Origin: a virus
Strand: one strand, 5' to 3'
Virus record (IMG/VR): IMGVR_UViG_3300043434_000266
Location: 14,991-78,990 of that record
DNA length: 64,000 nucleotides
Shown: positions 1-64,000 of the stretch, in pieces
Layout of the letters: every line of letters begins with the position of its first letter
How positions within the stretch are numbered: the stretch's first letter is position 1
Made by a program: the position numbers and the translations under genes
Notes under the pieces: model-generated
The model's input: only the letters and a program-made list of their open reading frames with translations
What the model was told of the DNA's origin: nothing
Database searches by the model: none

Positions 1-2
1 TA

Positions 3-3000
3 AAAGAATTTAGAGCAAAGAATGGTCGTGATCCTAATGATCAAGAATCTAAGAAGATGTATGATCAAGCACGTGAAGCAGGATTCTCAACTAGTTACGC
101 TAACATGGCGGGTATCTATGCTAGTAATAAAGTAGTACTAGATAAATTATTAAAGGGTGTTCCTGTATTAGGTCAAGTAGAACACGCCGCATCTAAATCA
201 GTCAGAGGTTCTATCGTAAAGAATGCTAACTGGTTGAAAGAAGGTAAGAATCCATTTGAAGTTCTATACGGTGCTAAGAAGTATGTAAACAAAGAGTGGT
301 TAAAACAGACCGCTAAGAACATACCTAAAAACGGATTACGTTATATGAGTGCTAACCTTATGGAAGGTACTCAAGAAGTTTATCAAGAAGCAACTGCAGA
401 AGCAATGAAGCAGTATTATATTGATACTTACTACGACCCAAATCGTGCACATCAAGGACACATGATGGCATCTATTAAAAATGGTTTGAAATCTCAAATA
501 AGTGGAAGAGGTTTAGAGACATTCTTAAGTGGTGCATTAATGGCAGGACCTATTCAAGTTGCTCAAAATGGTTTGATGCGTTTGGGTGAATACGGTAACT
601 TAGTTAAATTAAAATCTCAAGCAAAATCATTTGACGCTGATCCTAAGAATGCTGGTAAAGAGAATCCCTATACTAAAAAGATTAATGAGTATAAAGAATG
701 GGATACGAAAGTAGTTGATGCTCTTAATGATCTTACAAAAAATAAGAAAGAAAACTTCTCTAAACTATACAGAAACGCTAAAGAACAAAAAGATCTTGCG
801 GATCTATATGAAGATGCTGCTTTGAATGACGATACTAAGACTGCAGTTGATACTAAAGAAGACTCTTTGTTTGCTCATATTAATACATTAAGAAGAAGTG
901 GTACTTTAGATTTATTCAAGGAGCAATTACAATCGCTTTCTGAATTATCAAATGAAGAACTCAATGAAGCTTTTAATGAACCCGGCGGTACAAATGTAGT
1001 AGATGGTAAAAATATAGGAGACCGTATCCAAACAACATTAAAAAGAATTGATGAGATTGATAAGCATTTAAGTGATGTAGAAAAGATCGCTAACCCTTAT
1101 GATGCTCGTCAAGATTTCTTTAAATGGTTTGGATTTGAAGAAGCACGTAAAATGGTAGCTTACCATGATTACACCTATAAGCGTATTGGAGGTCGTATGA
1201 CCGGTATATCTGAGAAGATACAAAATACATTAAGTTCATTGGGATCTAATCCTAACTATTCTGATATTGCTGCATTATTTAATGTTGGTAGAGAAGCTAA
1301 TTTAATGGACTCTATGGACATGGGTATGACCAGTGAGATCGATCTTATTCAAAAAGAAATTGAGGGAATAGGTGATATTACTGATCTAACATTAAAGCGT
1401 AGAAAGGATATATTATTAGCAAAGAAAAATAGACTTCAAAATATGTCTGTTGCTGTACAAAATTATGTACAAGCTAATAAGTTAATGAACTCAAACTTAT
1501 CACCTGAAGAAGTAGATGATGTAACAGAACGAGTAGCTGTTGCAGAACAATTATTATATGATGCATTTAAAGACCACCTTACAAACATAGGTGTATCTCA
1601 AGGAAAAGCTAGTGCTGAGTTTGGTATATTTAATAAGACAATTGATGAGTTGTTTGGTCAGTATAAAGATTACTGGAGACTAGAAGCGGACAAAACAAAC
1701 TTTGCAAACGCAATCAATATGTTGTATAACCCAGAGTTATACGGACAAGCAGTTGATCGTTTTGCTGAAGCAGCATCACAAGCAGATATTGTTAAAGCAG
1801 AGAAAGCAAAAGAAGCGGCTCTAGCATATAAAAAGAGATATGCTACTAATGATTTCTTAAATGACCTATTGAGTCAGTATAATGTATTTGTAAGTGAGGA
1901 TGAAGCAGAAGCATATCTAGCTAATAACATTGTACCTAGTAAATTCGTTAATGCTGATACAGGATACGAATTAGATCCTAGAAGAGATAAAGAAACATAT
2001 GATAAGATTTTAGATCTTATTGATAAGTACGATGAGGTGTTCTTTGAGGAGTCTGGTCAACGTTTATTTAAACCAGCAACATTTGATGCAGGTGTGCGTA
2101 TAGCAGGAACATCAGGTAATAAAGAGATTGCTGAGTTTGTTCCTGAGTTTGCAGAAAACGACAAGAGAACATTTTCTGACTTAGCACAAGAATTTGGATT
2201 TAGTAAAGGTAGAGCTGAGTCACAAGTAAAATTAGATACTGTACTTAATGCGATTATTAATAGTAAGTATGCTTCACAAGAACAGAAAGAACTTGCTAGA
2301 AAGCTTATTGCACTTACTGATAAAACAGATCTGATTACATTTAAACAGAACCACTATATAAACTCTACGTACGATAGCACCAATGGTATTATTGTAGACG
2401 CTCGTTATAGTTCAAAAGATTACGATGCTAAAGTGTCAGTTCCTATTGAGTATTCTATTCTCAATGGTGTAATGCAAAAAGTGATTACTGATGCATTAGC
2501 TGATCCCGCATATGCAAGTCAGATTTCTGAACTTAGAAAACTTGCTATAGCAGCAACATCTAATGATACCGAGAAAGCTTTGTTTAAATATGGTTTAGCA
2601 AACGATAAACAATTTGTTTCGGAGTTACTTACAAATGGTGACTTCCAAGCTTTCCTACAAAACATCGAATATCAAGGAGACAGTACAGAGATTAGTAATG
2701 AAGCTAAATCAATGTGGGGTAAATTCCTAGATATTCTAAATGATATATTTAAAGATGTACTAAAACTAAGTAAAACAGTTTACGCGGAAGCAATGACTGT
2801 TACATTAAATAAATTAGCACAACCCAAGACAGGAACTACAACTAGTGGTCAGCAACCCACAGCTACTCCTGGAGGAGGTACCTCTGTAGATACAGATGCA
2901 CAAGATGCTGAATTAATGCAGAAACTTAGAGATAAGTACGATTCTATAATTGCAGGAATGTCTGATGCTGATAAAGCAGGTATGGTATTCGATAGTTGGA

Positions 3001-5942
3001 GAAAAACAGATTCTCGTGCAATAGATATTATTAAAAAGCATAAAGCAGATAAAATACGTTCACAAGCTAGTGGACAGGGTGCAGGAAGTTCTCAAGTATT
3101 TGTAGACGCTGCGACTAAGAGAAGAGCATTAACTGCTGTTGGATATACATTTGATGAGATCAACAGTATGTCTGAAGATGAAATTAATGACTTGTATTCT
3201 AGAAGAGAAGAGTTAGCAAAAGGATTTGTACCTAACTTAAATAGCGAAGACTGGGGAGAAATTGATGAGGTGATGAACGCAGCTAAGAAAAGAGTTGCTG
3301 ATATGAATCTCAAGCTTACTGAAGATACAAAGAACTATGTACAATATGATGAAAACGGTCAACCTATAGAAGGTACTGAGAGAAAGCGTGTAAGTAGTGT
3401 TGTAAAAGAACCTTTAACCGATGTTAAACCTGTAGCAAGTGCAAGAGGTAATATTATTGATGGACTTTTTAAAGATTTCTTACAAGGTAAGCTCCAATCA
3501 TTTGACGCATTTAAAGAACGCTATAAAGAACTACAAGCACTTCCAAAGAACAAAGTAGTAAACTTTTCTGAAGAAATGCTTGAAGATTTATTTGATTCTG
3601 TAAGAACAGTTCAAAAAGCTTTAAACAGTAAGGGTATTAAAGTAATAAGTGATTTTCCAATTATCAGTGGTATACTAGGTTCTGACGCAGTTGCTGGTGA
3701 AATGGATATTCTCGCTTATAATAAGAATGGTAAAATATTCATTATTGATATTAAATCAGCTTTTGCAAATAGACGATTAGGTTATGATGTAGATAATGCT
3801 TTAAGACTTGCATTAGGGGATAAGTATTCTCAGTTTTCTAAAGCAATGAAAGAGAATGACAACCTTGTCCGTAAAGCAATGGGAACATTTTCTGATCCTG
3901 CAGATAAGGCATTGATCGAAGATACTATTAAAAAGGTATTAGAAAAGTATCCAAACGAAGAATCTGATTTCTTAGAAGGTAAAGATATTACAGTACCTAT
4001 TTTCTATCCTATATCAGACCGTGCACAACAGCTAGGATATAAAGAATTATTACGTCAGTCTACAGGACTAGAAGCTGACTTCATTAATATCTTTCCTATT
4101 ACAACAGATTATGCAAAAGCAGGAACCATTAATGGTGCTAGAATGTTACCTGAAATAGTAGGTGTAAGGACAGATGAGGATGGTAATAAAGTATTGCAAG
4201 AAAGTAATAACTATTCTATTAGAGTTGATACTTCTAAAAGTATATATGAATTAGGAATACCTGGTGTCACACAAACCGTTACTACTTATCCTGAGAATCC
4301 AATTGCTCAAAAAGCACCTCAACCACCAGCAACCCCAACTCCTGTTTCTGATATAGAAGCTGAGATAGAAAAAAATAAAAAAGCAGATTTAGAACAATTA
4401 AAAACAATACCTCCTGGTAACTATATTAGAGTTAACGGTAATGAAAAGGAATTACTTAAAAAGTTTAGAGAATACTTAACTGATGTTCTAGGATGGGAAA
4501 GAATGACTATTGGGTTTTCTAATGGTAATCTTACACTTAACTACTTAGGAACTGAACTTAAAATACCTGCTTCAATTAATATACTTGGTGGTAATACTGC
4601 TATTATAGATATAAATGTAGAAAATGTAATTGAAACTAAATATAATGCAGAACTAGCTGCTTTAAAAGGTAAACCAACTCAACAACAAGGTGGTTCAAGT
4701 CAAACCAGAACATACGATAACAAACCAATTGCTAAAGGTTTAAAAGGTAAAGTAATTTATATAACTCCTGATAGTTATACTACAGGGGATATGAAAACTC
4801 ACTCTGAAGACTTAGTAGCAGGTGATGATTTAGTTAATGCAGCAATCTTAGGTTTAGATCAAGAAGCTTTAAAAACTAAATTAGAGAGTTTTTCAAAAGG
4901 TAGTAGTCGTCTAGCTAATGCTGCAGGTGGATTGCTCAACTTCATAAAGAAAACAGGTATCTCTGAAAAAACATTAGATGGTAAAAATAACTTCAAATAC
5001 TTATTAGCTGTATTACAAAGTGCTGGTGAAACAAGCGTAGCTGGAGAAATCTATGGTAATGCAATGTCAGAAGCAAGAAGACTTGCTAAAGATGGTAAGA
5101 CCGTAGTATTTGATAATATCAACATACTTAAGTACGGTTCTGATTTAGACTTAGCTATTTTAAATAGTGAGTCTGATATTGCTAAGAAAGCTGTTACTAC
5201 TCCTGGAGGTAAGACAGCTATTGCATTTGCTGAAAATACTTATCAAGGTACTAAGAAAAGAGTATTTACAGATAGTGCTGAAAGTATCATTACAGGAGGT
5301 GCTGTAAGTAAAACACCTAAAGCGCTTAAAGATTTAAGAGCAAGCGTTAATAAGATTACAGCTAAATCTGACTTACCACAGTTTAAGGACTTTATAAAGG
5401 CATTAAAGAGTCAAGGTGTATTAGATGATCTATTAGAAGATCAAGGTCTTACTCAAGAATCATTTGATGCTTTGATTAAACAAAAAGAAAATGAACTCTC
5501 AAACCAACTTACTATTAATGATATCGTAAGTCTTGAAGGGGAAGTCCTTGTAAAATTCTTAAATAAAAAAGGAGAGGAAAGAATAGGTCTTGTTGTTGGA
5601 AAAACAGAAGATAACAAACTAGAAATCAAGGATATAACTAAAGAATATACTGAACTTAATAGAGGTGACCTACTAATAGACATAGATGATTTAAGCTATG
5701 CTGGTTTGGGTACTAAAGCAAAAAGTAGTAAATTAGCAGAGAGAGAGGTTAATGAAAGAGTTTTATCAATAATTGAGTCAGAAAAAGTGGACAAAGCAGA
5801 CAAAGTTACTAAAGCACAGTCAAACAAAACACAGACAGATACTGGTGCTGACATCGATGCGCAAAAAGATGACTTGGGTAAGTATGACCCGTTTGATAAA
5901 GATGCTAGAAATAATAATAATGCCGACTTTTTAAGCTGTTAA
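3..5942 (+). CDS. Giant ejection/polyvalent virion protein, 5'-truncated; contains a degenerate zincin-like region and a PD-(D/E)xK nuclease-like domain
   Basis: Frame is open from position 3 to the ATG at 57, so the gene starts before the window. Motifs AGEMDILAY..IIDIKS..QQLGY at about 3690-4050. Lies directly upstream of the RNAP gene, as in crAss-like phages. Confidence 0.7.
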   Translation, partial: KEFRAKNGRDPNDQESKKMYDQAREAGFSTSYANMAGIYASNKVVLDKLLKGVPVLGQVEHAASKSVRGSIVKNANWLKEGKNPFEVLYGAKKYVNKEWLKQTAKNIPKNGLRYMSANLMEGTQEVYQEATAEAMKQYYIDTYYDPNRAHQGHMMASIKNGLKSQISGRGLETFLSGALMAGPIQVAQNGLMRLGEYGNLVKLKSQAKSFDADPKNAGKENPYTKKINEYKEWDTKVVDALNDLTKNKKENFSKLYRNAKEQKDLADLYEDAALNDDTKTAVDTKEDSLFAHINTLRRSGTLDLFKEQLQSLSELSNEELNEAFNEPGGTNVVDGKNIGDRIQTTLKRIDEIDKHLSDVEKIANPYDARQDFFKWFGFEEARKMVAYHDYTYKRIGGRMTGISEKIQNTLSSLGSNPNYSDIAALFNVGREANLMDSMDMGMTSEIDLIQKEIEGIGDITDLTLKRRKDILLAKKNRLQNMSVAVQNYVQANKLMNSNLSPEEVDDVTERVAVAEQLLYDAFKDHLTNIGVSQGKASAEFGIFNKTIDELFGQYKDYWRLEADKTNFANAINMLYNPELYGQAVDRFAEAASQADIVKAEKAKEAALAYKKRYATNDFLNDLLSQYNVFVSEDEAEAYLANNIVPSKFVNADTGYELDPRRDKETYDKILDLIDKYDEVFFEESGQRLFKPATFDAGVRIAGTSGNKEIAEFVPEFAENDKRTFSDLAQEFGFSKGRAESQVKLDTVLNAIINSKYASQEQKELARKLIALTDKTDLITFKQNHYINSTYDSTNGIIVDARYSSKDYDAKVSVPIEYSILNGVMQKVITDALADPAYASQISELRKLAIAATSNDTEKALFKYGLANDKQFVSELLTNGDFQAFLQNIEYQGDSTEISNEAKSMWGKFLDILNDIFKDVLKLSKTVYAEAMTVTLNKLAQPKTGTTTSGQQPTATPGGGTSVDTDAQDAELMQKLRDKYDSIIAGMSDADKAGMVFDSWRKTDSRAIDIIKKHKADKIRSQASGQGAGSSQVFVDAATKRRALTAVGYTFDEINSMSEDEINDLYSRREELAKGFVPNLNSEDWGEIDEVMNAAKKRVADMNLKLTEDTKNYVQYDENGQPIEGTERKRVSSVVKEPLTDVKPVASARGNIIDGLFKDFLQGKLQSFDAFKERYKELQALPKNKVVNFSEEMLEDLFDSVRTVQKALNSKGIKVISDFPIISGILGSDAVAGEMDILAYNKNGKIFIIDIKSAFANRRLGYDVDNALRLALGDKYSQFSKAMKENDNLVRKAMGTFSDPADKALIEDTIKKVLEKYPNEESDFLEGKDITVPIFYPISDRAQQLGYKELLRQSTGLEADFINIFPITTDYAKAGTINGARMLPEIVGVRTDEDGNKVLQESNNYSIRVDTSKSIYELGIPGVTQTVTTYPENPIAQKAPQPPATPTPVSDIEAEIEKNKKADLEQLKTIPPGNYIRVNGNEKELLKKFREYLTDVLGWERMTIGFSNGNLTLNYLGTELKIPASINILGGNTAIIDINVENVIETKYNAELAALKGKPTQQQGGSSQTRTYDNKPIAKGLKGKVIYITPDSYTTGDMKTHSEDLVAGDDLVNAAILGLDQEALKTKLESFSKGSSRLANAAGGLLNFIKKTGISEKTLDGKNNFKYLLAVLQSAGETSVAGEIYGNAMSEARRLAKDGKTVVFDNINILKYGSDLDLAILNSESDIAKKAVTTPGGKTAIAFAENTYQGTKKRVFTDSAESIITGGAVSKTPKALKDLRASVNKITAKSDLPQFKDFIKALKSQGVLDDLLEDQGLTQESFDALIKQKENELSNQLTINDIVSLEGEVLVKFLNKKGEERIGLVVGKTEDNKLEIKDITKEYTELNRGDLLIDIDDLSYAGLGTKAKSSKLAEREVNERVLSIIESEKVDKADKVTKAQSNKTQTDTGADIDAQKDDLGKYDPFDKDARNNNNADFLSC

Positions 5943-5944
5943 TA

Positions 5945-8900
5945 ATGAGTATAATTTGCGACCCTTCAGGTGAATGGAGTATATCCCGAGAAGATATTTT
6001 TAAAATAAACAGAAAGGTAGCAGGAATGCTAGCTGAGAAAATTGAGAAGAACTCTAAAATTGATTTAGGTAAGTTCATCAATGCAATCTTTGATGAGGTT
6101 GTAACTGCAACAGGTGATCAGCAACGAGCACTTGCTGTAGCAAGACATATACCTTTTGCAATTGAATTATCTAAGCAAGTATTCCCAGACAAGATTCGTG
6201 TACCTCTACACAAGAATAAACTATTAGATTCTGCAGCACTTGAAGACGTAAGTGTCTCATTTACAGAGTCTTTAGATAATGTTGCTACATTTCTAAATAA
6301 CTATAGGGATTCGTTAAAACCTAAAGTCAGAGACACTGCAGGAATAACAAACAGTAGTGCAGCTGTTCAACCTAAAACAAAGATAGATGTACTTGACTAT
6401 GTCTTTGTTCCTGACGATGTATTAACTACAACGGGTCAGGAGGTGAATGATGAAAGAGATTTAAGATGGTATTATAACTTTCTAAAGTATTTGGGTGAAC
6501 AAAATATATACCCTAATGCAGACGGTACAATTAATTACTTTGGTAAGACTCTTCAAGTAAGCATAATGACAGGATTAAGTATTCCTGTTGATAAGTTGTA
6601 TCCCTACGAGCGAGTAAAACCCAATATTGAAAAGATGAAAACCAATCAGATTTTCATCGGGTTTACTGATACTAACGGTGACTTTGTTTATTTCGATGAT
6701 AACTATAACTTGACTGATGATACAGGTGCGTTTATTTACTTCCCATTAAGAACAGTTCCTAAAGTTATATCAGAGCAAAACGGTAAGCGTATTTTTGATA
6801 TTGATGAGAGTGTTAGAGAAAACAGAATACAACCAATAGCTAGTATAGTAGCTAACAGGAGACTTGCTGGTGAAAATACAAATGAGGAACTTGTAAGGGA
6901 TCAGATAAATCAAAACTACAACGATATAAAAGATATCACTGATTACTTATTAAGTAAGGGTAACTATAAGAAAAAACTTAAACTGAACCTAAACAGAATA
7001 AGCAGAGGTTTTATCTTTAGAGTTTCTGGAACAGAAGGTAGAAAACGTATAGACAGTATTACAAACTTGTCTGACTTTAATCCGGTTATTCTTGATTCTA
7101 ATGAAGCTAAGGGTATGGTAAAAGCAGCTTTCTATGTAACGGGAGTTGATGAACCTATACCATTTTCAATGGCTGATTTTCCTAAAGAACTTGCTGAGAA
7201 GACAGCAGATCTTTTATTAAATGATGTATACTATGATGGTAATCTAATTACTTCAACTGATAAATCACGCTTGATATCTCAATACTTAGGATTTAATCTT
7301 AATGATAAAACTGGTCCCGAGGGTACTGTAGGATTTATGTATAGTCCTACTACAGGAGAAATACTTATTAATTCTAAACCCTTAAGTACAGATAAAGCAC
7401 AAGCAAAAAATGAGATTGTTGATTACTTAACAAGGGATATAAGTATACCAACTGCTGATAAAGAGATAGCGTTTAAAAATAAATTATTCTTTAACCAGCG
7501 TTTTGTAAATGATAACTTTACAGATTTTAGTCTGTCACCTGTATCAGAAGGATTTGCTTTAACTACAAATCAAGATGTTACTTATGTTGATTGGGTAAAA
7601 GACAATGCATACGTTTATGCAAAAACCACTAATGGTGAAATTCGTGAAGAGAACGGTTATATAGCATTTGAGGTTCCTATTGACACTTTGTACATAGCTC
7701 GTCAGAAAATGACAGATGCTCAGATAAAAGAGTTTAAAGCAAAGCAAGAAAGCAAAACAGTTAAACCTAATAGTGTATTAGAAAATAATGCATCTCCTTC
7801 TTCACCAACAAATTTAGCAGATTTGCTAATGCGTCGTGATATGACTGGTTTTGATGTTAGTGCTACGCCTGAACAAATTGAGAAAGCTAAAGAAGATTAC
7901 GATGCAAAGGTTATTACTTTCAGAGATAAGAACGGTAAGGTTGTACAGAAGAAGCTAACTGATCTTATACCTTACGAGGTAATGTTTAACATTGCTAATA
8001 GTAATGGAAACGTTAGAGCAACATGGACTCGTGCAGGTATTACTCTATTCCAAGGATCCGACTATACAGATTTATATCATGAGTCTTGGCATGGTTTTAC
8101 ACAATGGTTTCTTACAGGTGATCAGAAGTTAAAACTTTATAACGAAGTAAAAAACTCTGGAGAAACTATTCGCTACTATAATAATGGTTGGAAAACTATG
8201 AATAGTAGTAAACTAGATTTTAATAATCCGGACCACATCCTATATGCTGAAGAACACTTAGCTGAGAAATTTAGAGAATACTCTTTAGGTAAGTATACTC
8301 CAGCTAGTGCTGTTGAGAAATCTATGTTTAAAAAGATTTGGGAAGCAATCAAAGCATTGTTTGGTTTTGGTTCTCCTGAAGAAGTACTCGCTCCATCAGG
8401 TTTGGTAGCAAAAGCATTCCAAGATTTAAAAGCTGGTAACCTTGTTGACTACACTTTTGATCAAGCAAACGTTCGTTTTAATAGATTAAATAGTGGTATT
8501 ACAGCACTTAAGAGTAGTACCAGTCCTATTAAGAACTTGGATATTACGTCATCTCTAATGGTTACAGAGGGTATAACTGATGTCATATCAGCTTCTGTAG
8601 ATGAATTAAATAAAGAATACGGGACTAATAAATTTACAATTGGTATTTTTGAAAATGATACCGTAAAGAAAGAAGTTCTTAGAAGAGCAAAATCAAAATT
8701 AATTGACAAACTTAATGAGTTAGAAGCTAAAGTTGATTTAGCTACAGGGTTTGAAAAAGATAGACTTGATAAATCTGTTCAGACTTTATCTTGGGCAATT
8801 GATAATTTTGACATTGATGATGTAAAATCCGGAACACTAAAGTACTATAACGACAGAACTGGATTCTTTACATTGTCTACAGGTGCTAAAGTAATAGATA

Positions 8901-11900
8901 CTGAAACAGCTATAGATGGACAGACTGAAGAAAATACAGATGCTCCAGCAAGTCGTGAAGGTGTGACAACTGATGAAGGTACTGAGTTCTCTGCAGTAGA
9001 TCGTATGTCTGATAGCATGCGATACATCTTAGAATCTCTGTTTGAAAGAGTAGAACCTACTAAAGACAATCCTGAAGGTTATGTATATAACGATTTAGGT
9101 TTTAGAAAAGCAGTTCCGTTTAAAACGGCATTTGCTGTAATAGCAAGTGCTACAGCTAATAAGTTGACACCTGAGGAGATGTACAAATCTCTTCAAACAG
9201 CGTCAGATACTAAAACTCGTAATAAAACTCAGAATTATAAATTCTTATTTATTAAACAGTTGTTAGCTAAGTTAGGTGATCCAAGAAATCCTAACGCACA
9301 AAGTTTGACAGGACAAAATCTTATTAGTGAGTTTTTCTTTACATTCCGTTTAGATAAACAAACCGGTATACAAGTTACTGCAGAAAGAGAAGGTGTGTCA
9401 TTAACTATTAAAGTAGGAACATCTGATTCTGCTGAAAAAGCATTTGGTAGAACATTAGAAAATCGTTTCCAAACCGGAAAGGTGAAATCTAAATATATAA
9501 CTAAGAATAAGAATAACGAGTATGAAATTAATCTAAAAGGAATACTTGAAGATTATCCTTCATCAACAGCTGCTAATGCAAGTCCTGTCTCATTTTTAAG
9601 AGCGCTTGGTATTGATATAACAGACACAGATGCTGTTATTAACTTCTTAAAGAAGCAAAATGCAATTACAAATATCTATCAGACAGTACTTGATAGATCT
9701 AAGCTTATAGATAAACCTACAACGTCATTAGTACCCGAAAGAGCTTCAGGACTATTTAATGATAAAAGTTCTGTATGGAACACGTTACTAGAAGCTGAAA
9801 GTAAGTATTCAGGTTTTAACGCTGGTTACATGTTTAAGAACGTGAATGGAGACCCTCAGTCAGAGATGAACAATCCTAGCACTGCTGGTAACCAGATCCA
9901 CCTTATAAATGCAGCAAAAACCTATGCAGAATTAATTTCAGATCCTCGCACAGCGCACTATAGTACTGAAAGAAATTCTTGGGTAAAAACATCTGTAATG
10001 TTCCAAAAGCTATTTGGAAAAAAACTTACAATAAAGAATACTGAGGACGGTAGACCTGTTAGTATAAACGTTCAATCATTGTTAGGAACTCAAGCACTTA
10101 ATGTAGAAGATGATATCAGAAGTTTAATAAGTGGGATGAAGTCAGCGGCATCTGATGTACAGACTGCTTACTTACGTGATTACTTCATGACCTTATTAAA
10201 CGGTGCATCTGAAGCATTTAAACATGCTGATAAATCATCTACATATGTAGCATCCTTAGATGCAGGAGGTGTATATTACTATGTTAATCCTAAAACATTT
10301 ACATCAAATATTGGTAGAAACAAAGCAAATGAAATCTTTATAGGTTACATTGCTTCTGAGTTAGAGCGTATTAAAAAAGTAAGTTCTAAAAAACTTATAG
10401 GTGAACAAGCTGATGATATTATCTTAGGAGGTAAACCAGGATCATATGAGACTTTAAAAACAAGAGGTTCTGAATTTGTTGTCTTCCATGATATAATAAA
10501 AGATGAATTAAAAGAGGAGCTTATAAAGTTAGATGTAAACACAGTTGAAGATTTTCTAGATCTTGTAGGTAAAGATGCTAGTTTAAAAGATAAGCTAGTC
10601 AATGCTTTAAATAACTATTTTGATCAGTTAGCACTTGAGGACTACACTATGCTAAAATCTTTTGGTGTAACAAAAGCGGAAAACTTCTTTAAGACAATTA
10701 AAAATAGATTCCCGGAACTAGCTGTACTTAGCGATCAAGACGTTTTAAAAGCTACATCTGAAGCATTTACATACAATGCTTTCATACATAAGATGGAGAT
10801 GAGCACCTTGATTTATGGTGATCCTGCACTATACACACATGACAAAGATGAGCACATGAAACGTGTTTCTGGTTTCTTTGCAACAGGTCGTATAGGTAGA
10901 ACAGACAGCAGTATGAATGCATTTATTGCAGCAAACGCTGGATCTTATCATACATCACAGTGGTTTAAACAATCAGGATTTGCTGCACCTACAAATACTT
11001 TAAGCTATCAATCAACAATTCTTCCTATTGCAGTTGGTGAAGACCCCGTAGATAGATCTGTATATCTTGATGAGATGATCAAGATTGCAAAAGAGCAAGG
11101 TATTCCTGAATCAGATTATGCAGCTTATGAAGAAATGAAAAGTGCTGATGGTGAAGCTTGGATAAGTTTTGATGCATATAGAGCGTTGGAGATTCGTTTT
11201 AGAAACTGGAATCCACAGAAAGAACTACTATATAATAAGATCATTAATAATGAAAAGACAGATAGTGCTGAAGTTCTAAAAACATTCTATCCTGTAAAGA
11301 AACTACAATACTCAGGACCACTAGACATTACTAACTTTTCTGCTTTAGCTTTCCATAAGTACTCACTTATTCCATTAATACCTTCTGTCATTAAAGATAG
11401 TCGTTTAGAAGTACTCCATAACAAAATGGTTTCTGAAGGTATTGCATATACTGTACTACAGTCAGGTTCCAAGATTGTATCTATCGGTAAGAATGGTACT
11501 TTGGATTCTTTCTATGATAAAAATTACAATCCTAAATTTGCTGATCCTAATTTTAAGTTTACAAAAAATAACATCTTTGTAGACTATCTTAAAGAACAGT
11601 TAGTTACTAAGGATAAGTTCAAAGAAGAAATTGATTTCCCATCACAGATTCGTAAGCTTATTGTATTAGGAATGGATCCTGAAAGTCCATTAATTAAAAC
11701 CTATTTGAGCAACATCGATAAGATGACAAAAGTTGCGGAGACAGAACTTAAGATGGAGCTGGGTTATAAAGATGTAAAATCTAGAAAAAAAGGTGAACCT
11801 GCTTTAGATCTTAAGAAACTATTAGAGTATGTAAAGTCAAGTCTTACCGCACAAGACTTAGCAGAACAATCAATTGATTTCATTGAGATAGGTGATGACG

Positions 11901-14900
11901 GTAAATTAGTACGTTTCTTAGACCTTTCCGAAGATCCTTCTAAGATTGAAAAGATTATTGGTGCTTTGGTAAACAAACGCATTAATAAGCAACCTGTATA
12001 TGGTGAGCAGTATATTCAAGGATCTAGTGTAGGGTTTGAGAAATTCTCTAAACCTACTCAAATAGATCTTGATAAGTACGGTGAGTGGGGATTACCATTC
12101 TACAGAATGAGTAAAGATGGTAAGTCTGTATCAGCAATGAAAATTAAAATTGCTTTACACGGTAAATTTAAAAACTTACTAAAACTTAATCATACAGATA
12201 ATAAAGTAATCGGTACCATAGAGAGACTTAATGAAATGTTGAAGGATGAGAACTGGTTGAATACCGGAGAACATCGTCAAATGGTTACGCTTATCGGTGC
12301 TCGTATCCCAACGCAGGGTCCAAACTCTATGGAGTTTATGGAGGTATTTGAGTTCTTACCTGAAGAAGCAGGTAACATTATGATTCTACCTTTAGAGATT
12401 GTAGCTAAGTCAGGTGGTGACTTTGATATTGATAAACTTGTAACAATGATTCCCGGTATCACTGATAACGAGGGAGTTATTGAGATTGAGAAACCTAAAT
12501 CATCACGAAAACTTTTAAATACTATAATTGAGGAAAAGTACGAGTTGATTAATGAAATCAAAGAGATCAGAAAAAAGTATCTTAAATCTTATTTAACACC
12601 TGAGCTACAAGAACAAATTGATAGTCTTGAGAAGGAACAGAGTGATGCTTATCAAGAATTCTTATCGCAGTGGACAAATAACTACTATGTAGGAGGTGCT
12701 ACAGAAAAGTACTATAGTAGAATCAGTAATGCTAAACAAGCTATCGACAGCATCTATGAGCAGTTTGATCAAGATCTTAATGACCAATATAATGCTGAAG
12801 TAGAACCGGTTAAAGAAAAACTTCGTCAATTAAACAGAGAAGAAAACTTCTATAAACCAAAAGCTTATCAACAAGATGTATTAAACTCTATGAGAGCTAT
12901 CTTAAGTAGACCTGATAACTACATCAACTTAACAAGACCTAACGGTACTGGTATTTATACAGAAGGTAGTGAAGATGCTCAGTTTAATAATAAGAGTATT
13001 GTTGAGTTCTTAGCTGAGTTTAATCGTGTTTATAATAAGAAGTTTACAAAAACAAATCCATTGGGTAAAAAGAAGATTTCTCCAACCCGTATAATGGAAA
13101 ATGGTTACAATATTTCTAAAGCAGCTGCTCTCTTTACCGGTAAAATGGGTGTTGGTATGCTTGCTACAGGTAACACATTTCACGCATCAGCTGTATTAGC
13201 AGATGTGTATATGAGTCCTTTTAGAGAAGAAGAGAAGCTTGTAAACAAAGTGCCTGTAACTTATAAACTTATACAGCAGTTATTAATACCTCATAACTTT
13301 AAAATAGTAGACGGTGAAAAAGTTATTGATTTTTCTAAACCTAAAGATGCTGATTTAAAAAACTATGTTCGAGATGTAGTTTCAGAGTTAATGAATGGAT
13401 ACTTAGACGTTGCGAAAGATGAGTGGGTTTATGATATTAATGCTGTTAAACAGTTGGAACCAGAATTTGAGTTCATGCTTTTAGCAGGGGTTCCTGTGAA
13501 AACTGCAGCACTAATGTTAGCGCAACCTCTTGTGCGACAGTACCTAAATAAGTTTAAAGAGTACTCTAGTCCTTATGCACTATTCAATCCTGAGGATAAC
13601 TTATCAAATACAAATTTTGCAAAGCGTCAAGCTTTAATTGATGTACTACTTAAAAATGATATGTCTAGTGTGTTCCCTATGGATGACACGGGGGAACCAA
13701 ATACATTTTTAAATACACCTGCATTATTAGAAACACTTCGTGCTCAGTATTTACAAGGGGATCTAAAGAGTAATAGAAACGCTTTAATCTTAGAAAAAGC
13801 AAGATTAGAAGGTTTAGAAGAAGTAACTGTAGGTACTGAATATGAAATATACTTTGATAAATCCGATAGTGTTTCAATACTAACTGTACAGTCTATTACA
13901 CCTAAAAAGAATGAGTATAGTGTTGTATTGAAAAATGAAAAAAGCGGTAAGGAGTATACATATACAGTAAATAAGTTTGGTGAAGGTAAAACAATGCGAT
14001 TTGAAGAACCTGTCACATTCATTGATGTCACTTCAGAAATCAATAGATTATCTAAGCAAATTGCTGATGCTGATATTGAATTAGAAGAAGCTCCTCAAGG
14101 TGAGTTTCCTAATCTAGTAATTGGTGATAAAGTAACAGAAACTTTAAATAGACGTAGGGATGAGTCAGGTAATATTAAAAAAATAGAAGTCCCTGGAGAG
14201 TTTTATAAAGTAGAAGTTCCTGGTCATTCTGATATTAGACTATACTTAAGTAAAAATGACTATGGAACTTGGGTAGTCGAAGAATTCTACTCAGGTTTAC
14301 CTGTTGGTTCAGGATCAACACCTAGTATAGCTTTAGCTGATGCTGAGAAAAAACTTAAAGAGAATCTTTCTAATATCAAGAAAGGTGATAAGGGTTACGA
14401 GATTGCAAAAGAAATAAAAGCTGATGTCAAAAAGTTGACACCCCCTAAAGGAAAAGCAAAATCTGTAAAACCTCAAGAGTCTCCTGAGATACTATTCAAT
14501 AATGAGAAACTGATTGATAACTTAAGAAAACCTGGATCTAGTTTAAGTAAACAACACTTTGCACATTTTGCTGAGATTATCTACATGGCAAGTCAATTGA
14601 CTAACTTAAAGATGGGAATTCGTTTCGACACTTTAAAAAATACTAGTTACTTTGATGCAGATCAGCAAGAAAAAGGATTCGAGGCAACACTAGGTAAAGC
14701 ATTCCCTGCAGATGTAGTTAACAGACTTATTGATAAAACTGTATTAAAAAGTTTTAGAACAGGAGCTTTCTTAAAAGAAGTCATTGGAACATTATTACCT
14801 GTAAGAGCTAATTCAAAAGTTAATAATGCTATTGGATCTATTATTAAGGGTATGTCAGATCTATCAATGGATGATAAGGAAAAACTAGCAAGTCAGTTTA

Positions 14901-16738
14901 ATACAGACTTACTACTTTATATCTTCCAAAACAAGCTATATAGTTTTGATAGTGAGACCGATACATATAGATCTGCTGATATTACTGAGACTGTTGCACC
15001 TATTGCAAAAGAACAAGTTCTTAAAAGAGGAGCATTTCTTAATCCTAACACAGGTGTAATGCATGTTGATAAAGCTCAGATCATTAAAGAGTTTAAATCT
15101 AAAGCATTTACTACACCATCATATGGCGGCGAAAGTAGATTAGCGCCGTTACCAGCATCTATATTTGATAGATATAAAACTGAGAATAGAGTAAAACTCT
15201 ACTATAAGTTTGTACTAGAAAGAGAGTCTTTAAGAGATGCTTATCCATACAATGAGACTATAAACAGTTTTGAGTTCCAAAACTTCTTAGTAATGATAGG
15301 GTTGAATACTGATATACCTATGCGCTATGAAGAATTCATTCGTAACAAAGCTTTAGAAAACTTATATCTTGATGGTCCTTTATTTGGAGCAGAGTACAAG
15401 TTTAATGGTATGACTACTGCTGTAGATAAGTTCTTAAGAATTCTTGAGACTCATCCGGAGTTAGTTACCGCATATCCTGTACTTGATATTATAGGAACTG
15501 TTAAGTCTGGTTCACATAGATTCTTCAAACTTAACGATAGAATTTCTGATGGAACTGTACTTACTGCATATAAAGATCAGATGGCAATCCTTGCGGATCC
15601 GGGTCAGATTAAAGTAAAAAATACTGAGGAAAACTTATACATCAGTCAATTCTTTGCAAAATTAAATACCATAGGATATCTGCAAGCAGGTAACAATAAG
15701 AACTCTGAATTGTATATGATGTCTATATTGGATATGAAACCAATCAGTAGCTATGTTCAGAACACTATAAATGATGTTATGAATAGTCCTAAGTTGGATG
15801 GTGTGTTGGAAGATTTTGAAAGTAAGTTTACCACATCATTTGCAAGACGTAAGTCATTTGCATTTACAAACTATGCGTTTAATGCACCTTATACAGCAAC
15901 TGATAAAGCAACAGTAGAAGATCAACCATTACTGAAGTATATAAGAAACGGAAAGGTTAAAACTGGAAGTATATTCATTAATGAAGAAACAGGAGAGATT
16001 GAAGATGTCTATAAGTATAACGAGTCTATGTTTGAAACTACTAGTAAAGTAGTAGCTAAAGATGATACTGAGTTAACAAAGAGAAACTATAAGATCACTG
16101 AAACTGATGTACAGGCATTATTTCAGATTAATCCTGAAGCAACGTATGTATTTGAAGATTCTTATCCTAAAGTAACTTTAAAGGAAGATGGTTCTTTAAA
16201 CATTGGTCAAAGACCAACTAATCCTACTAGAATTGAGCAAGAAGCATTTCGCGCAGGTTTAGCAACAGGAAACAGTTTTGCAATTCCTATTACAAAGCAA
16301 GATGGTTCTATACCAGCAGTTGAAAAAAATGCGGTACCCAAGGAGCTGATTGACATGTACATTCAAGAACTAGTGAATTTAAGAGATAGTGGAAAAACTA
16401 TCATATTCCCTTCAGAAGGTATAGGTAATAAACTATTAGGATTCTTTAAAAACAGCTTAGGTAACTTAGAAATGAGAAAAGAAGGAGCGAAGAATATAGA
16501 TCTGTACTTATATTTGTCTAAGAAACTTCTAGAGAACTTCGGATATAGAAATCCTAAAATGGAAATGATCACTAAGAACTTTACACCTGAGTTACTTGAG
16601 GGTGCTCAAACAGGACTAGAGTTCATACAGCAGTTCTATATAAACAAGTCAGAGAGTTTAGGGTTAAGTGAACCACTTCAAACTCTAACAGACAAAGAGG
16701 TTAATGATTATATTAATAAATGTAAAGGTATTTCGTAA
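5945..16738 (+). CDS. Virion-packaged single-subunit double-psi beta-barrel DNA-dependent RNA polymerase (crAss-like, phi14:2 gp66 type) with an N-terminal zincin domain
   Basis: RIPTQG..SM..F..LP...GN....P...VAKSGGDFDIDKL, with catalytic DFDID at 12419-12433. HESWH..EEHLAE zincin motif from 8078. 3597 aa. Confidence 0.9.
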   Translation: MSIICDPSGEWSISREDIFKINRKVAGMLAEKIEKNSKIDLGKFINAIFDEVVTATGDQQRALAVARHIPFAIELSKQVFPDKIRVPLHKNKLLDSAALEDVSVSFTESLDNVATFLNNYRDSLKPKVRDTAGITNSSAAVQPKTKIDVLDYVFVPDDVLTTTGQEVNDERDLRWYYNFLKYLGEQNIYPNADGTINYFGKTLQVSIMTGLSIPVDKLYPYERVKPNIEKMKTNQIFIGFTDTNGDFVYFDDNYNLTDDTGAFIYFPLRTVPKVISEQNGKRIFDIDESVRENRIQPIASIVANRRLAGENTNEELVRDQINQNYNDIKDITDYLLSKGNYKKKLKLNLNRISRGFIFRVSGTEGRKRIDSITNLSDFNPVILDSNEAKGMVKAAFYVTGVDEPIPFSMADFPKELAEKTADLLLNDVYYDGNLITSTDKSRLISQYLGFNLNDKTGPEGTVGFMYSPTTGEILINSKPLSTDKAQAKNEIVDYLTRDISIPTADKEIAFKNKLFFNQRFVNDNFTDFSLSPVSEGFALTTNQDVTYVDWVKDNAYVYAKTTNGEIREENGYIAFEVPIDTLYIARQKMTDAQIKEFKAKQESKTVKPNSVLENNASPSSPTNLADLLMRRDMTGFDVSATPEQIEKAKEDYDAKVITFRDKNGKVVQKKLTDLIPYEVMFNIANSNGNVRATWTRAGITLFQGSDYTDLYHESWHGFTQWFLTGDQKLKLYNEVKNSGETIRYYNNGWKTMNSSKLDFNNPDHILYAEEHLAEKFREYSLGKYTPASAVEKSMFKKIWEAIKALFGFGSPEEVLAPSGLVAKAFQDLKAGNLVDYTFDQANVRFNRLNSGITALKSSTSPIKNLDITSSLMVTEGITDVISASVDELNKEYGTNKFTIGIFENDTVKKEVLRRAKSKLIDKLNELEAKVDLATGFEKDRLDKSVQTLSWAIDNFDIDDVKSGTLKYYNDRTGFFTLSTGAKVIDTETAIDGQTEENTDAPASREGVTTDEGTEFSAVDRMSDSMRYILESLFERVEPTKDNPEGYVYNDLGFRKAVPFKTAFAVIASATANKLTPEEMYKSLQTASDTKTRNKTQNYKFLFIKQLLAKLGDPRNPNAQSLTGQNLISEFFFTFRLDKQTGIQVTAEREGVSLTIKVGTSDSAEKAFGRTLENRFQTGKVKSKYITKNKNNEYEINLKGILEDYPSSTAANASPVSFLRALGIDITDTDAVINFLKKQNAITNIYQTVLDRSKLIDKPTTSLVPERASGLFNDKSSVWNTLLEAESKYSGFNAGYMFKNVNGDPQSEMNNPSTAGNQIHLINAAKTYAELISDPRTAHYSTERNSWVKTSVMFQKLFGKKLTIKNTEDGRPVSINVQSLLGTQALNVEDDIRSLISGMKSAASDVQTAYLRDYFMTLLNGASEAFKHADKSSTYVASLDAGGVYYYVNPKTFTSNIGRNKANEIFIGYIASELERIKKVSSKKLIGEQADDIILGGKPGSYETLKTRGSEFVVFHDIIKDELKEELIKLDVNTVEDFLDLVGKDASLKDKLVNALNNYFDQLALEDYTMLKSFGVTKAENFFKTIKNRFPELAVLSDQDVLKATSEAFTYNAFIHKMEMSTLIYGDPALYTHDKDEHMKRVSGFFATGRIGRTDSSMNAFIAANAGSYHTSQWFKQSGFAAPTNTLSYQSTILPIAVGEDPVDRSVYLDEMIKIAKEQGIPESDYAAYEEMKSADGEAWISFDAYRALEIRFRNWNPQKELLYNKIINNEKTDSAEVLKTFYPVKKLQYSGPLDITNFSALAFHKYSLIPLIPSVIKDSRLEVLHNKMVSEGIAYTVLQSGSKIVSIGKNGTLDSFYDKNYNPKFADPNFKFTKNNIFVDYLKEQLVTKDKFKEEIDFPSQIRKLIVLGMDPESPLIKTYLSNIDKMTKVAETELKMELGYKDVKSRKKGEPALDLKKLLEYVKSSLTAQDLAEQSIDFIEIGDDGKLVRFLDLSEDPSKIEKIIGALVNKRINKQPVYGEQYIQGSSVGFEKFSKPTQIDLDKYGEWGLPFYRMSKDGKSVSAMKIKIALHGKFKNLLKLNHTDNKVIGTIERLNEMLKDENWLNTGEHRQMVTLIGARIPTQGPNSMEFMEVFEFLPEEAGNIMILPLEIVAKSGGDFDIDKLVTMIPGITDNEGVIEIEKPKSSRKLLNTIIEEKYELINEIKEIRKKYLKSYLTPELQEQIDSLEKEQSDAYQEFLSQWTNNYYVGGATEKYYSRISNAKQAIDSIYEQFDQDLNDQYNAEVEPVKEKLRQLNREENFYKPKAYQQDVLNSMRAILSRPDNYINLTRPNGTGIYTEGSEDAQFNNKSIVEFLAEFNRVYNKKFTKTNPLGKKKISPTRIMENGYNISKAAALFTGKMGVGMLATGNTFHASAVLADVYMSPFREEEKLVNKVPVTYKLIQQLLIPHNFKIVDGEKVIDFSKPKDADLKNYVRDVVSELMNGYLDVAKDEWVYDINAVKQLEPEFEFMLLAGVPVKTAALMLAQPLVRQYLNKFKEYSSPYALFNPEDNLSNTNFAKRQALIDVLLKNDMSSVFPMDDTGEPNTFLNTPALLETLRAQYLQGDLKSNRNALILEKARLEGLEEVTVGTEYEIYFDKSDSVSILTVQSITPKKNEYSVVLKNEKSGKEYTYTVNKFGEGKTMRFEEPVTFIDVTSEINRLSKQIADADIELEEAPQGEFPNLVIGDKVTETLNRRRDESGNIKKIEVPGEFYKVEVPGHSDIRLYLSKNDYGTWVVEEFYSGLPVGSGSTPSIALADAEKKLKENLSNIKKGDKGYEIAKEIKADVKKLTPPKGKAKSVKPQESPEILFNNEKLIDNLRKPGSSLSKQHFAHFAEIIYMASQLTNLKMGIRFDTLKNTSYFDADQQEKGFEATLGKAFPADVVNRLIDKTVLKSFRTGAFLKEVIGTLLPVRANSKVNNAIGSIIKGMSDLSMDDKEKLASQFNTDLLLYIFQNKLYSFDSETDTYRSADITETVAPIAKEQVLKRGAFLNPNTGVMHVDKAQIIKEFKSKAFTTPSYGGESRLAPLPASIFDRYKTENRVKLYYKFVLERESLRDAYPYNETINSFEFQNFLVMIGLNTDIPMRYEEFIRNKALENLYLDGPLFGAEYKFNGMTTAVDKFLRILETHPELVTAYPVLDIIGTVKSGSHRFFKLNDRISDGTVLTAYKDQMAILADPGQIKVKNTEENLYISQFFAKLNTIGYLQAGNNKNSELYMMSILDMKPISSYVQNTINDVMNSPKLDGVLEDFESKFTTSFARRKSFAFTNYAFNAPYTATDKATVEDQPLLKYIRNGKVKTGSIFINEETGEIEDVYKYNESMFETTSKVVAKDDTELTKRNYKITETDVQALFQINPEATYVFEDSYPKVTLKEDGSLNIGQRPTNPTRIEQEAFRAGLATGNSFAIPITKQDGSIPAVEKNAVPKELIDMYIQELVNLRDSGKTIIFPSEGIGNKLLGFFKNSLGNLEMRKEGAKNIDLYLYLSKKLLENFGYRNPKMEMITKNFTPELLEGAQTGLEFIQQFYINKSESLGLSEPLQTLTDKEVNDYINKCKGIS

Positions 16739-19700
16739 TGATAAATGCATGTCCCGGGGGACCAGAATGGAACAAACTTGTTAAAGCTGTAGGTGAATTT
16801 GAAGCTTATAAGGATTACATAGAGAACGGTGAAACAATCCGTTCTGTTGATGAAGTTTTAAAAAGCAAACCTTTTCTTGAAAAGGTAAAACGTAATGAAG
16901 CTGATACAAAAGCTATAGAAGAAAATCTTCTATCAGGGTTCCTTAAAGATTTTGGAATAACGGTAACAGAATACGAATCATTAAAAGATGATCTTGGATT
17001 AAATGGATATACCGCAACAGACCTTATTACTAAAACTGTTGTTCATCAACCAGGGGAGTCGATATTACCTGAAGCAGCATATATTGCTTATTCTATTTTA
17101 GGTAAACAGAATAATAAAATCAGATCCGAGCTAAGATATTTGATCAGAAAGTGGGACAAGTACGAAGAGAGATTTAACTTCCATAAAGAGTTATTGAAGA
17201 AAAATAAAGTGTCCATTAAGGATTCAAAAGAATGGAAAAACAATATCCGAGATAAGGTTATTATTGACTTCTTAAAAGATAATTTGTATCAATACTACAG
17301 TAATCCTACTGAATTTAAAAAGAATTTGGATACTAAGTGGACTCAAGAAGACTTTACTTTATGGGAGAAGATCATTAGAGCTATTGAAAACTTTTTAAGT
17401 AGAACCTTTGGATATAAGGAAGAAGAGTATATAACTCAGTTAAAAGACACAGGTTCTGCAATAGCAAGTGAACTACTTACACAAAACTATGAATACTTCA
17501 AGTATAATCTTTCAGAAGATCAGATTAGAAAGTACTATAGTAGTACAATAGAATCAGATCCTAAAGCAAAAGATATTGTTACAGTATTACAAAAGATCGG
17601 TTTAGTTTTAACAGGATCATTAGCATTAAGAAGAGCTGGTGAAGTATACAGAACAGCAGAAGAGAGTGTGCATGATATAGATTGGATTGTACCATACCTC
17701 ATGAACATGTCCGGATATAATGCTAAGCTAACTGAAGCAATGTTGAGAGGTGATGAACCTACTCTATTCAGAGAAGATGTTGAAAAACTAAAATTGGATA
17801 AGCGTTCTAAAAACGCTTTGAATCAAATTGCTCAGATGGATTGGTTTCTTAAAGTACAAGAAGCATATCCTAATATAAGATTTACAAACGGATTTTATGG
17901 AAAAGAGCATGCTAATCTAGAAAGTTTTACAGCGCAAGCTGCAATAGACGGTGAATTTTATGATAGCGATGGTTATCATGAAGAAGAATTTGCTACTTAT
18001 AGAAAGGATCCTTATACAGGTGCACCAGTAAAAGAAAAGATTAAGAGAACTATAAAGCACCAAAAGGGGGATTACGTTAAGGGTACCGGTTATCAAATAG
18101 ATTTCTTTGTAAGACTAGAAGAGCATCAGGAAGAACATGATGGTTATTTCTTATTATGGAAAGAAATCATGTTAGCTAAACTAAGAATGGGTAGAGATAA
18201 AGATTTCATTGATTGGAAAGCATTTCAACCATACTTAGCATCTAAGGATAAGTTTAATTTCTTCTATGAAGGATTCCGTCATATAAATTTTGAGAGTTCG
18301 CAAGACTTCTTTTTAGAAGACATGACTCTTAGCAAGAAAATAAAGTATGAGGATATTGATACTATTGTTAACTATATCGTTGATACAATTCCTGGAGTTA
18401 AAACTTATGCTGAAAAGGTAGGATTCACACCTGTTCAAACAAACATGCGTAAAGCTAACTCTGTTGTAGAAGCAATGGTTCAGCAATTGTCATCTAGATT
18501 AAACATCCCTTATCAATTTGTTACAGCTGCTGAAGCACGTGAAATTCTAGAAGGTGCTGGTAAACCATTCACAAACCAAGCGGGTTTTTATGTCGGAGGT
18601 ACAGTATATCTAGTGTCTAGTGATTTGAATCTAGAGACAGCAATACACGAATTTAGTCACCCTTTTATAAGAGCGATTCAACAAGAGAATCCTCAACTAT
18701 TTGAAAAATTAGTTAGTGATCTATCTTTAACAGAAGAGGGTCAAAAGATCATTAACATAACAAAACAGTTATACGGAGAAGACGATCCTTTATATAAGGA
18801 GGAGTTACTAGTTCGAGCATTAACTCGAGCAGCTAGAATGAAACTTACTGGAGCACTTAAGCAGTATAAAAACAAAAGCTTTAAAAGTGTAATCGATAGA
18901 GTATTGTATGCTATAAAAAAGGCATTCAGAAAATACTTTGGTAAGTCTGTTGATGTTTCTGATTTAGATGTAGACACAAGTATTGAAGATCTATCTGAAA
19001 TGTTGTTGTCTGCAGATCAAATTACCTTTGATGTTGAAGCGGTTAGTCAAGAAGAACTTGTAGCAGAAGAACGCCGTGTCAAAGAAGAAATAGATCAGTT
19101 TCTTAATATTGGTAATACCGATAGCGGTGCTATTGCTATTAAGACAATGATTAGTGATTTTACTCGTATATCAAGAGATCACATCGACAAGTTAGTAAAG
19201 AACCGTAATCTTAAAGATATAGCGGAGATCCTTAAATCAGGTTATGATGAATCTGACTATAAGAGTATTATTCGAAATTTAAGTAACTATCAAGAAGATC
19301 TACTAGAAAAAATAGAGGACGCTTCAGAAAGACTAGAATACGAATCTCAAAGAGCAACTGCATTAGTTAACTCTATATACAGAATTAAATATATGAGTGC
19401 CAAGATGGTACTGCATATGAAAGACTTACTTGCTGAGGACATCTCTCCTGATACTGTAAGAAAGTTTTACTATTATAGTAAACTTGTAGATGATTGGTCT
19501 AAGATTATTGCAAAGACGCGTCGAATGATGACGAATGAAGATGTGATAACAGGACCAATGGCAACTGTTGTTTCAGAGATTGAAAGTTTATTGAAGACAG
19601 CAAAAGACTTAGATGTTGATATGAGCATGCGAGGTTCTGTTGATTTGTTAACAGAGACTATCAAACCTTTATCAGATAAAGTTAAGACTTACTATGAGGA

Positions 19701-22700
19701 TATTATTAAAGCGCTTAAAAAGAAAGGTGCTCCTGATAGAATCATAGAACGTTATGAGAGAGAGTATAAAGAAGCAAGCTTGGAAGAGAAAGATATTAGA
19801 GAATGGTTATCTGGGCAACGTGGTGATACACATGCTATTAGTGCATGGTTAGAGTCATTCATGAACATTCAAGATCCTGTTGTATTTGGTCTTGCTAAAT
19901 ACTTGAATGATAATATCAGTGATGTATTGACTAAAGCACAACAGCGTCAGAACAGCAGAACAATGATATTGGAACCAATGCTTAAAGCAGCAGGGTTGGA
20001 TCTAAAAGATTACCAAGCGCTAAACAAGTTGGTTACCTACAAAGAGTTTGAACCTATTTATAATTCTGAAGGAAAGTATGAGGAGAGAGAACGTATGGCA
20101 TACATACACCATGTAAAAGGATATCAAAAAGAGGTTGGTAAGCTAAACGATCAAATTCGTGAAGCAGAAAAGAAATCACAAGAAACTGGTGACACTACAG
20201 AACTTGACGCACTTAGAGCACAATTAAAACAATTGTTACATGATCATTTCTATAATGACTATGACTCTAGGGTCTTTGCATCTGAATCGTTATTTACTCA
20301 AGATGAAATAGGTCAGAAAGCATATACTAAAAGAAGCGCTATCTTAAACAAGATCAATAACCTAGATGCAGGAATTCATCAAAAGACAGAGTTATATGAT
20401 TCTGACTTTCAAGAATTGCGAGACATGCTTTGGAAAGAGTACCAACATTTATATTCATTCTCATACGAGGATGGTAGTATGAAAGTACCTGGTACAGAGG
20501 ATTATGAAATTACAAAACGTTTAAGAGATCATAGAGAAAGAACACGTGAATTTTATGAGTGGGTTCCTATTAAGGGTATGTTCCAAGGATCATTGAGATC
20601 ATATGAGCAACAATTAAGAGCACAAAATCTTACTGATAAACAATTTGAAGAAAAGCGTAAACAATGGATTGATGAGAATACTAAAGTAAAAATCAAACCT
20701 AAGTTTTGGGAGGATGTGCAAGATATCATTGGAAGACTTAAGAAATTAAAAGAATCACTTCCTGTAAATATCGGAGCACAAATGAAGTTGGATGAGTACT
20801 TCAAAGAACTTAATGACCAGATGAGTGCGTATAGAGACGAAGACGGTCAACCTGAAGCTAACTCAATGAGTGAAGAAAAACTTAGACGTATTGCTGAACT
20901 TGATGAACTTATTTCTGAAGAAAGAGATAATCTAAGTAAGTATACAGGGTTGTCAGAAGAGGAGGAACTTTTTGTAGCAGACTTTCAAAATAAAGCACAA
21001 GCATACATTGCAAGCAAGTTTGATCCTCTTAACATGAGTATGGATCAGTACACTGAACTATTTGAAGAGTTTAAAAATCTTAATCCAGCAGATGCCGCAG
21101 ACTATGAGTCTTTGATGGATAAAAGAGTTAGTGCTGAAGATGACCCGATGCTAAAAGAAGAACTAACTTACTTATTGGCAGAGTTAAATGCAATAAGAAG
21201 TAAAGTACCAACCGATCAATATATTGATAAACTCAATTCATTTGTTAAAACATCTGATGATGGTAATGGTATAAACAAGAGTACAATAAAAGAACGTTTT
21301 GGAGTAGAAGCTTTTGATAAAAGTATTATATCAAACATGCTAGAAGATACAGGATTCCTACAGAAATTATTTATAGAGAGTCCTGAATTCAAAGTTTGGT
21401 TTAATCAAAATCACCAACAACGTATTTTTGAATACACGTATGGTCCTAACGCAGGTGATGAAAAAGTAAGCTATTCACCATCAAGTGCTTGGAGAGTTAC
21501 TCGTCCAAACCAAGAAGAGTACTATGAAACCACAGAACTTTATGATGAGGCTGGTAATGTTATTGGTAGTATACAAGGTGTACCTGTAAGTAAATATTGG
21601 AGACGTCAACTTAAATCTGAGTACAGAACCCAAAGAGTTACGTATAAGGAAGCGTTAGAAATGGGTGACCTTACTAAAGCAACAGTTGATGAACAAGGTC
21701 GTTGGTTACCAAAACCCGACAGTAAATATAGGAACGAAGACTACTATAGATTACAGCGTACAAATAAACCGGCATTTGATTTACTTACTCAGATTCATAA
21801 ATTCCATCAAGAAAACCAAGACGGATTAAATGTAAATTCCAGATTGGGTATGTTTATGGCAAGGTACCGTAAAGATAACTATGAGTCTTTAGTATCAGGA
21901 GAAGCAAAGGATAAAGTAACATCAATGATTAAAAACTTCAAGTCATCTTTCAGAAAAGCTGCTGATGATTTTGAAGAAGGTTATAATGCAGAAAACCAGG
22001 TAACCTATGTCAACCTAGATATGTTTGATACTCAAACTTCGGGTATCCCTATTACAGGTAGAGCAGACTTAGATCTAGAAGAAACATCTGAGGATGTTAT
22101 CTCTAGCTTAATGCGTTACATGCTTTCTGCAGAAAGACAAAAGAAACTTATTGAGATTAACCCTAACGTTAGAGCAATACAGAGTATTGTAAATAACGAA
22201 GAGAAAGGGGGTATCAAGGATATGACTAAAGCTAACAAGCAAGATTACCTGACTCAAGGTATCACAAACTTTGCTACTAAGAAAGGTAAATCAGTTCGTG
22301 CTCAAGTCATTAATGCAATGATCGAAAGAGAGCTTGAAGGTAAACAGTTAGTAGGTGTAACCGAGAATCTTGCATGGGCAAACAAACTTGCAGGTAACTT
22401 AATGAAGATGTCATCATTTGCATTCTTTGCATTTGACGCAGCTTCCGCACTTAAGAACGCATTCAACGCGCAGTTCCAGTCTATGATTGCAGCTGCTGGT
22501 GGTGACGGTTTAGATATGGCGAGTATTACAAAGGGTGCTTATTGGGCACAGTTTGCATCAAGTCAGGTATCATTTGAGATTTATAAGTTCGGACCTAAGT
22601 CTTTGAATGTTCAATTAGTAGAGATGTTTGATCCGGAAGCTACACGTTTTGATAAAGACGCTGGTAGAAAGTTTGCGGAAAGTTCTACAAGAACATTGTC

Positions 22701-23757
22701 AAGAGACGTTGCAAACATGCAATGGTTTACAAACTTCCGTGCTTGGACGCAGATGAATGCTACCTTGCAATTATTTGGAGGTATGATGAACCATCAAAAA
22801 GTAAAGCAAACTGTAAATGGTGTTACTAGAGAGATTCCTTACATTGAAGCATGGGAAGTTAAGGACGGACAACTAACTGTAAAACAAGGAGTTGACCAAG
22901 AATGGAACATTGGGGGTAAGAAGTTTACAGAAATGAGAAACAAAGTTCAAGCTGCTAACAAGAACTTGAACGGTGCACTATCCAAGATGGATCAACCAAT
23001 GGCAAACAGATACTTGTTGTATAGAATGATTGCTTATATGAAGACGTGGTTTACTCGTCAGTTCATGTCTCGTTTCCAATTTAGAGGAAACTGGAAAGAA
23101 CCTCGAGCACGTTGGGATATTCAAGCAAACGATTTACCTATAGGTTACTACATCCAAGGACTAGATACTTTAAGAAGAGGTATCATGAGTATGGGTGCTG
23201 ACTTTAAATATATGACACCTAGAGAGATCGCCGCTGCTAAGAAAGTAGCAATGGAAATGGGTATCATTATATTAGGAAGCGTTCTCATCAAACTATTGTT
23301 TAATTATGATGACGACGATGAGGATCGTTTCAACAAACTAAGACAGAAATCAGGACCACTTCCAGGATTATTTGTAGCGGATACTCCATTTGAGTTTAAT
23401 GCTACAGGATACTTAGAGAACCAATCATTGTTCTTAGCTAAGTCAACTATGAACGAACTTCAAGCAATGACTCCTGTGTTCGGTTACGATGACTATATTA
23501 ACATGCTTAAGTTAGAATCTGTAGCTGTAAGTAGTACTGTAGTAAATATGGGTAAGACTCTACAAACAATAACCCAACTTGTAGCACAAGATCCTGGAGC
23601 ACGTTACAAACGTGACGCAGGTCCATACGAGTGGCAACAAGCAGGAGAGTTAAAGAGTATTAACTATTTGCTAAAAAGTGTAGGTATTTCTGGTAAGATG
23701 ATTGATCCGGTAAACGCACTTAGAGGGTTCGAAAGTGCACAAAATCGTTTCAAGTAA
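16738..23757 (+). CDS. Giant ejection/polyvalent virion protein with nucleotidyltransferase-like and zincin domains and hydrophobic C-terminal segments
   Basis: LVLTGSLAL..HDIDW..QIDFF..KLRMGRDKD; AIHEFSH..EELLVRA; C-terminal MGIIILGSVLIKLLF. Third gene of the giant trio, coupled by a TAATG overlap. Confidence 0.7.
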   Translation: MINACPGGPEWNKLVKAVGEFEAYKDYIENGETIRSVDEVLKSKPFLEKVKRNEADTKAIEENLLSGFLKDFGITVTEYESLKDDLGLNGYTATDLITKTVVHQPGESILPEAAYIAYSILGKQNNKIRSELRYLIRKWDKYEERFNFHKELLKKNKVSIKDSKEWKNNIRDKVIIDFLKDNLYQYYSNPTEFKKNLDTKWTQEDFTLWEKIIRAIENFLSRTFGYKEEEYITQLKDTGSAIASELLTQNYEYFKYNLSEDQIRKYYSSTIESDPKAKDIVTVLQKIGLVLTGSLALRRAGEVYRTAEESVHDIDWIVPYLMNMSGYNAKLTEAMLRGDEPTLFREDVEKLKLDKRSKNALNQIAQMDWFLKVQEAYPNIRFTNGFYGKEHANLESFTAQAAIDGEFYDSDGYHEEEFATYRKDPYTGAPVKEKIKRTIKHQKGDYVKGTGYQIDFFVRLEEHQEEHDGYFLLWKEIMLAKLRMGRDKDFIDWKAFQPYLASKDKFNFFYEGFRHINFESSQDFFLEDMTLSKKIKYEDIDTIVNYIVDTIPGVKTYAEKVGFTPVQTNMRKANSVVEAMVQQLSSRLNIPYQFVTAAEAREILEGAGKPFTNQAGFYVGGTVYLVSSDLNLETAIHEFSHPFIRAIQQENPQLFEKLVSDLSLTEEGQKIINITKQLYGEDDPLYKEELLVRALTRAARMKLTGALKQYKNKSFKSVIDRVLYAIKKAFRKYFGKSVDVSDLDVDTSIEDLSEMLLSADQITFDVEAVSQEELVAEERRVKEEIDQFLNIGNTDSGAIAIKTMISDFTRISRDHIDKLVKNRNLKDIAEILKSGYDESDYKSIIRNLSNYQEDLLEKIEDASERLEYESQRATALVNSIYRIKYMSAKMVLHMKDLLAEDISPDTVRKFYYYSKLVDDWSKIIAKTRRMMTNEDVITGPMATVVSEIESLLKTAKDLDVDMSMRGSVDLLTETIKPLSDKVKTYYEDIIKALKKKGAPDRIIERYEREYKEASLEEKDIREWLSGQRGDTHAISAWLESFMNIQDPVVFGLAKYLNDNISDVLTKAQQRQNSRTMILEPMLKAAGLDLKDYQALNKLVTYKEFEPIYNSEGKYEERERMAYIHHVKGYQKEVGKLNDQIREAEKKSQETGDTTELDALRAQLKQLLHDHFYNDYDSRVFASESLFTQDEIGQKAYTKRSAILNKINNLDAGIHQKTELYDSDFQELRDMLWKEYQHLYSFSYEDGSMKVPGTEDYEITKRLRDHRERTREFYEWVPIKGMFQGSLRSYEQQLRAQNLTDKQFEEKRKQWIDENTKVKIKPKFWEDVQDIIGRLKKLKESLPVNIGAQMKLDEYFKELNDQMSAYRDEDGQPEANSMSEEKLRRIAELDELISEERDNLSKYTGLSEEEELFVADFQNKAQAYIASKFDPLNMSMDQYTELFEEFKNLNPADAADYESLMDKRVSAEDDPMLKEELTYLLAELNAIRSKVPTDQYIDKLNSFVKTSDDGNGINKSTIKERFGVEAFDKSIISNMLEDTGFLQKLFIESPEFKVWFNQNHQQRIFEYTYGPNAGDEKVSYSPSSAWRVTRPNQEEYYETTELYDEAGNVIGSIQGVPVSKYWRRQLKSEYRTQRVTYKEALEMGDLTKATVDEQGRWLPKPDSKYRNEDYYRLQRTNKPAFDLLTQIHKFHQENQDGLNVNSRLGMFMARYRKDNYESLVSGEAKDKVTSMIKNFKSSFRKAADDFEEGYNAENQVTYVNLDMFDTQTSGIPITGRADLDLEETSEDVISSLMRYMLSAERQKKLIEINPNVRAIQSIVNNEEKGGIKDMTKANKQDYLTQGITNFATKKGKSVRAQVINAMIERELEGKQLVGVTENLAWANKLAGNLMKMSSFAFFAFDAASALKNAFNAQFQSMIAAAGGDGLDMASITKGAYWAQFASSQVSFEIYKFGPKSLNVQLVEMFDPEATRFDKDAGRKFAESSTRTLSRDVANMQWFTNFRAWTQMNATLQLFGGMMNHQKVKQTVNGVTREIPYIEAWEVKDGQLTVKQGVDQEWNIGGKKFTEMRNKVQAANKNLNGALSKMDQPMANRYLLYRMIAYMKTWFTRQFMSRFQFRGNWKEPRARWDIQANDLPIGYYIQGLDTLRRGIMSMGADFKYMTPREIAAAKKVAMEMGIIILGSVLIKLLFNYDDDDEDRFNKLRQKSGPLPGLFVADTPFEFNATGYLENQSLFLAKSTMNELQAMTPVFGYDDYINMLKLESVAVSSTVVNMGKTLQTITQLVAQDPGARYKRDAGPYEWQQAGELKSINYLLKSVGISGKMIDPVNALRGFESAQNRFK

Positions 23758-23805
23758 ACTAACTTTTTTGTATATTATATATGTAAACTATTAAAAATAA
23801 ACACG

Positions 23806-24255
23806 ATGGCATTTATCGACATTTTCAACTTCAAAAAATACTTCGCTAAGTCTAGTGATGCACAAGTCGCACGTTACGGACATGTGAATGCTTTATACGA
23901 TGATCTTGCACCAAGAATTAAGAATCATGGTACGTATAGAAGTACAGCATCATCTACACCTTCTGTAATAGTACCTATTACTTCTTACGCAGGTAAAGTA
24001 GACTTACCAAATTTCGGTGTTCCTGTAGCTATAGAAGTTCTCGGAGCCCCTAAAAGTGAACCAGGTCGTGTAGAATTTGCTTTGTCAGCTGATTTTATAA
24101 CAGAAAATTCTATGGCAATTGTTAGTGTGGGAATAGTTACTGACTTATTACTTGCATCAAGTACTTGTGAAAACGGACTAATAACAATTAGTATACTTAA
24201 TTATAGCACTATTGAAGTAGAAGGTATAACTGTTAACTTCTTAATCATTAACTAA
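23806..24255 (+). CDS. Small putative virion protein (paralog 1)
   Basis: N-terminal 34 aa nearly identical to the next gene; beta-rich C-terminus; late-gene position. Confidence 0.5.
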   Translation: MAFIDIFNFKKYFAKSSDAQVARYGHVNALYDDLAPRIKNHGTYRSTASSTPSVIVPITSYAGKVDLPNFGVPVAIEVLGAPKSEPGRVEFALSADFITENSMAIVSVGIVTDLLLASSTCENGLITISILNYSTIEVEGITVNFLIIN

Positions 24256-24256
24256 G

Positions 24257-24676
24257 ATGGCATTCATAGATATCTTCAACTTTAAAAAGTATTTTAGAAA
24301 ACCTAGTGATGCACAGGTTGCTAGATACGGTCATGTTAATGCGTTGTATGATGACCTAGTTAATAGTTTTGCAATCGAAACGGCTGAATATACTAAAACA
24401 GGTCCTACAGTATCAGTAACTACAAAATCTGGTATTATCTCTGTAACAGAGACATTAAATACAACTGATTACATTCAATTTAGGATCGTTAATGAAGACA
24501 TTACTGCAAATACTGTTGTTCTTGTAACTGCCTACAATCCTGATTTAGGTACAAGTATATTACATGCTGCTCCCTGGGTGGGTCCTAGTCCTGATGGTGG
24601 TCGTTATGCAGTCATTACAAACCTTGGTGCAGACACAGTAGAAAATATTAAATTGTTATATTACATAGTATCCTAA
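24257..24676 (+). CDS. Small putative virion protein (paralog 2)
   Basis: Shares MAFIDIFNFKKYF.K.SDAQVARYGHVNALYDDL with the upstream gene. Confidence 0.5.
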   Translation: MAFIDIFNFKKYFRKPSDAQVARYGHVNALYDDLVNSFAIETAEYTKTGPTVSVTTKSGIISVTETLNTTDYIQFRIVNEDITANTVVLVTAYNPDLGTSILHAAPWVGPSPDGGRYAVITNLGADTVENIKLLYYIVS

Positions 24677-25221
24677 TGAAAAAGTATACAACAAAAGAAC
24701 TTAGAGCTGAGTTTGAAAAGCACGGATATGATTTTCCAACTTTTCATTTAGTAGGTATTAGATCTAACGCTAATGCTAAGAATCAGTTTGATGATCTTAT
24801 TGGTGTAATAGAAAGAGATACTATTACTTGGTATACTTGCACAACTAATCCTGGAACACACTGGTTACAGAATTTGCTTAACCCAAAAGGTGCAGCTATG
24901 TTAGTACCCGGACAATGGGATGATTGCTGGAAGATAGGATTGCATCAAGGTAAATACGAAGCACTTACCCAATGTGCACCCGTTACTGTATATAGAGACG
25001 GAGATAAAGATGATGTAGCTGAAGAATCTAAAGTAACTGAGACAGGTATCTTTGGTATTAATATCCACCGTGCTAATCCTAGTTTAGTATCTAAGCTTAT
25101 AGATAAATGGTCTGCCGGATGTCAAGTTCTTAATGACCCCAAACAGTTTGCAGAGTTACTAGGTAAATGTAAAAAATCTGGATTTAAGAAGTTTACATAC
25201 ACCCTATTAAAAGAATTCTAA
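24676..25221 (+). CDS. Putative endolysin with an L,D-transpeptidase (YkuD)-like Cys/His catalytic motif
   Basis: GINIHRA-x-WSAGCQV fits Hx(14-17)SxGC; directly upstream of holin-like and spanin-like genes. Confidence 0.65.
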   Translation: MKKYTTKELRAEFEKHGYDFPTFHLVGIRSNANAKNQFDDLIGVIERDTITWYTCTTNPGTHWLQNLLNPKGAAMLVPGQWDDCWKIGLHQGKYEALTQCAPVTVYRDGDKDDVAEESKVTETGIFGINIHRANPSLVSKLIDKWSAGCQVLNDPKQFAELLGKCKKSGFKKFTYTLLKEF

Positions 25222-25475
25222 TGAAGAACATTCTTCACAATATCTTCTCAAGTAAAGGAGATATATCTTTCAAGAGAGTAAGTTCAGCGCTTACTCTTTT
25301 AGCTTTACTTTCTTTAGCGTATATAAATACTCTTAGTGAACATAAAACTCCAGACTATGTTTTTGACTGGTTAGTTATGATTGTTATAGCTGGATACGGC
25401 GGTACTGTAGTTGAATCAGTGTTTAATAAAAAAACCAACAAGTCAAATGAGGGAGAATCGGGAACAACTAACTAA
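25221..25475 (+). CDS. Putative holin
   Basis: 84 aa, two hydrophobic helices, charged C-terminal tail, follows the endolysin. Confidence 0.6.
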   Translation: MKNILHNIFSSKGDISFKRVSSALTLLALLSLAYINTLSEHKTPDYVFDWLVMIVIAGYGGTVVESVFNKKTNKSNEGESGTTN

Positions 25476-25803
25476 AGATATTGTAGTCATATTAGTAGTA
25501 GGTATAATAGCTATTCTATTTGTACGTACTATGGTTAAAACTACAGAGAATGAGAAAAAGAATAACACTCTTTTTCAAAAGATTAATACGGATAGTTTAA
25601 CTATTGATTCTCTTAAGATGAAAATCACTCATGACTCTCTCGCTCATATAGATAGTCTTAGAGTAGCTCATATAAACTATTTAAACAATCAAGATAATAA
25701 AAACAAAGATGAGCGTGATGAAGCAAATGCTCTTATTCAGTATGCTACTGATAAGCAGCTTGACAGTCTCTGGGCAGTTTACTCCCCAAAGATTAGTCAT
25801 TAA
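25447..25803 (+). CDS. Putative i-spanin-like membrane-anchored protein
   Basis: N-terminal TM segment DIVVILVVGIIAILFV then a helical region; overlaps the next gene; start moved to ATG 25447. Confidence 0.5.
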   Translation: MRENREQLTKDIVVILVVGIIAILFVRTMVKTTENEKKNNTLFQKINTDSLTIDSLKMKITHDSLAHIDSLRVAHINYLNNQDNKNKDERDEANALIQYATDKQLDSLWAVYSPKISH

Positions 25804-26158
25804 TGGTCAAAAAGGAATATTTCTTTCTGAAGCAGAAGAGCGTGCTGTGCTTTCTGCATTAGTAAAATTGCGTTATTATTCTAATAGTGCTGCTATAAAG
25901 GACAGTATAATCTTTGATATGTCAAAATCCATAGGTGATAAAAACTTTGAGATTAACTTATTAACAACTAAATATAACGAAAGTATATCTGATGCTAAAA
26001 AGTACGCTAAAGATTATAATTTACTCATAGAAGAGTATAATGAGCTTGGTGCACACAATATGGAACTCAATGCTAAGTTAAATAGTTCTTTAAAATGGAA
26101 CATTGGACTCGGTGCTTCCGTATTACTACTAGGAACTTTATTAATCTTGACAAACTAA
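25718..26158 (+). CDS. Putative spanin partner: signal peptide, coiled coil, C-terminal TM segment
   Basis: MKQMLLFSMLLISSLTVSG signal-like start; C-terminal IGLGASVLLLGTLLIL; no Cys in the protein. Confidence 0.45.
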   Translation: MKQMLLFSMLLISSLTVSGQFTPQRLVINGQKGIFLSEAEERAVLSALVKLRYYSNSAAIKDSIIFDMSKSIGDKNFEINLLTTKYNESISDAKKYAKDYNLLIEEYNELGAHNMELNAKLNSSLKWNIGLGASVLLLGTLLILTN

Positions 26159-26313
26159 TGGACAGTAACTTTTATTTTTTAAGAGCACAGATCAGAGTTA
26201 TGAATCCTGAATGGACTAATGCTCAGATTGATGACGAGGTCAGAAGAATCATGACAGAAAAGAAAGACTGGTATGATAATGACGGTGATGATTGTTTATA
26301 TTGCGGATCTTAA
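26158..26313 (+). CDS. 51-aa protein ending in an acidic CxxC tail (DDCLYCGS)
   Basis: TAATG coupling at 26156-26160; tail resembles ribonucleotide reductase alpha-subunit C-termini. Confidence 0.55.
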   Translation: MDSNFYFLRAQIRVMNPEWTNAQIDDEVRRIMTEKKDWYDNDGDDCLYCGS

Positions 26314-26325
26314 CTATATTAGTAT

Positions 26326-26436
26326 ATGAAGAAACCTTCTTTCAAACCTGAGAACAACAAACTTGATAGCATAATCAAGGAAGCACGTACTCGGAAACCA
26401 AAACAACCTAAAAATCCTAACAATGGCAAAAGTTAA
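26326..26436 (+). CDS. 36-aa basic peptide (not in ORF track)
   Basis: MKKPSFKPENNKLDSIIKEARTRKPKQPKNPNNGKS, translated by hand; fills the gap and overlaps the next ORF. Confidence 0.45.
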   Translation: MKKPSFKPENNKLDSIIKEARTRKPKQPKNPNNGKS

Positions 26437-26563
26437 TACTGCAAAGAATAACTACGCACCCAGTGACACTCGTAAGAAGCGCCCTGGGATTGTAGCTAAA
26501 AAAAAATCAAGTAAACTAAAATCAAGTAAAAACTACTTGAAACGGTATAGAGGTCAAGGTTAG
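26423..26563 (+). CDS. 46-aa highly basic peptide ending YRGQG (not in ORF track)
   Basis: MAKVNTAKNNYAPSDTRKKRPGIVAKKKSSKLKSSKNYLKRYRGQG; its stop overlaps the stop of the convergent gene. Confidence 0.6.
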   Translation: MAKVNTAKNNYAPSDTRKKRPGIVAKKKSSKLKSSKNYLKRYRGQG

Positions 26564-26943
26564 ACCCCTAGTATCTTTTTGATATCTGGTTTAGAGTAGT
26601 TATTTCCCTTCAAAATTTTTCCATCTTCTCTGAGAATGGGTAATCCGTCTTCTCCTAACTTGCTCATGTTCGATCTCTGTATCTCTTCGAATACTTCCAC
26701 GATCTTGTCTTGCATACCATGTTTAAGAATGGTGCCCACCAGTATATATAACTGATCACCAAGAGCATCAGCAATACCCACCAAATCGTTCTCCCGACAT
26801 GCGAGAAGATATTCAAATAGTTCTTCAGCTTGGAGATCATGTCTTAGTTGATATTCTTTTTCTTTTATTAAACTTGGTTCAGATGCATAGTGTTGTCCGA
26901 ATACATCATGAAAGTGCTTTACAGCGTTTATAATTTCTTGCAT
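26560..26943 (-). CDS. MazG-like all-alpha NTP pyrophosphohydrolase (DR2231/dUTPase-like)
   Basis: LQAEELFEY..IADALGDQLYI..EIQRSNMSK..REDGKILKG; start moved to Met11. Confidence 0.85.
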   Translation of the reverse strand: MQEIINAVKHFHDVFGQHYASEPSLIKEKEYQLRHDLQAEELFEYLLACRENDLVGIADALGDQLYILVGTILKHGMQDKIVEVFEEIQRSNMSKLGEDGLPILREDGKILKGNNYSKPDIKKILGV

Positions 26944-26944
26944 A

Positions 26945-27454
26945 CTAGTAACTGGAATAATACCACTCATCATAGTTAGGTGGTAGTTGTTGATTTTTAA
27001 ATTTATTTATAGGTAGTGTTTGGAAGTTAGGATACCCCATTTGATTAACTCCTCTTTCTTGAGGCGTGGTTTTATTGAGTTCTTCTAACTTCTTCTCAGC
27101 TTTCTGTGACGTATACTTAACAGCATCGCAGAATCTCTGTTGGATACCATTAGACTCTAACATCATTGCTTCCATAAGAATCAAATAGTTAATAGCATCA
27201 CCAAACTTTTCACGGATGGTATATTCAGAGTATGCATCTTTACTAGATATCATGTCCTTTATAGATATCATATGTTTCATCATGTACTCCCAAGCTACCA
27301 TTTCACGTTTGTCATGAAAGGACATCTTAGTACCTTCTTCAAAGTTGTGGAATACGTCTTTGTCGGTAGCATACTCAGCACCTTTCTTTTGCAATAAAGA
27401 TTGGATAAGCTTAATACGCTCATCTACTAGTTTGTTAAATTCAGTCTTTTTCAT
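26945..27454 (-). CDS. All-alpha nucleotide-modification-associated/dNTP pyrophosphatase-like protein (DUF1599-like)
   Basis: KKGAEYA...FHNF...KFGDAINYLIL; start moved to Met12. Confidence 0.55.
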   Translation of the reverse strand: MKKTEFNKLVDERIKLIQSLLQKKGAEYATDKDVFHNFEEGTKMSFHDKREMVAWEYMMKHMISIKDMISSKDAYSEYTIREKFGDAINYLILMEAMMLESNGIQQRFCDAVKYTSQKAEKKLEELNKTTPQERGVNQMGYPNFQTLPINKFKNQQLPPNYDEWYYSSY

Positions 27455-27467
27455 TTTAAATAAATAA

Positions 27468-27506
27468 GACCCCAAGGGGGCATGCAAGGGTCATACCCCC
27501 AGGGTC
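27468..27506 (-). terminator. GC-rich intergenic hairpin, probable terminator
   Basis: GACCC..GGGGG..CCCCC..GGGTC inverted repeat followed by a T-rich tract on the - strand. Confidence 0.5.
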
Positions 27507-27511
27507 AATTA

Positions 27512-28624
27512 TTATAGTTCTGGTAAATCAAATGATTCTCCGTCAAAGTTAAAGAATTCATCCTCAGCAGACAAAGTATTTTCTACTTTTTCTTGATCTT
27601 CATAGAAAGAATTTGGTACTGGTGTAGTATCAAAATCAGGTTCTTCTTCTTCAAAGTCAAACAATGTAGGTTCTTCCTGCTTGTCAATATCAAAATCAGA
27701 ACCTGGTGTTTCTACATTATCAAAATCAGGGATCAAAAGATCATTGGTCATATCTACCTGTAGTTCTTCCTCTTCTGCGATAACATCAAAGATATTAATC
27801 TGAGCAGGGTCAACAAGTGGTGTACTTAAATCCGTAACTGGTGTACTTAAATCTTGAGGTGGTGTACTTAAACCGGCAGCTAGTGCACTTATTACAGAAG
27901 GTGGTATACTTATTATACATCTGTCCAGATACGCTGCGTAGACAGTATCAAAACAACCAATGTGAGATCTAGTATAAAACTTAGGATGAGAATGCTTAAT
28001 ACTAGAAGCTAATGTAAAGTAAGCTTCCCAGTATGTAATCTCATCTTTCTTTAAGCTCTCATAATAGTGTTTAGTTGCTGTAAGCTGATCCGCTTTCAAA
28101 TAGTCATTGATAAATGCTCTACCGATGATATCACCCATCTCGTCTCTAGATATAGTAAGTAATTCTAGATTAGACTTGCGGGTCATTAACTCATTATAGA
28201 AATCAGATACTCGTGCTACTTGATTCTTTACAGCATCAACCATCTCTATATCTGCAGTACCAGTATGTTTACGCATAAAGTACGCCATGTCCGAAGTCAT
28301 CATGACTCCGTCATTGTCTTTGAAGTGTAAACCTATACTACAATGGAAACGGGTACTCTTATCATAAGAGTTAACCCAGGTAAATACAATACCTACATTC
28401 TCATCTGTACCATAGGAGATATAGTGGTTACCTACGGATACATTCCCATTAGATGAAAACAATTCTCTATCTACAATTAAACCAGCTGTTGCTAGTTCTT
28501 GACGCACAGTGCTTAACACACTAGCGTTAGTAATTACTTTGTAACGTCCTCCATGTGAAGGAATGAGGGAAGGGTCACAGAGATAACTCTCTGTGGACCC
28601 ACCCATTGATAATTTAAAGGGCAT
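27512..28624 (-). CDS. DUF932-like protein with a long acidic tail
   Basis: YKVITNASVL..VFTWVNSYDKSTRFHCSIG..RKHTG pattern. Confidence 0.5.
   Translation of the reverse strand: MPFKLSMGGSTESYLCDPSLIPSHGGRYKVITNASVLSTVRQELATAGLIVDRELFSSNGNVSVGNHYISYGTDENVGIVFTWVNSYDKSTRFHCSIGLHFKDNDGVMMTSDMAYFMRKHTGTADIEMVDAVKNQVARVSDFYNELMTRKSNLELLTISRDEMGDIIGRAFINDYLKADQLTATKHYYESLKKDEITYWEAYFTLASSIKHSHPKFYTRSHIGCFDTVYAAYLDRCIISIPPSVISALAAGLSTPPQDLSTPVTDLSTPLVDPAQINIFDVIAEEEELQVDMTNDLLIPDFDNVETPGSDFDIDKQEEPTLFDFEEEEPDFDTTPVPNSFYEDQEKVENTLSAEDEFFNFDGESFDLPEL
27819..27872. repeat. In-frame 21-bp-period tandem repeat, 3 copies (LSTP)
   Basis: ggtgtacttaaa at 27819, 27840 and 27861. Confidence 0.8.
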
Positions 28625-28625
28625 T

Positions 28626-30617
28626 TTAAAATAAAGTTAGTTGTGACTTTTCTTTTTCTTTGCTGATATTCTCGATCTCTTTATAGATCCTCTCTAGATA
28701 GTACTCATCATTAACATCATGGTCATCCCAAGATTTAATCTCAAAAAGATTAAACTCAGTCTGTAACCATTTACCTGCTTCTACACGAGTTTCTCTACCA
28801 TCAGCTTTGTTGACCTTGATAATTTTACAACCTTTGTTGGATACATAGTACCTTACAACAGCTTGTAGTTCTCTATCTTGTCTAACACCTTTTACAAAAC
28901 ATGTTTCTATAAAGATCCAATCACCTTTACGTTTAACACCAATACAATAATCTAGGATATTACGGTTAGTCTGTACGAATACTTCCGGCATAACACTGTG
29001 TACGAAGTAATAATAGATCGCTTTTGGCACTATTAAAGCAGACTTATTCTTGTGTAGCGCTAGATCTGAAAACTCAAATCTACCTTTACATTTGGTAGCA
29101 TTAAAATAATACTTACCGTTTACTTCTTTGAACACGTAATGCGGAGACTTCTTCTTAAGACTATCCCAATCCTCTTTACTTAGTTCTTTCTCTTTGAATA
29201 CGGCGATATAGTTGTTGACATCACCGATAATCATCTTCTCATACTCGTCATGTTCTAACTGCAGCATAGTCATCTCTTCCCACTTAGCACATATTTCAAG
29301 ATACTTATCTTTATAGCTAGCGGGGATTAACATCTCGAGACCATCTGTATTCTGCATGAGTGGTATACTTCCGGGAATACCGTCAGATAACATCTCATAT
29401 AGCATGACTAGACTAAGTTGACCATTGATTGTAATACGCATTGTGAACTCTGGATCATACAAGAAACTATTCTCATCATTACTTAAACCATAAGTACTGT
29501 TAAGTATAATCTTATATACATAGTTCTTTGGATCTTTCTTGGGAATTTTCTTTCTCTCCTCAAAGAACCATTCGTACTGATCGCAGAAATCTTCTTTGGG
29601 TAGATGCGCTGGAGACCACCTATTTCTAATCGCAAGATTAGGATAGAAACTGGTAACGTCTGAAGTCATGATGATCATTCCATCCTTTGCTTCATACACA
29701 CCAGCTTTTGTAGCACCATGCACACCACCCAAACCGAAGTCTGTTTTCACACCTTTATGTGTGACAGAATACTTAAATCCACCTTTTGTATCATTAGGAT
29801 TAATGCTTAAAGCTTTAAACTTCTCATGGATGTTTTTAAACTCTTTGCGATTAAACGTAATGTAATCCAATAGAATGTCTTTAACTACTATAGATTCTCT
29901 AACAGTTCTCAATTGTTTCAGGTCATACTTCTTCATTTGAAGTTTCTTACCCAAGAAATGCAAGAATAACTCTTTAGAAATCTTTGGTTCAGACGCACTG
30001 TACAGATTTATTCCGTACTCATTAGTCAATGCTTTACGCAGCATGATCTGTTCCTTACTCAGGAGCATTACTTGCTTAGTCGCTTTAACGTCATTAATAC
30101 AGTAACTTACAATAGTGTTTATCTGTTCCTTAGTTTTGATCAGAGCACTGTGTTTGATTGGCATATCGCGAACGTTATTCCAATCCATAGAGAATTCGAT
30201 CCATTTAAGACTGGATCTTTTTGCTGGATTATCCCAGTGATTCAACCTGAATACATCAATCTGCTTGATACTTAAAGCACGTTCAGGATACTCAGCAAAC
30301 TCTCCTTTATTAGAGCGATCGATGGTATCCTGTGCTTTAAGATAAAGTATGTGAGCAATGTTCTCTGCAGGTTCATCCAAATAGTATTCACCTTCTCTTA
30401 TGATAAACTCTGTTATCTGAGAGTCAAAGTTAATACCGTTGAATGAGATATGCCACACTTGTTCGTGCTTACACTCTTGTAAGAATTCATAGAGTTGTGG
30501 ATAATCATTCTGCGTCTCGTGTACTACAAATACTTTAGTTTCATCAGACTTGTAATCGATGAACACGGCGACAAAGGCGTTAATTAGGGTTTCATAGTCA
30601 TGTACCCAGTTAGTCAT
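28626..30617 (-). CDS. polB: DNA polymerase family B
   Basis: Exonuclease motifs HDYE and FNGINFD; polymerase motifs SDVTSFYP, YKIILNSTYG, QNTDG. Confidence 0.93.
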   Translation of the reverse strand: MTNWVHDYETLINAFVAVFIDYKSDETKVFVVHETQNDYPQLYEFLQECKHEQVWHISFNGINFDSQITEFIIREGEYYLDEPAENIAHILYLKAQDTIDRSNKGEFAEYPERALSIKQIDVFRLNHWDNPAKRSSLKWIEFSMDWNNVRDMPIKHSALIKTKEQINTIVSYCINDVKATKQVMLLSKEQIMLRKALTNEYGINLYSASEPKISKELFLHFLGKKLQMKKYDLKQLRTVRESIVVKDILLDYITFNRKEFKNIHEKFKALSINPNDTKGGFKYSVTHKGVKTDFGLGGVHGATKAGVYEAKDGMIIMTSDVTSFYPNLAIRNRWSPAHLPKEDFCDQYEWFFEERKKIPKKDPKNYVYKIILNSTYGLSNDENSFLYDPEFTMRITINGQLSLVMLYEMLSDGIPGSIPLMQNTDGLEMLIPASYKDKYLEICAKWEEMTMLQLEHDEYEKMIIGDVNNYIAVFKEKELSKEDWDSLKKKSPHYVFKEVNGKYYFNATKCKGRFEFSDLALHKNKSALIVPKAIYYYFVHSVMPEVFVQTNRNILDYCIGVKRKGDWIFIETCFVKGVRQDRELQAVVRYYVSNKGCKIIKVNKADGRETRVEAGKWLQTEFNLFEIKSWDDHDVNDEYYLERIYKEIENISKEKEKSQLTLF

Positions 30618-30997
30618 TATTCAGCTGCTTGTACTGGTTGAGTAATATAAGTTTCGATATCGAAGGTATCTGCATTGAATGCAAACAACTTCACGAAAGC
30701 ACGAATCTCATCAACATTCTCAATATAGTACTCTTGGAAGGTTTCGATTGTACGACGCTCTTCTTTGTAAGGTTTACCTTCACGAGATGGAGACTTACGC
30801 ATTTCGATATCACCATTAGGATCCAACTTAGGCATCATATGGAAGATATCTTTTTGAACAGCACCGATAACTGCCAACACTTTCATGTCTGCGTCAAAGA
30901 TACATTCTACATAAGGACAATCTACGTGAGTAGGGATCATCTTAAAAGTCTTTCCACTCTTCCAGGTGGAGGTAATTAACATCATGTTACTTGTCAT
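30617..30997 (-). CDS. Hypothetical protein
   Basis: Coupled to polB, biased codon usage, own promoter box upstream. Confidence 0.7.
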   Translation of the reverse strand: MTSNMMLITSTWKSGKTFKMIPTHVDCPYVECIFDADMKVLAVIGAVQKDIFHMMPKLDPNGDIEMRKSPSREGKPYKEERRTIETFQEYYIENVDEIRAFVKLFAFNADTFDIETYITQPVQAAE

Positions 30998-31008
30998 AAT
31001 TTTTGGTT

Positions 31009-31575
31009 TTAAAGGTCAAAGATAGATAAAAATTGTGGTTGCTTAATGTCCGTTACTAGAGTTTCTTTCTCTATATCAATTATGGAACATAGCTCACCTA
31101 CTTCTTCAAGAAGTTCTTTCTCAACATTCAGATACTTAGCGTAGCTTTCAAAATAGTTATCCGGATTAAGATAGCTGTTAATCAGATCTTTATTCTTCGG
31201 ATTGTTATTAAAGAACGCTAATATCTCTGTCTTTAGGTTCTTATCGATTTGAGAATACCTACCTGTTAGTAAGCAATCCCAAAACTTAGGATTGTCACTA
31301 AAATCAAACACATATAATCCTTTATCATCTTCTATCTCATAGAAGTTATGAAATCTAGGATTACCTTGTAGTTTAGATTTCTCAAATGTTCTGAACTCTA
31401 AATCTGTTCTAAGGTGATACAAGCAAACTAATTTATGATCTTCAGGTTCAACTACTCCTTTTATAGAGATATATGTCTCCAAAGGAACTACAGATGAACC
31501 TCTTCTTATACCTAGAAGTGGATATAAAAACATCCTAGATTTCTGAGTATATTTTGTATACAGATTTTTGACCAT
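31009..31575 (-). CDS. Hypothetical protein of the replication cluster
   Basis: 188-aa ORF in the operon; no motif recognised. Confidence 0.7.
   Translation of the reverse strand: MVKNLYTKYTQKSRMFLYPLLGIRRGSSVVPLETYISIKGVVEPEDHKLVCLYHLRTDLEFRTFEKSKLQGNPRFHNFYEIEDDKGLYVFDFSDNPKFWDCLLTGRYSQIDKNLKTEILAFFNNNPKNKDLINSYLNPDNYFESYAKYLNVEKELLEEVGELCSIIDIEKETLVTDIKQPQFLSIFDL
31017..31024 (-). promoter_or_regulatory. Bacteroidota sigma -7 box (TATCTTTG)
   Basis: TAnnTTTG about 20 nt upstream of the 30997 start. Confidence 0.5.
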
Positions 31576-31585
31576 GTTTTAGTCT

Positions 31586-32554
31586 TTACAGGGTTACTTT
31601 ATTTACAATGTAATCATAAGGTAGATCATACCTTCTATTAGTATAATGGAATTCAGCTTTCTTTATTACCTCGTCTAAGTTCCAGATCCAGCTATGCAAT
31701 GTAGCAGCACAAACAGGAAACGCGAATACCTGTTGGTACTTATCAATAACTATGAAATTAAATCTGATGTCTTTGACATTAGGGTACTTTGCTTGTATCA
31801 ACTTGTAATACATAGCAGCCTGCATCCAATACTTGTAATAGTCTACAGTTTCTCTAAACTCACTAATGGTCTTACCAGTAGTTTTAAAGTCGTTAATAGT
31901 GACACTATTAGTTTCAGGATCGTAAACATAGTTGTCTATGATACCTTTTAAACCAAAACCATACTTAGTATCAGCTTCAAGTGCAACTTCACTGTGACTG
32001 TTAGAACCACCTAACTGCAGTAAACATGTAACTGATTCATTACTAAGGATGATTTCAACGTATCCTTTAAGTTTATCATAGGTCTCTTGGTCTATAACAG
32101 TCTTCGATCCCTTTGATTTGAGAAACTCATAATAAGAAATATTCTCTGCAGTGAGTATTTTATCTACACGTTGTTGGTCAGTCTTAAGACTTTGGTGTAG
32201 ATTAATCTCTCTTAGAATATCAAGTATGATTGCCTCATGTGTGGACAAAGATAATGCTTCGCACCCATCTTGGCAAGATAGAGCATACACTTTGTCAATA
32301 ACTTTCTTTGCATTGTCCCCAGGTAGACTGTTTGGAGATACTACGAATAGATCATCAAACTTCTCCTGTTCTAATAGTAAACAATGAAGAGCTCGACCCT
32401 CAACTAAATGAGAGTCAAGCCTATCTTCACGTTCACCAAGTATGTAATGTTTATAAAAAGTGTTCGGTACAAACATTAGTTTGTTCAGACTGCTGTAGCT
32501 GAACTGAAACTTCTTGCTGTAGAACCTCTCCTCCGCTTGGAAATCCGTCATCAT
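31586..32554 (-). CDS. PD-(D/E)xK exonuclease (RecE/ExoVIII-like)
   Basis: FSYSSL..GRALHCLLLE..SEV..LKGIIDN..INDFKTT..YWMQAAMY. Confidence 0.85.
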   Translation of the reverse strand: MMTDFQAEERFYSKKFQFSYSSLNKLMFVPNTFYKHYILGEREDRLDSHLVEGRALHCLLLEQEKFDDLFVVSPNSLPGDNAKKVIDKVYALSCQDGCEALSLSTHEAIILDILREINLHQSLKTDQQRVDKILTAENISYYEFLKSKGSKTVIDQETYDKLKGYVEIILSNESVTCLLQLGGSNSHSEVALEADTKYGFGLKGIIDNYVYDPETNSVTINDFKTTGKTISEFRETVDYYKYWMQAAMYYKLIQAKYPNVKDIRFNFIVIDKYQQVFAFPVCAATLHSWIWNLDEVIKKAEFHYTNRRYDLPYDYIVNKVTL

Positions 32555-33614
32555 CTGTTTTTAATTTTGATTGTAATTTTTTCATTGCCTCATCTGTGAA
32601 TCTATAACTAGTAAAAGTTATGTTATCACTACTAGCACTAAACTCTTCAGCACCCAACTCATACAAGAAATCAATAGTATCTTGAGTAACAGCATCTTTG
32701 TCTATAACAGTTCTAAAGATATCATCATAATTCGTACGTAGTTGATACCTCATGTTACTACCTAAGTAGTTAATAAAACCTTTGAAAGCTACAGTCTTAC
32801 GAACTGAGTTATCCCACATAGTTCTATTGTGTCTACGGCATAGTTCTAAGATATATACTAAACTCTTTTGATAGTTACAGTTAGCAATGATGGTCATAGC
32901 TACAGTATGATTACTATTATCAGTACTCTTAAACATAGCATCTAAAGATTCAAAAGCTTCTCTATCAATAATAGATTCACCCATCAAGTCTAGTATAACT
33001 TGCTGATCATATACATTACCGTTACCACTAACTACATTCTGAAATAGCTCATTGTTATCTAAATCTACTTTCTTAATAATAGCTAAACTACTAGTAAACT
33101 CAAAGAATCTTTCTGACCAACCACTTATCGTAAAATATTTTCTGTCAATAGCACTAATCATTGGGTTTCTAATAGAATCCTTTATATAACAATGTGTAAT
33201 ATTATTAATATCAACAGGGTGTACAAAAGCATTTTTCTGAATACCCACATTATCAAAACCTTTGATCATACTACCGATCTCAAAAGGAATCATATCAACA
33301 AAGTACTTAGCATTAGTAATAACTACATCAGCTTTGCTTTGATCTCTTGTAACTTTCATGTTGTGCTTATCTAAGAGACTTTTAAGTTTCTCCCTAGATA
33401 CATCACACTTAGCTGTAAAGAAAATAGTTTTTACATTAGTCAAGTCCAGCTTTTTATCAGCCGTAAACTTTTTATACTCTTGTCTCATATAGTTTTGAAA
33501 ACCCCAATATCTATCGTGGTCTACAACTTGTACATCTTGAGTATCTACACTGTGAATCATACCATTCTGAATATCTATATCATTCAGAATCTTTATTGTC
33601 TTGTACTTGAACAT
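32451..33614 (-). CDS. BRCT-like domain protein with the shared helical motif (paralog B)
   Basis: TIFFTAKCDVSREKLKSLLDKHNMKVTRDQSKADVVI; IDREAFESLDAMFKSTDNSNHTVA. Confidence 0.55.
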   Translation of the reverse strand: MFKYKTIKILNDIDIQNGMIHSVDTQDVQVVDHDRYWGFQNYMRQEYKKFTADKKLDLTNVKTIFFTAKCDVSREKLKSLLDKHNMKVTRDQSKADVVITNAKYFVDMIPFEIGSMIKGFDNVGIQKNAFVHPVDINNITHCYIKDSIRNPMISAIDRKYFTISGWSERFFEFTSSLAIIKKVDLDNNELFQNVVSGNGNVYDQQVILDLMGESIIDREAFESLDAMFKSTDNSNHTVAMTIIANCNYQKSLVYILELCRRHNRTMWDNSVRKTVAFKGFINYLGSNMRYQLRTNYDDIFRTVIDKDAVTQDTIDFLYELGAEEFSASSDNITFTSYRFTDEAMKKLQSKLKTDDDGFPSGGEVLQQEVSVQLQQSEQTNVCTEHFL

Positions 33615-34752
33615 AAGTTAAATTGTGTTTTTTTGCGTATTCTTCAAAGGTATCTTTAGCAGTAACTTGTATGTTTAATATATCAGATCTGTCATCAAAC
33701 CTACGGTCAACATCATCTATAGTACCTATAAGAATCTTTGACATGATATCATTATAAAGTTCTTCAGTTACCTGATCTCTCTTTGTAAGAAGAGATAAGA
33801 TCTCTATGCTATTGCAGTTATACAATATATGTACATCATTAGTGTCTATGAACAATCTACCTTCCTTTAGTCTCCTGTTTTCACTATTAGTAATATGATA
33901 ATAGTGTTTCTTAACAAGCTTATATAGAAGATACATAGACTTACTACAGTCAGTGTTAAATAAAATTTTAGATGCTGTAAGACTATCCTCATCAGATGGA
34001 CTACTATACATCATATCTAATGCATCAAACATCTGCTCATCCAAAGCAACTTGATCAGAACACGTAGCAATAAAATGCTCTTGTGTAATAACCGGTAACT
34101 TTTTAGATAGGATATTGTATACAAGTTCAACACCTTCTGCTGTCATCAAGTATCCTGTCTTCTTTTCATTAACAGTAGAGGCGTAAGTAGATTGATTAAA
34201 CTCATATATCAAAGCACCAGATATAAGTATGTTATCTGTAGGTCCTATCTTAGTCTCAGGTTCTACATCAAAAGTCACGAATGTATTCTTGTTCTTAATG
34301 AAATTAATAGTAGTTTCATCATAACCTAGAACTTTATAATCACCTTTAGAAGCAAAGCATGCGTCTGGAATCTGATACTTGTATGCATCATAGTCTCCAT
34401 TCTCAAGCATGTTCTTTTCTGTACCTAGTACACATGTTGCTTTCTCTATATCTGTTACAATAGATATGTCTTTTGATCTACAATATTCCTTGATTTTATA
34501 ACCAGGAATTTTAGAGTCGGGAAGTACGTATAACTTATCTCCTGCAGTAGGGGTAAAGGTATCACTCCCCTTAAGGAGTGACACCATTTTACCAAAACTA
34601 GCTTCTGATATTACACATACATCCGCAACCTCTATAGGACTAGTATATGTACCTGGTGTTAGCATGTACACATACTTACCTACCATCTCAACAAATCTTA
34701 GTTTGTTAGGAATAGTAGGATCACTAAAAGGTTTATGGATGTTTCTTTGCAT
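33580..34752 (-). CDS. BRCT-like domain protein with the shared helical motif (paralog A)
   Basis: KLYVLPDSKIPGYKIKEYCRSKDISIVTDIEKATCVLG; LDEQMFDALDMMYSSPSDEDSLTA. Confidence 0.55.
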   Translation of the reverse strand: MQRNIHKPFSDPTIPNKLRFVEMVGKYVYMLTPGTYTSPIEVADVCVISEASFGKMVSLLKGSDTFTPTAGDKLYVLPDSKIPGYKIKEYCRSKDISIVTDIEKATCVLGTEKNMLENGDYDAYKYQIPDACFASKGDYKVLGYDETTINFIKNKNTFVTFDVEPETKIGPTDNILISGALIYEFNQSTYASTVNEKKTGYLMTAEGVELVYNILSKKLPVITQEHFIATCSDQVALDEQMFDALDMMYSSPSDEDSLTASKILFNTDCSKSMYLLYKLVKKHYYHITNSENRRLKEGRLFIDTNDVHILYNCNSIEILSLLTKRDQVTEELYNDIMSKILIGTIDDVDRRFDDRSDILNIQVTAKDTFEEYAKKHNLTYVQVQDNKDSE

Positions 34753-35939
34753 TACTTTACAGTCATTTTAATAACCTCGGGGTTGAGCATGAGCTTGGAA
34801 AATTTACCTTTGTTACCATTAAGGATACCCTTAACCATGTAATACTTAAGATCATTACTGAAGATATCATCAGTAATCAAATTAGTAATACGGTCAATCA
34901 TACCTTGGGTTACCGTGTTGTTATTTGCATAGTGTACTGCGTAGTTGATAACACGAGTGGTCATCAAGCTAGCAATGTCAGCACGGTAGTTATTACCCTC
35001 ACCAACACAAGACTTAAGTTGTCCCTTGATATATTCCCAACTATTGTTAGTCAATACATCTTTAGGAGTTACCAACTTATCCAACTTGTTGTTAATGAAC
35101 ATAGTAAACATAGTAGCAAACTCACCACCTACAGAACCTTCACCAATCATCTGGATAATAGGAAGACTTTCTTCAAAGCTTTCTAAACTAGAGATAGAGT
35201 TAAAGAATGTAGTAAAGCTACGCGCATTAGCACGCTTCTCTGTCAACTCTGGGTGCAACAACATAAAGTTAATACAACGAGTATCTATCTCATTCTCCTC
35301 TGCCCAACGTGCCCAGCACTCAAGATCAAACTTCAAATAGCTTGTAATAAAGCGAGTCTTCTGAGCCTCATCCAAAGATGTTACTTGATAGTCACCATTA
35401 TCAGGATTACTAGTTAAGATAACTGTCCATCCTTTTGGTAGTTTCCATGATACATACTCCTGACGGTCAATGATCTCCATAGTAGCTTGCATGAACCTAG
35501 CATCTGCACGAGTATAGTCATCAAGAATTAAGAGACCGTTCTCTCCCTTACCTTGAATCCATTCTGGTGCAGCATGTGTCATACGCTTTTCTCCAGTAGG
35601 TACATACTTCTGTTGGATATACATTGGCATAACGTTCTCAGGAATCCACTTCGTAACCTTCTGTCCGTCATCTGTAGTCTTAGTAACCTGAAATTCTTTA
35701 ATAGGAAAACCTACTAAGTCACCCAACTCCTCGAGCTGACTCAAAGACAACTTTACATAATCCATGTTGTGGTCCTTTGTGAACTGCAGAATAGTAGTAG
35801 TCTTACCAATACCTGCTTCACCCTCAATATTTACAGCTACAGGAATCTTACCATTCTCCTGTAGATACTTATTATTATTTACAACGTGAGATACAAACTG
35901 CTTTAACTCATCTGTGTTTAATTGTACTTGCTTAGCCAT
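34752..35939 (-). CDS. MoxR/AAA_5-like AAA+ ATPase
   Basis: Walker A GEAGIGKT, DLVGFP, Walker B LLILDDY, ILTSNP, LDEAQKTRF. Confidence 0.88.
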   Translation of the reverse strand: MAKQVQLNTDELKQFVSHVVNNNKYLQENGKIPVAVNIEGEAGIGKTTTILQFTKDHNMDYVKLSLSQLEELGDLVGFPIKEFQVTKTTDDGQKVTKWIPENVMPMYIQQKYVPTGEKRMTHAAPEWIQGKGENGLLILDDYTRADARFMQATMEIIDRQEYVSWKLPKGWTVILTSNPDNGDYQVTSLDEAQKTRFITSYLKFDLECWARWAEENEIDTRCINFMLLHPELTEKRANARSFTTFFNSISSLESFEESLPIIQMIGEGSVGGEFATMFTMFINNKLDKLVTPKDVLTNNSWEYIKGQLKSCVGEGNNYRADIASLMTTRVINYAVHYANNNTVTQGMIDRITNLITDDIFSNDLKYYMVKGILNGNKGKFSKLMLNPEVIKMTVK

Positions 35940-35952
35940 TTTCTTTAATTTT

Positions 35953-37143
35953 TTAATTCAACTTGATTTGTGGTCCCGGAAGACTACTGTTAATTTCACC
36001 ACGGGTAGATATTACCCACAACATTTTACCTCTCGGTTTTACATCTGTGTGACATTCACCATCTGTTAGATAGAACATACACGTATACTTTCTTGTATTC
36101 TCATTGTAATACTCTAGAACTGGATCAAAGTCAGTACCTCCACGACCGTGTAACACGATGTCTTGGTTAGGTTTGAACTTCTCAATACTTCTAATAGTAG
36201 TATCACACTGTAAGACGGTTACTTCACTACCAGTTTTATGTATGTGATGTATCTCATTAAGGAACTCCTTAACTTCCTTATCACTTACAGAACCACTAGT
36301 ATCTATAGCAACCAACAAGTGTCTCTTGTTTTTAATCTTGAGACCAGGATTTTCATCAAACCTTCTGTTTTCTTTACGTCTTAGTTTCTTAGTAAAGATC
36401 TCACTAGATCCTCCTGCAAATCTTCTAACATAACTACGCCAGTCAAACTTTGGAGGTTCAACATGTCTAAGTCTTTGAATAATACCTTGGAACTCTCCGG
36501 GAATAGTACCCCTAGATTTTTCTACAGTTTCTGCAATCTCTTTAAGAATGTGTGCTGTCTGTGATTCAAGCAATTTCTTTTCTGCTTCAGACAAATCTTC
36601 AAAATCTTTCCATGTACCGTGATCAGGATTAATAGTGCCGTCGCCATGTGCTTCACCTTCACCCATACCAGCCATGTCAGATATCTTACCACCATTACCA
36701 GACTGTTGTTCTTCTTCCATAGCTTTCATCAAGAGTTTGTAATACTCCCGACAACCTGCTTTAGGTGGTAGATTATATTCCGAGAATGACTCTAGAGTAC
36801 ATCCTCCGTCTGGTAAATCTTCTGCATCAATGAACTGATTAATCTCAATGTCCATAGCAATATTTGCTACTCTCTTATTTTGAAATTCATCTTGACATTG
36901 AATATGGAAGAAACCAATATGCAATAACTCGTGCTTAAGTAAACCTCTCTTGTGATTATCACTGAGAGAGTTCCAAAAGTCTTCATTAATAGTAAGCTGA
37001 AAGTTCACTCCATTCTTACTCACACCAGCGGTGGGGACTCTCTTGTCCCACACCTTATTTAAGCTGAGTATAAGTAAACCATAGAATGGTTCTTTAAGCA
37101 TTAGTTCTTTACTGACCTTCGCCAGTGAATCTTGTTTTGTCAT
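35953..37143 (-). CDS. DUF2201-type metallopeptidase fused to a vWA domain
   Basis: LLKHELLH..NIAMDIEIN; MIDAS IDTSGSV, GRGGTDF, LTDG. Confidence 0.9.
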   Translation of the reverse strand: MTKQDSLAKVSKELMLKEPFYGLLILSLNKVWDKRVPTAGVSKNGVNFQLTINEDFWNSLSDNHKRGLLKHELLHIGFFHIQCQDEFQNKRVANIAMDIEINQFIDAEDLPDGGCTLESFSEYNLPPKAGCREYYKLLMKAMEEEQQSGNGGKISDMAGMGEGEAHGDGTINPDHGTWKDFEDLSEAEKKLLESQTAHILKEIAETVEKSRGTIPGEFQGIIQRLRHVEPPKFDWRSYVRRFAGGSSEIFTKKLRRKENRRFDENPGLKIKNKRHLLVAIDTSGSVSDKEVKEFLNEIHHIHKTGSEVTVLQCDTTIRSIEKFKPNQDIVLHGRGGTDFDPVLEYYNENTRKYTCMFYLTDGECHTDVKPRGKMLWVISTRGEINSSLPGPQIKLN

Positions 37144-37606
37144 GTGGTACTAGTTTTAAGTCCATGCTTTTTACAAATGTGAAACCCCATTGTAGAAGGT
37201 GATCCTTCAATGCATCTGCAAATCTTCCTAAGAAGAAGTTCATAGCAACAGCATCAGTATTTATTCTGGTAAGTTCTTCGTACATTGAGTTGTAGTTTAA
37301 CTTATCAGCTTGATTAGTACATGTTTGTATCATAGTTCTAATCTCATGATTAAAACTACATGACCCTACATCTGTAACAGCCTCACCAAACAACTCTGTT
37401 CTAAAAGGATTATTATCTCTTTTTAGTTTTGCTTCTGCATCTTTTGCAAGCAACAAGATATATGGAGCATTCTTTTGAAAATCTACAGCTTCAATAATAC
37501 TAACAGCAACTTGTACATTATCCCTATCAGGACTACATAACATATCAAGCACTCTGTCATACGTGGAATCATTGAGGATAATAACCTCATCTAAAGTTTT
37601 AGTCAT
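37109..37606 (-). CDS. Stand-alone protein carrying the helical motif shared with the two BRCT-like genes (paralog C)
   Basis: LNDSTYDRVLDMLCSPDRDNVQVAVSIIEAVDFQKNAPYILLL. Confidence 0.6.
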   Translation of the reverse strand: MTKTLDEVIILNDSTYDRVLDMLCSPDRDNVQVAVSIIEAVDFQKNAPYILLLAKDAEAKLKRDNNPFRTELFGEAVTDVGSCSFNHEIRTMIQTCTNQADKLNYNSMYEELTRINTDAVAMNFFLGRFADALKDHLLQWGFTFVKSMDLKLVPHDKTRFTGEGQ

Positions 37607-37946
37607 CTATTTTCATTGTTTTAATCATCCATAGAGGATGTTCGTTAGACTTCATTGCGAGTATCCACTCTTTTGCTGAGGGTATGTAGTTATTACAATC
37701 CTCTTTTACATGTTGTTCACCTACATAGCGAACCATTACTTTTTTACCTACTGAGTTTGTGAAGTATTCACCGAATATACTTTCTGCTTCGAATATACCT
37801 TCTGAATGATGTCTAAACATACGGTGATCAGAATGACCAACCCATCCTTTAGTAGCATCAAACCAGTTATGAATATGTGAGTACTCTGATGGATGACCTC
37901 CCCACTTCTTTGCACTAGAACGTGCATGATCATAAGGATGTGCCAT
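37599..37946 (-). CDS. His-rich DUF6915-like protein
   Basis: HPYDHARSSAKKWGG..IHNWFD..HRMFRHHSEGI..VGEQHVKED. Confidence 0.7.
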   Translation of the reverse strand: MAHPYDHARSSAKKWGGHPSEYSHIHNWFDATKGWVGHSDHRMFRHHSEGIFEAESIFGEYFTNSVGKKVMVRYVGEQHVKEDCNNYIPSAKEWILAMKSNEHPLWMIKTMKIDD

Positions 37947-37947
37947 A

Positions 37948-38307
37948 CTAGTTTATGTCATCTATATCAAGTGTTCCATCTTGAAATGCTTCTCTAGCTT
38001 CCATTACATAACCATGAACATCATACTCTAAAGTATTAATATCAAAATAAACAGTACCACTACCGCCATCATTGTTATACCAGTCATAGTCGTATTTAGT
38101 ACTTAAGATTTCATACATAAAGTTTTCTACACGGTCATGAAAATCACCAAGGTCTATATGATCACCTTCAGTATTCTCAGCATATACAGTATCTATAGCA
38201 CCGGAGTCACCTCCCCCACTATACTCGGCAACTAGTTTCTCAACACCTAAATCTTTTAGTCCAGAGAAGAACATTGCTTTATCTAGATCATCATTAAATA
38301 TACTCAT
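37948..38307 (-). CDS. Acidic DUF6878-like protein
   Basis: YSGGGDSGAI..DWYNNDGGSGTVYFD. Confidence 0.6.
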   Translation of the reverse strand: MSIFNDDLDKAMFFSGLKDLGVEKLVAEYSGGGDSGAIDTVYAENTEGDHIDLGDFHDRVENFMYEILSTKYDYDWYNNDGGSGTVYFDINTLEYDVHGYVMEAREAFQDGTLDIDDIN

Positions 38308-38311
38308 ACAA

Positions 38312-38734
38312 TTAATATTTTTGTTTATAAAAACGTCCTAGGATATTACCATTCAGATAGAAGTCTGATTCTAGTACACCCTTGACAAACTGATACTTGG
38401 TTTCCATGTATGTTAGTTCTGTTTTAGAATAACATATGTGTAAGATGTTCCTCTTAATAGGAACTTTATCTTTGTGAGCTTGCTTAAGTACTACGTTACT
38501 ACTAAAGTAGTTCTCGTAATTTAACTTAGAAGTCTTCACGTAATTCTTTTTACGCTTATCTACAGGTGCGTTCTTCTTTGCAAGTTTCTTTTTGGTAACT
38601 AATGCAAAGTTCTTTTTACCTATATAAGCCACAGACTTACCGTCTATGATTGCTGTCATTTCATATATGAAACCAACAGCACCTTCAGGTATCATCTCAG
38701 GTGTAAATACTACACCTTTATAAATCCAACTCAT
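38312..38734 (-). CDS. GIY-YIG-like nuclease
   Basis: GFIY...YIGKK...YFSS...E...YLNGNI. Confidence 0.7.
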   Translation of the reverse strand: MSWIYKGVVFTPEMIPEGAVGFIYEMTAIIDGKSVAYIGKKNFALVTKKKLAKKNAPVDKRKKNYVKTSKLNYENYFSSNVVLKQAHKDKVPIKRNILHICYSKTELTYMETKYQFVKGVLESDFYLNGNILGRFYKQKY

Positions 38735-39711
38735 TTACTTATTGCTTCTTTTAATAATGGATATAATACTTCTCTTGTCTTAACTAAACCGTGGTCTCTA
38801 ACAGAATCAGATAGATCCTTACTAAGTGGTAGGACAACACTAGCGATACCATAAGTTGATTCATATTTACTCATAGCTTTTCTACCGGCGTCGTCATTGT
38901 CAAACAAAGTAATGATATTCTTATACTTGCTTTTATATATGCTAATCGCACCTTGTGGGATAACAGTATTCTCACTATCTGGTGCTACGAATTCCGCATT
39001 GAATCCGAACTTAGATAGTGACATAAGATCCTTGAGTGAACTGCATATGATGAGATTTGGTTTCTCAAACTTTAGTTGATCTGTACCTTGAATATAATTC
39101 TTAACTTTTAGAAACTTATGATCAGGATTCATCGGTTGATACATCTTGTAAATACTACCGTCTAGTCTTGTATATGCGTACAAATAGGGACCAGTAATAG
39201 ACAAGTGTTTAACCGCATCTTCATCCTGCTTCTCCATAGAATAATCACCAACAGGAAATACATTGTATCTCTCTAGTGTTTCCGAATCAATATCAAATTG
39301 AGTCCAAAAACTTGCATCACCTTTAGTCCAGGAGCGCTTAGAGAAATCTACAATCTTGTACTTCGCCATTTTCTTAAACGTACGCATGTCGTCAGTTGTA
39401 CCAGTGTGTAGAAACTCACGGTAATCTTTTATAACCTTATTGACAGCTTCCGGGAATGTTACACCATATAGATCCATTACTAGATTGATTGGTGAACCGC
39501 CTCTACCAGATGAGAAATCTTTAAACAGATACTTCTCTTCTTTACGATAGATACAGAAACTTGCAGTACGTTCTGTAGGATTAAATACAGATTTAATTTT
39601 TACATCTTGACCGATTAATTTTTCGTTTAGATTACAATAATGCTCAAACATCCAGTAATCCGGAACATCATCATAACTAGACACTAGAACTTTAGAACTT
39701 ATCATAAACAT
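38731..39711 (-). CDS. DNA primase (TOPRIM), crAss-like
   Basis: SVFNPTERTASF..FKDFSSGRGG; SSLKD; LFDNDDAG; KDLSD. Confidence 0.8.
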   Translation of the reverse strand: MFMISSKVLVSSYDDVPDYWMFEHYCNLNEKLIGQDVKIKSVFNPTERTASFCIYRKEEKYLFKDFSSGRGGSPINLVMDLYGVTFPEAVNKVIKDYREFLHTGTTDDMRTFKKMAKYKIVDFSKRSWTKGDASFWTQFDIDSETLERYNVFPVGDYSMEKQDEDAVKHLSITGPYLYAYTRLDGSIYKMYQPMNPDHKFLKVKNYIQGTDQLKFEKPNLIICSSLKDLMSLSKFGFNAEFVAPDSENTVIPQGAISIYKSKYKNIITLFDNDDAGRKAMSKYESTYGIASVVLPLSKDLSDSVRDHGLVKTREVLYPLLKEAISK

Positions 39712-39714
39712 AGA

Positions 39715-39749
39715 GATAAAAAAGGGGGAGCAATACTCCCCCTCTTATC
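39715..39749 (-). terminator. Rho-independent terminator-like hairpin
   Basis: GGGGGAG-TATTG-CTCCCCC followed by a T tract on the - strand. Confidence 0.7.
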
Positions 39750-39761
39750 GTTAAACTTAGA

Positions 39762-40445
39762 TTACAATTCGAAATCAGAACCTACTGAAGACGATGTAGT
39801 AACGGTACCGCTACCAAACGACTCAACATTTTCTACTTTCTTCTTCTTGATGTGAAGATCAGATTCAAACTTGATCAATTTAGAGTCAGCTACATTAGCA
39901 TTCTCCATATTGTATGCACCGCGTTGGTTTCTAACTAGGAACATGTCATAGTTTGTATAACCTTCCTTGTTAAGATACTCTTTACCACCTACACACATTC
40001 TAACAAACACATCTTTGAAAGGTGCGTCATTGTTAAATGCTGTAACATAGTCTTCGATAGTTTCATGCTTGCTGTCATTCTCATCCATCCAGTTGAGTTT
40101 GTCTACAACACGACAGATGTTCTGTAATGCTTTCAATATATCCATATCACGAGACACAGAGATACCTGTCTTAGTAGTTCCGTCTTTGTAAGCATATTCA
40201 GAAGTCTTCACTTTACCTACTTGACCTTCGTAACGTCCTTTTTCAGGATTGTTCTTATCAATATAGAAACCTTCGAATCCTTCAATAGGACGAGTTTCTA
40301 CGTTCATTACCAAGTTGTAAGCGTTCTTGTCATAGACAGGTGCTTCCAATGTGATACTGTTGATTTTAACTTCTGTGTTACCAGGACCGATAACTTTTGG
40401 TAAAGATGTACCTTCTGAGCTTTTTAAATCTTTTGTGCTAATCAT
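39762..40445 (-). CDS. Probable single-stranded DNA-binding protein
   Basis: Between AAA_24 and primase; biased codons; flexible tail ending DFEL. Confidence 0.45.
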   Translation of the reverse strand: MISTKDLKSSEGTSLPKVIGPGNTEVKINSITLEAPVYDKNAYNLVMNVETRPIEGFEGFYIDKNNPEKGRYEGQVGKVKTSEYAYKDGTTKTGISVSRDMDILKALQNICRVVDKLNWMDENDSKHETIEDYVTAFNNDAPFKDVFVRMCVGGKEYLNKEGYTNYDMFLVRNQRGAYNMENANVADSKLIKFESDLHIKKKKVENVESFGSGTVTTSSSVGSDFEL

Positions 40446-40456
40446 TTTTCTTAATT

Positions 40457-41200
40457 TTAATCAATGTAAATTTCATTCCAGTTAACTACGATCGTTCCGT
40501 CTTCTTGCATTTCAGACAGAACTATTTCTTTGTTGCTTAAGTGTGCAGGTCTTGCTCCACATGCTACTTCATCTGAGGTCTTAAAACTAATAATGTTTTT
40601 CTTACCTTTTCTGTACAAGTAACCTATAGAGTCAGAGTTAGACGCTGTGATTCTCTTTAACTTACCAGTTAAATCTAGATCTAGCGAGTTGAATTCTGAA
40701 CCATTCTTCTCAAGCATTGTGTCTTTTACGTGACCCACTAGAATAGTTCTAGGTGCCCAGGTTTGAATATAATTCACAACCTTCGTAAATGCTTCCCTTA
40801 GATATGGATAACCAGCACCATTAGGTAGACTAAGAATACTACTATACTTAGGTTTACCTTCTGTTAACCAGTTCTTACCCATAGGGGTTTTCATATACAA
40901 CTCTTCAGCATACGGAATACACATCTCTTCTAATGCAGTGATGGTATCGACAGCAACGTATTTATAAGGATTACCGGCATCCTTAATAGCTTTTCCGATA
41001 TGCTTAATTTCTTCTACACTACTAGCTTCTATCTTCATAGCATCTACATACTTTGAACCTTTCTCAAGGTCAAGTATTAAACAGTTGTCTAATTGAGATA
41101 GTAAGGTAGTCTTACCGGTTTTGGGTTTTGAAAAAATAATCAGGTTCTTTGGACTCGTGTGTTCCGCAGCAACCTTCGCTGTTGGTAATATAATCTCCAT
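40457..41200 (-). CDS. AAA_24/Sak4-like ATPase
   Basis: SKPKTGKTT, ILDLEKG, VAVDTIT, ILVGH. Confidence 0.85.
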   Translation of the reverse strand: MEIILPTAKVAAEHTSPKNLIIFSKPKTGKTTLLSQLDNCLILDLEKGSKYVDAMKIEASSVEEIKHIGKAIKDAGNPYKYVAVDTITALEEMCIPYAEELYMKTPMGKNWLTEGKPKYSSILSLPNGAGYPYLREAFTKVVNYIQTWAPRTILVGHVKDTMLEKNGSEFNSLDLDLTGKLKRITASNSDSIGYLYRKGKKNIISFKTSDEVACGARPAHLSNKEIVLSEMQEDGTIVVNWNEIYID

Positions 41201-41214
41201 TGTTTTGATATTTG

Positions 41215-41751
41215 TTACTTAACTAAGTCGTTCAACCACTTCTTGTTGCTGATTGGTTTCTTCAACAAAATCGCAGCTAAATCTTTGATTGTCATTTCAG
41301 ACATAGGAGCATCATCTTGCAACAAGTTTGAGAAATCATCAAACTCTGTTACCTTCAAGTTCGCCGCAGCATTAAACTTTGCTGGAGCTGTAACTTTTAC
41401 AAGTTCACTAACAGGAATCAAGTAACGCATCTTAGGATCATCAGAAGGAGTTGTAGTATCATACTCTTCTTCCCAATGGGGATTAAAATATAATCTCCAC
41501 AATGTTCTGTTTGCATCTTGTGGTTCTGTATCACCTGCTACAAACTCTGTATACACGTCAGTCCCTTTTCTCAATTCACTAGGAAACAAACTAATATGCA
41601 ACTCGTCTTTACCTTTAGGTCGATACGCAATCTTTGGATAGAAATACGCGTCAGGAATTCCTAAGGCATTGAATGTTTCTTGGTGATACTCTCTTAGTTC
41701 AGCAACTTTTGTTTTGTAATCTTTTTCTTTTTCTTTCAAACTTAAACTCAT
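41215..41751 (-). CDS. Hypothetical protein
   Basis: ATGA-coupled to the helicase. Confidence 0.7.
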   Translation of the reverse strand: MSLSLKEKEKDYKTKVAELREYHQETFNALGIPDAYFYPKIAYRPKGKDELHISLFPSELRKGTDVYTEFVAGDTEPQDANRTLWRLYFNPHWEEEYDTTTPSDDPKMRYLIPVSELVKVTAPAKFNAAANLKVTEFDDFSNLLQDDAPMSEMTIKDLAAILLKKPISNKKWLNDLVK

Positions 41752-42737
41752 ATTCTTAATCTTTTTTCTTGTTGAGGTGGTGTCTGCATTTCTGAAATAC
41801 GCATGCGTTCAAACTCTGCTTTGAAAAAGCTCATTCGATTATCACCATTACGACATTTCAAGAAGTGCAATACAAGCACCCTGTCATTTTCGATCATATA
41901 CCTATCAGGACCATAGAACCTAATCTTTTGTTTAGCAGGTCTATTGATACCAATAAGTGTATCAGCGTGTTGAAGCAGAGCATCTGAACCGAAGATATCA
42001 GACTCTAGTATGTAATTACCATACTTACCGTCTTCATTCCTCTCAGGATTGTCAATACCCCGGTTAAGCTGTGTAAGAATAATAAACGCGATTGGGAATC
42101 TACGTTTAAGTTCTGTGATAGCTTCACCTAGATTATATAAGGTATCAAACTTATCCTTCTCAAATGGTGCTTTCTTTAACAGCAAAGAGTGATCGAGAGT
42201 CACTATTGTTTTCGTAAATTCAAACTTACCTTCGTCATCCTTAGTCGCGTGGGTATTCATATAATCCACAATTACTTCTTTAAGTTCGTTGACGGTGATA
42301 GGTTCCTCTACTATATCAATAGGGATCTTTACTCTCTCTTTAGCATGTTCGTAACATACACTAAGATCTTCATTCGATAACTGACCATCTGCACTACATA
42401 GGTATTTATAAGATTTACCAAGTACACTAGAGAATTCTCTGATCGCAGACGTACGAGCGAGCATCTCGAACTGAAACTCCAAAACACGAAATTGTTCGTC
42501 AGGGTTCAATACAAATGCTTCTCTTACAATCTGATCTTTAATCAAAGTTTTCCCGCTACCTGGTCTACCACCTATAACAGTCATCGAGTGCCATTCGAGA
42601 CCATCAGTAGTAGCATCATTAAACTTTTCCCACGGAGTCTTCAAGCTACGAATTTCACCATCCATTCTACCTTTTAGGTAAACTAATGAGTCAAGGAAAC
42701 CTTGCTTCTGGTCTTTCCAAAGCTTTTTTTTCTCCAT
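41748..42737 (-). CDS. dnaB: DnaB-like replicative helicase (ATPase domain only)
   Basis: GGRPGSGKT, FQFEM, LDH, LTQLNR, SDIFGSDAL, KCRNG. Confidence 0.88.
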   Translation of the reverse strand: MEKKKLWKDQKQGFLDSLVYLKGRMDGEIRSLKTPWEKFNDATTDGLEWHSMTVIGGRPGSGKTLIKDQIVREAFVLNPDEQFRVLEFQFEMLARTSAIREFSSVLGKSYKYLCSADGQLSNEDLSVCYEHAKERVKIPIDIVEEPITVNELKEVIVDYMNTHATKDDEGKFEFTKTIVTLDHSLLLKKAPFEKDKFDTLYNLGEAITELKRRFPIAFIILTQLNRGIDNPERNEDGKYGNYILESDIFGSDALLQHADTLIGINRPAKQKIRFYGPDRYMIENDRVLVLHFLKCRNGDNRMSFFKAEFERMRISEMQTPPQQEKRLRI

Positions 42738-42748
42738 TATAGTACTGA

Positions 42749-42943
42749 TTATCGTTGTTGAACGCTGATCCAGCGATGTACAAATTTATAAAATGTGTGT
42801 GATAAAACCAAGAGAAGCTCAATAATTAAGTACTCCAAGATATTAACATTCACAATGAAAGTATCTATGATAAAATAACACAATATCGACAATATTATCG
42901 ACATACCTATCTTTAATAGGATTTTCTCTGTTTCTAAACTCAT
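42749..42943 (-). CDS. Small two-TM membrane protein
   Basis: Two hydrophobic stretches; coupled start. Confidence 0.6.
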   Translation of the reverse strand: MSLETEKILLKIGMSIILSILCYFIIDTFIVNVNILEYLIIELLLVLSHTFYKFVHRWISVQQR

Positions 42944-43500
42944 ACTACTCTTTCTGAGAAGTGAGCGTTGTCAGTTAGATCATCACCACCTAGAACAATA
43001 TCACAACAATTAGCAAGTTCAGAATCCCATGTCTTATCTGTATTTTGTTTACGGATAAAATACTGGGAGTTCCTCATATACTTATAGTTATCTTTCTCAT
43101 AGGTATCTACATAATAAGATGTAGCTTTGAGAACTATTGTCCATTCGTAGTCATAGTTCTTAAAGAACCAACTAAACGCTTCTTCAATGTTTCTTTTGTT
43201 TACTCTGGCAGGTTTACCACTTGGTAACTTACCTTTTGGAAATAACTCTAAATAATCATCTACATTATAGGTAGTAGTCTTTGCTTTTGCAGGTACACTT
43301 ACAAGTTTACCTAGAACATCCTGTCCTTTCTGTGTGATCTTAGAGTCTTTTAGATACCCATCTGTTGTTAAACAACGCATCTCTAATGCAGTATTGATAT
43401 GTTTAGGTACTCTTTTCATAGAGATGCACCATAGCATATAATACTGATTTGGAGTTATACCTTTGATTTCAATATGGTCAAATAGTTCTTGCATAATCAA
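42940..43500 (-). CDS. Possible replication initiator/helicase partner
   Basis: wHTH-like N-terminus; YLELFP and YMRNSQYFI; upstream of dnaB. Confidence 0.4.
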   Translation of the reverse strand: MIMQELFDHIEIKGITPNQYYMLWCISMKRVPKHINTALEMRCLTTDGYLKDSKITQKGQDVLGKLVSVPAKAKTTTYNVDDYLELFPKGKLPSGKPARVNKRNIEEAFSWFFKNYDYEWTIVLKATSYYVDTYEKDNYKYMRNSQYFIRKQNTDKTWDSELANCCDIVLGGDDLTDNAHFSERVV

Positions 43501-43505
43501 CGAAT

Positions 43506-43988
43506 TTAATCAAGATATTGTAATACCTCACCACCTGGATGATCTTTGAGACGTGTTGTAAACTGCTTTAATGTTTTAATATAATCAGCTGTATTGTAAG
43601 TTAAAGCATCTAACACAGTCTTTTTAGCTGCAATCACAGTTGTTCTATCTCTGTTAATAACATAAGCAACAGCACTATCTGTATAACCCATCTCACCTGC
43701 TATGTAACATAGTAGTTGACGGGGTACAACGAGAGGTCTCTTTCTAGAAAACTTCTGATCTGTCATAAGACATGTAGGTGAAATCTCTAAAGCAATCTCT
43801 ACAAGAGTTGATAGAGGTACCTTAAATTCTCTAAACACATTCACATACGAGATGTTTAGCTTTTTTAGTTTTTCCTCTAGTGCTCTTTCCACATTTGCTT
43901 GAAATGTTTGGAACACTAACTTCAACTGCTGGTTCATTATTATCAGAGCTTGGTTCAAATCCTCCGCTCTCTTCTGGTTCTCTGTCAT
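43506..43988 (-). CDS. Protein with a DnaA C-terminal (domain IV) HTH
   Basis: SRKRPLVVPRQLLCYI..AVAYVINRDRTTVI matches the DnaA-C signature R.R....RQ..MY...RDHTTV. Confidence 0.75.
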   Translation of the reverse strand: MTENQKRAEDLNQALIIMNQQLKLVFQTFQANVERALEEKLKKLNISYVNVFREFKVPLSTLVEIALEISPTCLMTDQKFSRKRPLVVPRQLLCYIAGEMGYTDSAVAYVINRDRTTVIAAKKTVLDALTYNTADYIKTLKQFTTRLKDHPGGEVLQYLD

Positions 43989-44214
43989 ATAATCTTGTGT
44001 GTTTAGTTTCTAAAGCAAAGTGATTTACTGATTTCATCCGCCTGTATACAGTATCAACCATATCAGTTATACCAGTCATCTTGATATCAGCATCAGATAA
44101 AGCATCGTGTAGACACTTACTCTTGAATATACCCATATGACTTTTAACTGAAAATACAACTTCACCATACTGTGTAAGTTCACTTGATACAGTTATTGTT
44201 ACTTTTTCTACCAT
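43831..44214 (-). CDS. Hypothetical protein (3' part overlaps the next gene)
   Basis: Start overlaps the ung stop. Confidence 0.5.
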   Translation of the reverse strand: MVEKVTITVSSELTQYGEVVFSVKSHMGIFKSKCLHDALSDADIKMTGITDMVDTVYRRMKSVNHFALETKHTRLYDREPEESGGFEPSSDNNEPAVEVSVPNISSKCGKSTRGKTKKAKHLVCECV

Positions 44215-44921
44215 TTAATTTCTGTTTTACCTTGTAATTTTAAACATTCATTTACTCTGTTCCATACATTATCACAATCCCATTTAGACTGCTTGTTGTA
44301 GGCAGCACTTGCAGGATGAGATATAAGTATCTTACAGTTACCTTCGGGTACTAACTTAGCAAACTCTTGTGCTTGCTTACCCATAAACACATATACAAGT
44401 TCATTAGATTTATTCCATACTAATGAATCTATAACAGATGCAGTGAATGGTTTCCATAGCATTTGATGTGACCCTGGTTTACCAATAGTAGTAGTTAATG
44501 CTGTATTGAGCAATAATACACCTTGATGAGACCATCTCTTCAAATCACAATCTTCCGTATTAATATTAGAATCATACGTATCTTTTAAAGAACCGAATAT
44601 ATACCTAAGAGATGCTTCAGGACGTTGTGTTTTACTACATGAAAACGCAATACCATCTGCAACATCTTGCTGCGGATAAGGATCCTGTCCAATTATAACA
44701 ACTTTTACATCGTTAAATGGACATTCTACAAACGCATTGAATAGATCTTTTATCTTAGGTGTGAATCTTTTGTTATCCATAGCATCGGATAAAAGAGTAT
44801 TTAATAGATTATCCATACTGGGAGTATCTAAATAACCTTCTAGATATATATTCCATTTTGATGGACGTAACTTGTCAATCAATTTGTCTTTTACTTCTTG
44901 TAAGTTTACACTTTCTAGCAT
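44208..44921 (-). CDS. ung: Uracil-DNA glycosylase family 1
   Basis: GQDPY, GIAFS, QGVLLLNTALT, SHPAS; start moved to Met19. Confidence 0.93.
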   Translation of the reverse strand: MLESVNLQEVKDKLIDKLRPSKWNIYLEGYLDTPSMDNLLNTLLSDAMDNKRFTPKIKDLFNAFVECPFNDVKVVIIGQDPYPQQDVADGIAFSCSKTQRPEASLRYIFGSLKDTYDSNINTEDCDLKRWSHQGVLLLNTALTTTIGKPGSHQMLWKPFTASVIDSLVWNKSNELVYVFMGKQAQEFAKLVPEGNCKILISHPASAAYNKQSKWDCDNVWNRVNECLKLQGKTEIKW

Positions 44922-44928
44922 AAGTTTG
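44921..44928 (+). promoter_or_regulatory. Bacteroidota -7 box (TAAGTTTG) for the counter-oriented gene
   Basis: TAnnTTTG 16 nt before ATG 44945. Confidence 0.55.
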
Positions 44929-44944
44929 TATAAAATAATTAATA

Positions 44945-45274
44945 ATGAGCGACTCAAATACATTAAACGACCCAATAAGAGAAGTTGAAGTTCTAGATGA
45001 AAACGCTGTGTTCAAAGTAGAACTTACAGCACACTACTACTTTCGCTTGAATCAATTCTTGTTTGAAGCATTCCCTGTAAAAGATTCTCAAGAGTTTTTG
45101 GAACTACTAGAGAAAGTTAAAAAGGATGAAGAAGAATCTGATAGGAAAGTATATCATCTAAAAACTTTGATTTCTTTGATGACTGTACTTGAAGATTCTG
45201 CTAGAGAGCAAGGTTTCATGAAAAAGGTAAAACTTAACATTGAAACAGGAGAAAAGATAGAAAACCCTCAATAA
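44945..45274 (+). CDS. Hypothetical protein, counter-oriented
   Basis: 109 aa; exactly fills the gap between two - strand genes; has its own promoter box. Confidence 0.7.
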   Translation: MSDSNTLNDPIREVEVLDENAVFKVELTAHYYFRLNQFLFEAFPVKDSQEFLELLEKVKKDEEESDRKVYHLKTLISLMTVLEDSAREQGFMKKVKLNIETGEKIENPQ

Positions 45275-45648
45275 AGAGGGAATCCTATCTTGTCACCTAT
45301 CGCTATACATGCTTGAATAGCGCTACTCACTTCTTCTTTACTACAATCTGCGAAAGACACGATGCTGTCACCTTTAACAAGACCAGCTTCGTTCTTTACG
45401 TAGAGTTTCATGTCATCCATTGACATACCTGCATAATCTGCAAGTTCTCTAATACACTTATGAAGCTTACTTATCTGCGCATAAGACGCGTCATCAGTAA
45501 CTACTTCATATGTAACCTGGACTTTCTGTCCTTCTTCTAACTGTTTTACAAATAGATCAAGTTGAACTTTACTTAGCTGATTTGCTATTATCAGTTCCTT
45601 GTTCTCCTTTTTGAATCTTACGCTTACGGGTAACAGGTTTGCCGCCAT
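45268..45648 (-). CDS. Hypothetical protein, NinB/YbcN-like
   Basis: ASYAQISKLHKCIRELADYAGMSMDDMK..SFADCSKEEVSSAI. Confidence 0.45.
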   Translation of the reverse strand: MAANLLPVSVRFKKENKELIIANQLSKVQLDLFVKQLEEGQKVQVTYEVVTDDASYAQISKLHKCIRELADYAGMSMDDMKLYVKNEAGLVKGDSIVSFADCSKEEVSSAIQACIAIGDKIGFPLY

Positions 45649-45874
45649 ATGTTGTTCTTGTTTGACCTTTATCTTTACGTGGTTTTCTCTTAAACTTTGC
45701 TAACTCTTGTTGAAGTTCTGCTTTGTCAACATATGTTCTGACATACTTGTCCATCATCTCTTCATATGCATCTTCAAGTTCTTGAATAAGATCTTTAGCA
45801 TTCATTAGTTGACTAAAAGCATAAACTGCTGCAATACCTAGTACTACAGCAATACTTGTTAAAATAATAATCAT
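45569..45874 (-). CDS. Membrane-anchored coiled-coil protein with a basic tail
   Basis: N-terminal TM; RKPRKDKG motif. Confidence 0.6.
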   Translation of the reverse strand: MIIILTSIAVVLGIAAVYAFSQLMNAKDLIQELEDAYEEMMDKYVRTYVDKAELQQELAKFKRKPRKDKGQTRTTYGGKPVTRKRKIQKGEQGTDNSKSAK

Positions 45875-46200
45875 TGTTTTCCGTATTTGTTTTCTTTAAA
45901 TTGTTTAATTATTGCGGTAACTTCAGGTAAGTCCATCAAAGGAAGGGTGCTTACTTCATTACCAAATGTATCTATTGTCCTTACGAAGTCCGTCATATCA
46001 AGACCTGGTGTTTCCCAGAAAGCTTTGAATAAATGACCGTGTTCTTTAAGAACAGTATCAACAAACTGTTTCATAGTCATCTTAGTTTTGTGCCTATTAA
46101 ACCACTTGATACCCTCGGTATTATCACAAGCATGAATACATACTTCAAGATGCATCATCAGATGCACAATTCTTAGCTTATCTTCTTCAGACATTTCCAT
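45871..46200 (-). CDS. Hypothetical protein
   Basis: Tightly packed ORF in the operon. Confidence 0.65.
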   Translation of the reverse strand: MEMSEEDKLRIVHLMMHLEVCIHACDNTEGIKWFNRHKTKMTMKQFVDTVLKEHGHLFKAFWETPGLDMTDFVRTIDTFGNEVSTLPLMDLPEVTAIIKQFKENKYGKQ

Positions 46201-46201
46201 A

Positions 46202-46399
46202 TTAATCTTCTCTATCTTTAAATCTTTCTGTTATAAGTACATAGATCACAGCAATTGATATTACAATGATAATTGTAGGTAACCACCACCATAACGGTAG
46301 TGTAACTAACCACCATGACCAGTCAACAACATTACTAAGTTTCAAAGTTAAGAAGACTATGAATACAACTAATGAGATACTCATATTATTTTTTTCCAT
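46202..46399 (-). CDS. Small phage membrane protein (LKL..IDWSWW..L.PLW type)
   Basis: FLTLKLSNVVDWSWWLVTLPLWW. Confidence 0.7.
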   Translation of the reverse strand: MEKNNMSISLVVFIVFLTLKLSNVVDWSWWLVTLPLWWWLPTIIIVISIAVIYVLITERFKDRED

Positions 46400-46637
46400 A
46401 TTTTTTCACAAATTTATGCATCTGATACCACTCATTAAATGTTTTTGTCTCATGACCTGCTTCACCATGTACACCTTCTACATATCCACCATTCCATGCT
46501 GACTGCAGATCAGTCTTATCAAAACAGATTTGATCCCGGAGAATATTATTCTCAGAGTGTACCATAGCCATTCTAACACTCATAAATACTATTACTAAAC
46601 ATAGTGCTAGTATTAATAACAAATAAACTAATGTCAT
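46386..46637 (-). CDS. Membrane-anchored hypothetical protein
   Basis: N-terminal TM; start moved to Met10. Confidence 0.6.
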   Translation of the reverse strand: MTLVYLLLILALCLVIVFMSVRMAMVHSENNILRDQICFDKTDLQSAWNGGYVEGVHGEAGHETKTFNEWYQMHKFVKKYGKK

Positions 46638-46648
46638 AATTTTAATTT

Positions 46649-46951
46649 TTATTGATATTGACATATATTATAAAACACTTGACCCTCTACTCTACGTACA
46701 TAATCAATAAGCAGATAGAGATGTTCTATCTCATCATAACCAAGACGTTTCTTCTCAGCATGCTTATACTTAAACTTATACCCATTACCATCATTAATCA
46801 TAGTAATAAGTAATTCACCTTTAGAATCTTCACTCCATGTGTCATTCATACTACGGTATAGTTGATACATAGTACCATCATCAGTGTCTGTTTCTGTAAT
46901 GATGTACTCAACACTCTGTTCCAGTGTGTCTATTACATAATAGTTTTTCAT
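46649..46951 (-). CDS. Hypothetical protein
   Basis: ATGA-coupled ORF. Confidence 0.65.
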   Translation of the reverse strand: MKNYYVIDTLEQSVEYIITETDTDDGTMYQLYRSMNDTWSEDSKGELLITMINDGNGYKFKYKHAEKKRLGYDEIEHLYLLIDYVRRVEGQVFYNICQYQ

Positions 46952-47160
46952 TTCTCTTCTCCTTTTACTATGTTATTAAGTTGATTCCAAATACCTTGAG
47001 CATTCTCTCCCCAGTAATATGTACAGGTAAATTTGTTACCTTCTAATTTTCCGGGTATATCCATGAAGTAAGATTGATACTCATCAGGTTCTGATGTAAA
47101 CCTATGACACTTTTCTTTTACAGGACAGTCAGTCCCTTTACACATTGTAATATCTGGCAT
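46948..47160 (-). CDS. Small Cys-rich phage protein
   Basis: MPDITMCKGTDCPVKEKCHRF..C. Confidence 0.7.
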   Translation of the reverse strand: MPDITMCKGTDCPVKEKCHRFTSEPDEYQSYFMDIPGKLEGNKFTCTYYWGENAQGIWNQLNNIVKGEEK

Positions 47161-47162
47161 GA

Positions 47163-47783
47163 CTATAATTTAAAAGCATTAATAGTGTGTTCAAAAGGAT
47201 TACCTTCTAGGTTCTTAACTATGTCTAGCATCTGTTGTGCTAACTCTCTAACTTCAACTTGAGCATGCTCACTGTTGCGTAGTTGTTGAAAGTGTGCAAA
47301 ACTTCTCCAGTTAAACATAACATCCATAGTAATCTGAGAGTTAAAAGTTTTAAAGAACCTTGCAGATTCTTTAGCACGCTTACGTCCTAATGTAGGAGTC
47401 ATAACATCTAAAGCTTTATGATATAAACGATTAGACATTCTAGTAAACTCTTCTAAAGTATGTTTCCATTCAGTATCCCAATCTTCAGGAATATAAGTCT
47501 TGTCTTCCTTCAACTCTTTATATCTAGCTGACTCACCATTTATACTAACTCCAATACGGTGTTTTAATAAATGAATGTGTGTAGCTTGATCTACAGTTAC
47601 TAAGAAGTGTAGACTACTCTTCTCAAAAGGAGTATGATGTCCTTCTGATGCAAGCATGTCTAATAACTTAGGTATTCTATTTACTTTTTCTTCTGTCAAG
47701 TCTCTACTTGTACTTGTCCAAGCTGAACTTGCGTGTATGGTATCATCACCATAAAATCCTAATAAGTCTACTGTGTTCTTCAT
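47163..47783 (-). CDS. thyX: Flavin-dependent thymidylate synthase
   Basis: HHTPFE, HLLKHR..SINGESARY, KESAR, NWRSF..LR..HAQ.EVR. Confidence 0.93.
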   Translation of the reverse strand: MKNTVDLLGFYGDDTIHASSAWTSTSRDLTEEKVNRIPKLLDMLASEGHHTPFEKSSLHFLVTVDQATHIHLLKHRIGVSINGESARYKELKEDKTYIPEDWDTEWKHTLEEFTRMSNRLYHKALDVMTPTLGRKRAKESARFFKTFNSQITMDVMFNWRSFAHFQQLRNSEHAQVEVRELAQQMLDIVKNLEGNPFEHTINAFKL

Positions 47784-48061
47784 TTATACTTTCTTATTAT
47801 TTCAAATGTTCTTTTAATAGCTGACCAATCAAGACAGGGTTCCTCACCATTCCTAACAGGATACCAAGCAAAGTTATATCCGTGGTTAGCGTTATAGTCT
47901 TCCCGACTTACTTTGTTACCATTAACTTTGTCTATATATATCCAAGGAACATTACCAAAGAGTTCTAGTTCTATACCTATCTTCTTTAGTCTATTCCGGA
48001 ATACTTCTATCTCATTCATTGTTACCTCCTTTTGCGCCCATATTTTATCTTTTGCGCTCAT
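47780..48061 (-). CDS. Hypothetical protein
   Basis: GNVPWIYIDKVNG; coupled to thyX. Confidence 0.65.
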   Translation of the reverse strand: MSAKDKIWAQKEVTMNEIEVFRNRLKKIGIELELFGNVPWIYIDKVNGNKVSREDYNANHGYNFAWYPVRNGEEPCLDWSAIKRTFEIIRKYK

Positions 48062-48063
48062 TT

Positions 48064-48312
48064 TTAAGATCCTTTTATTTTATCTCTCATCCAAATAGCA
48101 CCAAGTTGAAAATTCTTTTGAACAATCCCAACACTACTGCTGCCATAACCTAATTTATTAGATTTGTCTTTTATCTCCTCATCAGTTGGTAGTTGGATAG
48201 GGGTTATTTTATCTAACTCCATCTTAAAAATAAATTTGTTGTGATTTTCTCCGGCTGAATACGCTGCTTTTGTCAATTCAATTACTTGTTCTTCTGTGTA
48301 TAGCTTACTCAT
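48064..48312 (-). CDS. Small modular hypothetical protein
   Basis: Start moved to MSKLYTEEQV; ends FQLGAIWMRDKI. Confidence 0.6.
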   Translation of the reverse strand: MSKLYTEEQVIELTKAAYSAGENHNKFIFKMELDKITPIQLPTDEEIKDKSNKLGYGSSSVGIVQKNFQLGAIWMRDKIKGS

Positions 48313-48544
48313 TGTTACCTCCAAATGTTTCGTTGTAGTATTGTTTAGCGTAGTCAATTGCTTCTTGCAGAGGAAAGCCATCAGAAGCAATAACATAACC
48401 ACGAGCAGATGATTTGATAATTTCTTTTTCGTGCATTGCTTTGGCTTGTTCAAAAATGACACCTATGGCAATTTGATTTCCTTGTGGTATGAGGTTTTCT
48501 AATTTCTCAACTACCCAATCAATACTACTTTGTTTCTTTTCCAT
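48305..48544 (-). CDS. Small modular hypothetical protein
   Basis: MEKKQSSIDW..EQAKAMHEKEI..AKQYYNETF. Confidence 0.65.
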   Translation of the reverse strand: MEKKQSSIDWVVEKLENLIPQGNQIAIGVIFEQAKAMHEKEIIKSSARGYVIASDGFPLQEAIDYAKQYYNETFGGNNE

Positions 48545-48545
48545 T

Positions 48546-48920
48546 TTACTTTTGTTTTTGTTGTTCAACGATTTCAATTAGCTTGGTAAGACACGCAAGT
48601 TCTGCTTCTTCGTATGAATTTAACGGGTAAATTTCAATGAAACATTCGCCTGTAATCGTGTTCCAAATATCATAAGACTGGTGAGTTGGTACTCCAACTA
48701 ACTCATATTTCTCTCTAAACCATCTAAATGCTTGTTGGTAGAGTGGGGCTGATACTGAATCAGTATTATTAAGATGATATGTATTCATTGTATCAAATCT
48801 TACTTCATCAATACCTAACATATAATTACCATTATCATTATACCAAGCAAAACAAGGTTCATCAAATCCAAGTGCTTTGAGTTTAACCGCCAACTCGTAG
48901 GGTACAAATTCTTTTTGCAT
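48546..48920 (-). CDS. Hypothetical protein
   Basis: KEFVPYELAVKLKALGFDEPC..APLYQQAFRWFREK..SYEEAELACL. Confidence 0.7.
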   Translation of the reverse strand: MQKEFVPYELAVKLKALGFDEPCFAWYNDNGNYMLGIDEVRFDTMNTYHLNNTDSVSAPLYQQAFRWFREKYELVGVPTHQSYDIWNTITGECFIEIYPLNSYEEAELACLTKLIEIVEQQKQK

Positions 48921-48921
48921 A

Positions 48922-49599
48922 TTAATAAATGTATTTACCACAAGCCACTTGTTGACCTTGTGAGTTGGTTGTTGTTTTGATTTTAAATGTTGGGCCGTGC
49001 AAAAATCCTTTACCTTGCTCTCTTATCTCATCAACACTCATACTTTCCGTTTCAAATTCTATGTGAGTAGGCATTTTGGGTTGTGAGAGAGAAGTGATTA
49101 ATTTATCTTCAAGTTCTTTTGAATATTGACCTCTATCAACACCTAAAAGAAAAGATTTCATAATCATAAATCTCACATCCTCCTCAGTAAACTTGTACTT
49201 CTCTCTTGCTTTGTTGTAGCCATTCATATAACCTTTAAAAACACCAAATTGCTCGTCACTCGTTTTAACATTAAAATGATTTTGATAATCATTGAATAAG
49301 TAATCTTTAGCCATCTTCTCAACATCATCCTCAAGTGATGGAAGTAGTGGTACTCCTTCAAGTATTGGTGAGTTGTTAAGTGGTAGGTGAGCAATGATTT
49401 TTTTACAATTATCTTTATAAGTTGCATATCCATTTAAGGAATCACCAACCCAAATATCTTCATTGCTCATATCATTGTCGTAATCAGATTTCATTTGCAT
49501 TACATCTTCATCATTTACAATTAACCAATCACCTTCTTTAATCTCTGAATCATCTACAACAAGTAGATATTCAGGTGTTTTAATTAGTTCTTTTTTCAT
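48922..49599 (-). CDS. Hypothetical modular protein
   Basis: 225 aa; CKKIIA, YKFTEEDV. Confidence 0.7.
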   Translation of the reverse strand: MKKELIKTPEYLLVVDDSEIKEGDWLIVNDEDVMQMKSDYDNDMSNEDIWVGDSLNGYATYKDNCKKIIAHLPLNNSPILEGVPLLPSLEDDVEKMAKDYLFNDYQNHFNVKTSDEQFGVFKGYMNGYNKAREKYKFTEEDVRFMIMKSFLLGVDRGQYSKELEDKLITSLSQPKMPTHIEFETESMSVDEIREQGKGFLHGPTFKIKTTTNSQGQQVACGKYIY

Positions 49600-49706
49600 T
49601 TTTGTCTGTCTTTAGGGTTCCAAAACATTAAATATAATAATGCTCCTGTTGAAAGAGCAAACAGTATATAATATACTGCTGTAGCTACTGCGTTAACTGT
49701 TTCCAT
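49596..49706 (-). CDS. 36-aa single-TM peptide (not in ORF track)
   Basis: METVNAVATAVYYILFALSTGALLYLMFWNPKDRQK; ATGA overlap; leader AAACTTAAACTT resembles that of the 49966 gene. Confidence 0.55.
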   Translation of the reverse strand: METVNAVATAVYYILFALSTGALLYLMFWNPKDRQK

Positions 49707-49717
49707 AAGTTTAAGTT

Positions 49718-49966
49718 TTACATGTTACGGATATCCATATCCTGAATTTCTTTGTTTAAGTCTATTATATCACATTTTAGTTCCTCTATCTCAGAGAATA
49801 AAGGTTCTTTTGCTTCCTCTACAGCATCAAGTACAAACTTATCAATACAACTAGTACATGGTTCAACTGATAATATTACGGGTGATCCATTATTATACCT
49901 TGCTACATGAGAACCTTCAATGCTTAAATGACTACCACAACTAGAACATTCTATTTCTATTTCCAT
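49718..49966 (-). CDS. Small Zn-finger/coiled-coil protein
   Basis: CSSC...CTSC. Confidence 0.65.
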   Translation of the reverse strand: MEIEIECSSCGSHLSIEGSHVARYNNGSPVILSVEPCTSCIDKFVLDAVEEAKEPLFSEIEELKCDIIDLNKEIQDMDIRNM

Positions 49967-49985
49967 AAGTTAAGTTTTAAGTTTA

Positions 49986-50879
49986 CTAAAAGATATAACG
50001 TATTGTGTTCCAAGGTATTAGCAACTCATGTAAACACTTAAACTGATATATGTAATCAGCTTTTAGTTTATGGTTGTACCTTATATTTAACTGACCATTA
50101 CTAGAGATCTTGTTCTCTTGTATGTCAGGTCTCCATAGTAGATCTTCTCCGGGTATCCCATTAGCAAGATTATACTCATGCTTCTTCTCATTATGTGTGA
50201 GAAAGATAACTTCTGATCTTATATCATGAGTTTTCTTATACAAGGGAAATACAATCTTATCTACAAGCATAAACAAATCCCGGTAATCTTCTAACCAAGT
50301 ATCAGTAACTATAACAGGACTGAAGTTAATATGTACATTGTAACCATACTTTATAAAGTCATTAATAGCATATATTCTCTCCTCTATAGGACTAGTGTTA
50401 GGTTCTAGTATATCCGCATACTTCTGCGGCATTAAACTAAATCTGATACGGGTTCTGTCAGGATGTACATTTAAATGTGATAAGTCATAGTTTACATATT
50501 TAGTAGCAAATGAGAACAGCATACCATTACCTTTTGGGTAACTAAATATCTTCTCTAGGTCATAATACTTAGCATGTAAAGCAAGATCTTCACTTACACC
50601 TATGTCATAGGTTACTCTTGTATCATGAGTTTGATTAGGTTTGTTAGCAGCAATCCATCCAGACTGAACAAGAATATCTTGATGCTTACCTACAGCATCT
50701 AATACATCATCTACATTTTTTGCAATCTGTAATCCGGTAGGTCTATGTCTTTTCATGTAGCAGTAACTGCAGTTGAATAGACACCCGTGACCAAAACTAG
50801 GAGCAATGAAGTCAGTGCTTCTCCCGGATTCAGTAATCTTAAGTTGCCGTCTGGTAACCTCTTTTACTAAACCATTCAT
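49986..50879 (-). CDS. Spore photoproduct lyase family radical SAM protein
   Basis: GCLFNCSYCY, FATKY, RIRFSLMP, VHINFSPVI, ends IRYIF. Confidence 0.85.
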   Translation of the reverse strand: MNGLVKEVTRRQLKITESGRSTDFIAPSFGHGCLFNCSYCYMKRHRPTGLQIAKNVDDVLDAVGKHQDILVQSGWIAANKPNQTHDTRVTYDIGVSEDLALHAKYYDLEKIFSYPKGNGMLFSFATKYVNYDLSHLNVHPDRTRIRFSLMPQKYADILEPNTSPIEERIYAINDFIKYGYNVHINFSPVIVTDTWLEDYRDLFMLVDKIVFPLYKKTHDIRSEVIFLTHNEKKHEYNLANGIPGEDLLWRPDIQENKISSNGQLNIRYNHKLKADYIYQFKCLHELLIPWNTIRYIF

Positions 50880-50891
50880 AAGATAATAGTT

Positions 50892-51140
50892 TTATTTCCA
50901 ACCTAACTGTTGGAGTACTTCAGCGTACGGAGTATATATCATGAAATACTCCCCACTTTTTAGATATACAAAAGATAAATCAGGATTGATATGTTCTTCA
51001 TCATCCTCAGCATGTTGTCTAACTGCAGTAATATCATCAATATTTATACATATCTCAGCATGAATAATATGTTCTACTCCTGTGATGTCAGATAGCTTAG
51101 TATTATTAAGATCTATCTTTGTTTTTAAGATGTTTTTCAT
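50892..51140 (-). CDS. Hypothetical protein
   Basis: 82 aa; INIDDITAVR..VYLKSG. Confidence 0.65.
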   Translation of the reverse strand: MKNILKTKIDLNNTKLSDITGVEHIIHAEICINIDDITAVRQHAEDDEEHINPDLSFVYLKSGEYFMIYTPYAEVLQQLGWK

Positions 51141-51155
51141 CAGTTTTTAAGTTTG

Positions 51156-51234
51156 TAGAGAAGACAGGATTCGAACCTGTATGTAGTGAGCCTTATATAA
51201 GACTTACTATGCGTAACCATTCCGCCACTTCTCT
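51156..51234 (-). ncRNA. tRNA-like RNA A (Leu-type D arm, non-canonical anticodon arm)
   Basis: Acceptor AGAGAAG/CTTCTCT, D arm TGGCGGAATGGTTACGC, T arm ACAGG-TTCGAAT-CCTGT; middle arm is an 11-bp stem (one mismatch) with a 4-nt loop. Confidence 0.75.
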
Positions 51235-51239
51235 ATGTT

Positions 51240-51279
51240 GCTTGTCTTTCCAAGCTGTCAGTTGTCTTTTCCAACGTCA
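51240..51279 (-). repeat. Two tandem TGAC-stem-GAAAGA-stem hairpins
   Basis: TGACGTTGGAAAAGACAAC and TGACAGCTTGGAAAGACAAGC. Confidence 0.65.
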
Positions 51280-51303
51280 CTCAATCTTCCCTCATGAGTG
51301 GGT

Positions 51304-51321
51304 TGCAGTCAGGACAGGATT
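51304..51321 (-). pseudogene. 3' remnant of a tRNA-like element (B)
   Basis: AATCCTGTCCTGACTGCA; its AA forms part of the HNH stop codon. Confidence 0.65.
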
Positions 51322-51727
51322 ACTTCTTTTTTAATCCTTCCCTATATCTTTTAACCATCATGTTATTGATAGCTTTACATTCTTTACATCTACACCCTCT
51401 AAGATATGCGCCTCTGCTTGGGTGTTTTTTTAATTTATCACCGTTACTTCCATTTATAATTCTTCCTTTTGTAACAGCATCTTGATGGTTATCTTTAGCT
51501 GTTCCTAAAAATAAATGATTAGGATTTACGCATTTTCTATTATCACAAGTGTGACATACATACATTCCATTAGGAATTACACCATTATGTAATTCATAAG
51601 ATATACGATGTGCATCTACAACTTTACCATTAAGTTTAAATGCACCATATCCTGTCTTACCTCTTAATCCTGCTGTCCATAACCAACAAGTATCAGTTTT
51701 ATCTACTTTATCAAAAAACCTTTCCAT
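51320..51727 (-). CDS. HNH homing endonuclease
   Basis: [35 protein letters not shown]; C-terminal GCRCKEC; start moved to MERFF. Confidence 0.92.
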
Positions 51728-51747
51728 ATACTCATATTTTGTAGTCA

Positions 51748-51755
51748 CAAATATA
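51748..51755 (-). promoter_or_regulatory. Bacteroidota -7 box (TATATTTG) upstream of HNH
   Basis: TTCG-TATATTTG about 20 nt before the ATG. Confidence 0.6.
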
Positions 51756-51819
51756 CGAACCTTTTTATTAAAAGTCAAGAGATGAAGGAAATATTTCTAT
51801 TTCCCTCATACATCTTGCT

Positions 51820-51891
51820 CAGTCGAGGACAGGATTCGAACCTGTATCTCCCGCGTTTTCCATAGGGTGTTTCCACTTACACCACCTGACT
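51820..51891 (-). ncRNA. tRNA-like RNA C (non-canonical anticodon arm)
   Basis: Acceptor AGTCAGG/CCTCGACT (one bulge), D stem GTGT/ACAC, canonical T arm; weak middle stem with a GAAAA loop. Confidence 0.7.
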
Positions 51892-51896
51892 ATGTT

Positions 51897-51917
51897 CCTC
51901 GTCTTTCCGAGGTGTCA
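51897..51917 (-). repeat. Third TGAC-stem-GAAAGA-stem hairpin
   Basis: TGACACCTCGGAAAGACGAGG, 5 nt upstream of RNA C (same spacing as for RNA A). Confidence 0.7.
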
Positions 51918-52044
51918 TTACTTACCTTGCAGTGAGCCGTGTTCCCTATTATTCAGAGACCAATACCACCCGTTTTATACTCTTGGTAGGCAGAGTCGAT
52001 GTTGGAGCATCGGTGAAGTTAACCTTTGTCACGATTAACTTTTG

Positions 52045-52181
52045 TAGTCAGGACAGGTTATAACCCTGTACGATAACACTCACTGGAAAGGCTATAACAG
52101 GTGGTCCTGCTTATACCTTAGGTAATCCTCTTATGTGTTATCTATCTTACCCCCTTAGCGTCTTTATTCCGCCACCTGACT
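52045..52181 (-). ncRNA. tRNA-like RNA D with a large insertion replacing the anticodon arm
   Basis: Acceptor AGTCAGG/CCTGACT, D arm TGGCGGAATAAAGACGC, T stem ACAGG/CCTGT, internal GATAACAC/GTGTTATC stem; 137 nt. Confidence 0.7.
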
Positions 52182-52186
52182 ATTTG

Positions 52187-52273
52187 TGGAGCACCTTGGA
52201 GTCGAACCAAGAGGGCTTAGGCAACTAAATCCTAATTATAGGTAACCCTACCACGTTTTCTATTCTGTGCCCC
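52187..52273 (-). ncRNA. Ala-identity tRNA-like RNA E resembling a tmRNA tRNA-like domain
   Basis: GGGGCAC/GTGCTCC-A with G3:U70; T arm CTTGG-TTCGACT-CCAAG; no D stem. Confidence 0.7.
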
Positions 52274-52278
52274 AATTT

Positions 52279-52397
52279 GAGGATGAGAAGTCCTCTGTGT
52301 TGTGTAACTTGTGTTTCGTGGTGTCTAACACTGACTGGGCAAACCAAGCTCTAGTAGTTACCTTACATTCTTCATCATTTCTCAAGGGAACAACACA
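52279..52397 (-). ncRNA. Candidate pseudoknotted RNA F
   Basis: TGTGTTGT/ACAACACA stem; GAGGA-CTTCTCA-TCCTC hairpin whose loop complements TGAGAA. Confidence 0.5.
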
Positions 52398-52512
52398 TAC
52401 ACCCGACTTTAGCTTGGTGTTAGCTACTTGCAATAGTGGATATCACACCTGCAAGGTACTCTCCATAGTGTGCATTGTTAAGAGGCTTGGAGGTTCAATT
52501 TTAATTACTATC

Positions 52513-52677
52513 TCATTGTTTAAAATGTGCATAAAATCCTACATAAACTAGTGTTAATAAAGCAGCTAAACAAACAAAAGTTAAAGTAAGTGGGTAAGTT
52601 ATAATTAACCAGCACCATACAGCTACTACTGCTATTGCTCCTAGTGTTGCTAATAGTGCTTTAATGTGTTGTTTCAT
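52513..52677 (-). CDS. 54-aa two-TM membrane protein (not in ORF track)
   Basis: MKQHIKALLATLGAIAVVAVWCWLIITYPLTLTFVCLAALLTLVYVGFYAHFKQ; ATGA overlap. Confidence 0.65.
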   Translation of the reverse strand: MKQHIKALLATLGAIAVVAVWCWLIITYPLTLTFVCLAALLTLVYVGFYAHFKQ

Positions 52678-53192
52678 TCTGTTTCTTTTAAGTAAAGTTC
52701 ATAAATCTCTTCTATTGTAAGAAGATTGTCTGTTATAAGAGTGTTAGCATAAACATTACTTCCGTCTGTACTGTCAAAGCAATCCCAATCAGATGACTTA
52801 AACCATTCTGCAAATTTTAGTATATTACTATGCTTATCTTTTATGATTAATTCATCATCAGTTAAACCACAGTCACACTCCTCCATACCGCAATCATCGC
52901 ATACTAACATGGTTGATTCATCATTTTTAATAATATCATCTATCTCCCTATTAAACTCTTCAGATGTAATAGAATCAAGATGTTTTTTAAGATTATCAAG
53001 TATTGGCGTTTGTGTTGGAGCTGAAATAATTTTATGATGGTTTGGATTACTAAAATCCACTACACAATCACATGTTTTTCCGAGTTGCTTTTTTTCTATT
53101 AAGAAAGCTTGTTCAATAACTTTTTGTTCATGTTCGAGTGGTTCATTTTTCCAAATTTGGCTTACTAACCATTCTACTGCTGATTGTTTCAT
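52674..53192 (-). CDS. Modular hypothetical protein
   Basis: MKQSAVEWL..EQAFLIEKKQ; CDDCGMEECDC; KFAEW. Confidence 0.65.
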   Translation of the reverse strand: MKQSAVEWLVSQIWKNEPLEHEQKVIEQAFLIEKKQLGKTCDCVVDFSNPNHHKIISAPTQTPILDNLKKHLDSITSEEFNREIDDIIKNDESTMLVCDDCGMEECDCGLTDDELIIKDKHSNILKFAEWFKSSDWDCFDSTDGSNVYANTLITDNLLTIEEIYELYLKETE

Positions 53193-53545
53193 ACCTCGTT
53201 AGTGATTTTAATTGTTTTGATGTATGTACCATCTTTTGCAATCGTATCTTTTGCTGCTTTTTCAGATTCGTGACAACTTCCTAACCATATACAATCCCCT
53301 TCTTGATATACATTAACCCACCCTTCAATAACTTTTGGAGCCATGAATAGGTCTAAATGAGAGTTACCACCAGTAGTATACGCTTTACCATTTTTACACC
53401 AATGTATTATTTGATCTTTTAAAACACCCACTAAAGGGTAATCAGTAATTGATGCATTAAACAAATGTAATTGAGTAACCTCCTCTCCAATTCTGGTTAC
53501 AACAGGTTCTCCTGCTAATGCTTTTTCTAAATTAAACGGTTTCAT
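53189..53545 (-). CDS. Hypothetical phage protein
   Basis: Start moved to MKPFNLEKALAGEPVVTR; DLFMAP..EGWVNVY. Confidence 0.7.
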   Translation of the reverse strand: MKPFNLEKALAGEPVVTRIGEEVTQLHLFNASITDYPLVGVLKDQIIHWCKNGKAYTTGGNSHLDLFMAPKVIEGWVNVYQEGDCIWLGSCHESEKAAKDTIAKDGTYIKTIKITNEV

Positions 53546-53547
53546 AG

Positions 53548-53754
53548 TTAGTCCTCCAAATCTATTACATACATAATTTGTTTTCTCCAGAATATCGCTG
53601 AAGGTAATGCAGCAATACCATAAAATAAAGCAGCACCCCATAGTTTCCAACCAAACTCAGTTTCACTATTATAAGTAATAGCTCCTCATACTGCTATGAA
53701 TTCTAATACCGACATGATGGTAAACAGGATAATTGTCTTAAAAAAGTTTTTCAT
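53548..53754 (-). pseudogene. Two-TM membrane protein gene with an in-frame TGA at codon 23
   Basis: MKNFFKTIILFTIMSVLEFIAV*GAITYNSETEFGWKLWGAALFYGIAALPSAIFWRKQIMYVIDLED; ends 2 nt before the next start. Confidence 0.6.
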
Positions 53755-53798
53755 AATTTTTAGTTTTTAATCTGTTCAGTAAAATGCTTTAAAAATGT

Positions 53799-53904
53799 GC
53801 AGTACAGAACCCAGTGCTATTGCGCACCAGGATTATGCGCATCTGACCTGGACTTTTGCTCAACTGGGGCGACTAGGAGCTACCTAGTCTGCTATCTGCA
53901 CTGC
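53799..53904 (-). ncRNA. Candidate pseudoknotted structured RNA
   Basis: Stems GCAGTGCAGA/TCTGTACTGC, GACTAGG/CCTAGTC and CCCAGT/ACTGGG, plus crossing CCAGG/CCTGG and TGCGCA/TGCGCA; strand inferred from context. Confidence 0.6.
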
Positions 53905-53909
53905 GTTTT

Positions 53910-54188
53910 TTACCAAACAATGATAACCATCTGCTCAGGTACTACGAAATAGAGTTTGCTTTCTATTTCAATAACCTCACAGTTGGTAATACCCATACCG
54001 GTATAAACTAAATCACCAGGTTTAATGCTGGTAACTTCAGTTCCTACTGCAGCAACAGGTAACTTGTTTAGTGTCTTTACAAACTCAATAGCTGCTTCTT
54101 GTTCAGCTTCAGGAGTTAATTCAATAAGAGATTTTGGTCTTTCTGGTCTCTCAACCAAGATGCGTTTACCGCGTAGTTCTTTAAACAT
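53910..54188 (-). CDS. GroES-like co-chaperonin
   Basis: LRGKRILVE..VAAVGTEVTSIKPGDLV..IEIESKLYFVVPEQMVI. Confidence 0.7.
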   Translation of the reverse strand: MFKELRGKRILVERPERPKSLIELTPEAEQEAAIEFVKTLNKLPVAAVGTEVTSIKPGDLVYTGMGITNCEVIEIESKLYFVVPEQMVIIVW

Positions 54189-54209
54189 AGTAGTTGGTTT
54201 ATTATTAAA

Positions 54210-54217
54210 CAAATATA
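54210..54217 (-). promoter_or_regulatory. Bacteroidota -7 box (TATATTTG)
   Basis: About 21 nt upstream of the GroES-like ATG. Confidence 0.55.
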
Positions 54218-54225
54218 GTGAAGAA

Positions 54226-54528
54226 TTACAACACTGCAACTTCTTCTTTACTAGTAACAGTTTCTTCTACTTCATCATCTTGAAGTTCACGGAATCTCCA
54301 TGCAGCAAATCTAGGTTCTATAACTCTACCCCACTTAGGTAAATAGAGTGTAGGATTAACTATTTCTTCTAGGAGAACCCCATCAACTATACCGTCATTG
54401 TCATCAAACTCACGGATAGTATACTTCTGATCTAACTTAACCCAGTTAGGACAGTATCTAGGTTGCCATGACGCAACATCAGGATTCATAGAATCATCTA
54501 TACATATAACTCTTGTACCAGGTCTCAT
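54226..54528 (-). CDS. Hypothetical protein
   Basis: GTRVICIDD..YTIR..LLEEIVNP..FAAWRF. Confidence 0.7.
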   Translation of the reverse strand: MRPGTRVICIDDSMNPDVASWQPRYCPNWVKLDQKYTIREFDDNDGIVDGVLLEEIVNPTLYLPKWGRVIEPRFAAWRFRELQDDEVEETVTSKEEVAVL

Positions 54529-54774
54529 TTACCATGAAGGCTCATTGGTTACACAGAAGTCAGAACCTACAGGTGCATTCATCCATACATCTTGATCAAA
54601 GCACCAAGTTTTCTTGTTACCTGAACAGCTGTTGCGGATCTCTAACCAGTAGCATCCATTGTCTACACCGTCATTAGCAACTGTACCACAGTTACATTTT
54701 TGTTCTTCTTCTTCTTTCTTACAAGCTACTAGTATACTAGCAACAAGCATAATAAATAATAATGTCTTTTTCAT
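54529..54774 (-). CDS. Cys-rich lipoprotein
   Basis: Signal peptide, lipobox LVAC, then KKEEEE. Confidence 0.75.
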   Translation of the reverse strand: MKKTLLFIMLVASILVACKKEEEEQKCNCGTVANDGVDNGCYWLEIRNSCSGNKKTWCFDQDVWMNAPVGSDFCVTNEPSW

Positions 54775-54778
54775 AATT

Positions 54779-55060
54779 TTAAGCGTTATCTGTTTCTGTT
54801 TCTGGAAATTTCACACGTAACCCGTAACCAAGTAAAAACCAAGAAGCTTGTTTATCAGCATCCGTAGTTCTATACTTACAGGTTCTTTTTAAATAGTCGG
54901 TAGCCCATTGCTTGAATTTACACTGTTGGGTGTAACTCCAGGTATATTTATCATACCAGGAACTAGTATCATCTTTCACATCATCATATGTAAGATTATA
55001 ACCAGCAGCAATAAACATAGCGTCTATCATATCCTTGAGGATTTCATCACTCTTTTTCAT
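54779..55060 (-). CDS. Hypothetical protein
   Basis: WYDKYTW..F..W..WFLLGYGL. Confidence 0.7.
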   Translation of the reverse strand: MKKSDEILKDMIDAMFIAAGYNLTYDDVKDDTSSWYDKYTWSYTQQCKFKQWATDYLKRTCKYRTTDADKQASWFLLGYGLRVKFPETETDNA

Positions 55061-55344
55061 AATACTTCTACAGTTAATTGTTCTTCAGATAATCTCTTTG
55101 CACGTTCAATCATATCTTCCTTACTCCCATGCTTTACAGCACATTTACCTTTATAGTGTACTATAGTAGCACACTGTTCAGCTTGTTGGAATCCATGATC
55201 ACAAAATGCAACAAGACACATGATCACGTGCTCAAAAGAGTTCACGTGATCATTATAGAGAATAATCTTACTCTCTTCATCTTGGTTTACTTCAACTTTC
55301 TCTTCTACTTCTGTTTCAGTAGTCGTCATCGTCATCGTAGTCAT
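55057..55344 (-). CDS. clpS: Clp protease adaptor ClpS (Bacteroidota type)
   Basis: IILYNDHVNSFEHVI..QAEQCATIVHYKGKCAVK. Confidence 0.88.
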   Translation of the reverse strand: MTTMTMTTTETEVEEKVEVNQDEESKIILYNDHVNSFEHVIMCLVAFCDHGFQQAEQCATIVHYKGKCAVKHGSKEDMIERAKRLSEEQLTVEVL

Positions 55345-55561
55345 AGTATTCTTCTTTTGCGCAGTCTTTACATAAAGGTGCCATAGATAATCTGTATTCT
55401 ACTTCTTCTTCTATACAGTCATCTTCACATTCTTCGTCAAGTTCTACTTGTTTATAGAGCACGTCTCGTAGTTCTTCTGAATCACAGTATCTACAAAGTT
55501 TAGACTTTTGATTCCATGGTGCTAGTGGATCATTTGCAGATCCAGGAGGTAAATTACTCAT
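55316..55561 (-). CDS. Small acidic Zn-finger protein
   Basis: LPPGSANDPLAPWNQ; CRYC..CKDC. Confidence 0.65.
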   Translation of the reverse strand: MSNLPPGSANDPLAPWNQKSKLCRYCDSEELRDVLYKQVELDEECEDDCIEEEVEYRLSMAPLCKDCAKEEYYDYDDDDDY

Positions 55562-56652
55562 GATTTCTTAACGTATTTGATTTTTGATTGATCAAAGTCT
55601 TCTAATGCTTTACACACCCATGTATAATCAACACTATCTTCGTAACACAATATGTGCACTGTAGACTTTTGATTAGGATTCAAACGTAACAAACGACCAA
55701 TACGCTGAGTACTCTTTCGTTCATTACCATATGCATGCATTATAATACCTTGTTTTAGATCTGGGATATTAACACCCTCGTTCAATTGCAATACACAAGA
55801 AAGTTTATCGATATTACCATTCTTAAAATCTTGTAGATTCTGTTCAGAATTCGGATTCTTACTGTGATAGCTATGGGTACACATACTATCCGCTTGTTCT
55901 TGTGTATTAGCAAATAAGATACACTTATCTGTAATAGACTTGAACAAATCAGTAGCATACTTGGTCTTACTAGGATAACTCATAAGCGCTTTCATACGCA
56001 TCACTCGTAATATCTGTTCTTCCTTACCATAGTTACAATTCAGTAATCGTTCTGACCAATAGTTATAATCGGACAACTCACTTGACGGAAACTGTTTACC
56101 ACTCTTGGTTTTCTTCATATAGTTCTTACGAGCATCAAGACTCAGCAAGTGCACAACTATACTATAATCATTAAGGATACCATCTTCAACAGCATGATCT
56201 GTAATGTATTCATACACTACGGGACAATACTTAGTGACCATAACACCCTTCTCTGATTTCTTTACTTTAGGAGCAGTACCAGTTAAACCTAGTATTCTAC
56301 CTTTGTATTGTGATAACCAAGGTTCATGGGTATATAACAAGTTGTGACACTCATCTAAATACACCATGTAATAATTCAAATGCTGTTTAGTCAAAGACAA
56401 GTAGGTAGTAAAGTCAATGTGATCAAGTAGATACTCAAGATTAAACTTGTGCGCTTCATCTTGCCATGACTTTAAAATTGCTAACTTTGGAGCTACAACA
56501 AGAAACTTTCTTCCTGATTTAAAGTTCTGCTCCATATGTCTAAGACCAATTAAAGTCTTACCTACACCCATACTAACCGCAGCAGTTGCGCGATTATAAT
56601 CCTGTAGTATCTCAAGTGCTTCATCTTGCACTTCTTGCTTTGATTTACTCAT
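55558..56652 (-). CDS. Superfamily 2 helicase
   Basis: GVGKT, LDECH, GLTGT, LNEGVNIP, QRIGRLLR. Confidence 0.92.
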   Translation of the reverse strand: MSKSKQEVQDEALEILQDYNRATAAVSMGVGKTLIGLRHMEQNFKSGRKFLVVAPKLAILKSWQDEAHKFNLEYLLDHIDFTTYLSLTKQHLNYYMVYLDECHNLLYTHEPWLSQYKGRILGLTGTAPKVKKSEKGVMVTKYCPVVYEYITDHAVEDGILNDYSIVVHLLSLDARKNYMKKTKSGKQFPSSELSDYNYWSERLLNCNYGKEEQILRVMRMKALMSYPSKTKYATDLFKSITDKCILFANTQEQADSMCTHSYHSKNPNSEQNLQDFKNGNIDKLSCVLQLNEGVNIPDLKQGIIMHAYGNERKSTQRIGRLLRLNPNQKSTVHILCYEDSVDYTWVCKALEDFDQSKIKYVKKS

Positions 56653-56953
56653 AACACCATACTTCTTTACATTGTTTCTCTAGCATAGTTATTACTCTAT
56701 CAAACTGTTGGTACTCTTTATTCTTACCATACATTCTATAGATATATAACTCTGCTTTAATTGGTTGTTTACTTGGTACACCCTCCGGATGATCCTGACC
56801 TGCTATGTTTATTAATCTCTTCAGCATGTTATGTGTAACATCACACTGCAAATACGCAGTATGATACATACAATCTTTAACACCATCAAAGTAAACTCGC
56901 ACATCAATACCATAACCCCAAGGATGCATCATAACATCTTTCATCTTACTCAT
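56645..56953 (-). CDS. Hypothetical protein
   Basis: Coupled ORF. Confidence 0.6.
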   Translation of the reverse strand: MSKMKDVMMHPWGYGIDVRVYFDGVKDCMYHTAYLQCDVTHNMLKRLINIAGQDHPEGVPSKQPIKAELYIYRMYGKNKEYQQFDRVITMLEKQCKEVWCYE

Positions 56954-57225
56954 AATCTTTTCTTTGGATTATAATACAGTTCTGCTTTACCTTCACTATT
57001 AATCTTAAATCTTACATAGTTTCCGCTTGCTTCTTCCCATATAGGAATATCAGAGCTATCAAGATTAACTGTGTATAAGTCTCTATGAAATCTTCCTGAA
57101 GAACTCCAGTCACTGTTTGCTAAAGTAGGATCAACATATCTACCTTCTCTAACTACAGCACTAGGTTCCATAAATTCCCATACTCTAACACCTAGTCTAC
57201 CTACGCGTCCTTTCTTTTGTCTCAT
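56950..57225 (-). CDS. Hypothetical protein
   Basis: ATGA-coupled at both ends. Confidence 0.6.
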   Translation of the reverse strand: MRQKKGRVGRLGVRVWEFMEPSAVVREGRYVDPTLANSDWSSSGRFHRDLYTVNLDSSDIPIWEEASGNYVRFKINSEGKAELYYNPKKRL

Positions 57226-57635
57226 GATTCTCTTGATTTAGATAGACCTAATAGCTTAGCATCTACATGATTAGTTTCAATCCAACCATGACATGTTCTA
57301 CATACAGCAAGGAATTGTGTATCATCTAATAATAGATTACCAACACGTCCAGCAGTATGATGTATGTCTGATGCATTGATTTGACATCCGGGAAGATGAG
57401 CTTCACAGTACGGATGATGTTGTAGATACTTGATTCTCAGTATAGAATATAAAGCTTCTAGCTTCTGTTGTTTAGAAGATCGAGGGGAGAGAGGTTTTTT
57501 ACTAGTTGGTTTAGCGCTTTTCTTACTTTTGTTTTGGCAACTCCAGCAATTCTTGCAATATCTCTCTAACCCCTCTTTCTTCCAAATGTATTCTAACTGA
57601 TTACAACCACTACACAGCTTCTTCTTCGCTTGCAT
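57222..57635 (-). CDS. HNH-type nuclease with an N-terminal Zn finger
   Basis: CSGC..CKNC; CEAHLPGC..DIHH..GR..LAVCRTCHGWI. Confidence 0.75.
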   Translation of the reverse strand: MQAKKKLCSGCNQLEYIWKKEGLERYCKNCWSCQNKSKKSAKPTSKKPLSPRSSKQQKLEALYSILRIKYLQHHPYCEAHLPGCQINASDIHHTAGRVGNLLLDDTQFLAVCRTCHGWIETNHVDAKLLGLSKSRES

Positions 57636-57825
57636 GTAACTTAACCTGACTTGTGACTAATAAGGAACCGTGTCCGTATGTACGAGCATAAGCACTATCT
57701 TCAGAGATGTCAGCAACCATGATGTCTGATTGCTTAATCAATGTAGCTAGTAATACTTTCTCTGTATCTGTTTCAGGGGTAAGGATTAGTTGTGTCTTAC
57801 CATTCACAATAAATGTTGTTTTCAT
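57610..57825 (-). CDS. Hypothetical protein
   Basis: Coupled ORF. Confidence 0.6.
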   Translation of the reverse strand: MKTTFIVNGKTQLILTPETDTEKVLLATLIKQSDIMVADISEDSAYARTYGHGSLLVTSQVKLHASEEEAV

Positions 57826-58133
57826 TCTTCTAAGTCATTAAAGATTTTACTTATTCTTTCGTACTCTTCAGGAATTGTTTCCTGAATCATTTCAATAATG
57901 GGTTCGAGTTTCTCTTGAATCTGTATACAAATCTTGAAATGAGGAGACTCTAGAAGTTCATCTAGGTCTTCCTCACTCATGTTTCTAAATACAGATATAA
58001 AACCAACTTCAGGAATCTCAAGCTCATTATACATACCTTTCTTTTCGATGATATGATTATAAGTATTGATCTTCAATTCATTTGATTTATATATGAAGAT
58101 TATCTCTTCATTCGTTAACCCGTGTAGTTCCAT
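57822..58133 (-). CDS. Hypothetical protein
   Basis: Coupled ORF. Confidence 0.65.
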   Translation of the reverse strand: MELHGLTNEEIIFIYKSNELKINTYNHIIEKKGMYNELEIPEVGFISVFRNMSEEDLDELLESPHFKICIQIQEKLEPIIEMIQETIPEEYERISKIFNDLEE

Positions 58134-58600
58134 TATTCTCCAGTTAGTTGATAGAAATTAGCAGGTAGAATCTTTTCTTGGATTAGTTTATCAACAACTT
58201 GTTGTTTACTGACACCCAATGACTTAAAATCTACTTTGCTAATGTACTGCTCATCTGTTTCAGAACCAAATTTTTCATTTAGTTCTTTAACTAGACTACT
58301 ATGGTGGAAAACCGTAGATAAAACAGCACCTAACCACTGATTACTCATCTCTTGTTTCCAGAGATTTAATACTTTTTGTGCTCGCTCGTGCACTTTCTCG
58401 ATCCTTCGTTTCTTATCCCAATGCATTTTGTCAAGCTCCTCTTTCTGATACACAGAAAGTCCAAATAGTGCACGCTTGTACAAAAAGTTTTGATAATTGT
58501 TGAATGGATCCTTCTCGAATTGAACTTTCTTAAAAGAAGTACCATACTTCTGATAAGAACTCATTCTCCCGTCGTAAACGACCTTTTGATATTTATTCAT
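58133..58600 (-). CDS. Hypothetical protein
   Basis: YQNFLYKRALFGL..ILPANFYQL. Confidence 0.7.
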   Translation of the reverse strand: MNKYQKVVYDGRMSSYQKYGTSFKKVQFEKDPFNNYQNFLYKRALFGLSVYQKEELDKMHWDKKRRIEKVHERAQKVLNLWKQEMSNQWLGAVLSTVFHHSSLVKELNEKFGSETDEQYISKVDFKSLGVSKQQVVDKLIQEKILPANFYQLTGE

Positions 58601-58626
58601 TTTATTAAGGATTTAAAAATTTACAT

Positions 58627-58657
58627 AAAAAAATAATGGGGGATTTTACTCCCCCAT
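58627..58657 (-). terminator. Rho-independent terminator-like hairpin
   Basis: ATGGGGGA-GTAAAA-TCCCCCAT then TATTTTTTT. Confidence 0.75.
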
Positions 58658-58693
58658 CAAACAAAACAAAACAAAACAACACAAACAAAAAAC
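58658..58693. repeat. (CAAAA)n low-complexity tract
   Basis: caaacaaaacaaaacaaaacaacacaaacaaaaaac. Confidence 0.75.
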
Positions 58694-58703
58694 AGACTGA
58701 AAC

Positions 58704-58985
58704 TCAGTCTTCAAAATTTAAACACATACCATCATCGAGCATATCAGGAAACTCATCAGGGAAGAACTCTTCATAGTAAGTTTCTGATTCTTCAGACTCT
58801 TCTACAACCTCTTCTTCTTCAGGTTTCTCTGTACTCTCTTTAGATATTGACGAATGTTTGAAAGGATTATGTATATGCTCCCCAGCGTTGATTGCAATAA
58901 GAAACTGCAAATCCTCTTTGGTCAAATGTAGAATGTCGTCTACGTCTAACCAAACCGTTTTACCTGTGGGAAGCTGATATAGCAT
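58704..58985 (-). CDS. Acidic hypothetical protein
   Basis: MLYQLPTGKTVWL; acidic tail. Confidence 0.7.
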   Translation of the reverse strand: MLYQLPTGKTVWLDVDDILHLTKEDLQFLIAINAGEHIHNPFKHSSISKESTEKPEEEEVVEESEESETYYEEFFPDEFPDMLDDGMCLNFED

Positions 58986-59041
58986 AATCAAAGTTAGTGA
59001 AATACCAAATAGTTGGTACTCAGAACTTTAATTAGTTTACA

Positions 59042-59236
59042 TTATATAGCTAACGCTACAATACTCAGTGCTAATGCACTCAAAGAAATAGCGTATAGGA
59101 TAGCGGTATGTTTACCTGTAAATCTCCAGATAGTCTGGGTTATATCTACAAGTTCTACTAACTGCTTACCTGTATTCTTTTTGTAAGTCTCAAAGGTGCC
59201 CATATATACGGCACGTTTATCTTGGTTCTCGTTCAT
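59042..59236 (-). CDS. Small protein with a C-terminal TM segment
   Basis: Hydrophobic C-terminus; ATGA coupling. Confidence 0.6.
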   Translation of the reverse strand: MNENQDKRAVYMGTFETYKKNTGKQLVELVDITQTIWRFTGKHTAILYAISLSALALSIVALAI

Positions 59237-59682
59237 AATAAATCATTTAAGTTTGGTCTCTCTAGACCCACGGTTCTTTCTATTTTAGTTACATCACATG
59301 ACCACTCAGTAGTACCATGTGAACCATCATTATCTACACGTTTATACTGTACTCTAATCTCATCATCAAGTTTACTGATCCTTATTATTTTACATTCTAT
59401 AAGACCATTCTCATCTATGATACCATGATTTCTCATAGCATTCTCATCATATCTGTGAGTATACAAATGTTCCTTATGTATCATAACTGTATCACCAATA
59501 ACCCACGGATGATCTTTATATACATATCCATCTAAGGATTTGAATATAACACTAGCATGATGACTATTCATCTGATCCATTATATCAGCTATCTGATCTA
59601 TATGAGCATCATCTAATTTAGTCAGATGAAACTTTAACTTCTGCTTAATGTGATCTCTAGTCACATGTACATGAAATGCCAT
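59233..59682 (-). CDS. Hypothetical protein
   Basis: 149-aa ORF. Confidence 0.65.
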   Translation of the reverse strand: MAFHVHVTRDHIKQKLKFHLTKLDDAHIDQIADIMDQMNSHHASVIFKSLDGYVYKDHPWVIGDTVMIHKEHLYTHRYDENAMRNHGIIDENGLIECKIIRISKLDDEIRVQYKRVDNDGSHGTTEWSCDVTKIERTVGLERPNLNDLL

Positions 59683-59710
59683 AGTTTTGTTATTAAATTA
59701 AATTTTTTAT

Positions 59711-59718
59711 TACCTTTG
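59711..59718 (+). promoter_or_regulatory. Bacteroidota -7 box (TACCTTTG); implies a nearly leaderless transcript
   Basis: Ends 4 nt before ATG 59723. Confidence 0.6.
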
Positions 59719-59722
59719 GTAT

Positions 59723-60730
59723 ATGGCTGCTAACACATCTAAGAAAGGAGAGATTGTAAAATCATACATGCGTAAGCATAAATTAACTCCAGTACTCACT
59801 CTTGCAAAGCTTATCTACTCTGAGAGACCTGACTACTTCACGTCTGTTGAAGACGTAAGGAGTAAGATTAAATATTATGCAGGACTCAGTGGTAAATCAC
59901 AAAAGGAAAAGATTGCTAACTCTGAGTTGTTCAGAGAAAAGACATACGTGTATAATCCTTTTGATGACATACCAAAATCATATAAAGATAAAGCAAGTGT
60001 GCTTAAACTAGGTTTAGGTTCAAGACGTATAGGAGTATTATCCGACATACACTTTCCTTACCACGATGAAGCAGCTCTTGTTGCAGCAATAGATTATCTC
60101 AAAGAATATAAACCCGACACTATTATTCTTAACGGTGACATCCTAGACTTCTATGGTCTATCATCATTTGATAAAGACCCAAGCAAACCTAAGATGCGTG
60201 AAGAATTAGAACAGGGTAGATGGTTTATCTCTGCAATGAGACAAGTATTTCCTAATGCACTTATATACTATAAGATAGGTAACCATGAGATGCGTCTTGA
60301 ACGCTGGTTAAAACTTAAAGCACCTGAGTGGTTGGGAAATGAGGAGTTCGAGATACCTATTCTCCTAAAGTTTGGGGAAAATAAAATACATCTAGTAGAA
60401 AAGTTTACAACTATCAAAGCAGGTAACCTCAATATAATCCACGGTCATGAATACAAGGGCGGAGGAACTGTAAACCCAGCACGTAACATGTACCTAAAAA
60501 CTAAATCATCTGTAATATGCGGACACTTCCATAGAAAGTCAGAGCATCTTACTAAAGATATAGATGGTACAGTACATGGATCATGGTCAACAGGATGCCT
60601 ATGTGAACTTGACGCAGAATATATGAACACCCATACAGAATGGGTACACGGTTTTGCTACAGTAGATGTAAATCTAGATGGTACATTTTCAGTAGATAAT
60701 AAGTTAATCATAGACGGTAAAGTACTATAA
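59723..60730 (+). CDS. Calcineurin-like metallophosphoesterase with an N-terminal extension, counter-oriented
   Basis: SDIH, NGDILD, GNHE, HGHE, GHFH. Confidence 0.9.
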   Translation: MAANTSKKGEIVKSYMRKHKLTPVLTLAKLIYSERPDYFTSVEDVRSKIKYYAGLSGKSQKEKIANSELFREKTYVYNPFDDIPKSYKDKASVLKLGLGSRRIGVLSDIHFPYHDEAALVAAIDYLKEYKPDTIILNGDILDFYGLSSFDKDPSKPKMREELEQGRWFISAMRQVFPNALIYYKIGNHEMRLERWLKLKAPEWLGNEEFEIPILLKFGENKIHLVEKFTTIKAGNLNIIHGHEYKGGGTVNPARNMYLKTKSSVICGHFHRKSEHLTKDIDGTVHGSWSTGCLCELDAEYMNTHTEWVHGFATVDVNLDGTFSVDNKLIIDGKVL

Positions 60731-60732
60731 TT

Positions 60733-60969
60733 ATGGCAACCTATTTAAAAGCAGGACTCTATGCTCCTCCCGGTTTTGACGAGGAGGAAGATGACTACAT
60801 TCAACCACTACTCTACATAGATGAAGAGAAGGTACAAGTAATCAATGAAGAGAATGATACTCTAATAGTACAGTTCACATATGAGGAACTTAGAGGATTG
60901 ATGGCAATCATGGCAGCTGAACAAGAGAAACAACACTTGTTTATCAAAGCATCAGCAAAGAATAATTAA
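60733..60969 (+). CDS. Small acidic protein
   Basis: Starts 2 nt after the phosphoesterase stop. Confidence 0.65.
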   Translation: MATYLKAGLYAPPGFDEEEDDYIQPLLYIDEEKVQVINEENDTLIVQFTYEELRGLMAIMAAEQEKQHLFIKASAKNN

Positions 60970-61000
60970 ACCCCCAAGATATAAATCTCAGGGGTTTAAA
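60966..61000. terminator. Bidirectional terminator-like hairpin between convergent genes
   Basis: TTAAACCCC..AGAT-ATAA-ATCT..GGGGTTTAA. Confidence 0.65.
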
Positions 61001-61876
61001 TTATAAGTCTTGCATTACTAAATCAAACAATGGTTCTGGTCGTGCATACGCAGGATGATTATTAACTACATCTAGTTTATTACCATTTTTAACTAATGCA
61101 AGTTCAGGATTAGTCTCCAACTTAAGTCGCATTATCATTTTCTTAAATGTGTTAGATAACTTCTCAATCTCTTGTTCAGGTATAGAGAAATCAATCTTCT
61201 GATCTAATGCAAGAGCCTGTTGTATTATTTCAGACAACATATAGAAATCATTTATACCACTTGACATGATCTTATCACATAATACTTTACCAGATTTAGC
61301 AACAGAGAATGCTTGTATAAAAGCACCTAATCTAGCCGTATTAATTATATGCATGTGTGCTAATAAACATACTAATTTTTCAGGTGTAACATCACTGTTC
61401 TTTAACCATGGTTTAGATTTGATAAACTCTTTGCAGAATGTAAGTACATCAGTAATCTTACCACTGAATACTTTACCAAGCATAGTAGGTGTTACTAGTC
61501 CAATGAGTACGTCATACGTACCTTCGAACCATTGCACATCCATGTGCTCAAACAGAGTCTTCATTTCATGTGCACTGAAACTATACATGTTAGAGTTATA
61601 CCATAACTTAACCTTTTTAGTTTTCTTGTCATACGTGAGACCCTTGCGGTCTTTATCACTCTGTGCCCATGCTTTACCGGTGGTACCGATTCTAACCCTA
61701 CGTACTTCACTACCTAAACATACCTTGTCATCATCAGAATACAAGTACGTATAGTTAGTATTATACCAATTCTTGTTTAAGTAATACTCCATACGCTGTC
61801 TCTCGGGTGAGAATGTAAAGAACTCTTGATGTCTCTTTAAACTCTCTTCACCATTTAAAATTACTCTGTGACTCAT
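61001..61876 (-). CDS. Hypothetical protein (weak PcfJ-like resemblance near the C-terminus)
   Basis: 291 aa; IIQQALALDQKIDFS. Confidence 0.6.
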   Translation of the reverse strand: MSHRVILNGEESLKRHQEFFTFSPERQRMEYYLNKNWYNTNYTYLYSDDDKVCLGSEVRRVRIGTTGKAWAQSDKDRKGLTYDKKTKKVKLWYNSNMYSFSAHEMKTLFEHMDVQWFEGTYDVLIGLVTPTMLGKVFSGKITDVLTFCKEFIKSKPWLKNSDVTPEKLVCLLAHMHIINTARLGAFIQAFSVAKSGKVLCDKIMSSGINDFYMLSEIIQQALALDQKIDFSIPEQEIEKLSNTFKKMIMRLKLETNPELALVKNGNKLDVVNNHPAYARPEPLFDLVMQDL

Positions 61877-61877
61877 A

Positions 61878-62201
61878 TTAAAATAGGATTTCAGGGTTAT
61901 TCTTATGTTCTACTACATCAAAGTTCCCTACAATCGCAGTAAACTGTGACAATAGAGTAACTTTCTCACCTGGATAATACTCGGGACAATATGATTTAAT
62001 AACTGTAGCATATAACTCGTCTTTGTTATCATTATAATCATACACAAATAAAAACACGGGTAGATTATCCCCTGAATAGTTAAACTTAACCATTTTAGAG
62101 TAGTAGTTGTGACAAACTGGAACTTGTTCCTTTTCCGCAGAAAGATACGACTGCTCTTTCTCAAAGTTCTCAAACAGAGAACCAAAATCTAAATCTTCCA
62201 T
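61878..62201 (-). CDS. Hypothetical protein
   Basis: 107-aa ORF in the operon. Confidence 0.6.
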   Translation of the reverse strand: MEDLDFGSLFENFEKEQSYLSAEKEQVPVCHNYYSKMVKFNYSGDNLPVFLFVYDYNDNKDELYATVIKSYCPEYYPGEKVTLLSQFTAIVGNFDVVEHKNNPEILF

Positions 62202-62203
62202 TC

Positions 62204-62296
62204 TTATAATAAGATTAATAATAAAACATACATTAAGATTGTACTCATTATCAGCACTCCCGCTAATAACCCTTGTTTAAAATCTCTTTCTTCCAT
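62204..62296 (-). CDS. 30-aa single-TM peptide (not in ORF track)
   Basis: MEERDFKQGLLAGVLIMSTILMYVLLLILL; stop 2 nt before the next ATG. Confidence 0.5.
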   Translation of the reverse strand: MEERDFKQGLLAGVLIMSTILMYVLLLILL

Positions 62297-62327
62297 TTTT
62301 AATATGGTATTAGGTTAATAATAATAA

Positions 62328-62351
62328 ATGCAGGGGATTACTCCCCCGCAT
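62328..62351 (-). terminator. Hairpin overlapping a stop codon
   Basis: ATGCGGGGGA-GTAA-TCCCCTGCAT then TTATTATT. Confidence 0.6.
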
Positions 62352-62787
62352 CTTCTTCTCCTTGAAACCAAGGTTTTCCAAAGTCTTCTTCATATGCACG
62401 ACGATTTTCTTCTTCTTCATAATCGTCCATCTGTTCCTTGTGCACTCTATATCTTTCTATAAACGTTTGCATATCATAATGCCAAACATTTGTAGGTGCT
62501 TGATAATCCCAACATTCAGAACCATCGTACTCGTAACGATCTGACCAACTACCATCAGTAAACCATATCTTACCGAATAAGTGCTGGGTACCATACCCAT
62601 TATCATATTCGAAATCTAGGTCTTGTATAAACTTGGTATGCTCTTCATCACTAAAACCTTCACGTAAGTTAAAGATTCTAATCTGTTCAGGATTCAATCC
62701 ATAACCTTCATTATCGAGCATAATAGTTACTGCTTTCACATCACCAAGATGCATAATGTGACTCAAGAATTCTGCTTGTGCATTCAT
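62338..62787 (-). CDS. Acidic hypothetical phage protein
   Basis: YDNGYGTQHLFGKIWFTDGSWSDRYEYDGSECW. Confidence 0.75.
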   Translation of the reverse strand: MNAQAEFLSHIMHLGDVKAVTIMLDNEGYGLNPEQIRIFNLREGFSDEEHTKFIQDLDFEYDNGYGTQHLFGKIWFTDGSWSDRYEYDGSECWDYQAPTNVWHYDMQTFIERYRVHKEQMDDYEEEENRRAYEEDFGKPWFQGEEDAGE

Positions 62788-62820
62788 TGCTTTATTGTTT
62801 TTGATTAGTGTTTATGATTA

Positions 62821-62953
62821 TCCCCTCTGCACTCAGTTGTAGACATAGCTCGTACGTTCGGTCCCTAGTCCAATATTAATGGGTTAAGGTTAGTATCGTT
62901 GCCGTGTTCAGATAACTACAACTGCTCACCCTTGGGAAGTGAGTTGTGGTGCA
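62821..62953 (-). ncRNA. Candidate three-way-junction RNA with a 3' pseudoknot
   Basis: TGCAC/GTGCA, CTCAC/GTGAG with loop TTCCC complementary to the 3' GGGGA, CAGTTGTAG/CTACAACTG. Confidence 0.55.
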
Positions 62954-63788
62954 TTAAATAAACAGTTTATACACTTGTTCAGGTGTAGATACAATAGCAC
63001 TAATAGTGATAATATTAAAATTACCAACTTTACCTATAGTTTCACGGATAGTACCGATCTGACTTGCGTCCAGTACTCTCTCCACTAATAGGTGGTTACA
63101 AAGTGTAACACTTATCTGCCATTACAGTGACCACAAGGAATCACTCTGCGAGCTGTATCTGTTGCTCAACAGAACCTGGGTTCTTCAATCTCAATTCTCT
63201 ATGAACCCAGGAAAGTTTAAGAGATTACTTACAAGAGGCAAGCACTCGACAGTTATTTCGTTGCTGTAACAACAAGTTATACTGACAAACTTATTTGTCT
63301 TGCTACAAATATATAGCAAAGAGAGTATGAATACCTGCATAACATAGTTCCGTTAAGATGTATGCCATGATAGATACCACTCACCGTTGTGAATGGGTTA
63401 TACAGGTATTCAATAGAGTAGTTCTAATAGAGTATATATGAGAAACTATACACTATGTTTATGGTTATACACCCTATTAGAACTTAATACGTTGAGTATC
63501 AGTCAGTTGAGTCGTCTATGACTACAGAAACGCGGGGAATCATATCCACTGGTATCTCTTCATCTATATATAGAGAGAGAAGAGAATAATCATTAGTCTG
63601 ATACAAGACTGTACGTTTGACTGTATGTATGAGATAGTAAGTAATCATATGTAATAGAGTGTAGAGTATGTTAGTATGTTATGCTATACTATAAACGGGT
63701 ACGTATTTGGCAAAATGGTGAGTGTGAGAGAGTGAGTAGCACCACACAAGGGAGGTCTACCCACTACTCAACACTTCACGCACTAATA
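62954..63788. other. Hairpin-rich non-coding region
   Basis: No ORF of 60 aa or more; at least five long inverted repeats. Confidence 0.6.
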
Positions 63789-63998
63789 CTACATAGCGTC
63801 TTCTGCGTTCTCTTCTTCAACAGTTTCAACTGCTTTCTCTACTTTAACACTACCTGTTGCGTTACTAACAGCACTCTTTCTACCGAACACACCCGCAGTA
63901 ACACCGTCAGCGATGTTAGTAGCGATAGCATTCTTGAACTGATCCAACGCACCATACTGTTTCGCGATACTACGTGCTTTGTTCATAGCACTGTTATC
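63789..63998 (-). CDS. C-terminal part of a hypothetical protein (frame open to the window end)
   Basis: No in-frame stop upstream of ATG 63986; strongly biased codons. Confidence 0.65.
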   Translation of the reverse strand, partial: DNSAMNKARSIAKQYGALDQFKNAIATNIADGVTAGVFGRKSAVSNATGSVKVEKAVETVEEENAEDAM

Positions 63999-64000
63999 TA

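Follow-up and report, generated by a model that had tools for sequence, protein, structure and literature searches.

Does the giant protein encoded directly behind an uncultured crAss-like phage's virion-type RNA polymerase carry an enzyme into the infected cell, and on what would that enzyme act? The question is raised by an ORF of 2339 aa on the plus strand (16738..23757) of the window, by which we mean the whole 64,000-nucleotide stretch of viral DNA analysed here. It concerns a group of phages that rank with the most abundant known viruses and whose giant cargo proteins are, to our knowledge, almost entirely unannotated. A first-pass annotation had proposed that this protein is a virion ejection protein with an embedded toxin-type nucleotidyltransferase (NTase).

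Conservation of the predicted catalytic motifs

The four motifs on which that proposal was built were all recovered, at the same coordinates, in this single ORF, all on the plus strand. Motif I, LVLTGSLAL (residues 289-297; 17602..17628), contains G293-S294 (nt 17614-17619). Motif II (17650..17685) consists of R305 followed by H312-D313-I-D315, with HDIDW spanning residues 312-316 (nt 17671-17685) and a spacer of 18 residues between S294 and D313. A third acidic site, QIDFF (residues 453-457; 18094..18108), holds D455 (nt 18100-18102), and motifs III and IV together form LAKLRMGRDKDFIDW (residues 479-493; 18172..18216), with K481...R486 and K488-D489-x-x-D492. The strings LVLTGSLAL, HDIDW, QIDFF and LAKLRMGRDKDFIDW each occur once in the 2339 residues.

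For the domain that holds these motifs (residues 235-531; 17440..18330, plus strand), one search gave 56 homologous protein clusters at E<=1e-3, and exhaustive HMMER searching gave 147 representatives after clustering at 50%, so the motif set is not a product of chance. Looking for the domain in orthologues had been suggested by the first-pass annotation, and the copies recovered from homologues retain the predicted catalytic residues almost without exception: G293, S294, R305, D313 and D315 are invariant in all 182 domain copies cut from 194 homologous proteins, and H312 is found in 177/182; elsewhere in their sequence these copies share 21-71% identity with the domain of the window. The C-terminal half was left unplaced by hmmalign in 26-27 of the 182 copies, and the counts for that half therefore refer to aligned copies: K481 155/155, R486 156/156, K488 155/155, D489 155/155 and D492 154/155, with D455 in 150/155 and F457 in 154/155. 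The proposed combination of a GS, a DxD, a later D and a K..R.KDxxD string is thus conserved across the family and matches motifs I-IV of AbiEii/DUF1814. As for extent, residues ~270-500 had been suggested; these are a fair core, but the conserved unit is longer, at ~235-531.

Predicted fold and family assignment

That the domain would fold like an NTase is borne out by its AlphaFold2 model (pLDDT 84.8, pTM 0.81). In domain numbering with DSSP assignments, motif I runs from a strand (56-58) into a helix (59-66), with G293-S294 at the strand-to-helix turn; D313 and D315 (domain D79 and D81) are on strand 79-84, D455 is on a later strand (218-225), and helices 240-250 and 253-261 carry motifs III and IV. 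Judged by their titles, at least 43 of the best 50 structure chains matched are Pol-beta-fold enzymes. The best structural matches of the domain model include MenT1 and TglT/MenT3. LnuA, ANT(2'') and TM1012 have structure scores equal to those of the MenT toxins, and the Pfam AbiEii model is unmatched, which leaves the label "toxin-type" tentative; because the small-molecule enzymes LnuA and ANT(2'') score as well as MenT toxins, structure does not fix the substrate class.

Database searches returned little at conventional thresholds. Foldseek gave no significant match in the PDB (best E 0.044, with the first NTase at rank 27) and none at E<=1e-3 in BFVD (best E 2.3e-3); Pfam gave 0 families at E<=1 for the window's domain, and a PDB profile search with the domain found nothing. 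PHROGs, PADLOC, NCBIfam and the PDB (by phmmer) had no match to either the domain or the whole protein. When 43 family members were compared with Pfam, sub-threshold similarity to NTP_transf_2 appeared in 3/43 (best E 0.019) and to Polbeta in 1/43 (E 0.0036). A weak independent hint comes from ESM-Atlas neighbours of the domain, which carry PF10706, DUF2204, DUF6036, AbiEii and Poly_A_pol_cat. By its motifs and its modelled fold, the domain is a predicted member of the Pol-beta superfamily, with an above-cut-off Pfam NTase match absent. Since the motif layout matches AbiEii/DUF1814 yet the Pfam AbiEii model does not, we read it as a new NTase family, outside current Pfam models.

Relation to known nucleotidyltransferases

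Motifs I-IV of DUF1814 (AbiEii), as printed in Dy et al. 2014, are each needed for AbiEii toxicity; the same paper describes the arginine inside motif II as DUF1814-specific. The characterised DUF1814 members act on tRNA. Set against this description, the domain resembles AbiEii and MenT in its motifs I and II, which are separated by a long spacer, and in the invariant R305 of motif II. It resembles AbiEii in K481...R486 and K488-D489-x-x-D492, which correspond to AbiEii KLxAaxxR and +DxxD, and its motif set corresponds to D41, K137 and D152 of MenT1. There are differences as well. R305 precedes D313 by 8 residues rather than 4 as in the printed AbiEii motif, and K481 and D492 are 11 residues apart, compared with 19 in AbiEii and 15 in MenT1; motifs III and IV are contiguous and nearer each other than in AbiEii or MenT. 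A beta-hairpin insertion, present only in the closer homologues, further separates the domain from MenT1, MenT3 (TglT) and AbiEii. The DUF1814 toxins are chromosomal proteins of 200-300 aa, whereas the domain described here sits in a 2339-aa phage protein flanked by the polymerase gene and small lysis-region ORFs, with an empty PADLOC result for the protein itself. PF08843 was matched neither in the window's genome nor, at E<=1, by the domain itself, and is not among the 25 listed of the 32 Pfam families found for the 43 members. LnuA, ANT(2'')-Ia and TM1012, which are small antibiotic-adenylylating NTases, gave no sequence-profile match and belong to another biological setting.

Other parallels concern delivery. 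Iyer et al. 2017 (PMC5512222) describe polyvalent proteins in which an NTase is likewise found inside a large multidomain protein thought to be sent by a mobile element into a recipient cell. These proteins also include zincin-type and ART domains, to which an HExxH motif here and ART-PolyVal in a homologue correspond. The NTases of that account are minimal four-strand/three-helix domains, mainly from firmicute conjugative elements, ArdC-N fused and NTox45-related, whereas ours is larger, of MenT/LnuA type and found in crAss-like phages. T4 Alt, a packaged ADP-ribosyltransferase, offers a second precedent, being described in PMC5512222 as a DNA-coinjected enzyme whose modification of host targets begins at time zero; its fold and chemistry are different, and the analogy is functional only. 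Searches of the literature's main texts turned up no description of an NTase within crassvirus cargo proteins.

Genomic setting

The upstream neighbour is a virion-type RNA polymerase (vRNAP) of 3597 aa (5945..16738, plus strand), identified by local blastp, in which phi14:2 gp66 matched with E 3.6e-23 over ~1000 residues and crAss001 gp50 with E 5.7e-11; the PDB gave no sequence match to the 3597-aa ORF. It carries DFDID at residues 2159-2163 (12419-12433, plus strand), a motif that is catalytic in gp66 (1361-1365) according to the bioRxiv version of PMC12127119. An N4-type (T7-like) vRNAP context was also considered and rejected, since DFDID and the homology to gp66 speak for a polymerase of crass type. 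The 2339-aa ORF closes the cargo/vRNAP block as its last giant gene. An ORF of its kind stands immediately 3' of a DFDxD vRNAP in the window and in 5/8 related IMG/VR loci (L004, L007, L009, L010 and L011); of the remaining loci, L008 stops at the contig edge, and the flanks of L005 and L006 contain no DFDxD ORF. The relatives recovered point to marine or freshwater Bacteroidota as likely hosts of phages related to this one.

By position, the ORF is the equivalent of phi14:2 g065, a gene annotated from MS/MS virion proteomics. The phi14:2 annotation and the bioRxiv version of PMC12127119 report g065, g066 and g067 as all MS/MS-detected in virions, and crAss001 gp47/49/50 were likewise found in virions. 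The likeness to this phi14:2 and crAss001 cargo lies in the position after a DFDID vRNAP, in an HExxH motif (gp65 and its orthologues are said there to carry a zincin-like domain) and in a weak C-terminal similarity, with blastp E 4e-4 to gp65 in a four-sequence search and gp65 not recovered by a full-length HMM at E<=1. Those proteins are virion proteins by MS. Small searches of two to four sequences also matched a 1386-aa protein of cr50_1 (E 3e-11) and, by profile, cr114_1 gp020 (E 9e-14), and in tblastn of the whole protein against GenBank phages only cr50_1 appeared (E 4e-5), outside the domain. Because the ORF follows a DFDID vRNAP and takes the place of virion protein gp65, we infer from gene order and sequence similarity that the protein is packaged and delivered into the cell at infection. 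The earlier description as a virion ejection protein gains indirect support from the vRNAP neighbour, the g065 position, the C-terminal similarity to gp65, which is weak, and an N-terminal motif common to cr114_1 gp020.

None of the four reference crassviruses (0/4; phi14:2, crAss001, cr50_1 and cr114_1) has a match to the profile of the NTase domain, with a positive control at E 2.9e-101. Neither five tblastn queries, including P0087, P0177, P0111 and P0151, nor megablast found a domain match in 50,697 GenBank phage records, and a pattern search of genome contigs gave 98 matches, none confirmed.

A mobile cassette within the giant protein

The protein begins with a signature, MINACPGGPEWNKLVKAVGEFEAY (16738..16842, plus strand), which is common to homologues and to gut crassvirus cr114_1 gp020 (profile domain E 4e-10) and includes C5, the single cysteine of all 2339 residues. 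It is followed by an all-helical conserved domain (residues ~45-234; 16870..17439, plus strand) that travels with the NTase: it adjoins the NTase in 103/194 family proteins, internal copies included, and its conservation is 0.42-0.64 among 18 full-length homologues. In a model of the cassette (residues 1-531; pLDDT 62.6, pTM 0.49) the helical domain is mostly below pLDDT 50 and hence of low confidence. Of two identities considered for it, LPD23, an ESM-Atlas lead from 18% of one cluster, found no confirmation in Pfam (0/15 members), and HEPN was rejected, as an Rx3H string is present with nothing else in favour.

Judged by its sequence distribution, the NTase together with the preceding helical domain is a mobile cassette of ~490 aa. 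In the same 18 homologues, conservation is highest across residues 50-530, at 0.31-0.74 for blocks of 50 residues compared with 0.04-0.33 elsewhere in the protein. Among 124 proteins of at least 1500 aa, the cassette starts at or before residue 400 in 93, between 401 and 1000 in 13 and beyond 1000 in 18; each of 5 proteins has two cassettes, and a standalone cassette protein of 516-536 aa occurs in 12 clusters. Loci L007, L010 and L011 have a split gene, with the break at about residues 531-545. In homologue P0018, an ART-PolyVal domain is placed just upstream of the cassette (E 1e-6; 30.0 bits, below the cut-off of 31.2). Apart from the standalone form, every occurrence found of the family lies in a giant phage protein.

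Beyond the cassette, the protein offers few landmarks. A zincin-type HExxH, HEFSH (18646..18660, plus strand), lies ~105 residues past it, with E638 and H641 at least 90% conserved in the 18 homologues and with no Pfam peptidase match in this region. The sole strongly hydrophobic 19-residue stretch starts at residue 2166 (23233..23289, plus strand; Kyte-Doolittle mean 1.59). Pfam at E<=1 gave nothing for the whole protein beyond three chance-level matches, with the MPTase-PolyVal and LPD models unmatched.

Proposed role and alternative explanations

The reading we prefer, with a probability of roughly 0.55, is that a predicted catalytically competent Pol-beta NTase of AbiEii/MenT layout stands at the N-terminus of a gp65-like protein, in a cassette that is ejected and modifies a host target. 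We put it forward as the best explanation of the observed conservation, fold, motif layout and gene context, and infer from these the activity, packaging, timing and substrate. The 2339-aa protein would enter the virion together with the vRNAP and be ejected into the host cell with the cassette leading, and the NTase, using NTP and Mg2+, would move NMP onto a hydroxyl of a host target before phage gene expression. The favoured target would be an RNA 3' end, like that of tRNA acceptor stems for MenT toxins, and such a modification may bring about an early translational shut-off or interfere with RNA-based defence. Counted against this model is that a tRNA-blocking enzyme would harm phage translation too. 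A bolder version, which we consider improbable, has the cassette ejected before the DNA, chained to the vRNAP, and extending or blocking host tRNA 3' ends at time zero, while the phage tRNA and acceptor-stem-variant tRNA-like RNAs (51.1-52.3 kb) would escape, act as decoys or be the real substrates.

Several explanations depart from this model in the target. MNT antitoxins NMPylate HEPN toxins, and the enzyme described here could likewise NMPylate a protein, be it a host defence effector, the host RNA polymerase or phage cargo such as the vRNAP, which would be silenced until ejection. This has been proposed for Pol-beta NTases of polyvalent proteins by Iyer et al. 2017 (PMC5512222), and it draws on the homologue that joins the cassette to the protein-modifying ART-PolyVal domain, on the self-modification of MenT-family toxins reported in PMC11375011 and on the description of vRNAP, in the bioRxiv version of PMC12127119, as self-inhibited before packaging. 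We nevertheless hold it to be unlikely, as motifs III and IV are arranged as in DUF1814, whose characterised members are tRNA-acting; that no MNT or kanamycin-NTase structure is among the best 50 chains is a weak argument, because absence excludes nothing. The equal structure scores of LnuA and ANT(2'') would also suit a small-molecule or signal-nucleotide transferase of their kind, inactivating a host anti-phage compound or making or capping a nucleotide messenger, a function that we regard as distinctly unlikely. Much the same doubt attaches to an NTase that serves phage RNA by tailing early vRNAP transcripts or repairing nuclease-damaged tRNA or RNA 3' ends: its best matches are compact MenT/LnuA-type enzymes and not polymerases with RNA-binding domains, and the cassette travels without the vRNAP and is C-terminal in other giant proteins.

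Other explanations question delivery or catalysis. The domain could act late, in the cell that produces the virions, or the whole giant protein could be purely a replication or transcription factor; PHROG structural families match none of the giant ORFs (PHROG and Pfam scans of the others gave nothing besides one PG_binding_1), and the homology to gp65 is weak. On the other hand, the gene stands behind that of the vRNAP like g065 in phi14:2, whose corresponding products are virion proteins, the upstream ORF of the block that has the PG_binding_1 peptidoglycan-binding domain (E 9e-7) argues for delivery, and a terminal-cysteine pattern ties consecutive proteins of the block, including this one and the vRNAP, to one another; on balance we find a role without virion delivery rather unlikely. 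Finally, the unusual motif spacing might suggest a module for structure or binding, catalytically dead but with the NTase fold retained. Dead enzymes usually lose catalytic residues, whereas all residues expected for catalysis are invariant or nearly so in copies this divergent, which makes such a module very improbable.

Implications for crAss-like phages

With the domain described here, one crAss-like giant cargo protein gains a concrete and testable predicted enzymatic module. Read as a new Pol-beta NTase family of 147 representative clusters, it combines the layout of tRNA-modifying toxins with the best-conserved part of the protein that carries it. Fission and fusion of the cassette, together with the terminal-cysteine rule, suggest how these cargo proteins may be arranged so that they are ejected in order. 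If the tRNA reading were true, the phage would have turned the chemistry of an AbiEii/MenT abortive-infection toxin against its host. If the protein is injected, the family would represent a new enzyme class for host takeover or counter-defence at time zero, and the idea of polyvalent proteins would extend to crassviruses.

Conserved motifs and predicted fold

The first-pass annotation had proposed a toxin-type nucleotidyltransferase (NTase) domain inside a virion ejection protein at nt 17560-18230. These nucleotides fall within a single ORF of 2339 aa (16738..23757, + strand), in which the four motif strings named there occur once each and where reported (nt 17602, 17671, 18094 and 18172, + strand; residues 289-297, 312-316, 453-457 and 479-493). 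The source record is 78,990 bp long with a CheckV completeness of 65%, the window being its bases 14991-78990. With residues 235-531, the NTase domain, as query, a word-indexed search returned 56 protein clusters at E<=1e-3, 53 of which (own cluster aside) belong to proteins of 1348-2806 aa and are 45-71% identical to the query along its full length. HMMER, run exhaustively over 1.84 billion representatives, gave 147 proteins at E<=1e-3; the count falls to 91 at <=1e-10 and 35 at <=1e-30. From the 194 proteins pooled from both searches we cut 182 domain copies, and G293, S294, R305, D313 and D315 are invariant in 182/182. The C-terminal half was left unplaced by hmmalign in 26-27 of the 182; among the placed copies, which alone enter the C-terminal counts, we find K481 in 155/155, R486 in 156/156, K488 and D489 each in 155/155, D492 in 154/155 and D455 in 150/155. 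The same invariant set emerges from A1, a 43-sequence MAFFT alignment of domain members with 21-55% identity to the window. Judged from these sequences, the motifs are real and strongly selected.

An AlphaFold check of the domain had been suggested, and AlphaFold2 run on A1 gave a confident model (mean pLDDT 84.8, pTM 0.81; 85-98 in the blocks around the motifs). In this model G293-S294 sits at the turn from a strand (domain residues 56-58) to a helix (59-66), strand 79-84 opens with D313 and D315, D455 lies on strand 218-225, K481 within helix 240-250, and K488, D489 and D492 within helix 253-261. Foldseek gave no match at E<=1e-3 against BFVD or the PDB; in the latter the top hit had E 0.044, and nucleotidyltransferases appeared only from rank 27 (4ok0, probability 0.63). 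Top matches of VIA-align, a structure search independent of Foldseek, against 48,161 chains were (values in brackets) MenT1 (8an4_A; 8.3, 4.0, 150 of 195), LnuA (8.1, 3.2, 127), TglT/MenT3 (8.1, 3.9, 153), TM1012 (7.2), ANT(2'') (7.1), Megavirus poly(A) synthase (7.0), JHP933 (6.6) and MenT4 (5.1).

Sequence libraries returned very little. The domain is without a Pfam family at E<=1, and the whole 2339-aa protein gave nothing beyond chance level there; neither matched PHROGs or PADLOC, NCBIfam yielded nothing but one chance-level match, and PDB sequences were matched neither by phmmer nor by the A1 profile. Scanned singly against Pfam, the 43 A1 members gave sub-threshold matches only, to NTP_transf_2 in 3/43 (best E 0.019) and to Polbeta in 1/43 (E 0.0036).

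Relation to AbiEii/DUF1814 enzymes

According to Dy et al. (2014), AbiEii/DUF1814 proteins are defined by four motifs: hG[G/S] (I), an unusually long spacer (15 residues vs 9-13) separating it from DhD (II), which comes with an arginine missing from other Pol-beta proteins, a lysine in KLxAaxxR (III) and a +DxxD pentad (IV). The window domain is similarly built, with G293-S294, a spacer of 18 residues in which R305 is invariant, then D313-I-D315 and, further on, K481-x4-R486 followed by K488-D489-F-I-D492; the 'K..GR.KD..D' helix named in the first-pass annotation is thus the counterpart of motifs III and IV as published. Unlike in AbiEii, R305 lies 8 rather than 4 residues ahead of the first aspartate, and motif III runs directly into motif IV (the stretch from K481 to D492 spans 11 residues; the corresponding distance is 19 in AbiEii and 15 in MenT1). 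A further difference from AbiEii/MenT is a beta-hairpin insertion, present in the closer homologues and lacking in the distant ones. Because of these differences, and since the PF08843 model does not match the window domain, we file it as a new family of the Pol-beta superfamily, predicted to work like DUF1814 enzymes and standing outside PF08843. Motifs and fold bear out the nucleotidyltransferase half of the original label; its 'toxin-type' half is not established, as LnuA, ANT(2'') and TM1012 match the toxins in score.

A mobile two-domain cassette

Conservation across 18 full-length homologues is far higher in the first 530 residues than elsewhere in the protein: averaged over 50-residue blocks, agreement is 0.31-0.74 at residues 51-550 (0.74 at 451-500), against 0.04-0.33 across the other 1800 residues. 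A helical N-domain (~45-234) stands immediately ahead of the NTase domain in 103/194 family proteins, deep internal pairs included; it is undetected by HMM in 88 of the 194 and found further off in 3. An Atlas lead pointing to LPD23 for the N-domain found no confirmation in Pfam (0/15 members), and a model of residues 1-531 (alignment A2, built by protein ids) was poor (pLDDT 62.6, N-domain mostly <50).

Among 124 proteins of at least 1500 aa, 93 have the start of the NTase domain at residue 400 or earlier, 13 between 401 and 1000, and 18 past residue 1000; five proteins carry two copies. The A1 profile also matched 16 shorter proteins at E<=1e-3, 12 of which (516-536 aa) consist solely of the N-terminal motif, the N-domain and the NTase domain. 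In three related IMG/VR loci a separate cassette gene of 525-730 aa (L007 9260-11449; L010 9179-10903; L011 9341-10915) lies between the virion RNA polymerase (vRNAP) gene and a 1613-1991-aa gene directly after it. Stand-alone proteins, split genes and variable position thus identify N-domain plus NTase as a mobile two-domain cassette that is either joined to the rest or separate from it, the boundary lying at about residue 531-545 of the 2339-aa protein; by comparison with these three loci, this protein is therefore a fusion with its junction there. Just upstream of its cassette, homologue P0018 carries the ADP-ribosyltransferase ART-PolyVal (residues 151-284; E 1e-6, 30.0 bits vs a cut-off of 31.2); cassette-bearing proteins therefore collect effector domains.

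Placement among probable virion cargo genes

The upstream ORF (5945..16738, 3597 aa) carries DFDID at residues 2159-2163 and, in a local blastp against four sequences, aligns with gp66 of Cellulophaga phage phi14:2 (E 3.6e-23, ~1000 residues spanning the catalytic DFDID) and with crAss001 gp50 (E 5.7e-11). As described in the Drobysheva et al. preprint, gp66 is an experimentally characterised vRNAP, it occurs together with the products of adjacent g065 and g067 in virions of phi14:2 and other crAss-like phages, gp65-gp67-type products are fused as one polyprotein in some phages, and gp65 and its orthologues hold a zincin-like domain. In the GenBank phi14:2 record the annotation of g065, the next gene after vRNAP, rests on MS/MS virion proteomics, and gp47, gp49 and gp50 were detected in crAss001 virions (Bayfield et al. 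2023). The window resembles phi14:2 in that the 2339-aa ORF occupies the exact g065 position and, like gp65 with its zincin-like domain, holds HEFSH (residues 637-641, window 18646-18660). An HExxH string is also present in the window's vRNAP ORF (HESWH, ~8078-8092), with HE[AV][WF]H in the vRNAP ORFs of L004, L007, L009 and L011 and none in that of L010; no Pfam peptidase model matches the vRNAP ORF or the NTase-bearing ORF.

The NTase-bearing ORF shows weak similarity to the C-terminal part of gp65 (E 4e-4, four-sequence local blastp) and also aligns with a 1386-aa cr50_1 protein encoded after that phage's giant gene (E 4e-5 by tblastn against all phages, E 3e-11 by local blastp), and the family profile matches cr114_1 gp020 in an N-terminal signature (E 4e-10) and a C-terminal region (E 1e-8), with no match to gp65 at E<=1. 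This signature, C-P-N-K-N..EW..LV..GE..AY (window 16738-16842; cr114_1, L012, 11992-12110), is shared by these environmental phage proteins and the last giant gene (gp020) of that gut crassvirus, and might serve in packaging or linkage.

A DFD[IV]D giant ORF is followed by the NTase ORF in the window and in 5/8 related IMG/VR loci (L004, L007, L009, L010, L011); of the remaining three, two lack a DFDxD ORF in the flank, and the third stops at the contig edge. Four more large ORFs lie further upstream in the source record. The first, a 5'-open giant ORF (L003, own record 1-15200, ORF 2-5854), carries PG_binding_1 at residues 992-1056 (E 9e-7, 29.4 bits vs a cut-off of 23), which fits a cell-wall-acting virion protein; the others (780, 870 and 1057 aa) match nothing in PHROGs nor, for the first two, in Pfam. 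Downstream of the NTase-bearing ORF come an endolysin-like gene and, on the opposite strand, the replication genes, and ARAGORN finds one tRNA-Arg(TCT) at window 51155-51234 (- strand).

Cysteines were counted in the window (3-23757), in L004, L007, L009, L010 and L011, and in proteins P0196-P0208. One lies 0-4 residues from the end of the vRNAP ORF (6/6) and another at position 3-6 of the ORF next after it (6/6). Stand-alone cassette proteins have exactly two (12/12), one at position 3-4, the other within 0-6 residues of the end; the split cassette genes of L007, L010 and L011 likewise have one per end, and the last cargo-block protein has an N-terminal cysteine only (a single one, at position 3-5, in 15/19 full-length homologues). 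The pattern would fit cargo proteins that are linked head to tail and lends indirect support to the NTase protein travelling with vRNAP. In L009, the ORF after the cargo block (16153-20862) has 63 cysteines in 1570 aa, the adjoining 2000-3600-aa cargo proteins having 1-2.

Proposed activity and alternatives

Orthology and gene position thus make packaging and ejection of the NTase-bearing protein in this phage a reasonable inference, and in the proposed mechanism it would enter the cell together with vRNAP; an NTase acting without being packaged in the virion is a rival reading. Enzymatic activity is predicted because all needed residues are retained and no other part of the protein is as constrained as this domain; a catalytically dead domain is unlikely. 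The enzyme would then move an NMP onto a hydroxyl of its target. For that target we prefer, weakly, an RNA 3' end, because characterised enzymes with the same motif layout extend tRNA acceptor stems, as reported by Xu et al., and the invariant basic residues would fit a polynucleotide. This choice competes with protein NMPylation, with a small-molecule or signal-nucleotide substrate, and with an NTase that serves the phage's own RNA.

Earlier descriptions and distribution

Polyvalent proteins with Pol-beta NTases among their domains have been described (Iyer et al. 2017, PMC5512222); the NTases presented there differ in being minimal versions, from firmicute conjugative elements, fused to ArdC-N. 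The crass transcription block comprises several large multidomain proteins (Yutin et al. 2021, whose main text does not use the word 'nucleotidyltransferase'), and full-text literature searches found no report of this NTase domain in crassvirus cargo proteins, although supplementary tables might list it.

Run on the source record, the A1 profile recovers the domain at E 2.9e-101; in phi14:2, crAss001, cr50_1 and cr114_1 it finds no copy (0/4 at E<=0.1). Five tblastn queries taken from different family branches found no copy in 50,697 GenBank phage records, and parts of homologue P0087 other than the NTase domain match Flavobacterium phages FpV3 and FpV4 and gut crassviruses; a pattern and tblastn scan of one genome per species for 185,579 prokaryotic species confirmed nothing. 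Not found in the reference crassviruses, GenBank phages and prokaryotes searched, the cassette therefore counts as an accessory module within an uncultured crAss-like phage branch.

Follow-up and report, generated by a model that had tools for sequence, protein, structure and literature searches.

The window analysed here, a 64,000-nucleotide stretch of the IMG/VR virus record IMGVR_UViG_3300043434_000266, comes from an uncultured freshwater phage and carries on its minus strand a block of non-coding RNAs, in which three elements (A, C, and D) are members of a very large family of tRNA-Leu-like RNAs in such phages. Members of this family retain a constant tRNA-Leu-like frame, which we call the chassis, while positions 27–47, where a tRNA has its anticodon and variable arms, are replaced by inserts of about 20–140 nt, which we call the cargo. 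The chassis RNAs are well supported as non-decoding molecules whose shape is under selection and which, as predicted from their sequences, cannot read codons. On balance, we regard it as somewhat probable that the block encodes tRNA-Leu-derived chassis RNAs that are excised by host tRNA enzymes as stable, cargo-presenting scaffolds and that are perhaps leucylated. No published description of this family was found in full-text literature searches. Phage tRNAs are usually taken to help with codon usage or to replace tRNAs cleaved by host defences; the retention of non-decoding tRNA shapes in hundreds of phage contigs, with one chassis and many structured inserts, points to a use outside translation.

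An earlier reading of this DNA, made from the sequence only, had proposed an array of tRNA-shaped RNAs, and all five of its pieces were found at the positions given for them (minus strand, 51156–52273). These four elements and one remnant lie in a 1.4-kb gene-free, G+C-rich stretch, with a G+C content of 0.42–0.475 in 51141–52512 compared to ~ 0.33 in the flanks and with an HNH gene as the sole long open-reading frame. The whole 79-kb phage record contains no canonical tRNA gene, and the entire 3-kb block is missing from the closest relatives, L003 and L004, indicating a gain relative to these phages and not the leftover of a tRNA set. The first downstream ORF (50892–51140, minus strand; 82 aa) has no family match and begins with an ATG 15 nt past the 3′ end of A. 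The minus strand carries no terminator-like site from the array to this ORF, nor within the array outside the HNH cassette. The 153-, 172-, 82-, and 54-aa ORFs of the block gave no Pfam match, the 172-aa ORF also gave no protein atlas match, and searches of INPHARED with the array (distant mode) and with the surrounding 15 kb (near mode) returned HNH matches only, or nothing. The hosts of the family's freshwater phages are probably Bacteroidota. The Bacteroidota −7 box, TAnnTTTG, was not enriched in the window (91 matches vs 81 expected); on the minus strand of the array, it occurred only within the HNH cassette, and family-wide only 13 of 340 matches to the chassis-start motif had it in the 14 nt preceding them. 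A nucleotidyltransferase domain, considered for the 2339-aa virion protein (17560–18230), gave no Pfam match at E ≤ 0.1 and had no link to the RNAs.

Element A (51156–51234, minus strand; 79 nt) is the sole element in the window that looks fully intact. It has the frame of a canonical tRNA, with a 7-bp acceptor stem (AGAGAAG/CTTCTCT), a D arm (GCG-GAATGGTTA-CGC), and a T arm with a TTCRANY loop (ACAGG-TTCGAAT-CCTGT), followed by A73 and C74. A 10-bp interrupted helix with a UAUA loop stands where the anticodon and variable arms belong, and the minimum-energy fold is cloverleaf-like, consisting of the acceptor, the D arm, a 4 + 6-bp helix with a 4-nt loop, and the T arm (z −2.78). A scored 64.5 bits against the covariance model R1, to whose training set it belonged, and 44.5 bits against Rfam tRNA (RF00005), above the cut-off of 29. 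ARAGORN called 'tRNA-Arg (tct)' at this position, an artefact, since the 'anticodon' tct lies inside a helix of the minimum-energy fold. The expectation that tRNA finders would give no call or a pseudogene call was therefore only partly borne out: A is called a tRNA, with its triplet inside a helix, while C fell below the Rfam cut-off and D and E gave no match to Rfam tRNA at E ≤ 10.

Elements C (51820–51891, minus strand; 72 nt) and D (52045–52181, minus strand; 137 nt, including an 87-nt insert) were outside the training set of R1 and matched it with 38.1 bits (E = 5e-8) and 38.3 bits (E = 4e-8). C has the D arm and the T arm of the chassis and reached 25.7 bits against Rfam tRNA; its fold does not surpass those of shuffles (z 0.0), since one extra C in its 3′ acceptor strand, CCTCGACT where the uninterrupted chassis reads ACAGGTTCGAATCCTGTCCTGACT, produces a bulged acceptor. 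D folds into the same frame as A around its insert (z −3.19), with the acceptor AGTCAGG/CCTGACT and a D stem of the tRNA-Leu type. The acceptors of A and D, read off the sequence, differ at three positions, all of them compensated, in line with the earlier claim of selection on shape and with compensated stems across the family. In D, the cargo is conserved but both halves of the lock between D loop and T loop at the elbow are lost, the GG being missing from the D loop and the T loop reading GTTATAA. The same cargo is found in L135:1055-1227 with two compensated pairs (GGTA/TACC vs AGCA/TGCT), and that copy keeps the D-loop GG and a TTCGAAT T loop, while the positional counterpart of D, L030:602-768, carries a different insert. 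Loss of the D-loop GG and loss of the T-loop consensus coincided in two double losses, which was not significant (Fisher p = 0.053). As had been claimed, the minimum-energy folds of A, C, D, and E show no 5-bp anticodon stem with a 7-nt loop of the form Y-U-NNN-R-N.

The T-arm sequence ACAGGTTCGAATCCTGT was found three times in the window (0.15 expected), exactly at A and C and with three mismatches at D, and the inserts of A, C, and D (26, 21, and 87 nt) are unrelated to one another. Beyond the window, the 15-mer AGTCAGGTGGCGGAA matched at least 120 viral contigs; among the matches listed, CCTGACT followed this 15-mer after 28–195 nt, behind ACAGGTTCGAATCCTGT, in 109 of 141 copies, and the middle was almost always different. 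One chassis with differing inserts was present in more than 150 phage contigs which, together with covariation in one insert type, upholds the proposal of an interchangeable middle. In 41 aligned members, U8-A15 did not vary, conservation was at least 90% at G18, at G19, and at the U before the T stem, and nine of 15 frame pairs were changed on both sides, compared to 1.8 in shuffles, in a set partly pre-selected for pairing. The chassis keeps the top of a tRNA: the 7-bp acceptor helix, A73, C74, U8, A14, A15, G18-G19, the U before the T stem, and the T arm. Over 199 copies, the discriminator was A in 94%, position 74 was C in 98%, and position 75 was C in only 5%, confirming the A-CA ends described earlier, and position −1 was U in 57%. 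Loci anchored only on a radical-SAM gene adjoining the array served as an unbiased sample for acceptor sequence; AGTCAGG was present in six of 15 distinct elements from these loci, and the remaining elements were compensated variants. The acceptor and T arm are individual to each true tRNA of the large arrays L085 and L101, and in L085 about ten anticodon-less RNAs are interleaved with the true tRNAs, nearly all of them on one AGTCAGG chassis. The tRNA-Leu genes of Bacteroidota MAGs have the same D arm as the chassis, GTGGCGGAA(A/T)TGGTAGACGC, and comparison at this level indicates that the chassis derives from tRNA-Leu. When the window and 19 array-bearing loci were searched with Rfam, the chassis RNAs matched tRNA models only, and no riboswitch, ribozyme, intron, or Y-RNA family. 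Sequence conservation of the acceptor and T stems in the AGTCAGG lineage goes beyond the needs of RNase P or CCA addition, which hints at a sequence-specific reader or at homogenisation at the DNA level.

The cargo varies from copy to copy but is conserved within cargo types. For one type present in 47 contigs, RNAalifold predicted the chassis together with an 8-bp helix at the position of the anticodon stem and a second helix, with compensated changes in 14 of 27 pairs; this covariation inside the cargo argues that the cargo matters. The same cargo was found on different acceptor stems, and the same chassis with many cargos. L030:831-948, for example, shares the leader of A and has a related acceptor, GAAGAAG, around an unrelated 58-nt insert. 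The inserts folded barely better than shuffles (mean z −0.65) and no motif was common to the cargo types (65 inserts formed 56 classes, with GGGGTA in only five), suggesting that some cargo may be neutral filler. An antisense role of inserts and spacers within the 79-kb phage record found no support, the longest matches elsewhere in the record being 9–13 nt, which is the chance level.

Element C is interrupted by a cassette (51322–51819, minus strand) made up of a hairpin (51782–51809), a degenerate copy of the chassis 3′ end that holds a TAnnTTTG box (GGTTCGTATATTTGTGACTACAAAA, 51737–51761), and an HNH ORF of 135 aa (51320–51727), all on the minus strand. The ORF matched HNH_3 (PF13392; E = 8e-13) and PHROG endonuclease families down to 1e-33. 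The cassette begins in the T loop and 3′ strand of C, which explains the change of that strand to CCTCGACT. Remnant B (51304–51321, minus strand; ATCCTGTCCTGACTGCA), read off the sequence, overlaps the HNH stop codon and is the original T-loop and 3′-acceptor end of C, displaced by the cassette. In L373, L105, and L147, homologues of the ORF (69–82% identical to it) interrupt chassis RNAs that carry other cargo. A chassis 3′ end follows the HNH stop codon in L105 and L147, and the L373 sequence ends before that point; L147 has the same junction as the window, with TAA fused to TCCTGTCCTGACT, and L105 has CTCCTGTCCTGACT after the ORF. A 96-nt contig from run X5 (record 20) contains C with two substitutions and one 1-nt insertion and continues into GACTACTA, indicating that a cassette-free allele of C exists; two changes in C in run X20 were identical to those in run X5. 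With an HNH_3 domain, duplicated target flanks, the same site occupied elsewhere, and a cassette-free allele, the element between C and B is identified by its sequence features as an HNH homing endonuclease, directed at the constant T loop and 3′ strand, by which C was split. The window shows a homing endonuclease family specialised on the chassis.

Element E (52187–52273, minus strand; 87 nt) is a separate small tRNA-shaped RNA of a different kind from A, C, and D. The earlier grouping of A, C, D, and E as one kind therefore holds for the three elements that match R1 and fails for E, which matched neither R1 nor any Rfam family, tmRNA included. Its fold contains an acceptor stem (GGGGCAC/GTGCTCC, with G3:U70 and followed by A73), a T arm (CTTGG-TTCGACT-CCAAG), and two mini-hairpins in the middle region, without a D stem (z −1.92). 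E carries the bacterial AlaRS acceptor determinants G2-C71, G3:U70, G4-C69, and A73. One homologue was found (L373:5851-5938), which likewise lies between a leader unit and a chassis RNA and which has A3-U70 in place of G3:U70, so the alanine determinant is not conserved. The different kind of E, the lost elbow lock of D, and the nature of B and the HNH gene as a cassette splitting C were absent from the sequence-only reading.

The closest described relatives of these RNAs are the stable RNAs of phages T5 and T4, with which they share a position in a phage tRNA/RNA cluster, a tRNA-like acceptor and T arm, and the lack of an anticodon arm. T5 RNA1, RNA2, and RNA3 (AY543070), annotated as 'tRNA-like stable RNA with unknown functions', lie beside HNH homing endonucleases, as in the window, and RNA1 is built like the chassis: its D arm is of the tRNA-Leu type (CCGGAAUUGGUAGACGG), it has an acceptor helix and a T arm, and its middle spans ~ 85 nt without an anticodon arm. 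RNA1 was also the best match to R1 in the T5 tRNA region (39.1 bits, compared to 35.2 bits for the T5 tRNA-Leu). The T5 RNAs differ from the chassis in their acceptor and T-arm sequences and in their host, E. coli, and they show no sign of one chassis reused with many cargos; they have been seen as stable RNAs in cells, whereas the RNAs of the window are known only as DNA. The T4 species 1 and 2 RNAs (rnaC and rnaD) are likewise small stable RNAs, at the end of the T4 tRNA cluster, to which the homing endonuclease SegB also belongs. The end of rnaC is formed by a T arm and an acceptor-like strand, and rnaC gave a weak match to R1 covering only part of the RNA (23.8 bits), but both lack the tRNA-Leu D arm and a shared chassis. 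For these T5 and T4 RNAs, which have no assigned function, the chassis family provides many natural variants and covariation data.

Among broader classes, class II bacterial tRNA-Leu (RF00005) shares with the chassis an identical D arm (in Bacteroidota MAGs), A73, a 7-bp acceptor stem, and a T arm, while the chassis lacks the anticodon stem-loop, has A1-U72 instead of G1-C72, and scores 31–48 bits against RF00005 compared to 55–70 bits for true phage tRNAs. tmRNA resembles the chassis in having a tRNA top half without an anticodon arm and a long internal domain, and E resembles it in its GGGGC start, G3:U70, and missing D stem. However, a tag reading frame and pseudoknots are missing from the window, and neither Rfam nor ARAGORN called a tmRNA there. 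G3:U70 occurs only in E; the corresponding pair in A, C, and D is U3-A70, and their D arm is complete. A true tmRNA gene (49.8 bits) lies directly upstream of the homologous array in L030.

Plant mitochondrial t-elements (PMC1920247) and the recombinant tRNA scaffold (PMC3753655) use a tRNA top half to have an attached RNA excised or stabilised by the tRNA enzymes of the cell; as analogies to the mechanism proposed here, with no sequence relation, they suggest how a chassis might work. The RNA block would be co-transcribed with neighbouring genes, host RNase P and the 3′-end/CCA machinery would excise each chassis like a tRNA, and the product would be a stable L-shaped RNA that shows its cargo to some partner. 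Established knowledge of RNase P allows the U at −1, A73, and C74 to be read as processing signals. Of the functions suggested by the sequence-only reading, a processed scaffold displaying variable cargo appears to fit this anatomy best. Chargeability would be compatible with the retained LeuRS determinants: in E. coli, A73 and A14 essentially define tRNA-Leu identity, and aminoacylation does not require the anticodon arm (PMC9976931), and since both nucleotides are kept in the chassis, host LeuRS may charge it. If the chassis is a handle for processing and stability, it is nature's equivalent of the engineered tRNA scaffold, and its cargos are a catalogue of phage RNAs. We also raise, tentatively and as the less likely form of this idea, a modular RNA platform in which one tRNA-Leu handle for a single reader (LeuRS, EF-Tu, RNase P, or a phage protein) is combined with dozens of exchangeable target-binding cargos, traded at the constant ends with the help of homing endonucleases. 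If true, such a platform would amount to a natural tRNA-scaffold aptamer library, with targets such as host defence or translation factors.

The retention of A73, A14, U8, A15, the U before the T stem, and G18-G19, and the conservation of the acceptor and T stems at the sequence level beyond what shape needs, could also mean that the chassis itself is the working part and the cargo only tunes it. The RNAs would then be leucylated (E perhaps alanylated, given its AlaRS determinants) donors for non-ribosomal aminoacyl transfer, or sponges for host factors or toxins that bind the tRNA top half. We consider this unlikely, given that the only homologue of E has A3-U70, D keeps its cargo without the lock between G18-G19 and the T loop, covariation occurs inside the cargo, and a search for a nearby aminoacyl-transferase or tRNA-targeting toxin gene found none. 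For the earlier suggestion of a decoy for tRNA-targeting toxins, there is nothing specific in favour.

Transcript punctuation, in which the tRNA-like top directs cleavage by RNase P or RNase Z, so that mRNA ends are defined or 5′ ends protected, while the middle drifts freely, has a precedent in the plant mitochondrial t-elements (PMC1920247). It would suit the 15 nt between the end of A and the next ATG and the weak folding and widely varying length and sequence of the inserts. When the ORFs lying up to 4 kb from an element were clustered over 88 loci, no partner protein emerged as a shared neighbour; the top cluster, the terminase large subunit, was beside an element in nine of these loci and in L109 starts 28 nt downstream of it. 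Among the 137 elements with a same-strand ORF downstream, 52 lie within 60 nt of it, a distance statistic without a null model. Back-to-back arrays of 5–10 copies inside tRNA clusters, however, punctuate nothing, and the cargo type of the 47 contigs is kept with compensatory changes, so that we give this explanation a rather low probability.

It is very improbable that the constant ends matter mainly as DNA, as homing or recombination sites that move cassettes between phages, with the RNA shape a relic of a tRNA gene. Such sites would account for the HNH cassette that four phages share at one chassis position, with different cargo each time, for the occurrence of one cargo on different acceptor stems and of one chassis with many cargos, for a 28-nt 'empty' chassis in L130 joined at GGAAT, and for metagenome contigs that join constant pieces around foreign middles. 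Against this, the acceptor and T stems change by compensated substitutions with invariant tertiary-core nucleotides, and more than 100 lineages have kept U8, A14, A15, G18-G19, and the U before the T stem, as a relic would not.

Decay of tRNA pseudogenes from a former phage tRNA array deserves still less credence. C is disrupted, D lacks the D-loop GG and the T-loop consensus, E lacks a D stem, and ARAGORN and Rfam still call a tRNA in A; however, changes are not spread evenly over the arms but concentrated in positions 27–47, with a frame nearly invariant over more than 100 contigs, the cargo covaries, and the block was gained relative to the closest relatives. The orthologous positions in L030 (Y and Z) are likewise without an anticodon, neither being a normal tRNA. 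Real tRNA genes with introns, spliced to restore an anticodon arm, are scarcely credible: although the inserts sit at the exact location of tRNA introns and a few members have a canonical anticodon arm on the same chassis, e.g., tRNA-Lys(UUU) in L133, the inserts (20–140 nt; 21–87 nt in the window) are too short for group I introns, which measure about 200 nt or more, and gave no Rfam intron or Intron_gpI match at E ≤ 10, neither side of A, C, or D offers a 5-bp stem with a 7-nt loop, the ARAGORN 'anticodons' of family members are scattered over many amino acids, and bacteria are not known to have a tRNA-splicing endonuclease.

Conserved leader sequences precede the RNAs of the block. Upstream of E lies a leader unit (52279–52396, minus strand) in which GTGTTGT (52390–52396) pairs with ACAACAC (52297–52303) around a variable middle, followed by a hairpin, GAGGA-CTTCTCA-TCCTC (52279–52295), whose loop is complementary to an upstream TTGAGAA. 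Its two constant ends, 55–110 nt apart, were present in at least 13 other loci, always before the first chassis RNA, and in L030 the unit is directly 3′ of the tmRNA gene; metagenome contigs contained 29–40 foreign letters between the two ends. The unit gave no Rfam match, and the window copy did not fold better than shuffles (z +0.22). The spacer between D and C (51892–52044, minus strand) ends in the hairpin CCTCG-GAAAGA-CGAGG (51897–51912) and then AACAT. This GAAAGA hairpin with AACAT occurs before C, before A, and in at least eight other loci, with a compensated stem and a kept loop. The copy before A (GCTTG-GAAAGA-CAAGC; 51240–51255, minus strand) lies 5 nt upstream of it, and an identical 23-nt stretch was found before chassis RNAs in L030, L121, L158, and L297/L318. 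In metatranscriptome run X24, whose contigs do not show strand or ends and may include DNA carry-over, short contigs matched the constant pieces and one 155-nt contig matched 52297–52451. A 76-nt contig with a depth of 14,000 matched 51244–51279 with five differences.

The tRNA-shaped elements lie in a minus-strand block (51141-52512) with a G+C content of 0.42-0.475 against ~0.33 in its surroundings, where a search for long ORFs found none besides one HNH gene. Read 5′ to 3′ on that strand, the block opens with a leader unit (52279-52396), followed by element E (52187-52273), element D (52045-52181), a 153-nt spacer with a small hairpin at its end, element C (51820-51891), the HNH cassette (51322-51819), remnant B (51304-51321), a 69-nt spacer terminating in a hairpin of the same kind, and, as the last element, A (51156-51234). 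Besides three members of one RNA family in differing states, it holds E, a leader unit that is conserved, and a homing endonuclease specific to the chassis, the chassis being a constant tRNA-Leu-like acceptor/D/T frame in which a variable insert, or cargo, replaces positions 27-47. Re-reading of the sequence bore out the coordinates and stems that a sequence-only reading had described for these elements, a T-arm 17-mer occurring three times in the window against 0.15 expected. An 82-aa ORF on the same strand has its start codon 15 nt past A, and the next gene (49986-50879, minus strand) encodes a radical-SAM protein of the spore-photoproduct-lyase (SPL-like) type (PF20903, E = 2e-18). This radical-SAM gene is kept beside a variable RNA site in 69 viral loci.

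A folds into a cloverleaf-like structure in which an interrupted 10-bp helix closed by a 4-nt loop takes the place of the anticodon arm (z = -2.78), and D has the same frame around an 87-nt insert (z = -3.19). E forms an acceptor stem, a T arm and two mini-hairpins, its D stem being absent (z = -1.92); C, with an extra C in the 3′ acceptor strand, folds poorly (z = 0.0). With a cut-off of 29 bits, the Rfam tRNA model scored A at 44.5 bits and C at 25.7 bits and found no match at D or E. The sequence-only reading had expected tRNA finders to make at most a pseudo or undetermined call here; A indeed has no usable anticodon, but ARAGORN does call it 'tRNA-Arg(tct)', an assignment we rejected because the tct bases are paired within the helix of the fold. 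That the elements are debris of a working tRNA set was likewise rejected, since canonical tRNAs were sought in the phage record (79 kb, 65% complete) and none was found.

A, C and D belong to a real, widespread, non-decoding, tRNA-Leu-derived RNA family. At least 120 IMG/VR contigs contain the 5′ chassis 15-mer AGTCAGGTGGCGGAA, and in 109 of 141 copies among the IMG/VR matches listed it is followed 28-195 nt downstream by the matching CCTGACT, preceded by ACAGGTTCGAATCCTGT, the stretch between being different in nearly every contig. Among the 120 genome matches listed, most of which are chance 15-mers, four genomes carry the full frame, all with long inserts; two are a Flavobacterium MAG and a Sediminibacterium MAG, and these bins point to Bacteroidota as the probable lineage. 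The runs containing the window are freshwater and lake metagenomes, and constant chassis pieces were joined around foreign middles in four freshwater or lake runs. In the nearest relatives by the flanking radical-SAM gene (loci L003 and L004, 89-90% amino-acid identity), a 109-aa ORF lies 142 nt from that gene with nothing of the array between; the block at 50880-53909 (153-, 172- and 54-aa ORFs, RNA array, HNH gene and 82-aa ORF) is absent from both, indicating that this 3-kb block is an accessory gain. A more distant relative, L030, has a collinear array of a tmRNA gene, a leader unit as in the window and three elements, all with long unrelated middles and lacking an anticodon arm; one (Y) has its acceptor in common with D, and another (Z) has its leader in common with A and an acceptor related to that of A. 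The orthologous locus is therefore not one of normal tRNAs, in keeping with the sequence-only reading.

Aligning 41 members showed no variation from U8 to A15 and a conservation of at least 90% for G18, G19, A21 and the U directly 5′ of the T stem (tRNA position 48). Pairing across the acceptor, D and T helices amounts to 98.9%, with both-sided changes in 9 of 15 frame pairs against 1.8 in shuffles, most rows having been preselected by a scanner that demanded perfect acceptor and T pairing. A less biased sample, from loci anchored on the radical-SAM gene alone, gave 15 distinct elements, six with the acceptor AGTCAGG; the remaining acceptors (AGATAGG, AGTCAAG, AGCCAAG, AGTTAGG, AGTTATT, ATTTCCA, AGTGGTA, GAAGAAG and GGCACAG) are each accompanied by a matching 3′ strand. 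The chassis D arm is that of tRNA-Leu in Bacteroidota MAGs. Family copies have A73 (94%) and C74 (98%) 3′ of the acceptor stem, then an A-rich tail, and U at position -1 in 57%; U(-1) and the contact of R73-C74 with the P15 loop are features of RNase P substrates. Since E. coli tRNA-Leu identity is essentially A73 and A14, the anticodon arm being dispensable for aminoacylation (PMC9976931), the chassis appears to retain the known requirements of LeuRS. In some chassis RNAs an extra hairpin separates A15 from G18 within the D loop, e.g. GGCTCGGGATTTCTCGGGC (L347:3144-3288, L348:168-301, L370:1309-1447, L135:1055-1227, L148, L151, L164 and L171), making this stretch a second permissive site. An 'empty' 28-nt chassis, AGTCAGGTGGCGGAATCCTGTCCTGACT, in L130 (minus strand, position 4098 of the reverse complement) looks like a deletion from GGAAT of the D loop to GAAT of the T loop.

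Into this constant chassis the family places exchangeable, partly structure-constrained inserts. The 65 inserts fall into 56 sequence classes with no motif common to them, and fold modestly better than shuffles (mean z -0.65). One cargo type was found in 47 contigs; RNAalifold on its 23 distinct members predicted the chassis, an inner hairpin and an 8-bp helix that coincides exactly with the position of the anticodon stem, with 14 of 27 pairs compensated (at pair 29-79, for example, 17 members have CG and 6 have UA). It also occurs on the acceptor stems AACAGAG, GGAGAGA and AGTCAAG. The cargo of D is also present in L135 (79% column identity), where AGCA/TGCT stands in place of GGTA/TACC; that copy retains the D-loop GG and the T-loop TTCGAAT, indicating that both halves of the elbow lock have been lost from D in the window. 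Complementarity of the window's inserts and spacers to the rest of the phage record was not above chance, and Rfam searches of 19 array loci matched no family besides tRNA to the chassis RNAs.

Each true tRNA of L085 and L101 (Leu, Gln, Glu, Ser, Ile and others) has acceptor and T stems of its own, and about ten anticodon-less RNAs interspersed among those of L085 are nearly all on AGTCAGG/ACAGG; the chassis marks a special class. A few members carry a canonical anticodon arm on it, and ARAGORN calls on insert-bearing members are scattered over Pro, Cys, Ile, Glu, Tyr and undetermined. In L133, an apparently canonical 71-nt tRNA-Lys(UUU) (CCGAT-CTTTTAA-ATCGG; minus strand, 1217-1287 of the reverse complement) has the AGTCAGG/ACAGG acceptor and T arm of the adjoining anticodon-less RNAs. 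A 'freshwater-1' RNA motif (RF02979; 70.1 bits, cut-off 72) lies at L093:4124-4186 within an array of phage tRNAs and chassis RNAs.

The 135-aa ORF at 51320-51727 encodes an HNH_3 endonuclease, its stop codon fused to remnant B, ATCCTGTCCTGACTGCA. Upstream of the ORF, C ends in CCTCGACTGA, followed by a hairpin and a degenerate copy of the chassis 3′ end, GGTTCGTATATTTGTGACTACAAAA, inside which lies the sole minus-strand TAnnTTTG box of the array. Homologues of the ORF (69-82% identity) sit at the same position inside chassis RNAs of different cargo in L373, L105 and L147. The upstream hairpin, with compensated changes, and the pseudo-chassis copy recur in L373; in L105 and L147 the HNH stop codon is followed by the 3′ end of the chassis. 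A 96-nt contig from run X5 matches C with two substitutions and one 1-nt insertion and has an uninterrupted CCTGACTACTA end; both changes recur in run X20. B is therefore the displaced 3′ end of C, and the constant T loop and 3′ strand of the chassis form a putative homing site. Homing endonucleases also lie inside the tRNA clusters of T5 and T4.

Outside the HNH cassette, neither a terminator-like site nor a -7 box (TAnnTTTG) was found on the minus strand of the array, from which we infer co-transcription with the flanking genes. The chassis RNAs would be excised by host tRNA-processing enzymes, given stability by their L shape and possibly leucylated, and would act through their cargo. Full-text literature searches found no description of this lake-phage family. 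In the T5 record, the annotation of both RNA1 and RNA2 is 'tRNA-like stable RNA with unknown functions', and that of RNA3 is 'putative tRNA-like RNA'; RNA1, with its tRNA-Leu-type D arm and ~85-nt middle, is the best match in the T5 tRNA region to R1, a covariance model of the family (39.1 bits against 35.2 for T5 tRNA-Leu), and T4 rnaC is a weak partial match (23.8 bits).

E was matched by neither R1 nor the tmRNA model. It has all the listed acceptor determinants of bacterial AlaRS, namely G2-C71, G3:U70, G4-C69 and A73 (PMC9976931); its sole homologue, in L373, lies between leader unit and chassis RNA as in the window but has A3-U70; the shape is conserved and the alanine mark is not. The leader unit, ahead of the first chassis RNA of the array, has constant ends and a variable middle (GTGTTGT-TCCC-TTGAGAA ... 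ACAACAC, then the hairpin GAGGA-CTTCTCA-TCCTC), and its loop CTTCTCA could form a pseudoknot with the complementary TTGAGAA. It had no match in Rfam and occurs at L030:176-256, L373:5771-5850 and L101:2015-2101 and in L174, L176, L178 and L342. The tmRNA gene of L030 (1-174, Rfam 49.8 bits, truncated at its 5′ end by the locus border) is directly upstream of the homologous array, and ARAGORN calls tmRNAs near the radical-SAM gene at L027:7264-7624 and L040:3200-3556. Hairpins of 5 bp with a GAAAGA loop lie 5 nt (AACAT) upstream of A and C (51240-51255 and 51897-51912, minus strand), their stems compensated (GCTTG/CAAGC vs CCTCG/CGAGG; in L127, GCTG/CAGC with loop GGAAGA); the type recurs in at least eight loci, and we take its size and loop to be reminiscent of lambdoid boxB hairpins. 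A 76-nt contig at a depth of ~14,000 in metatranscriptome run X24 matches the spacer and leader before A (51244-51279) with five differences.
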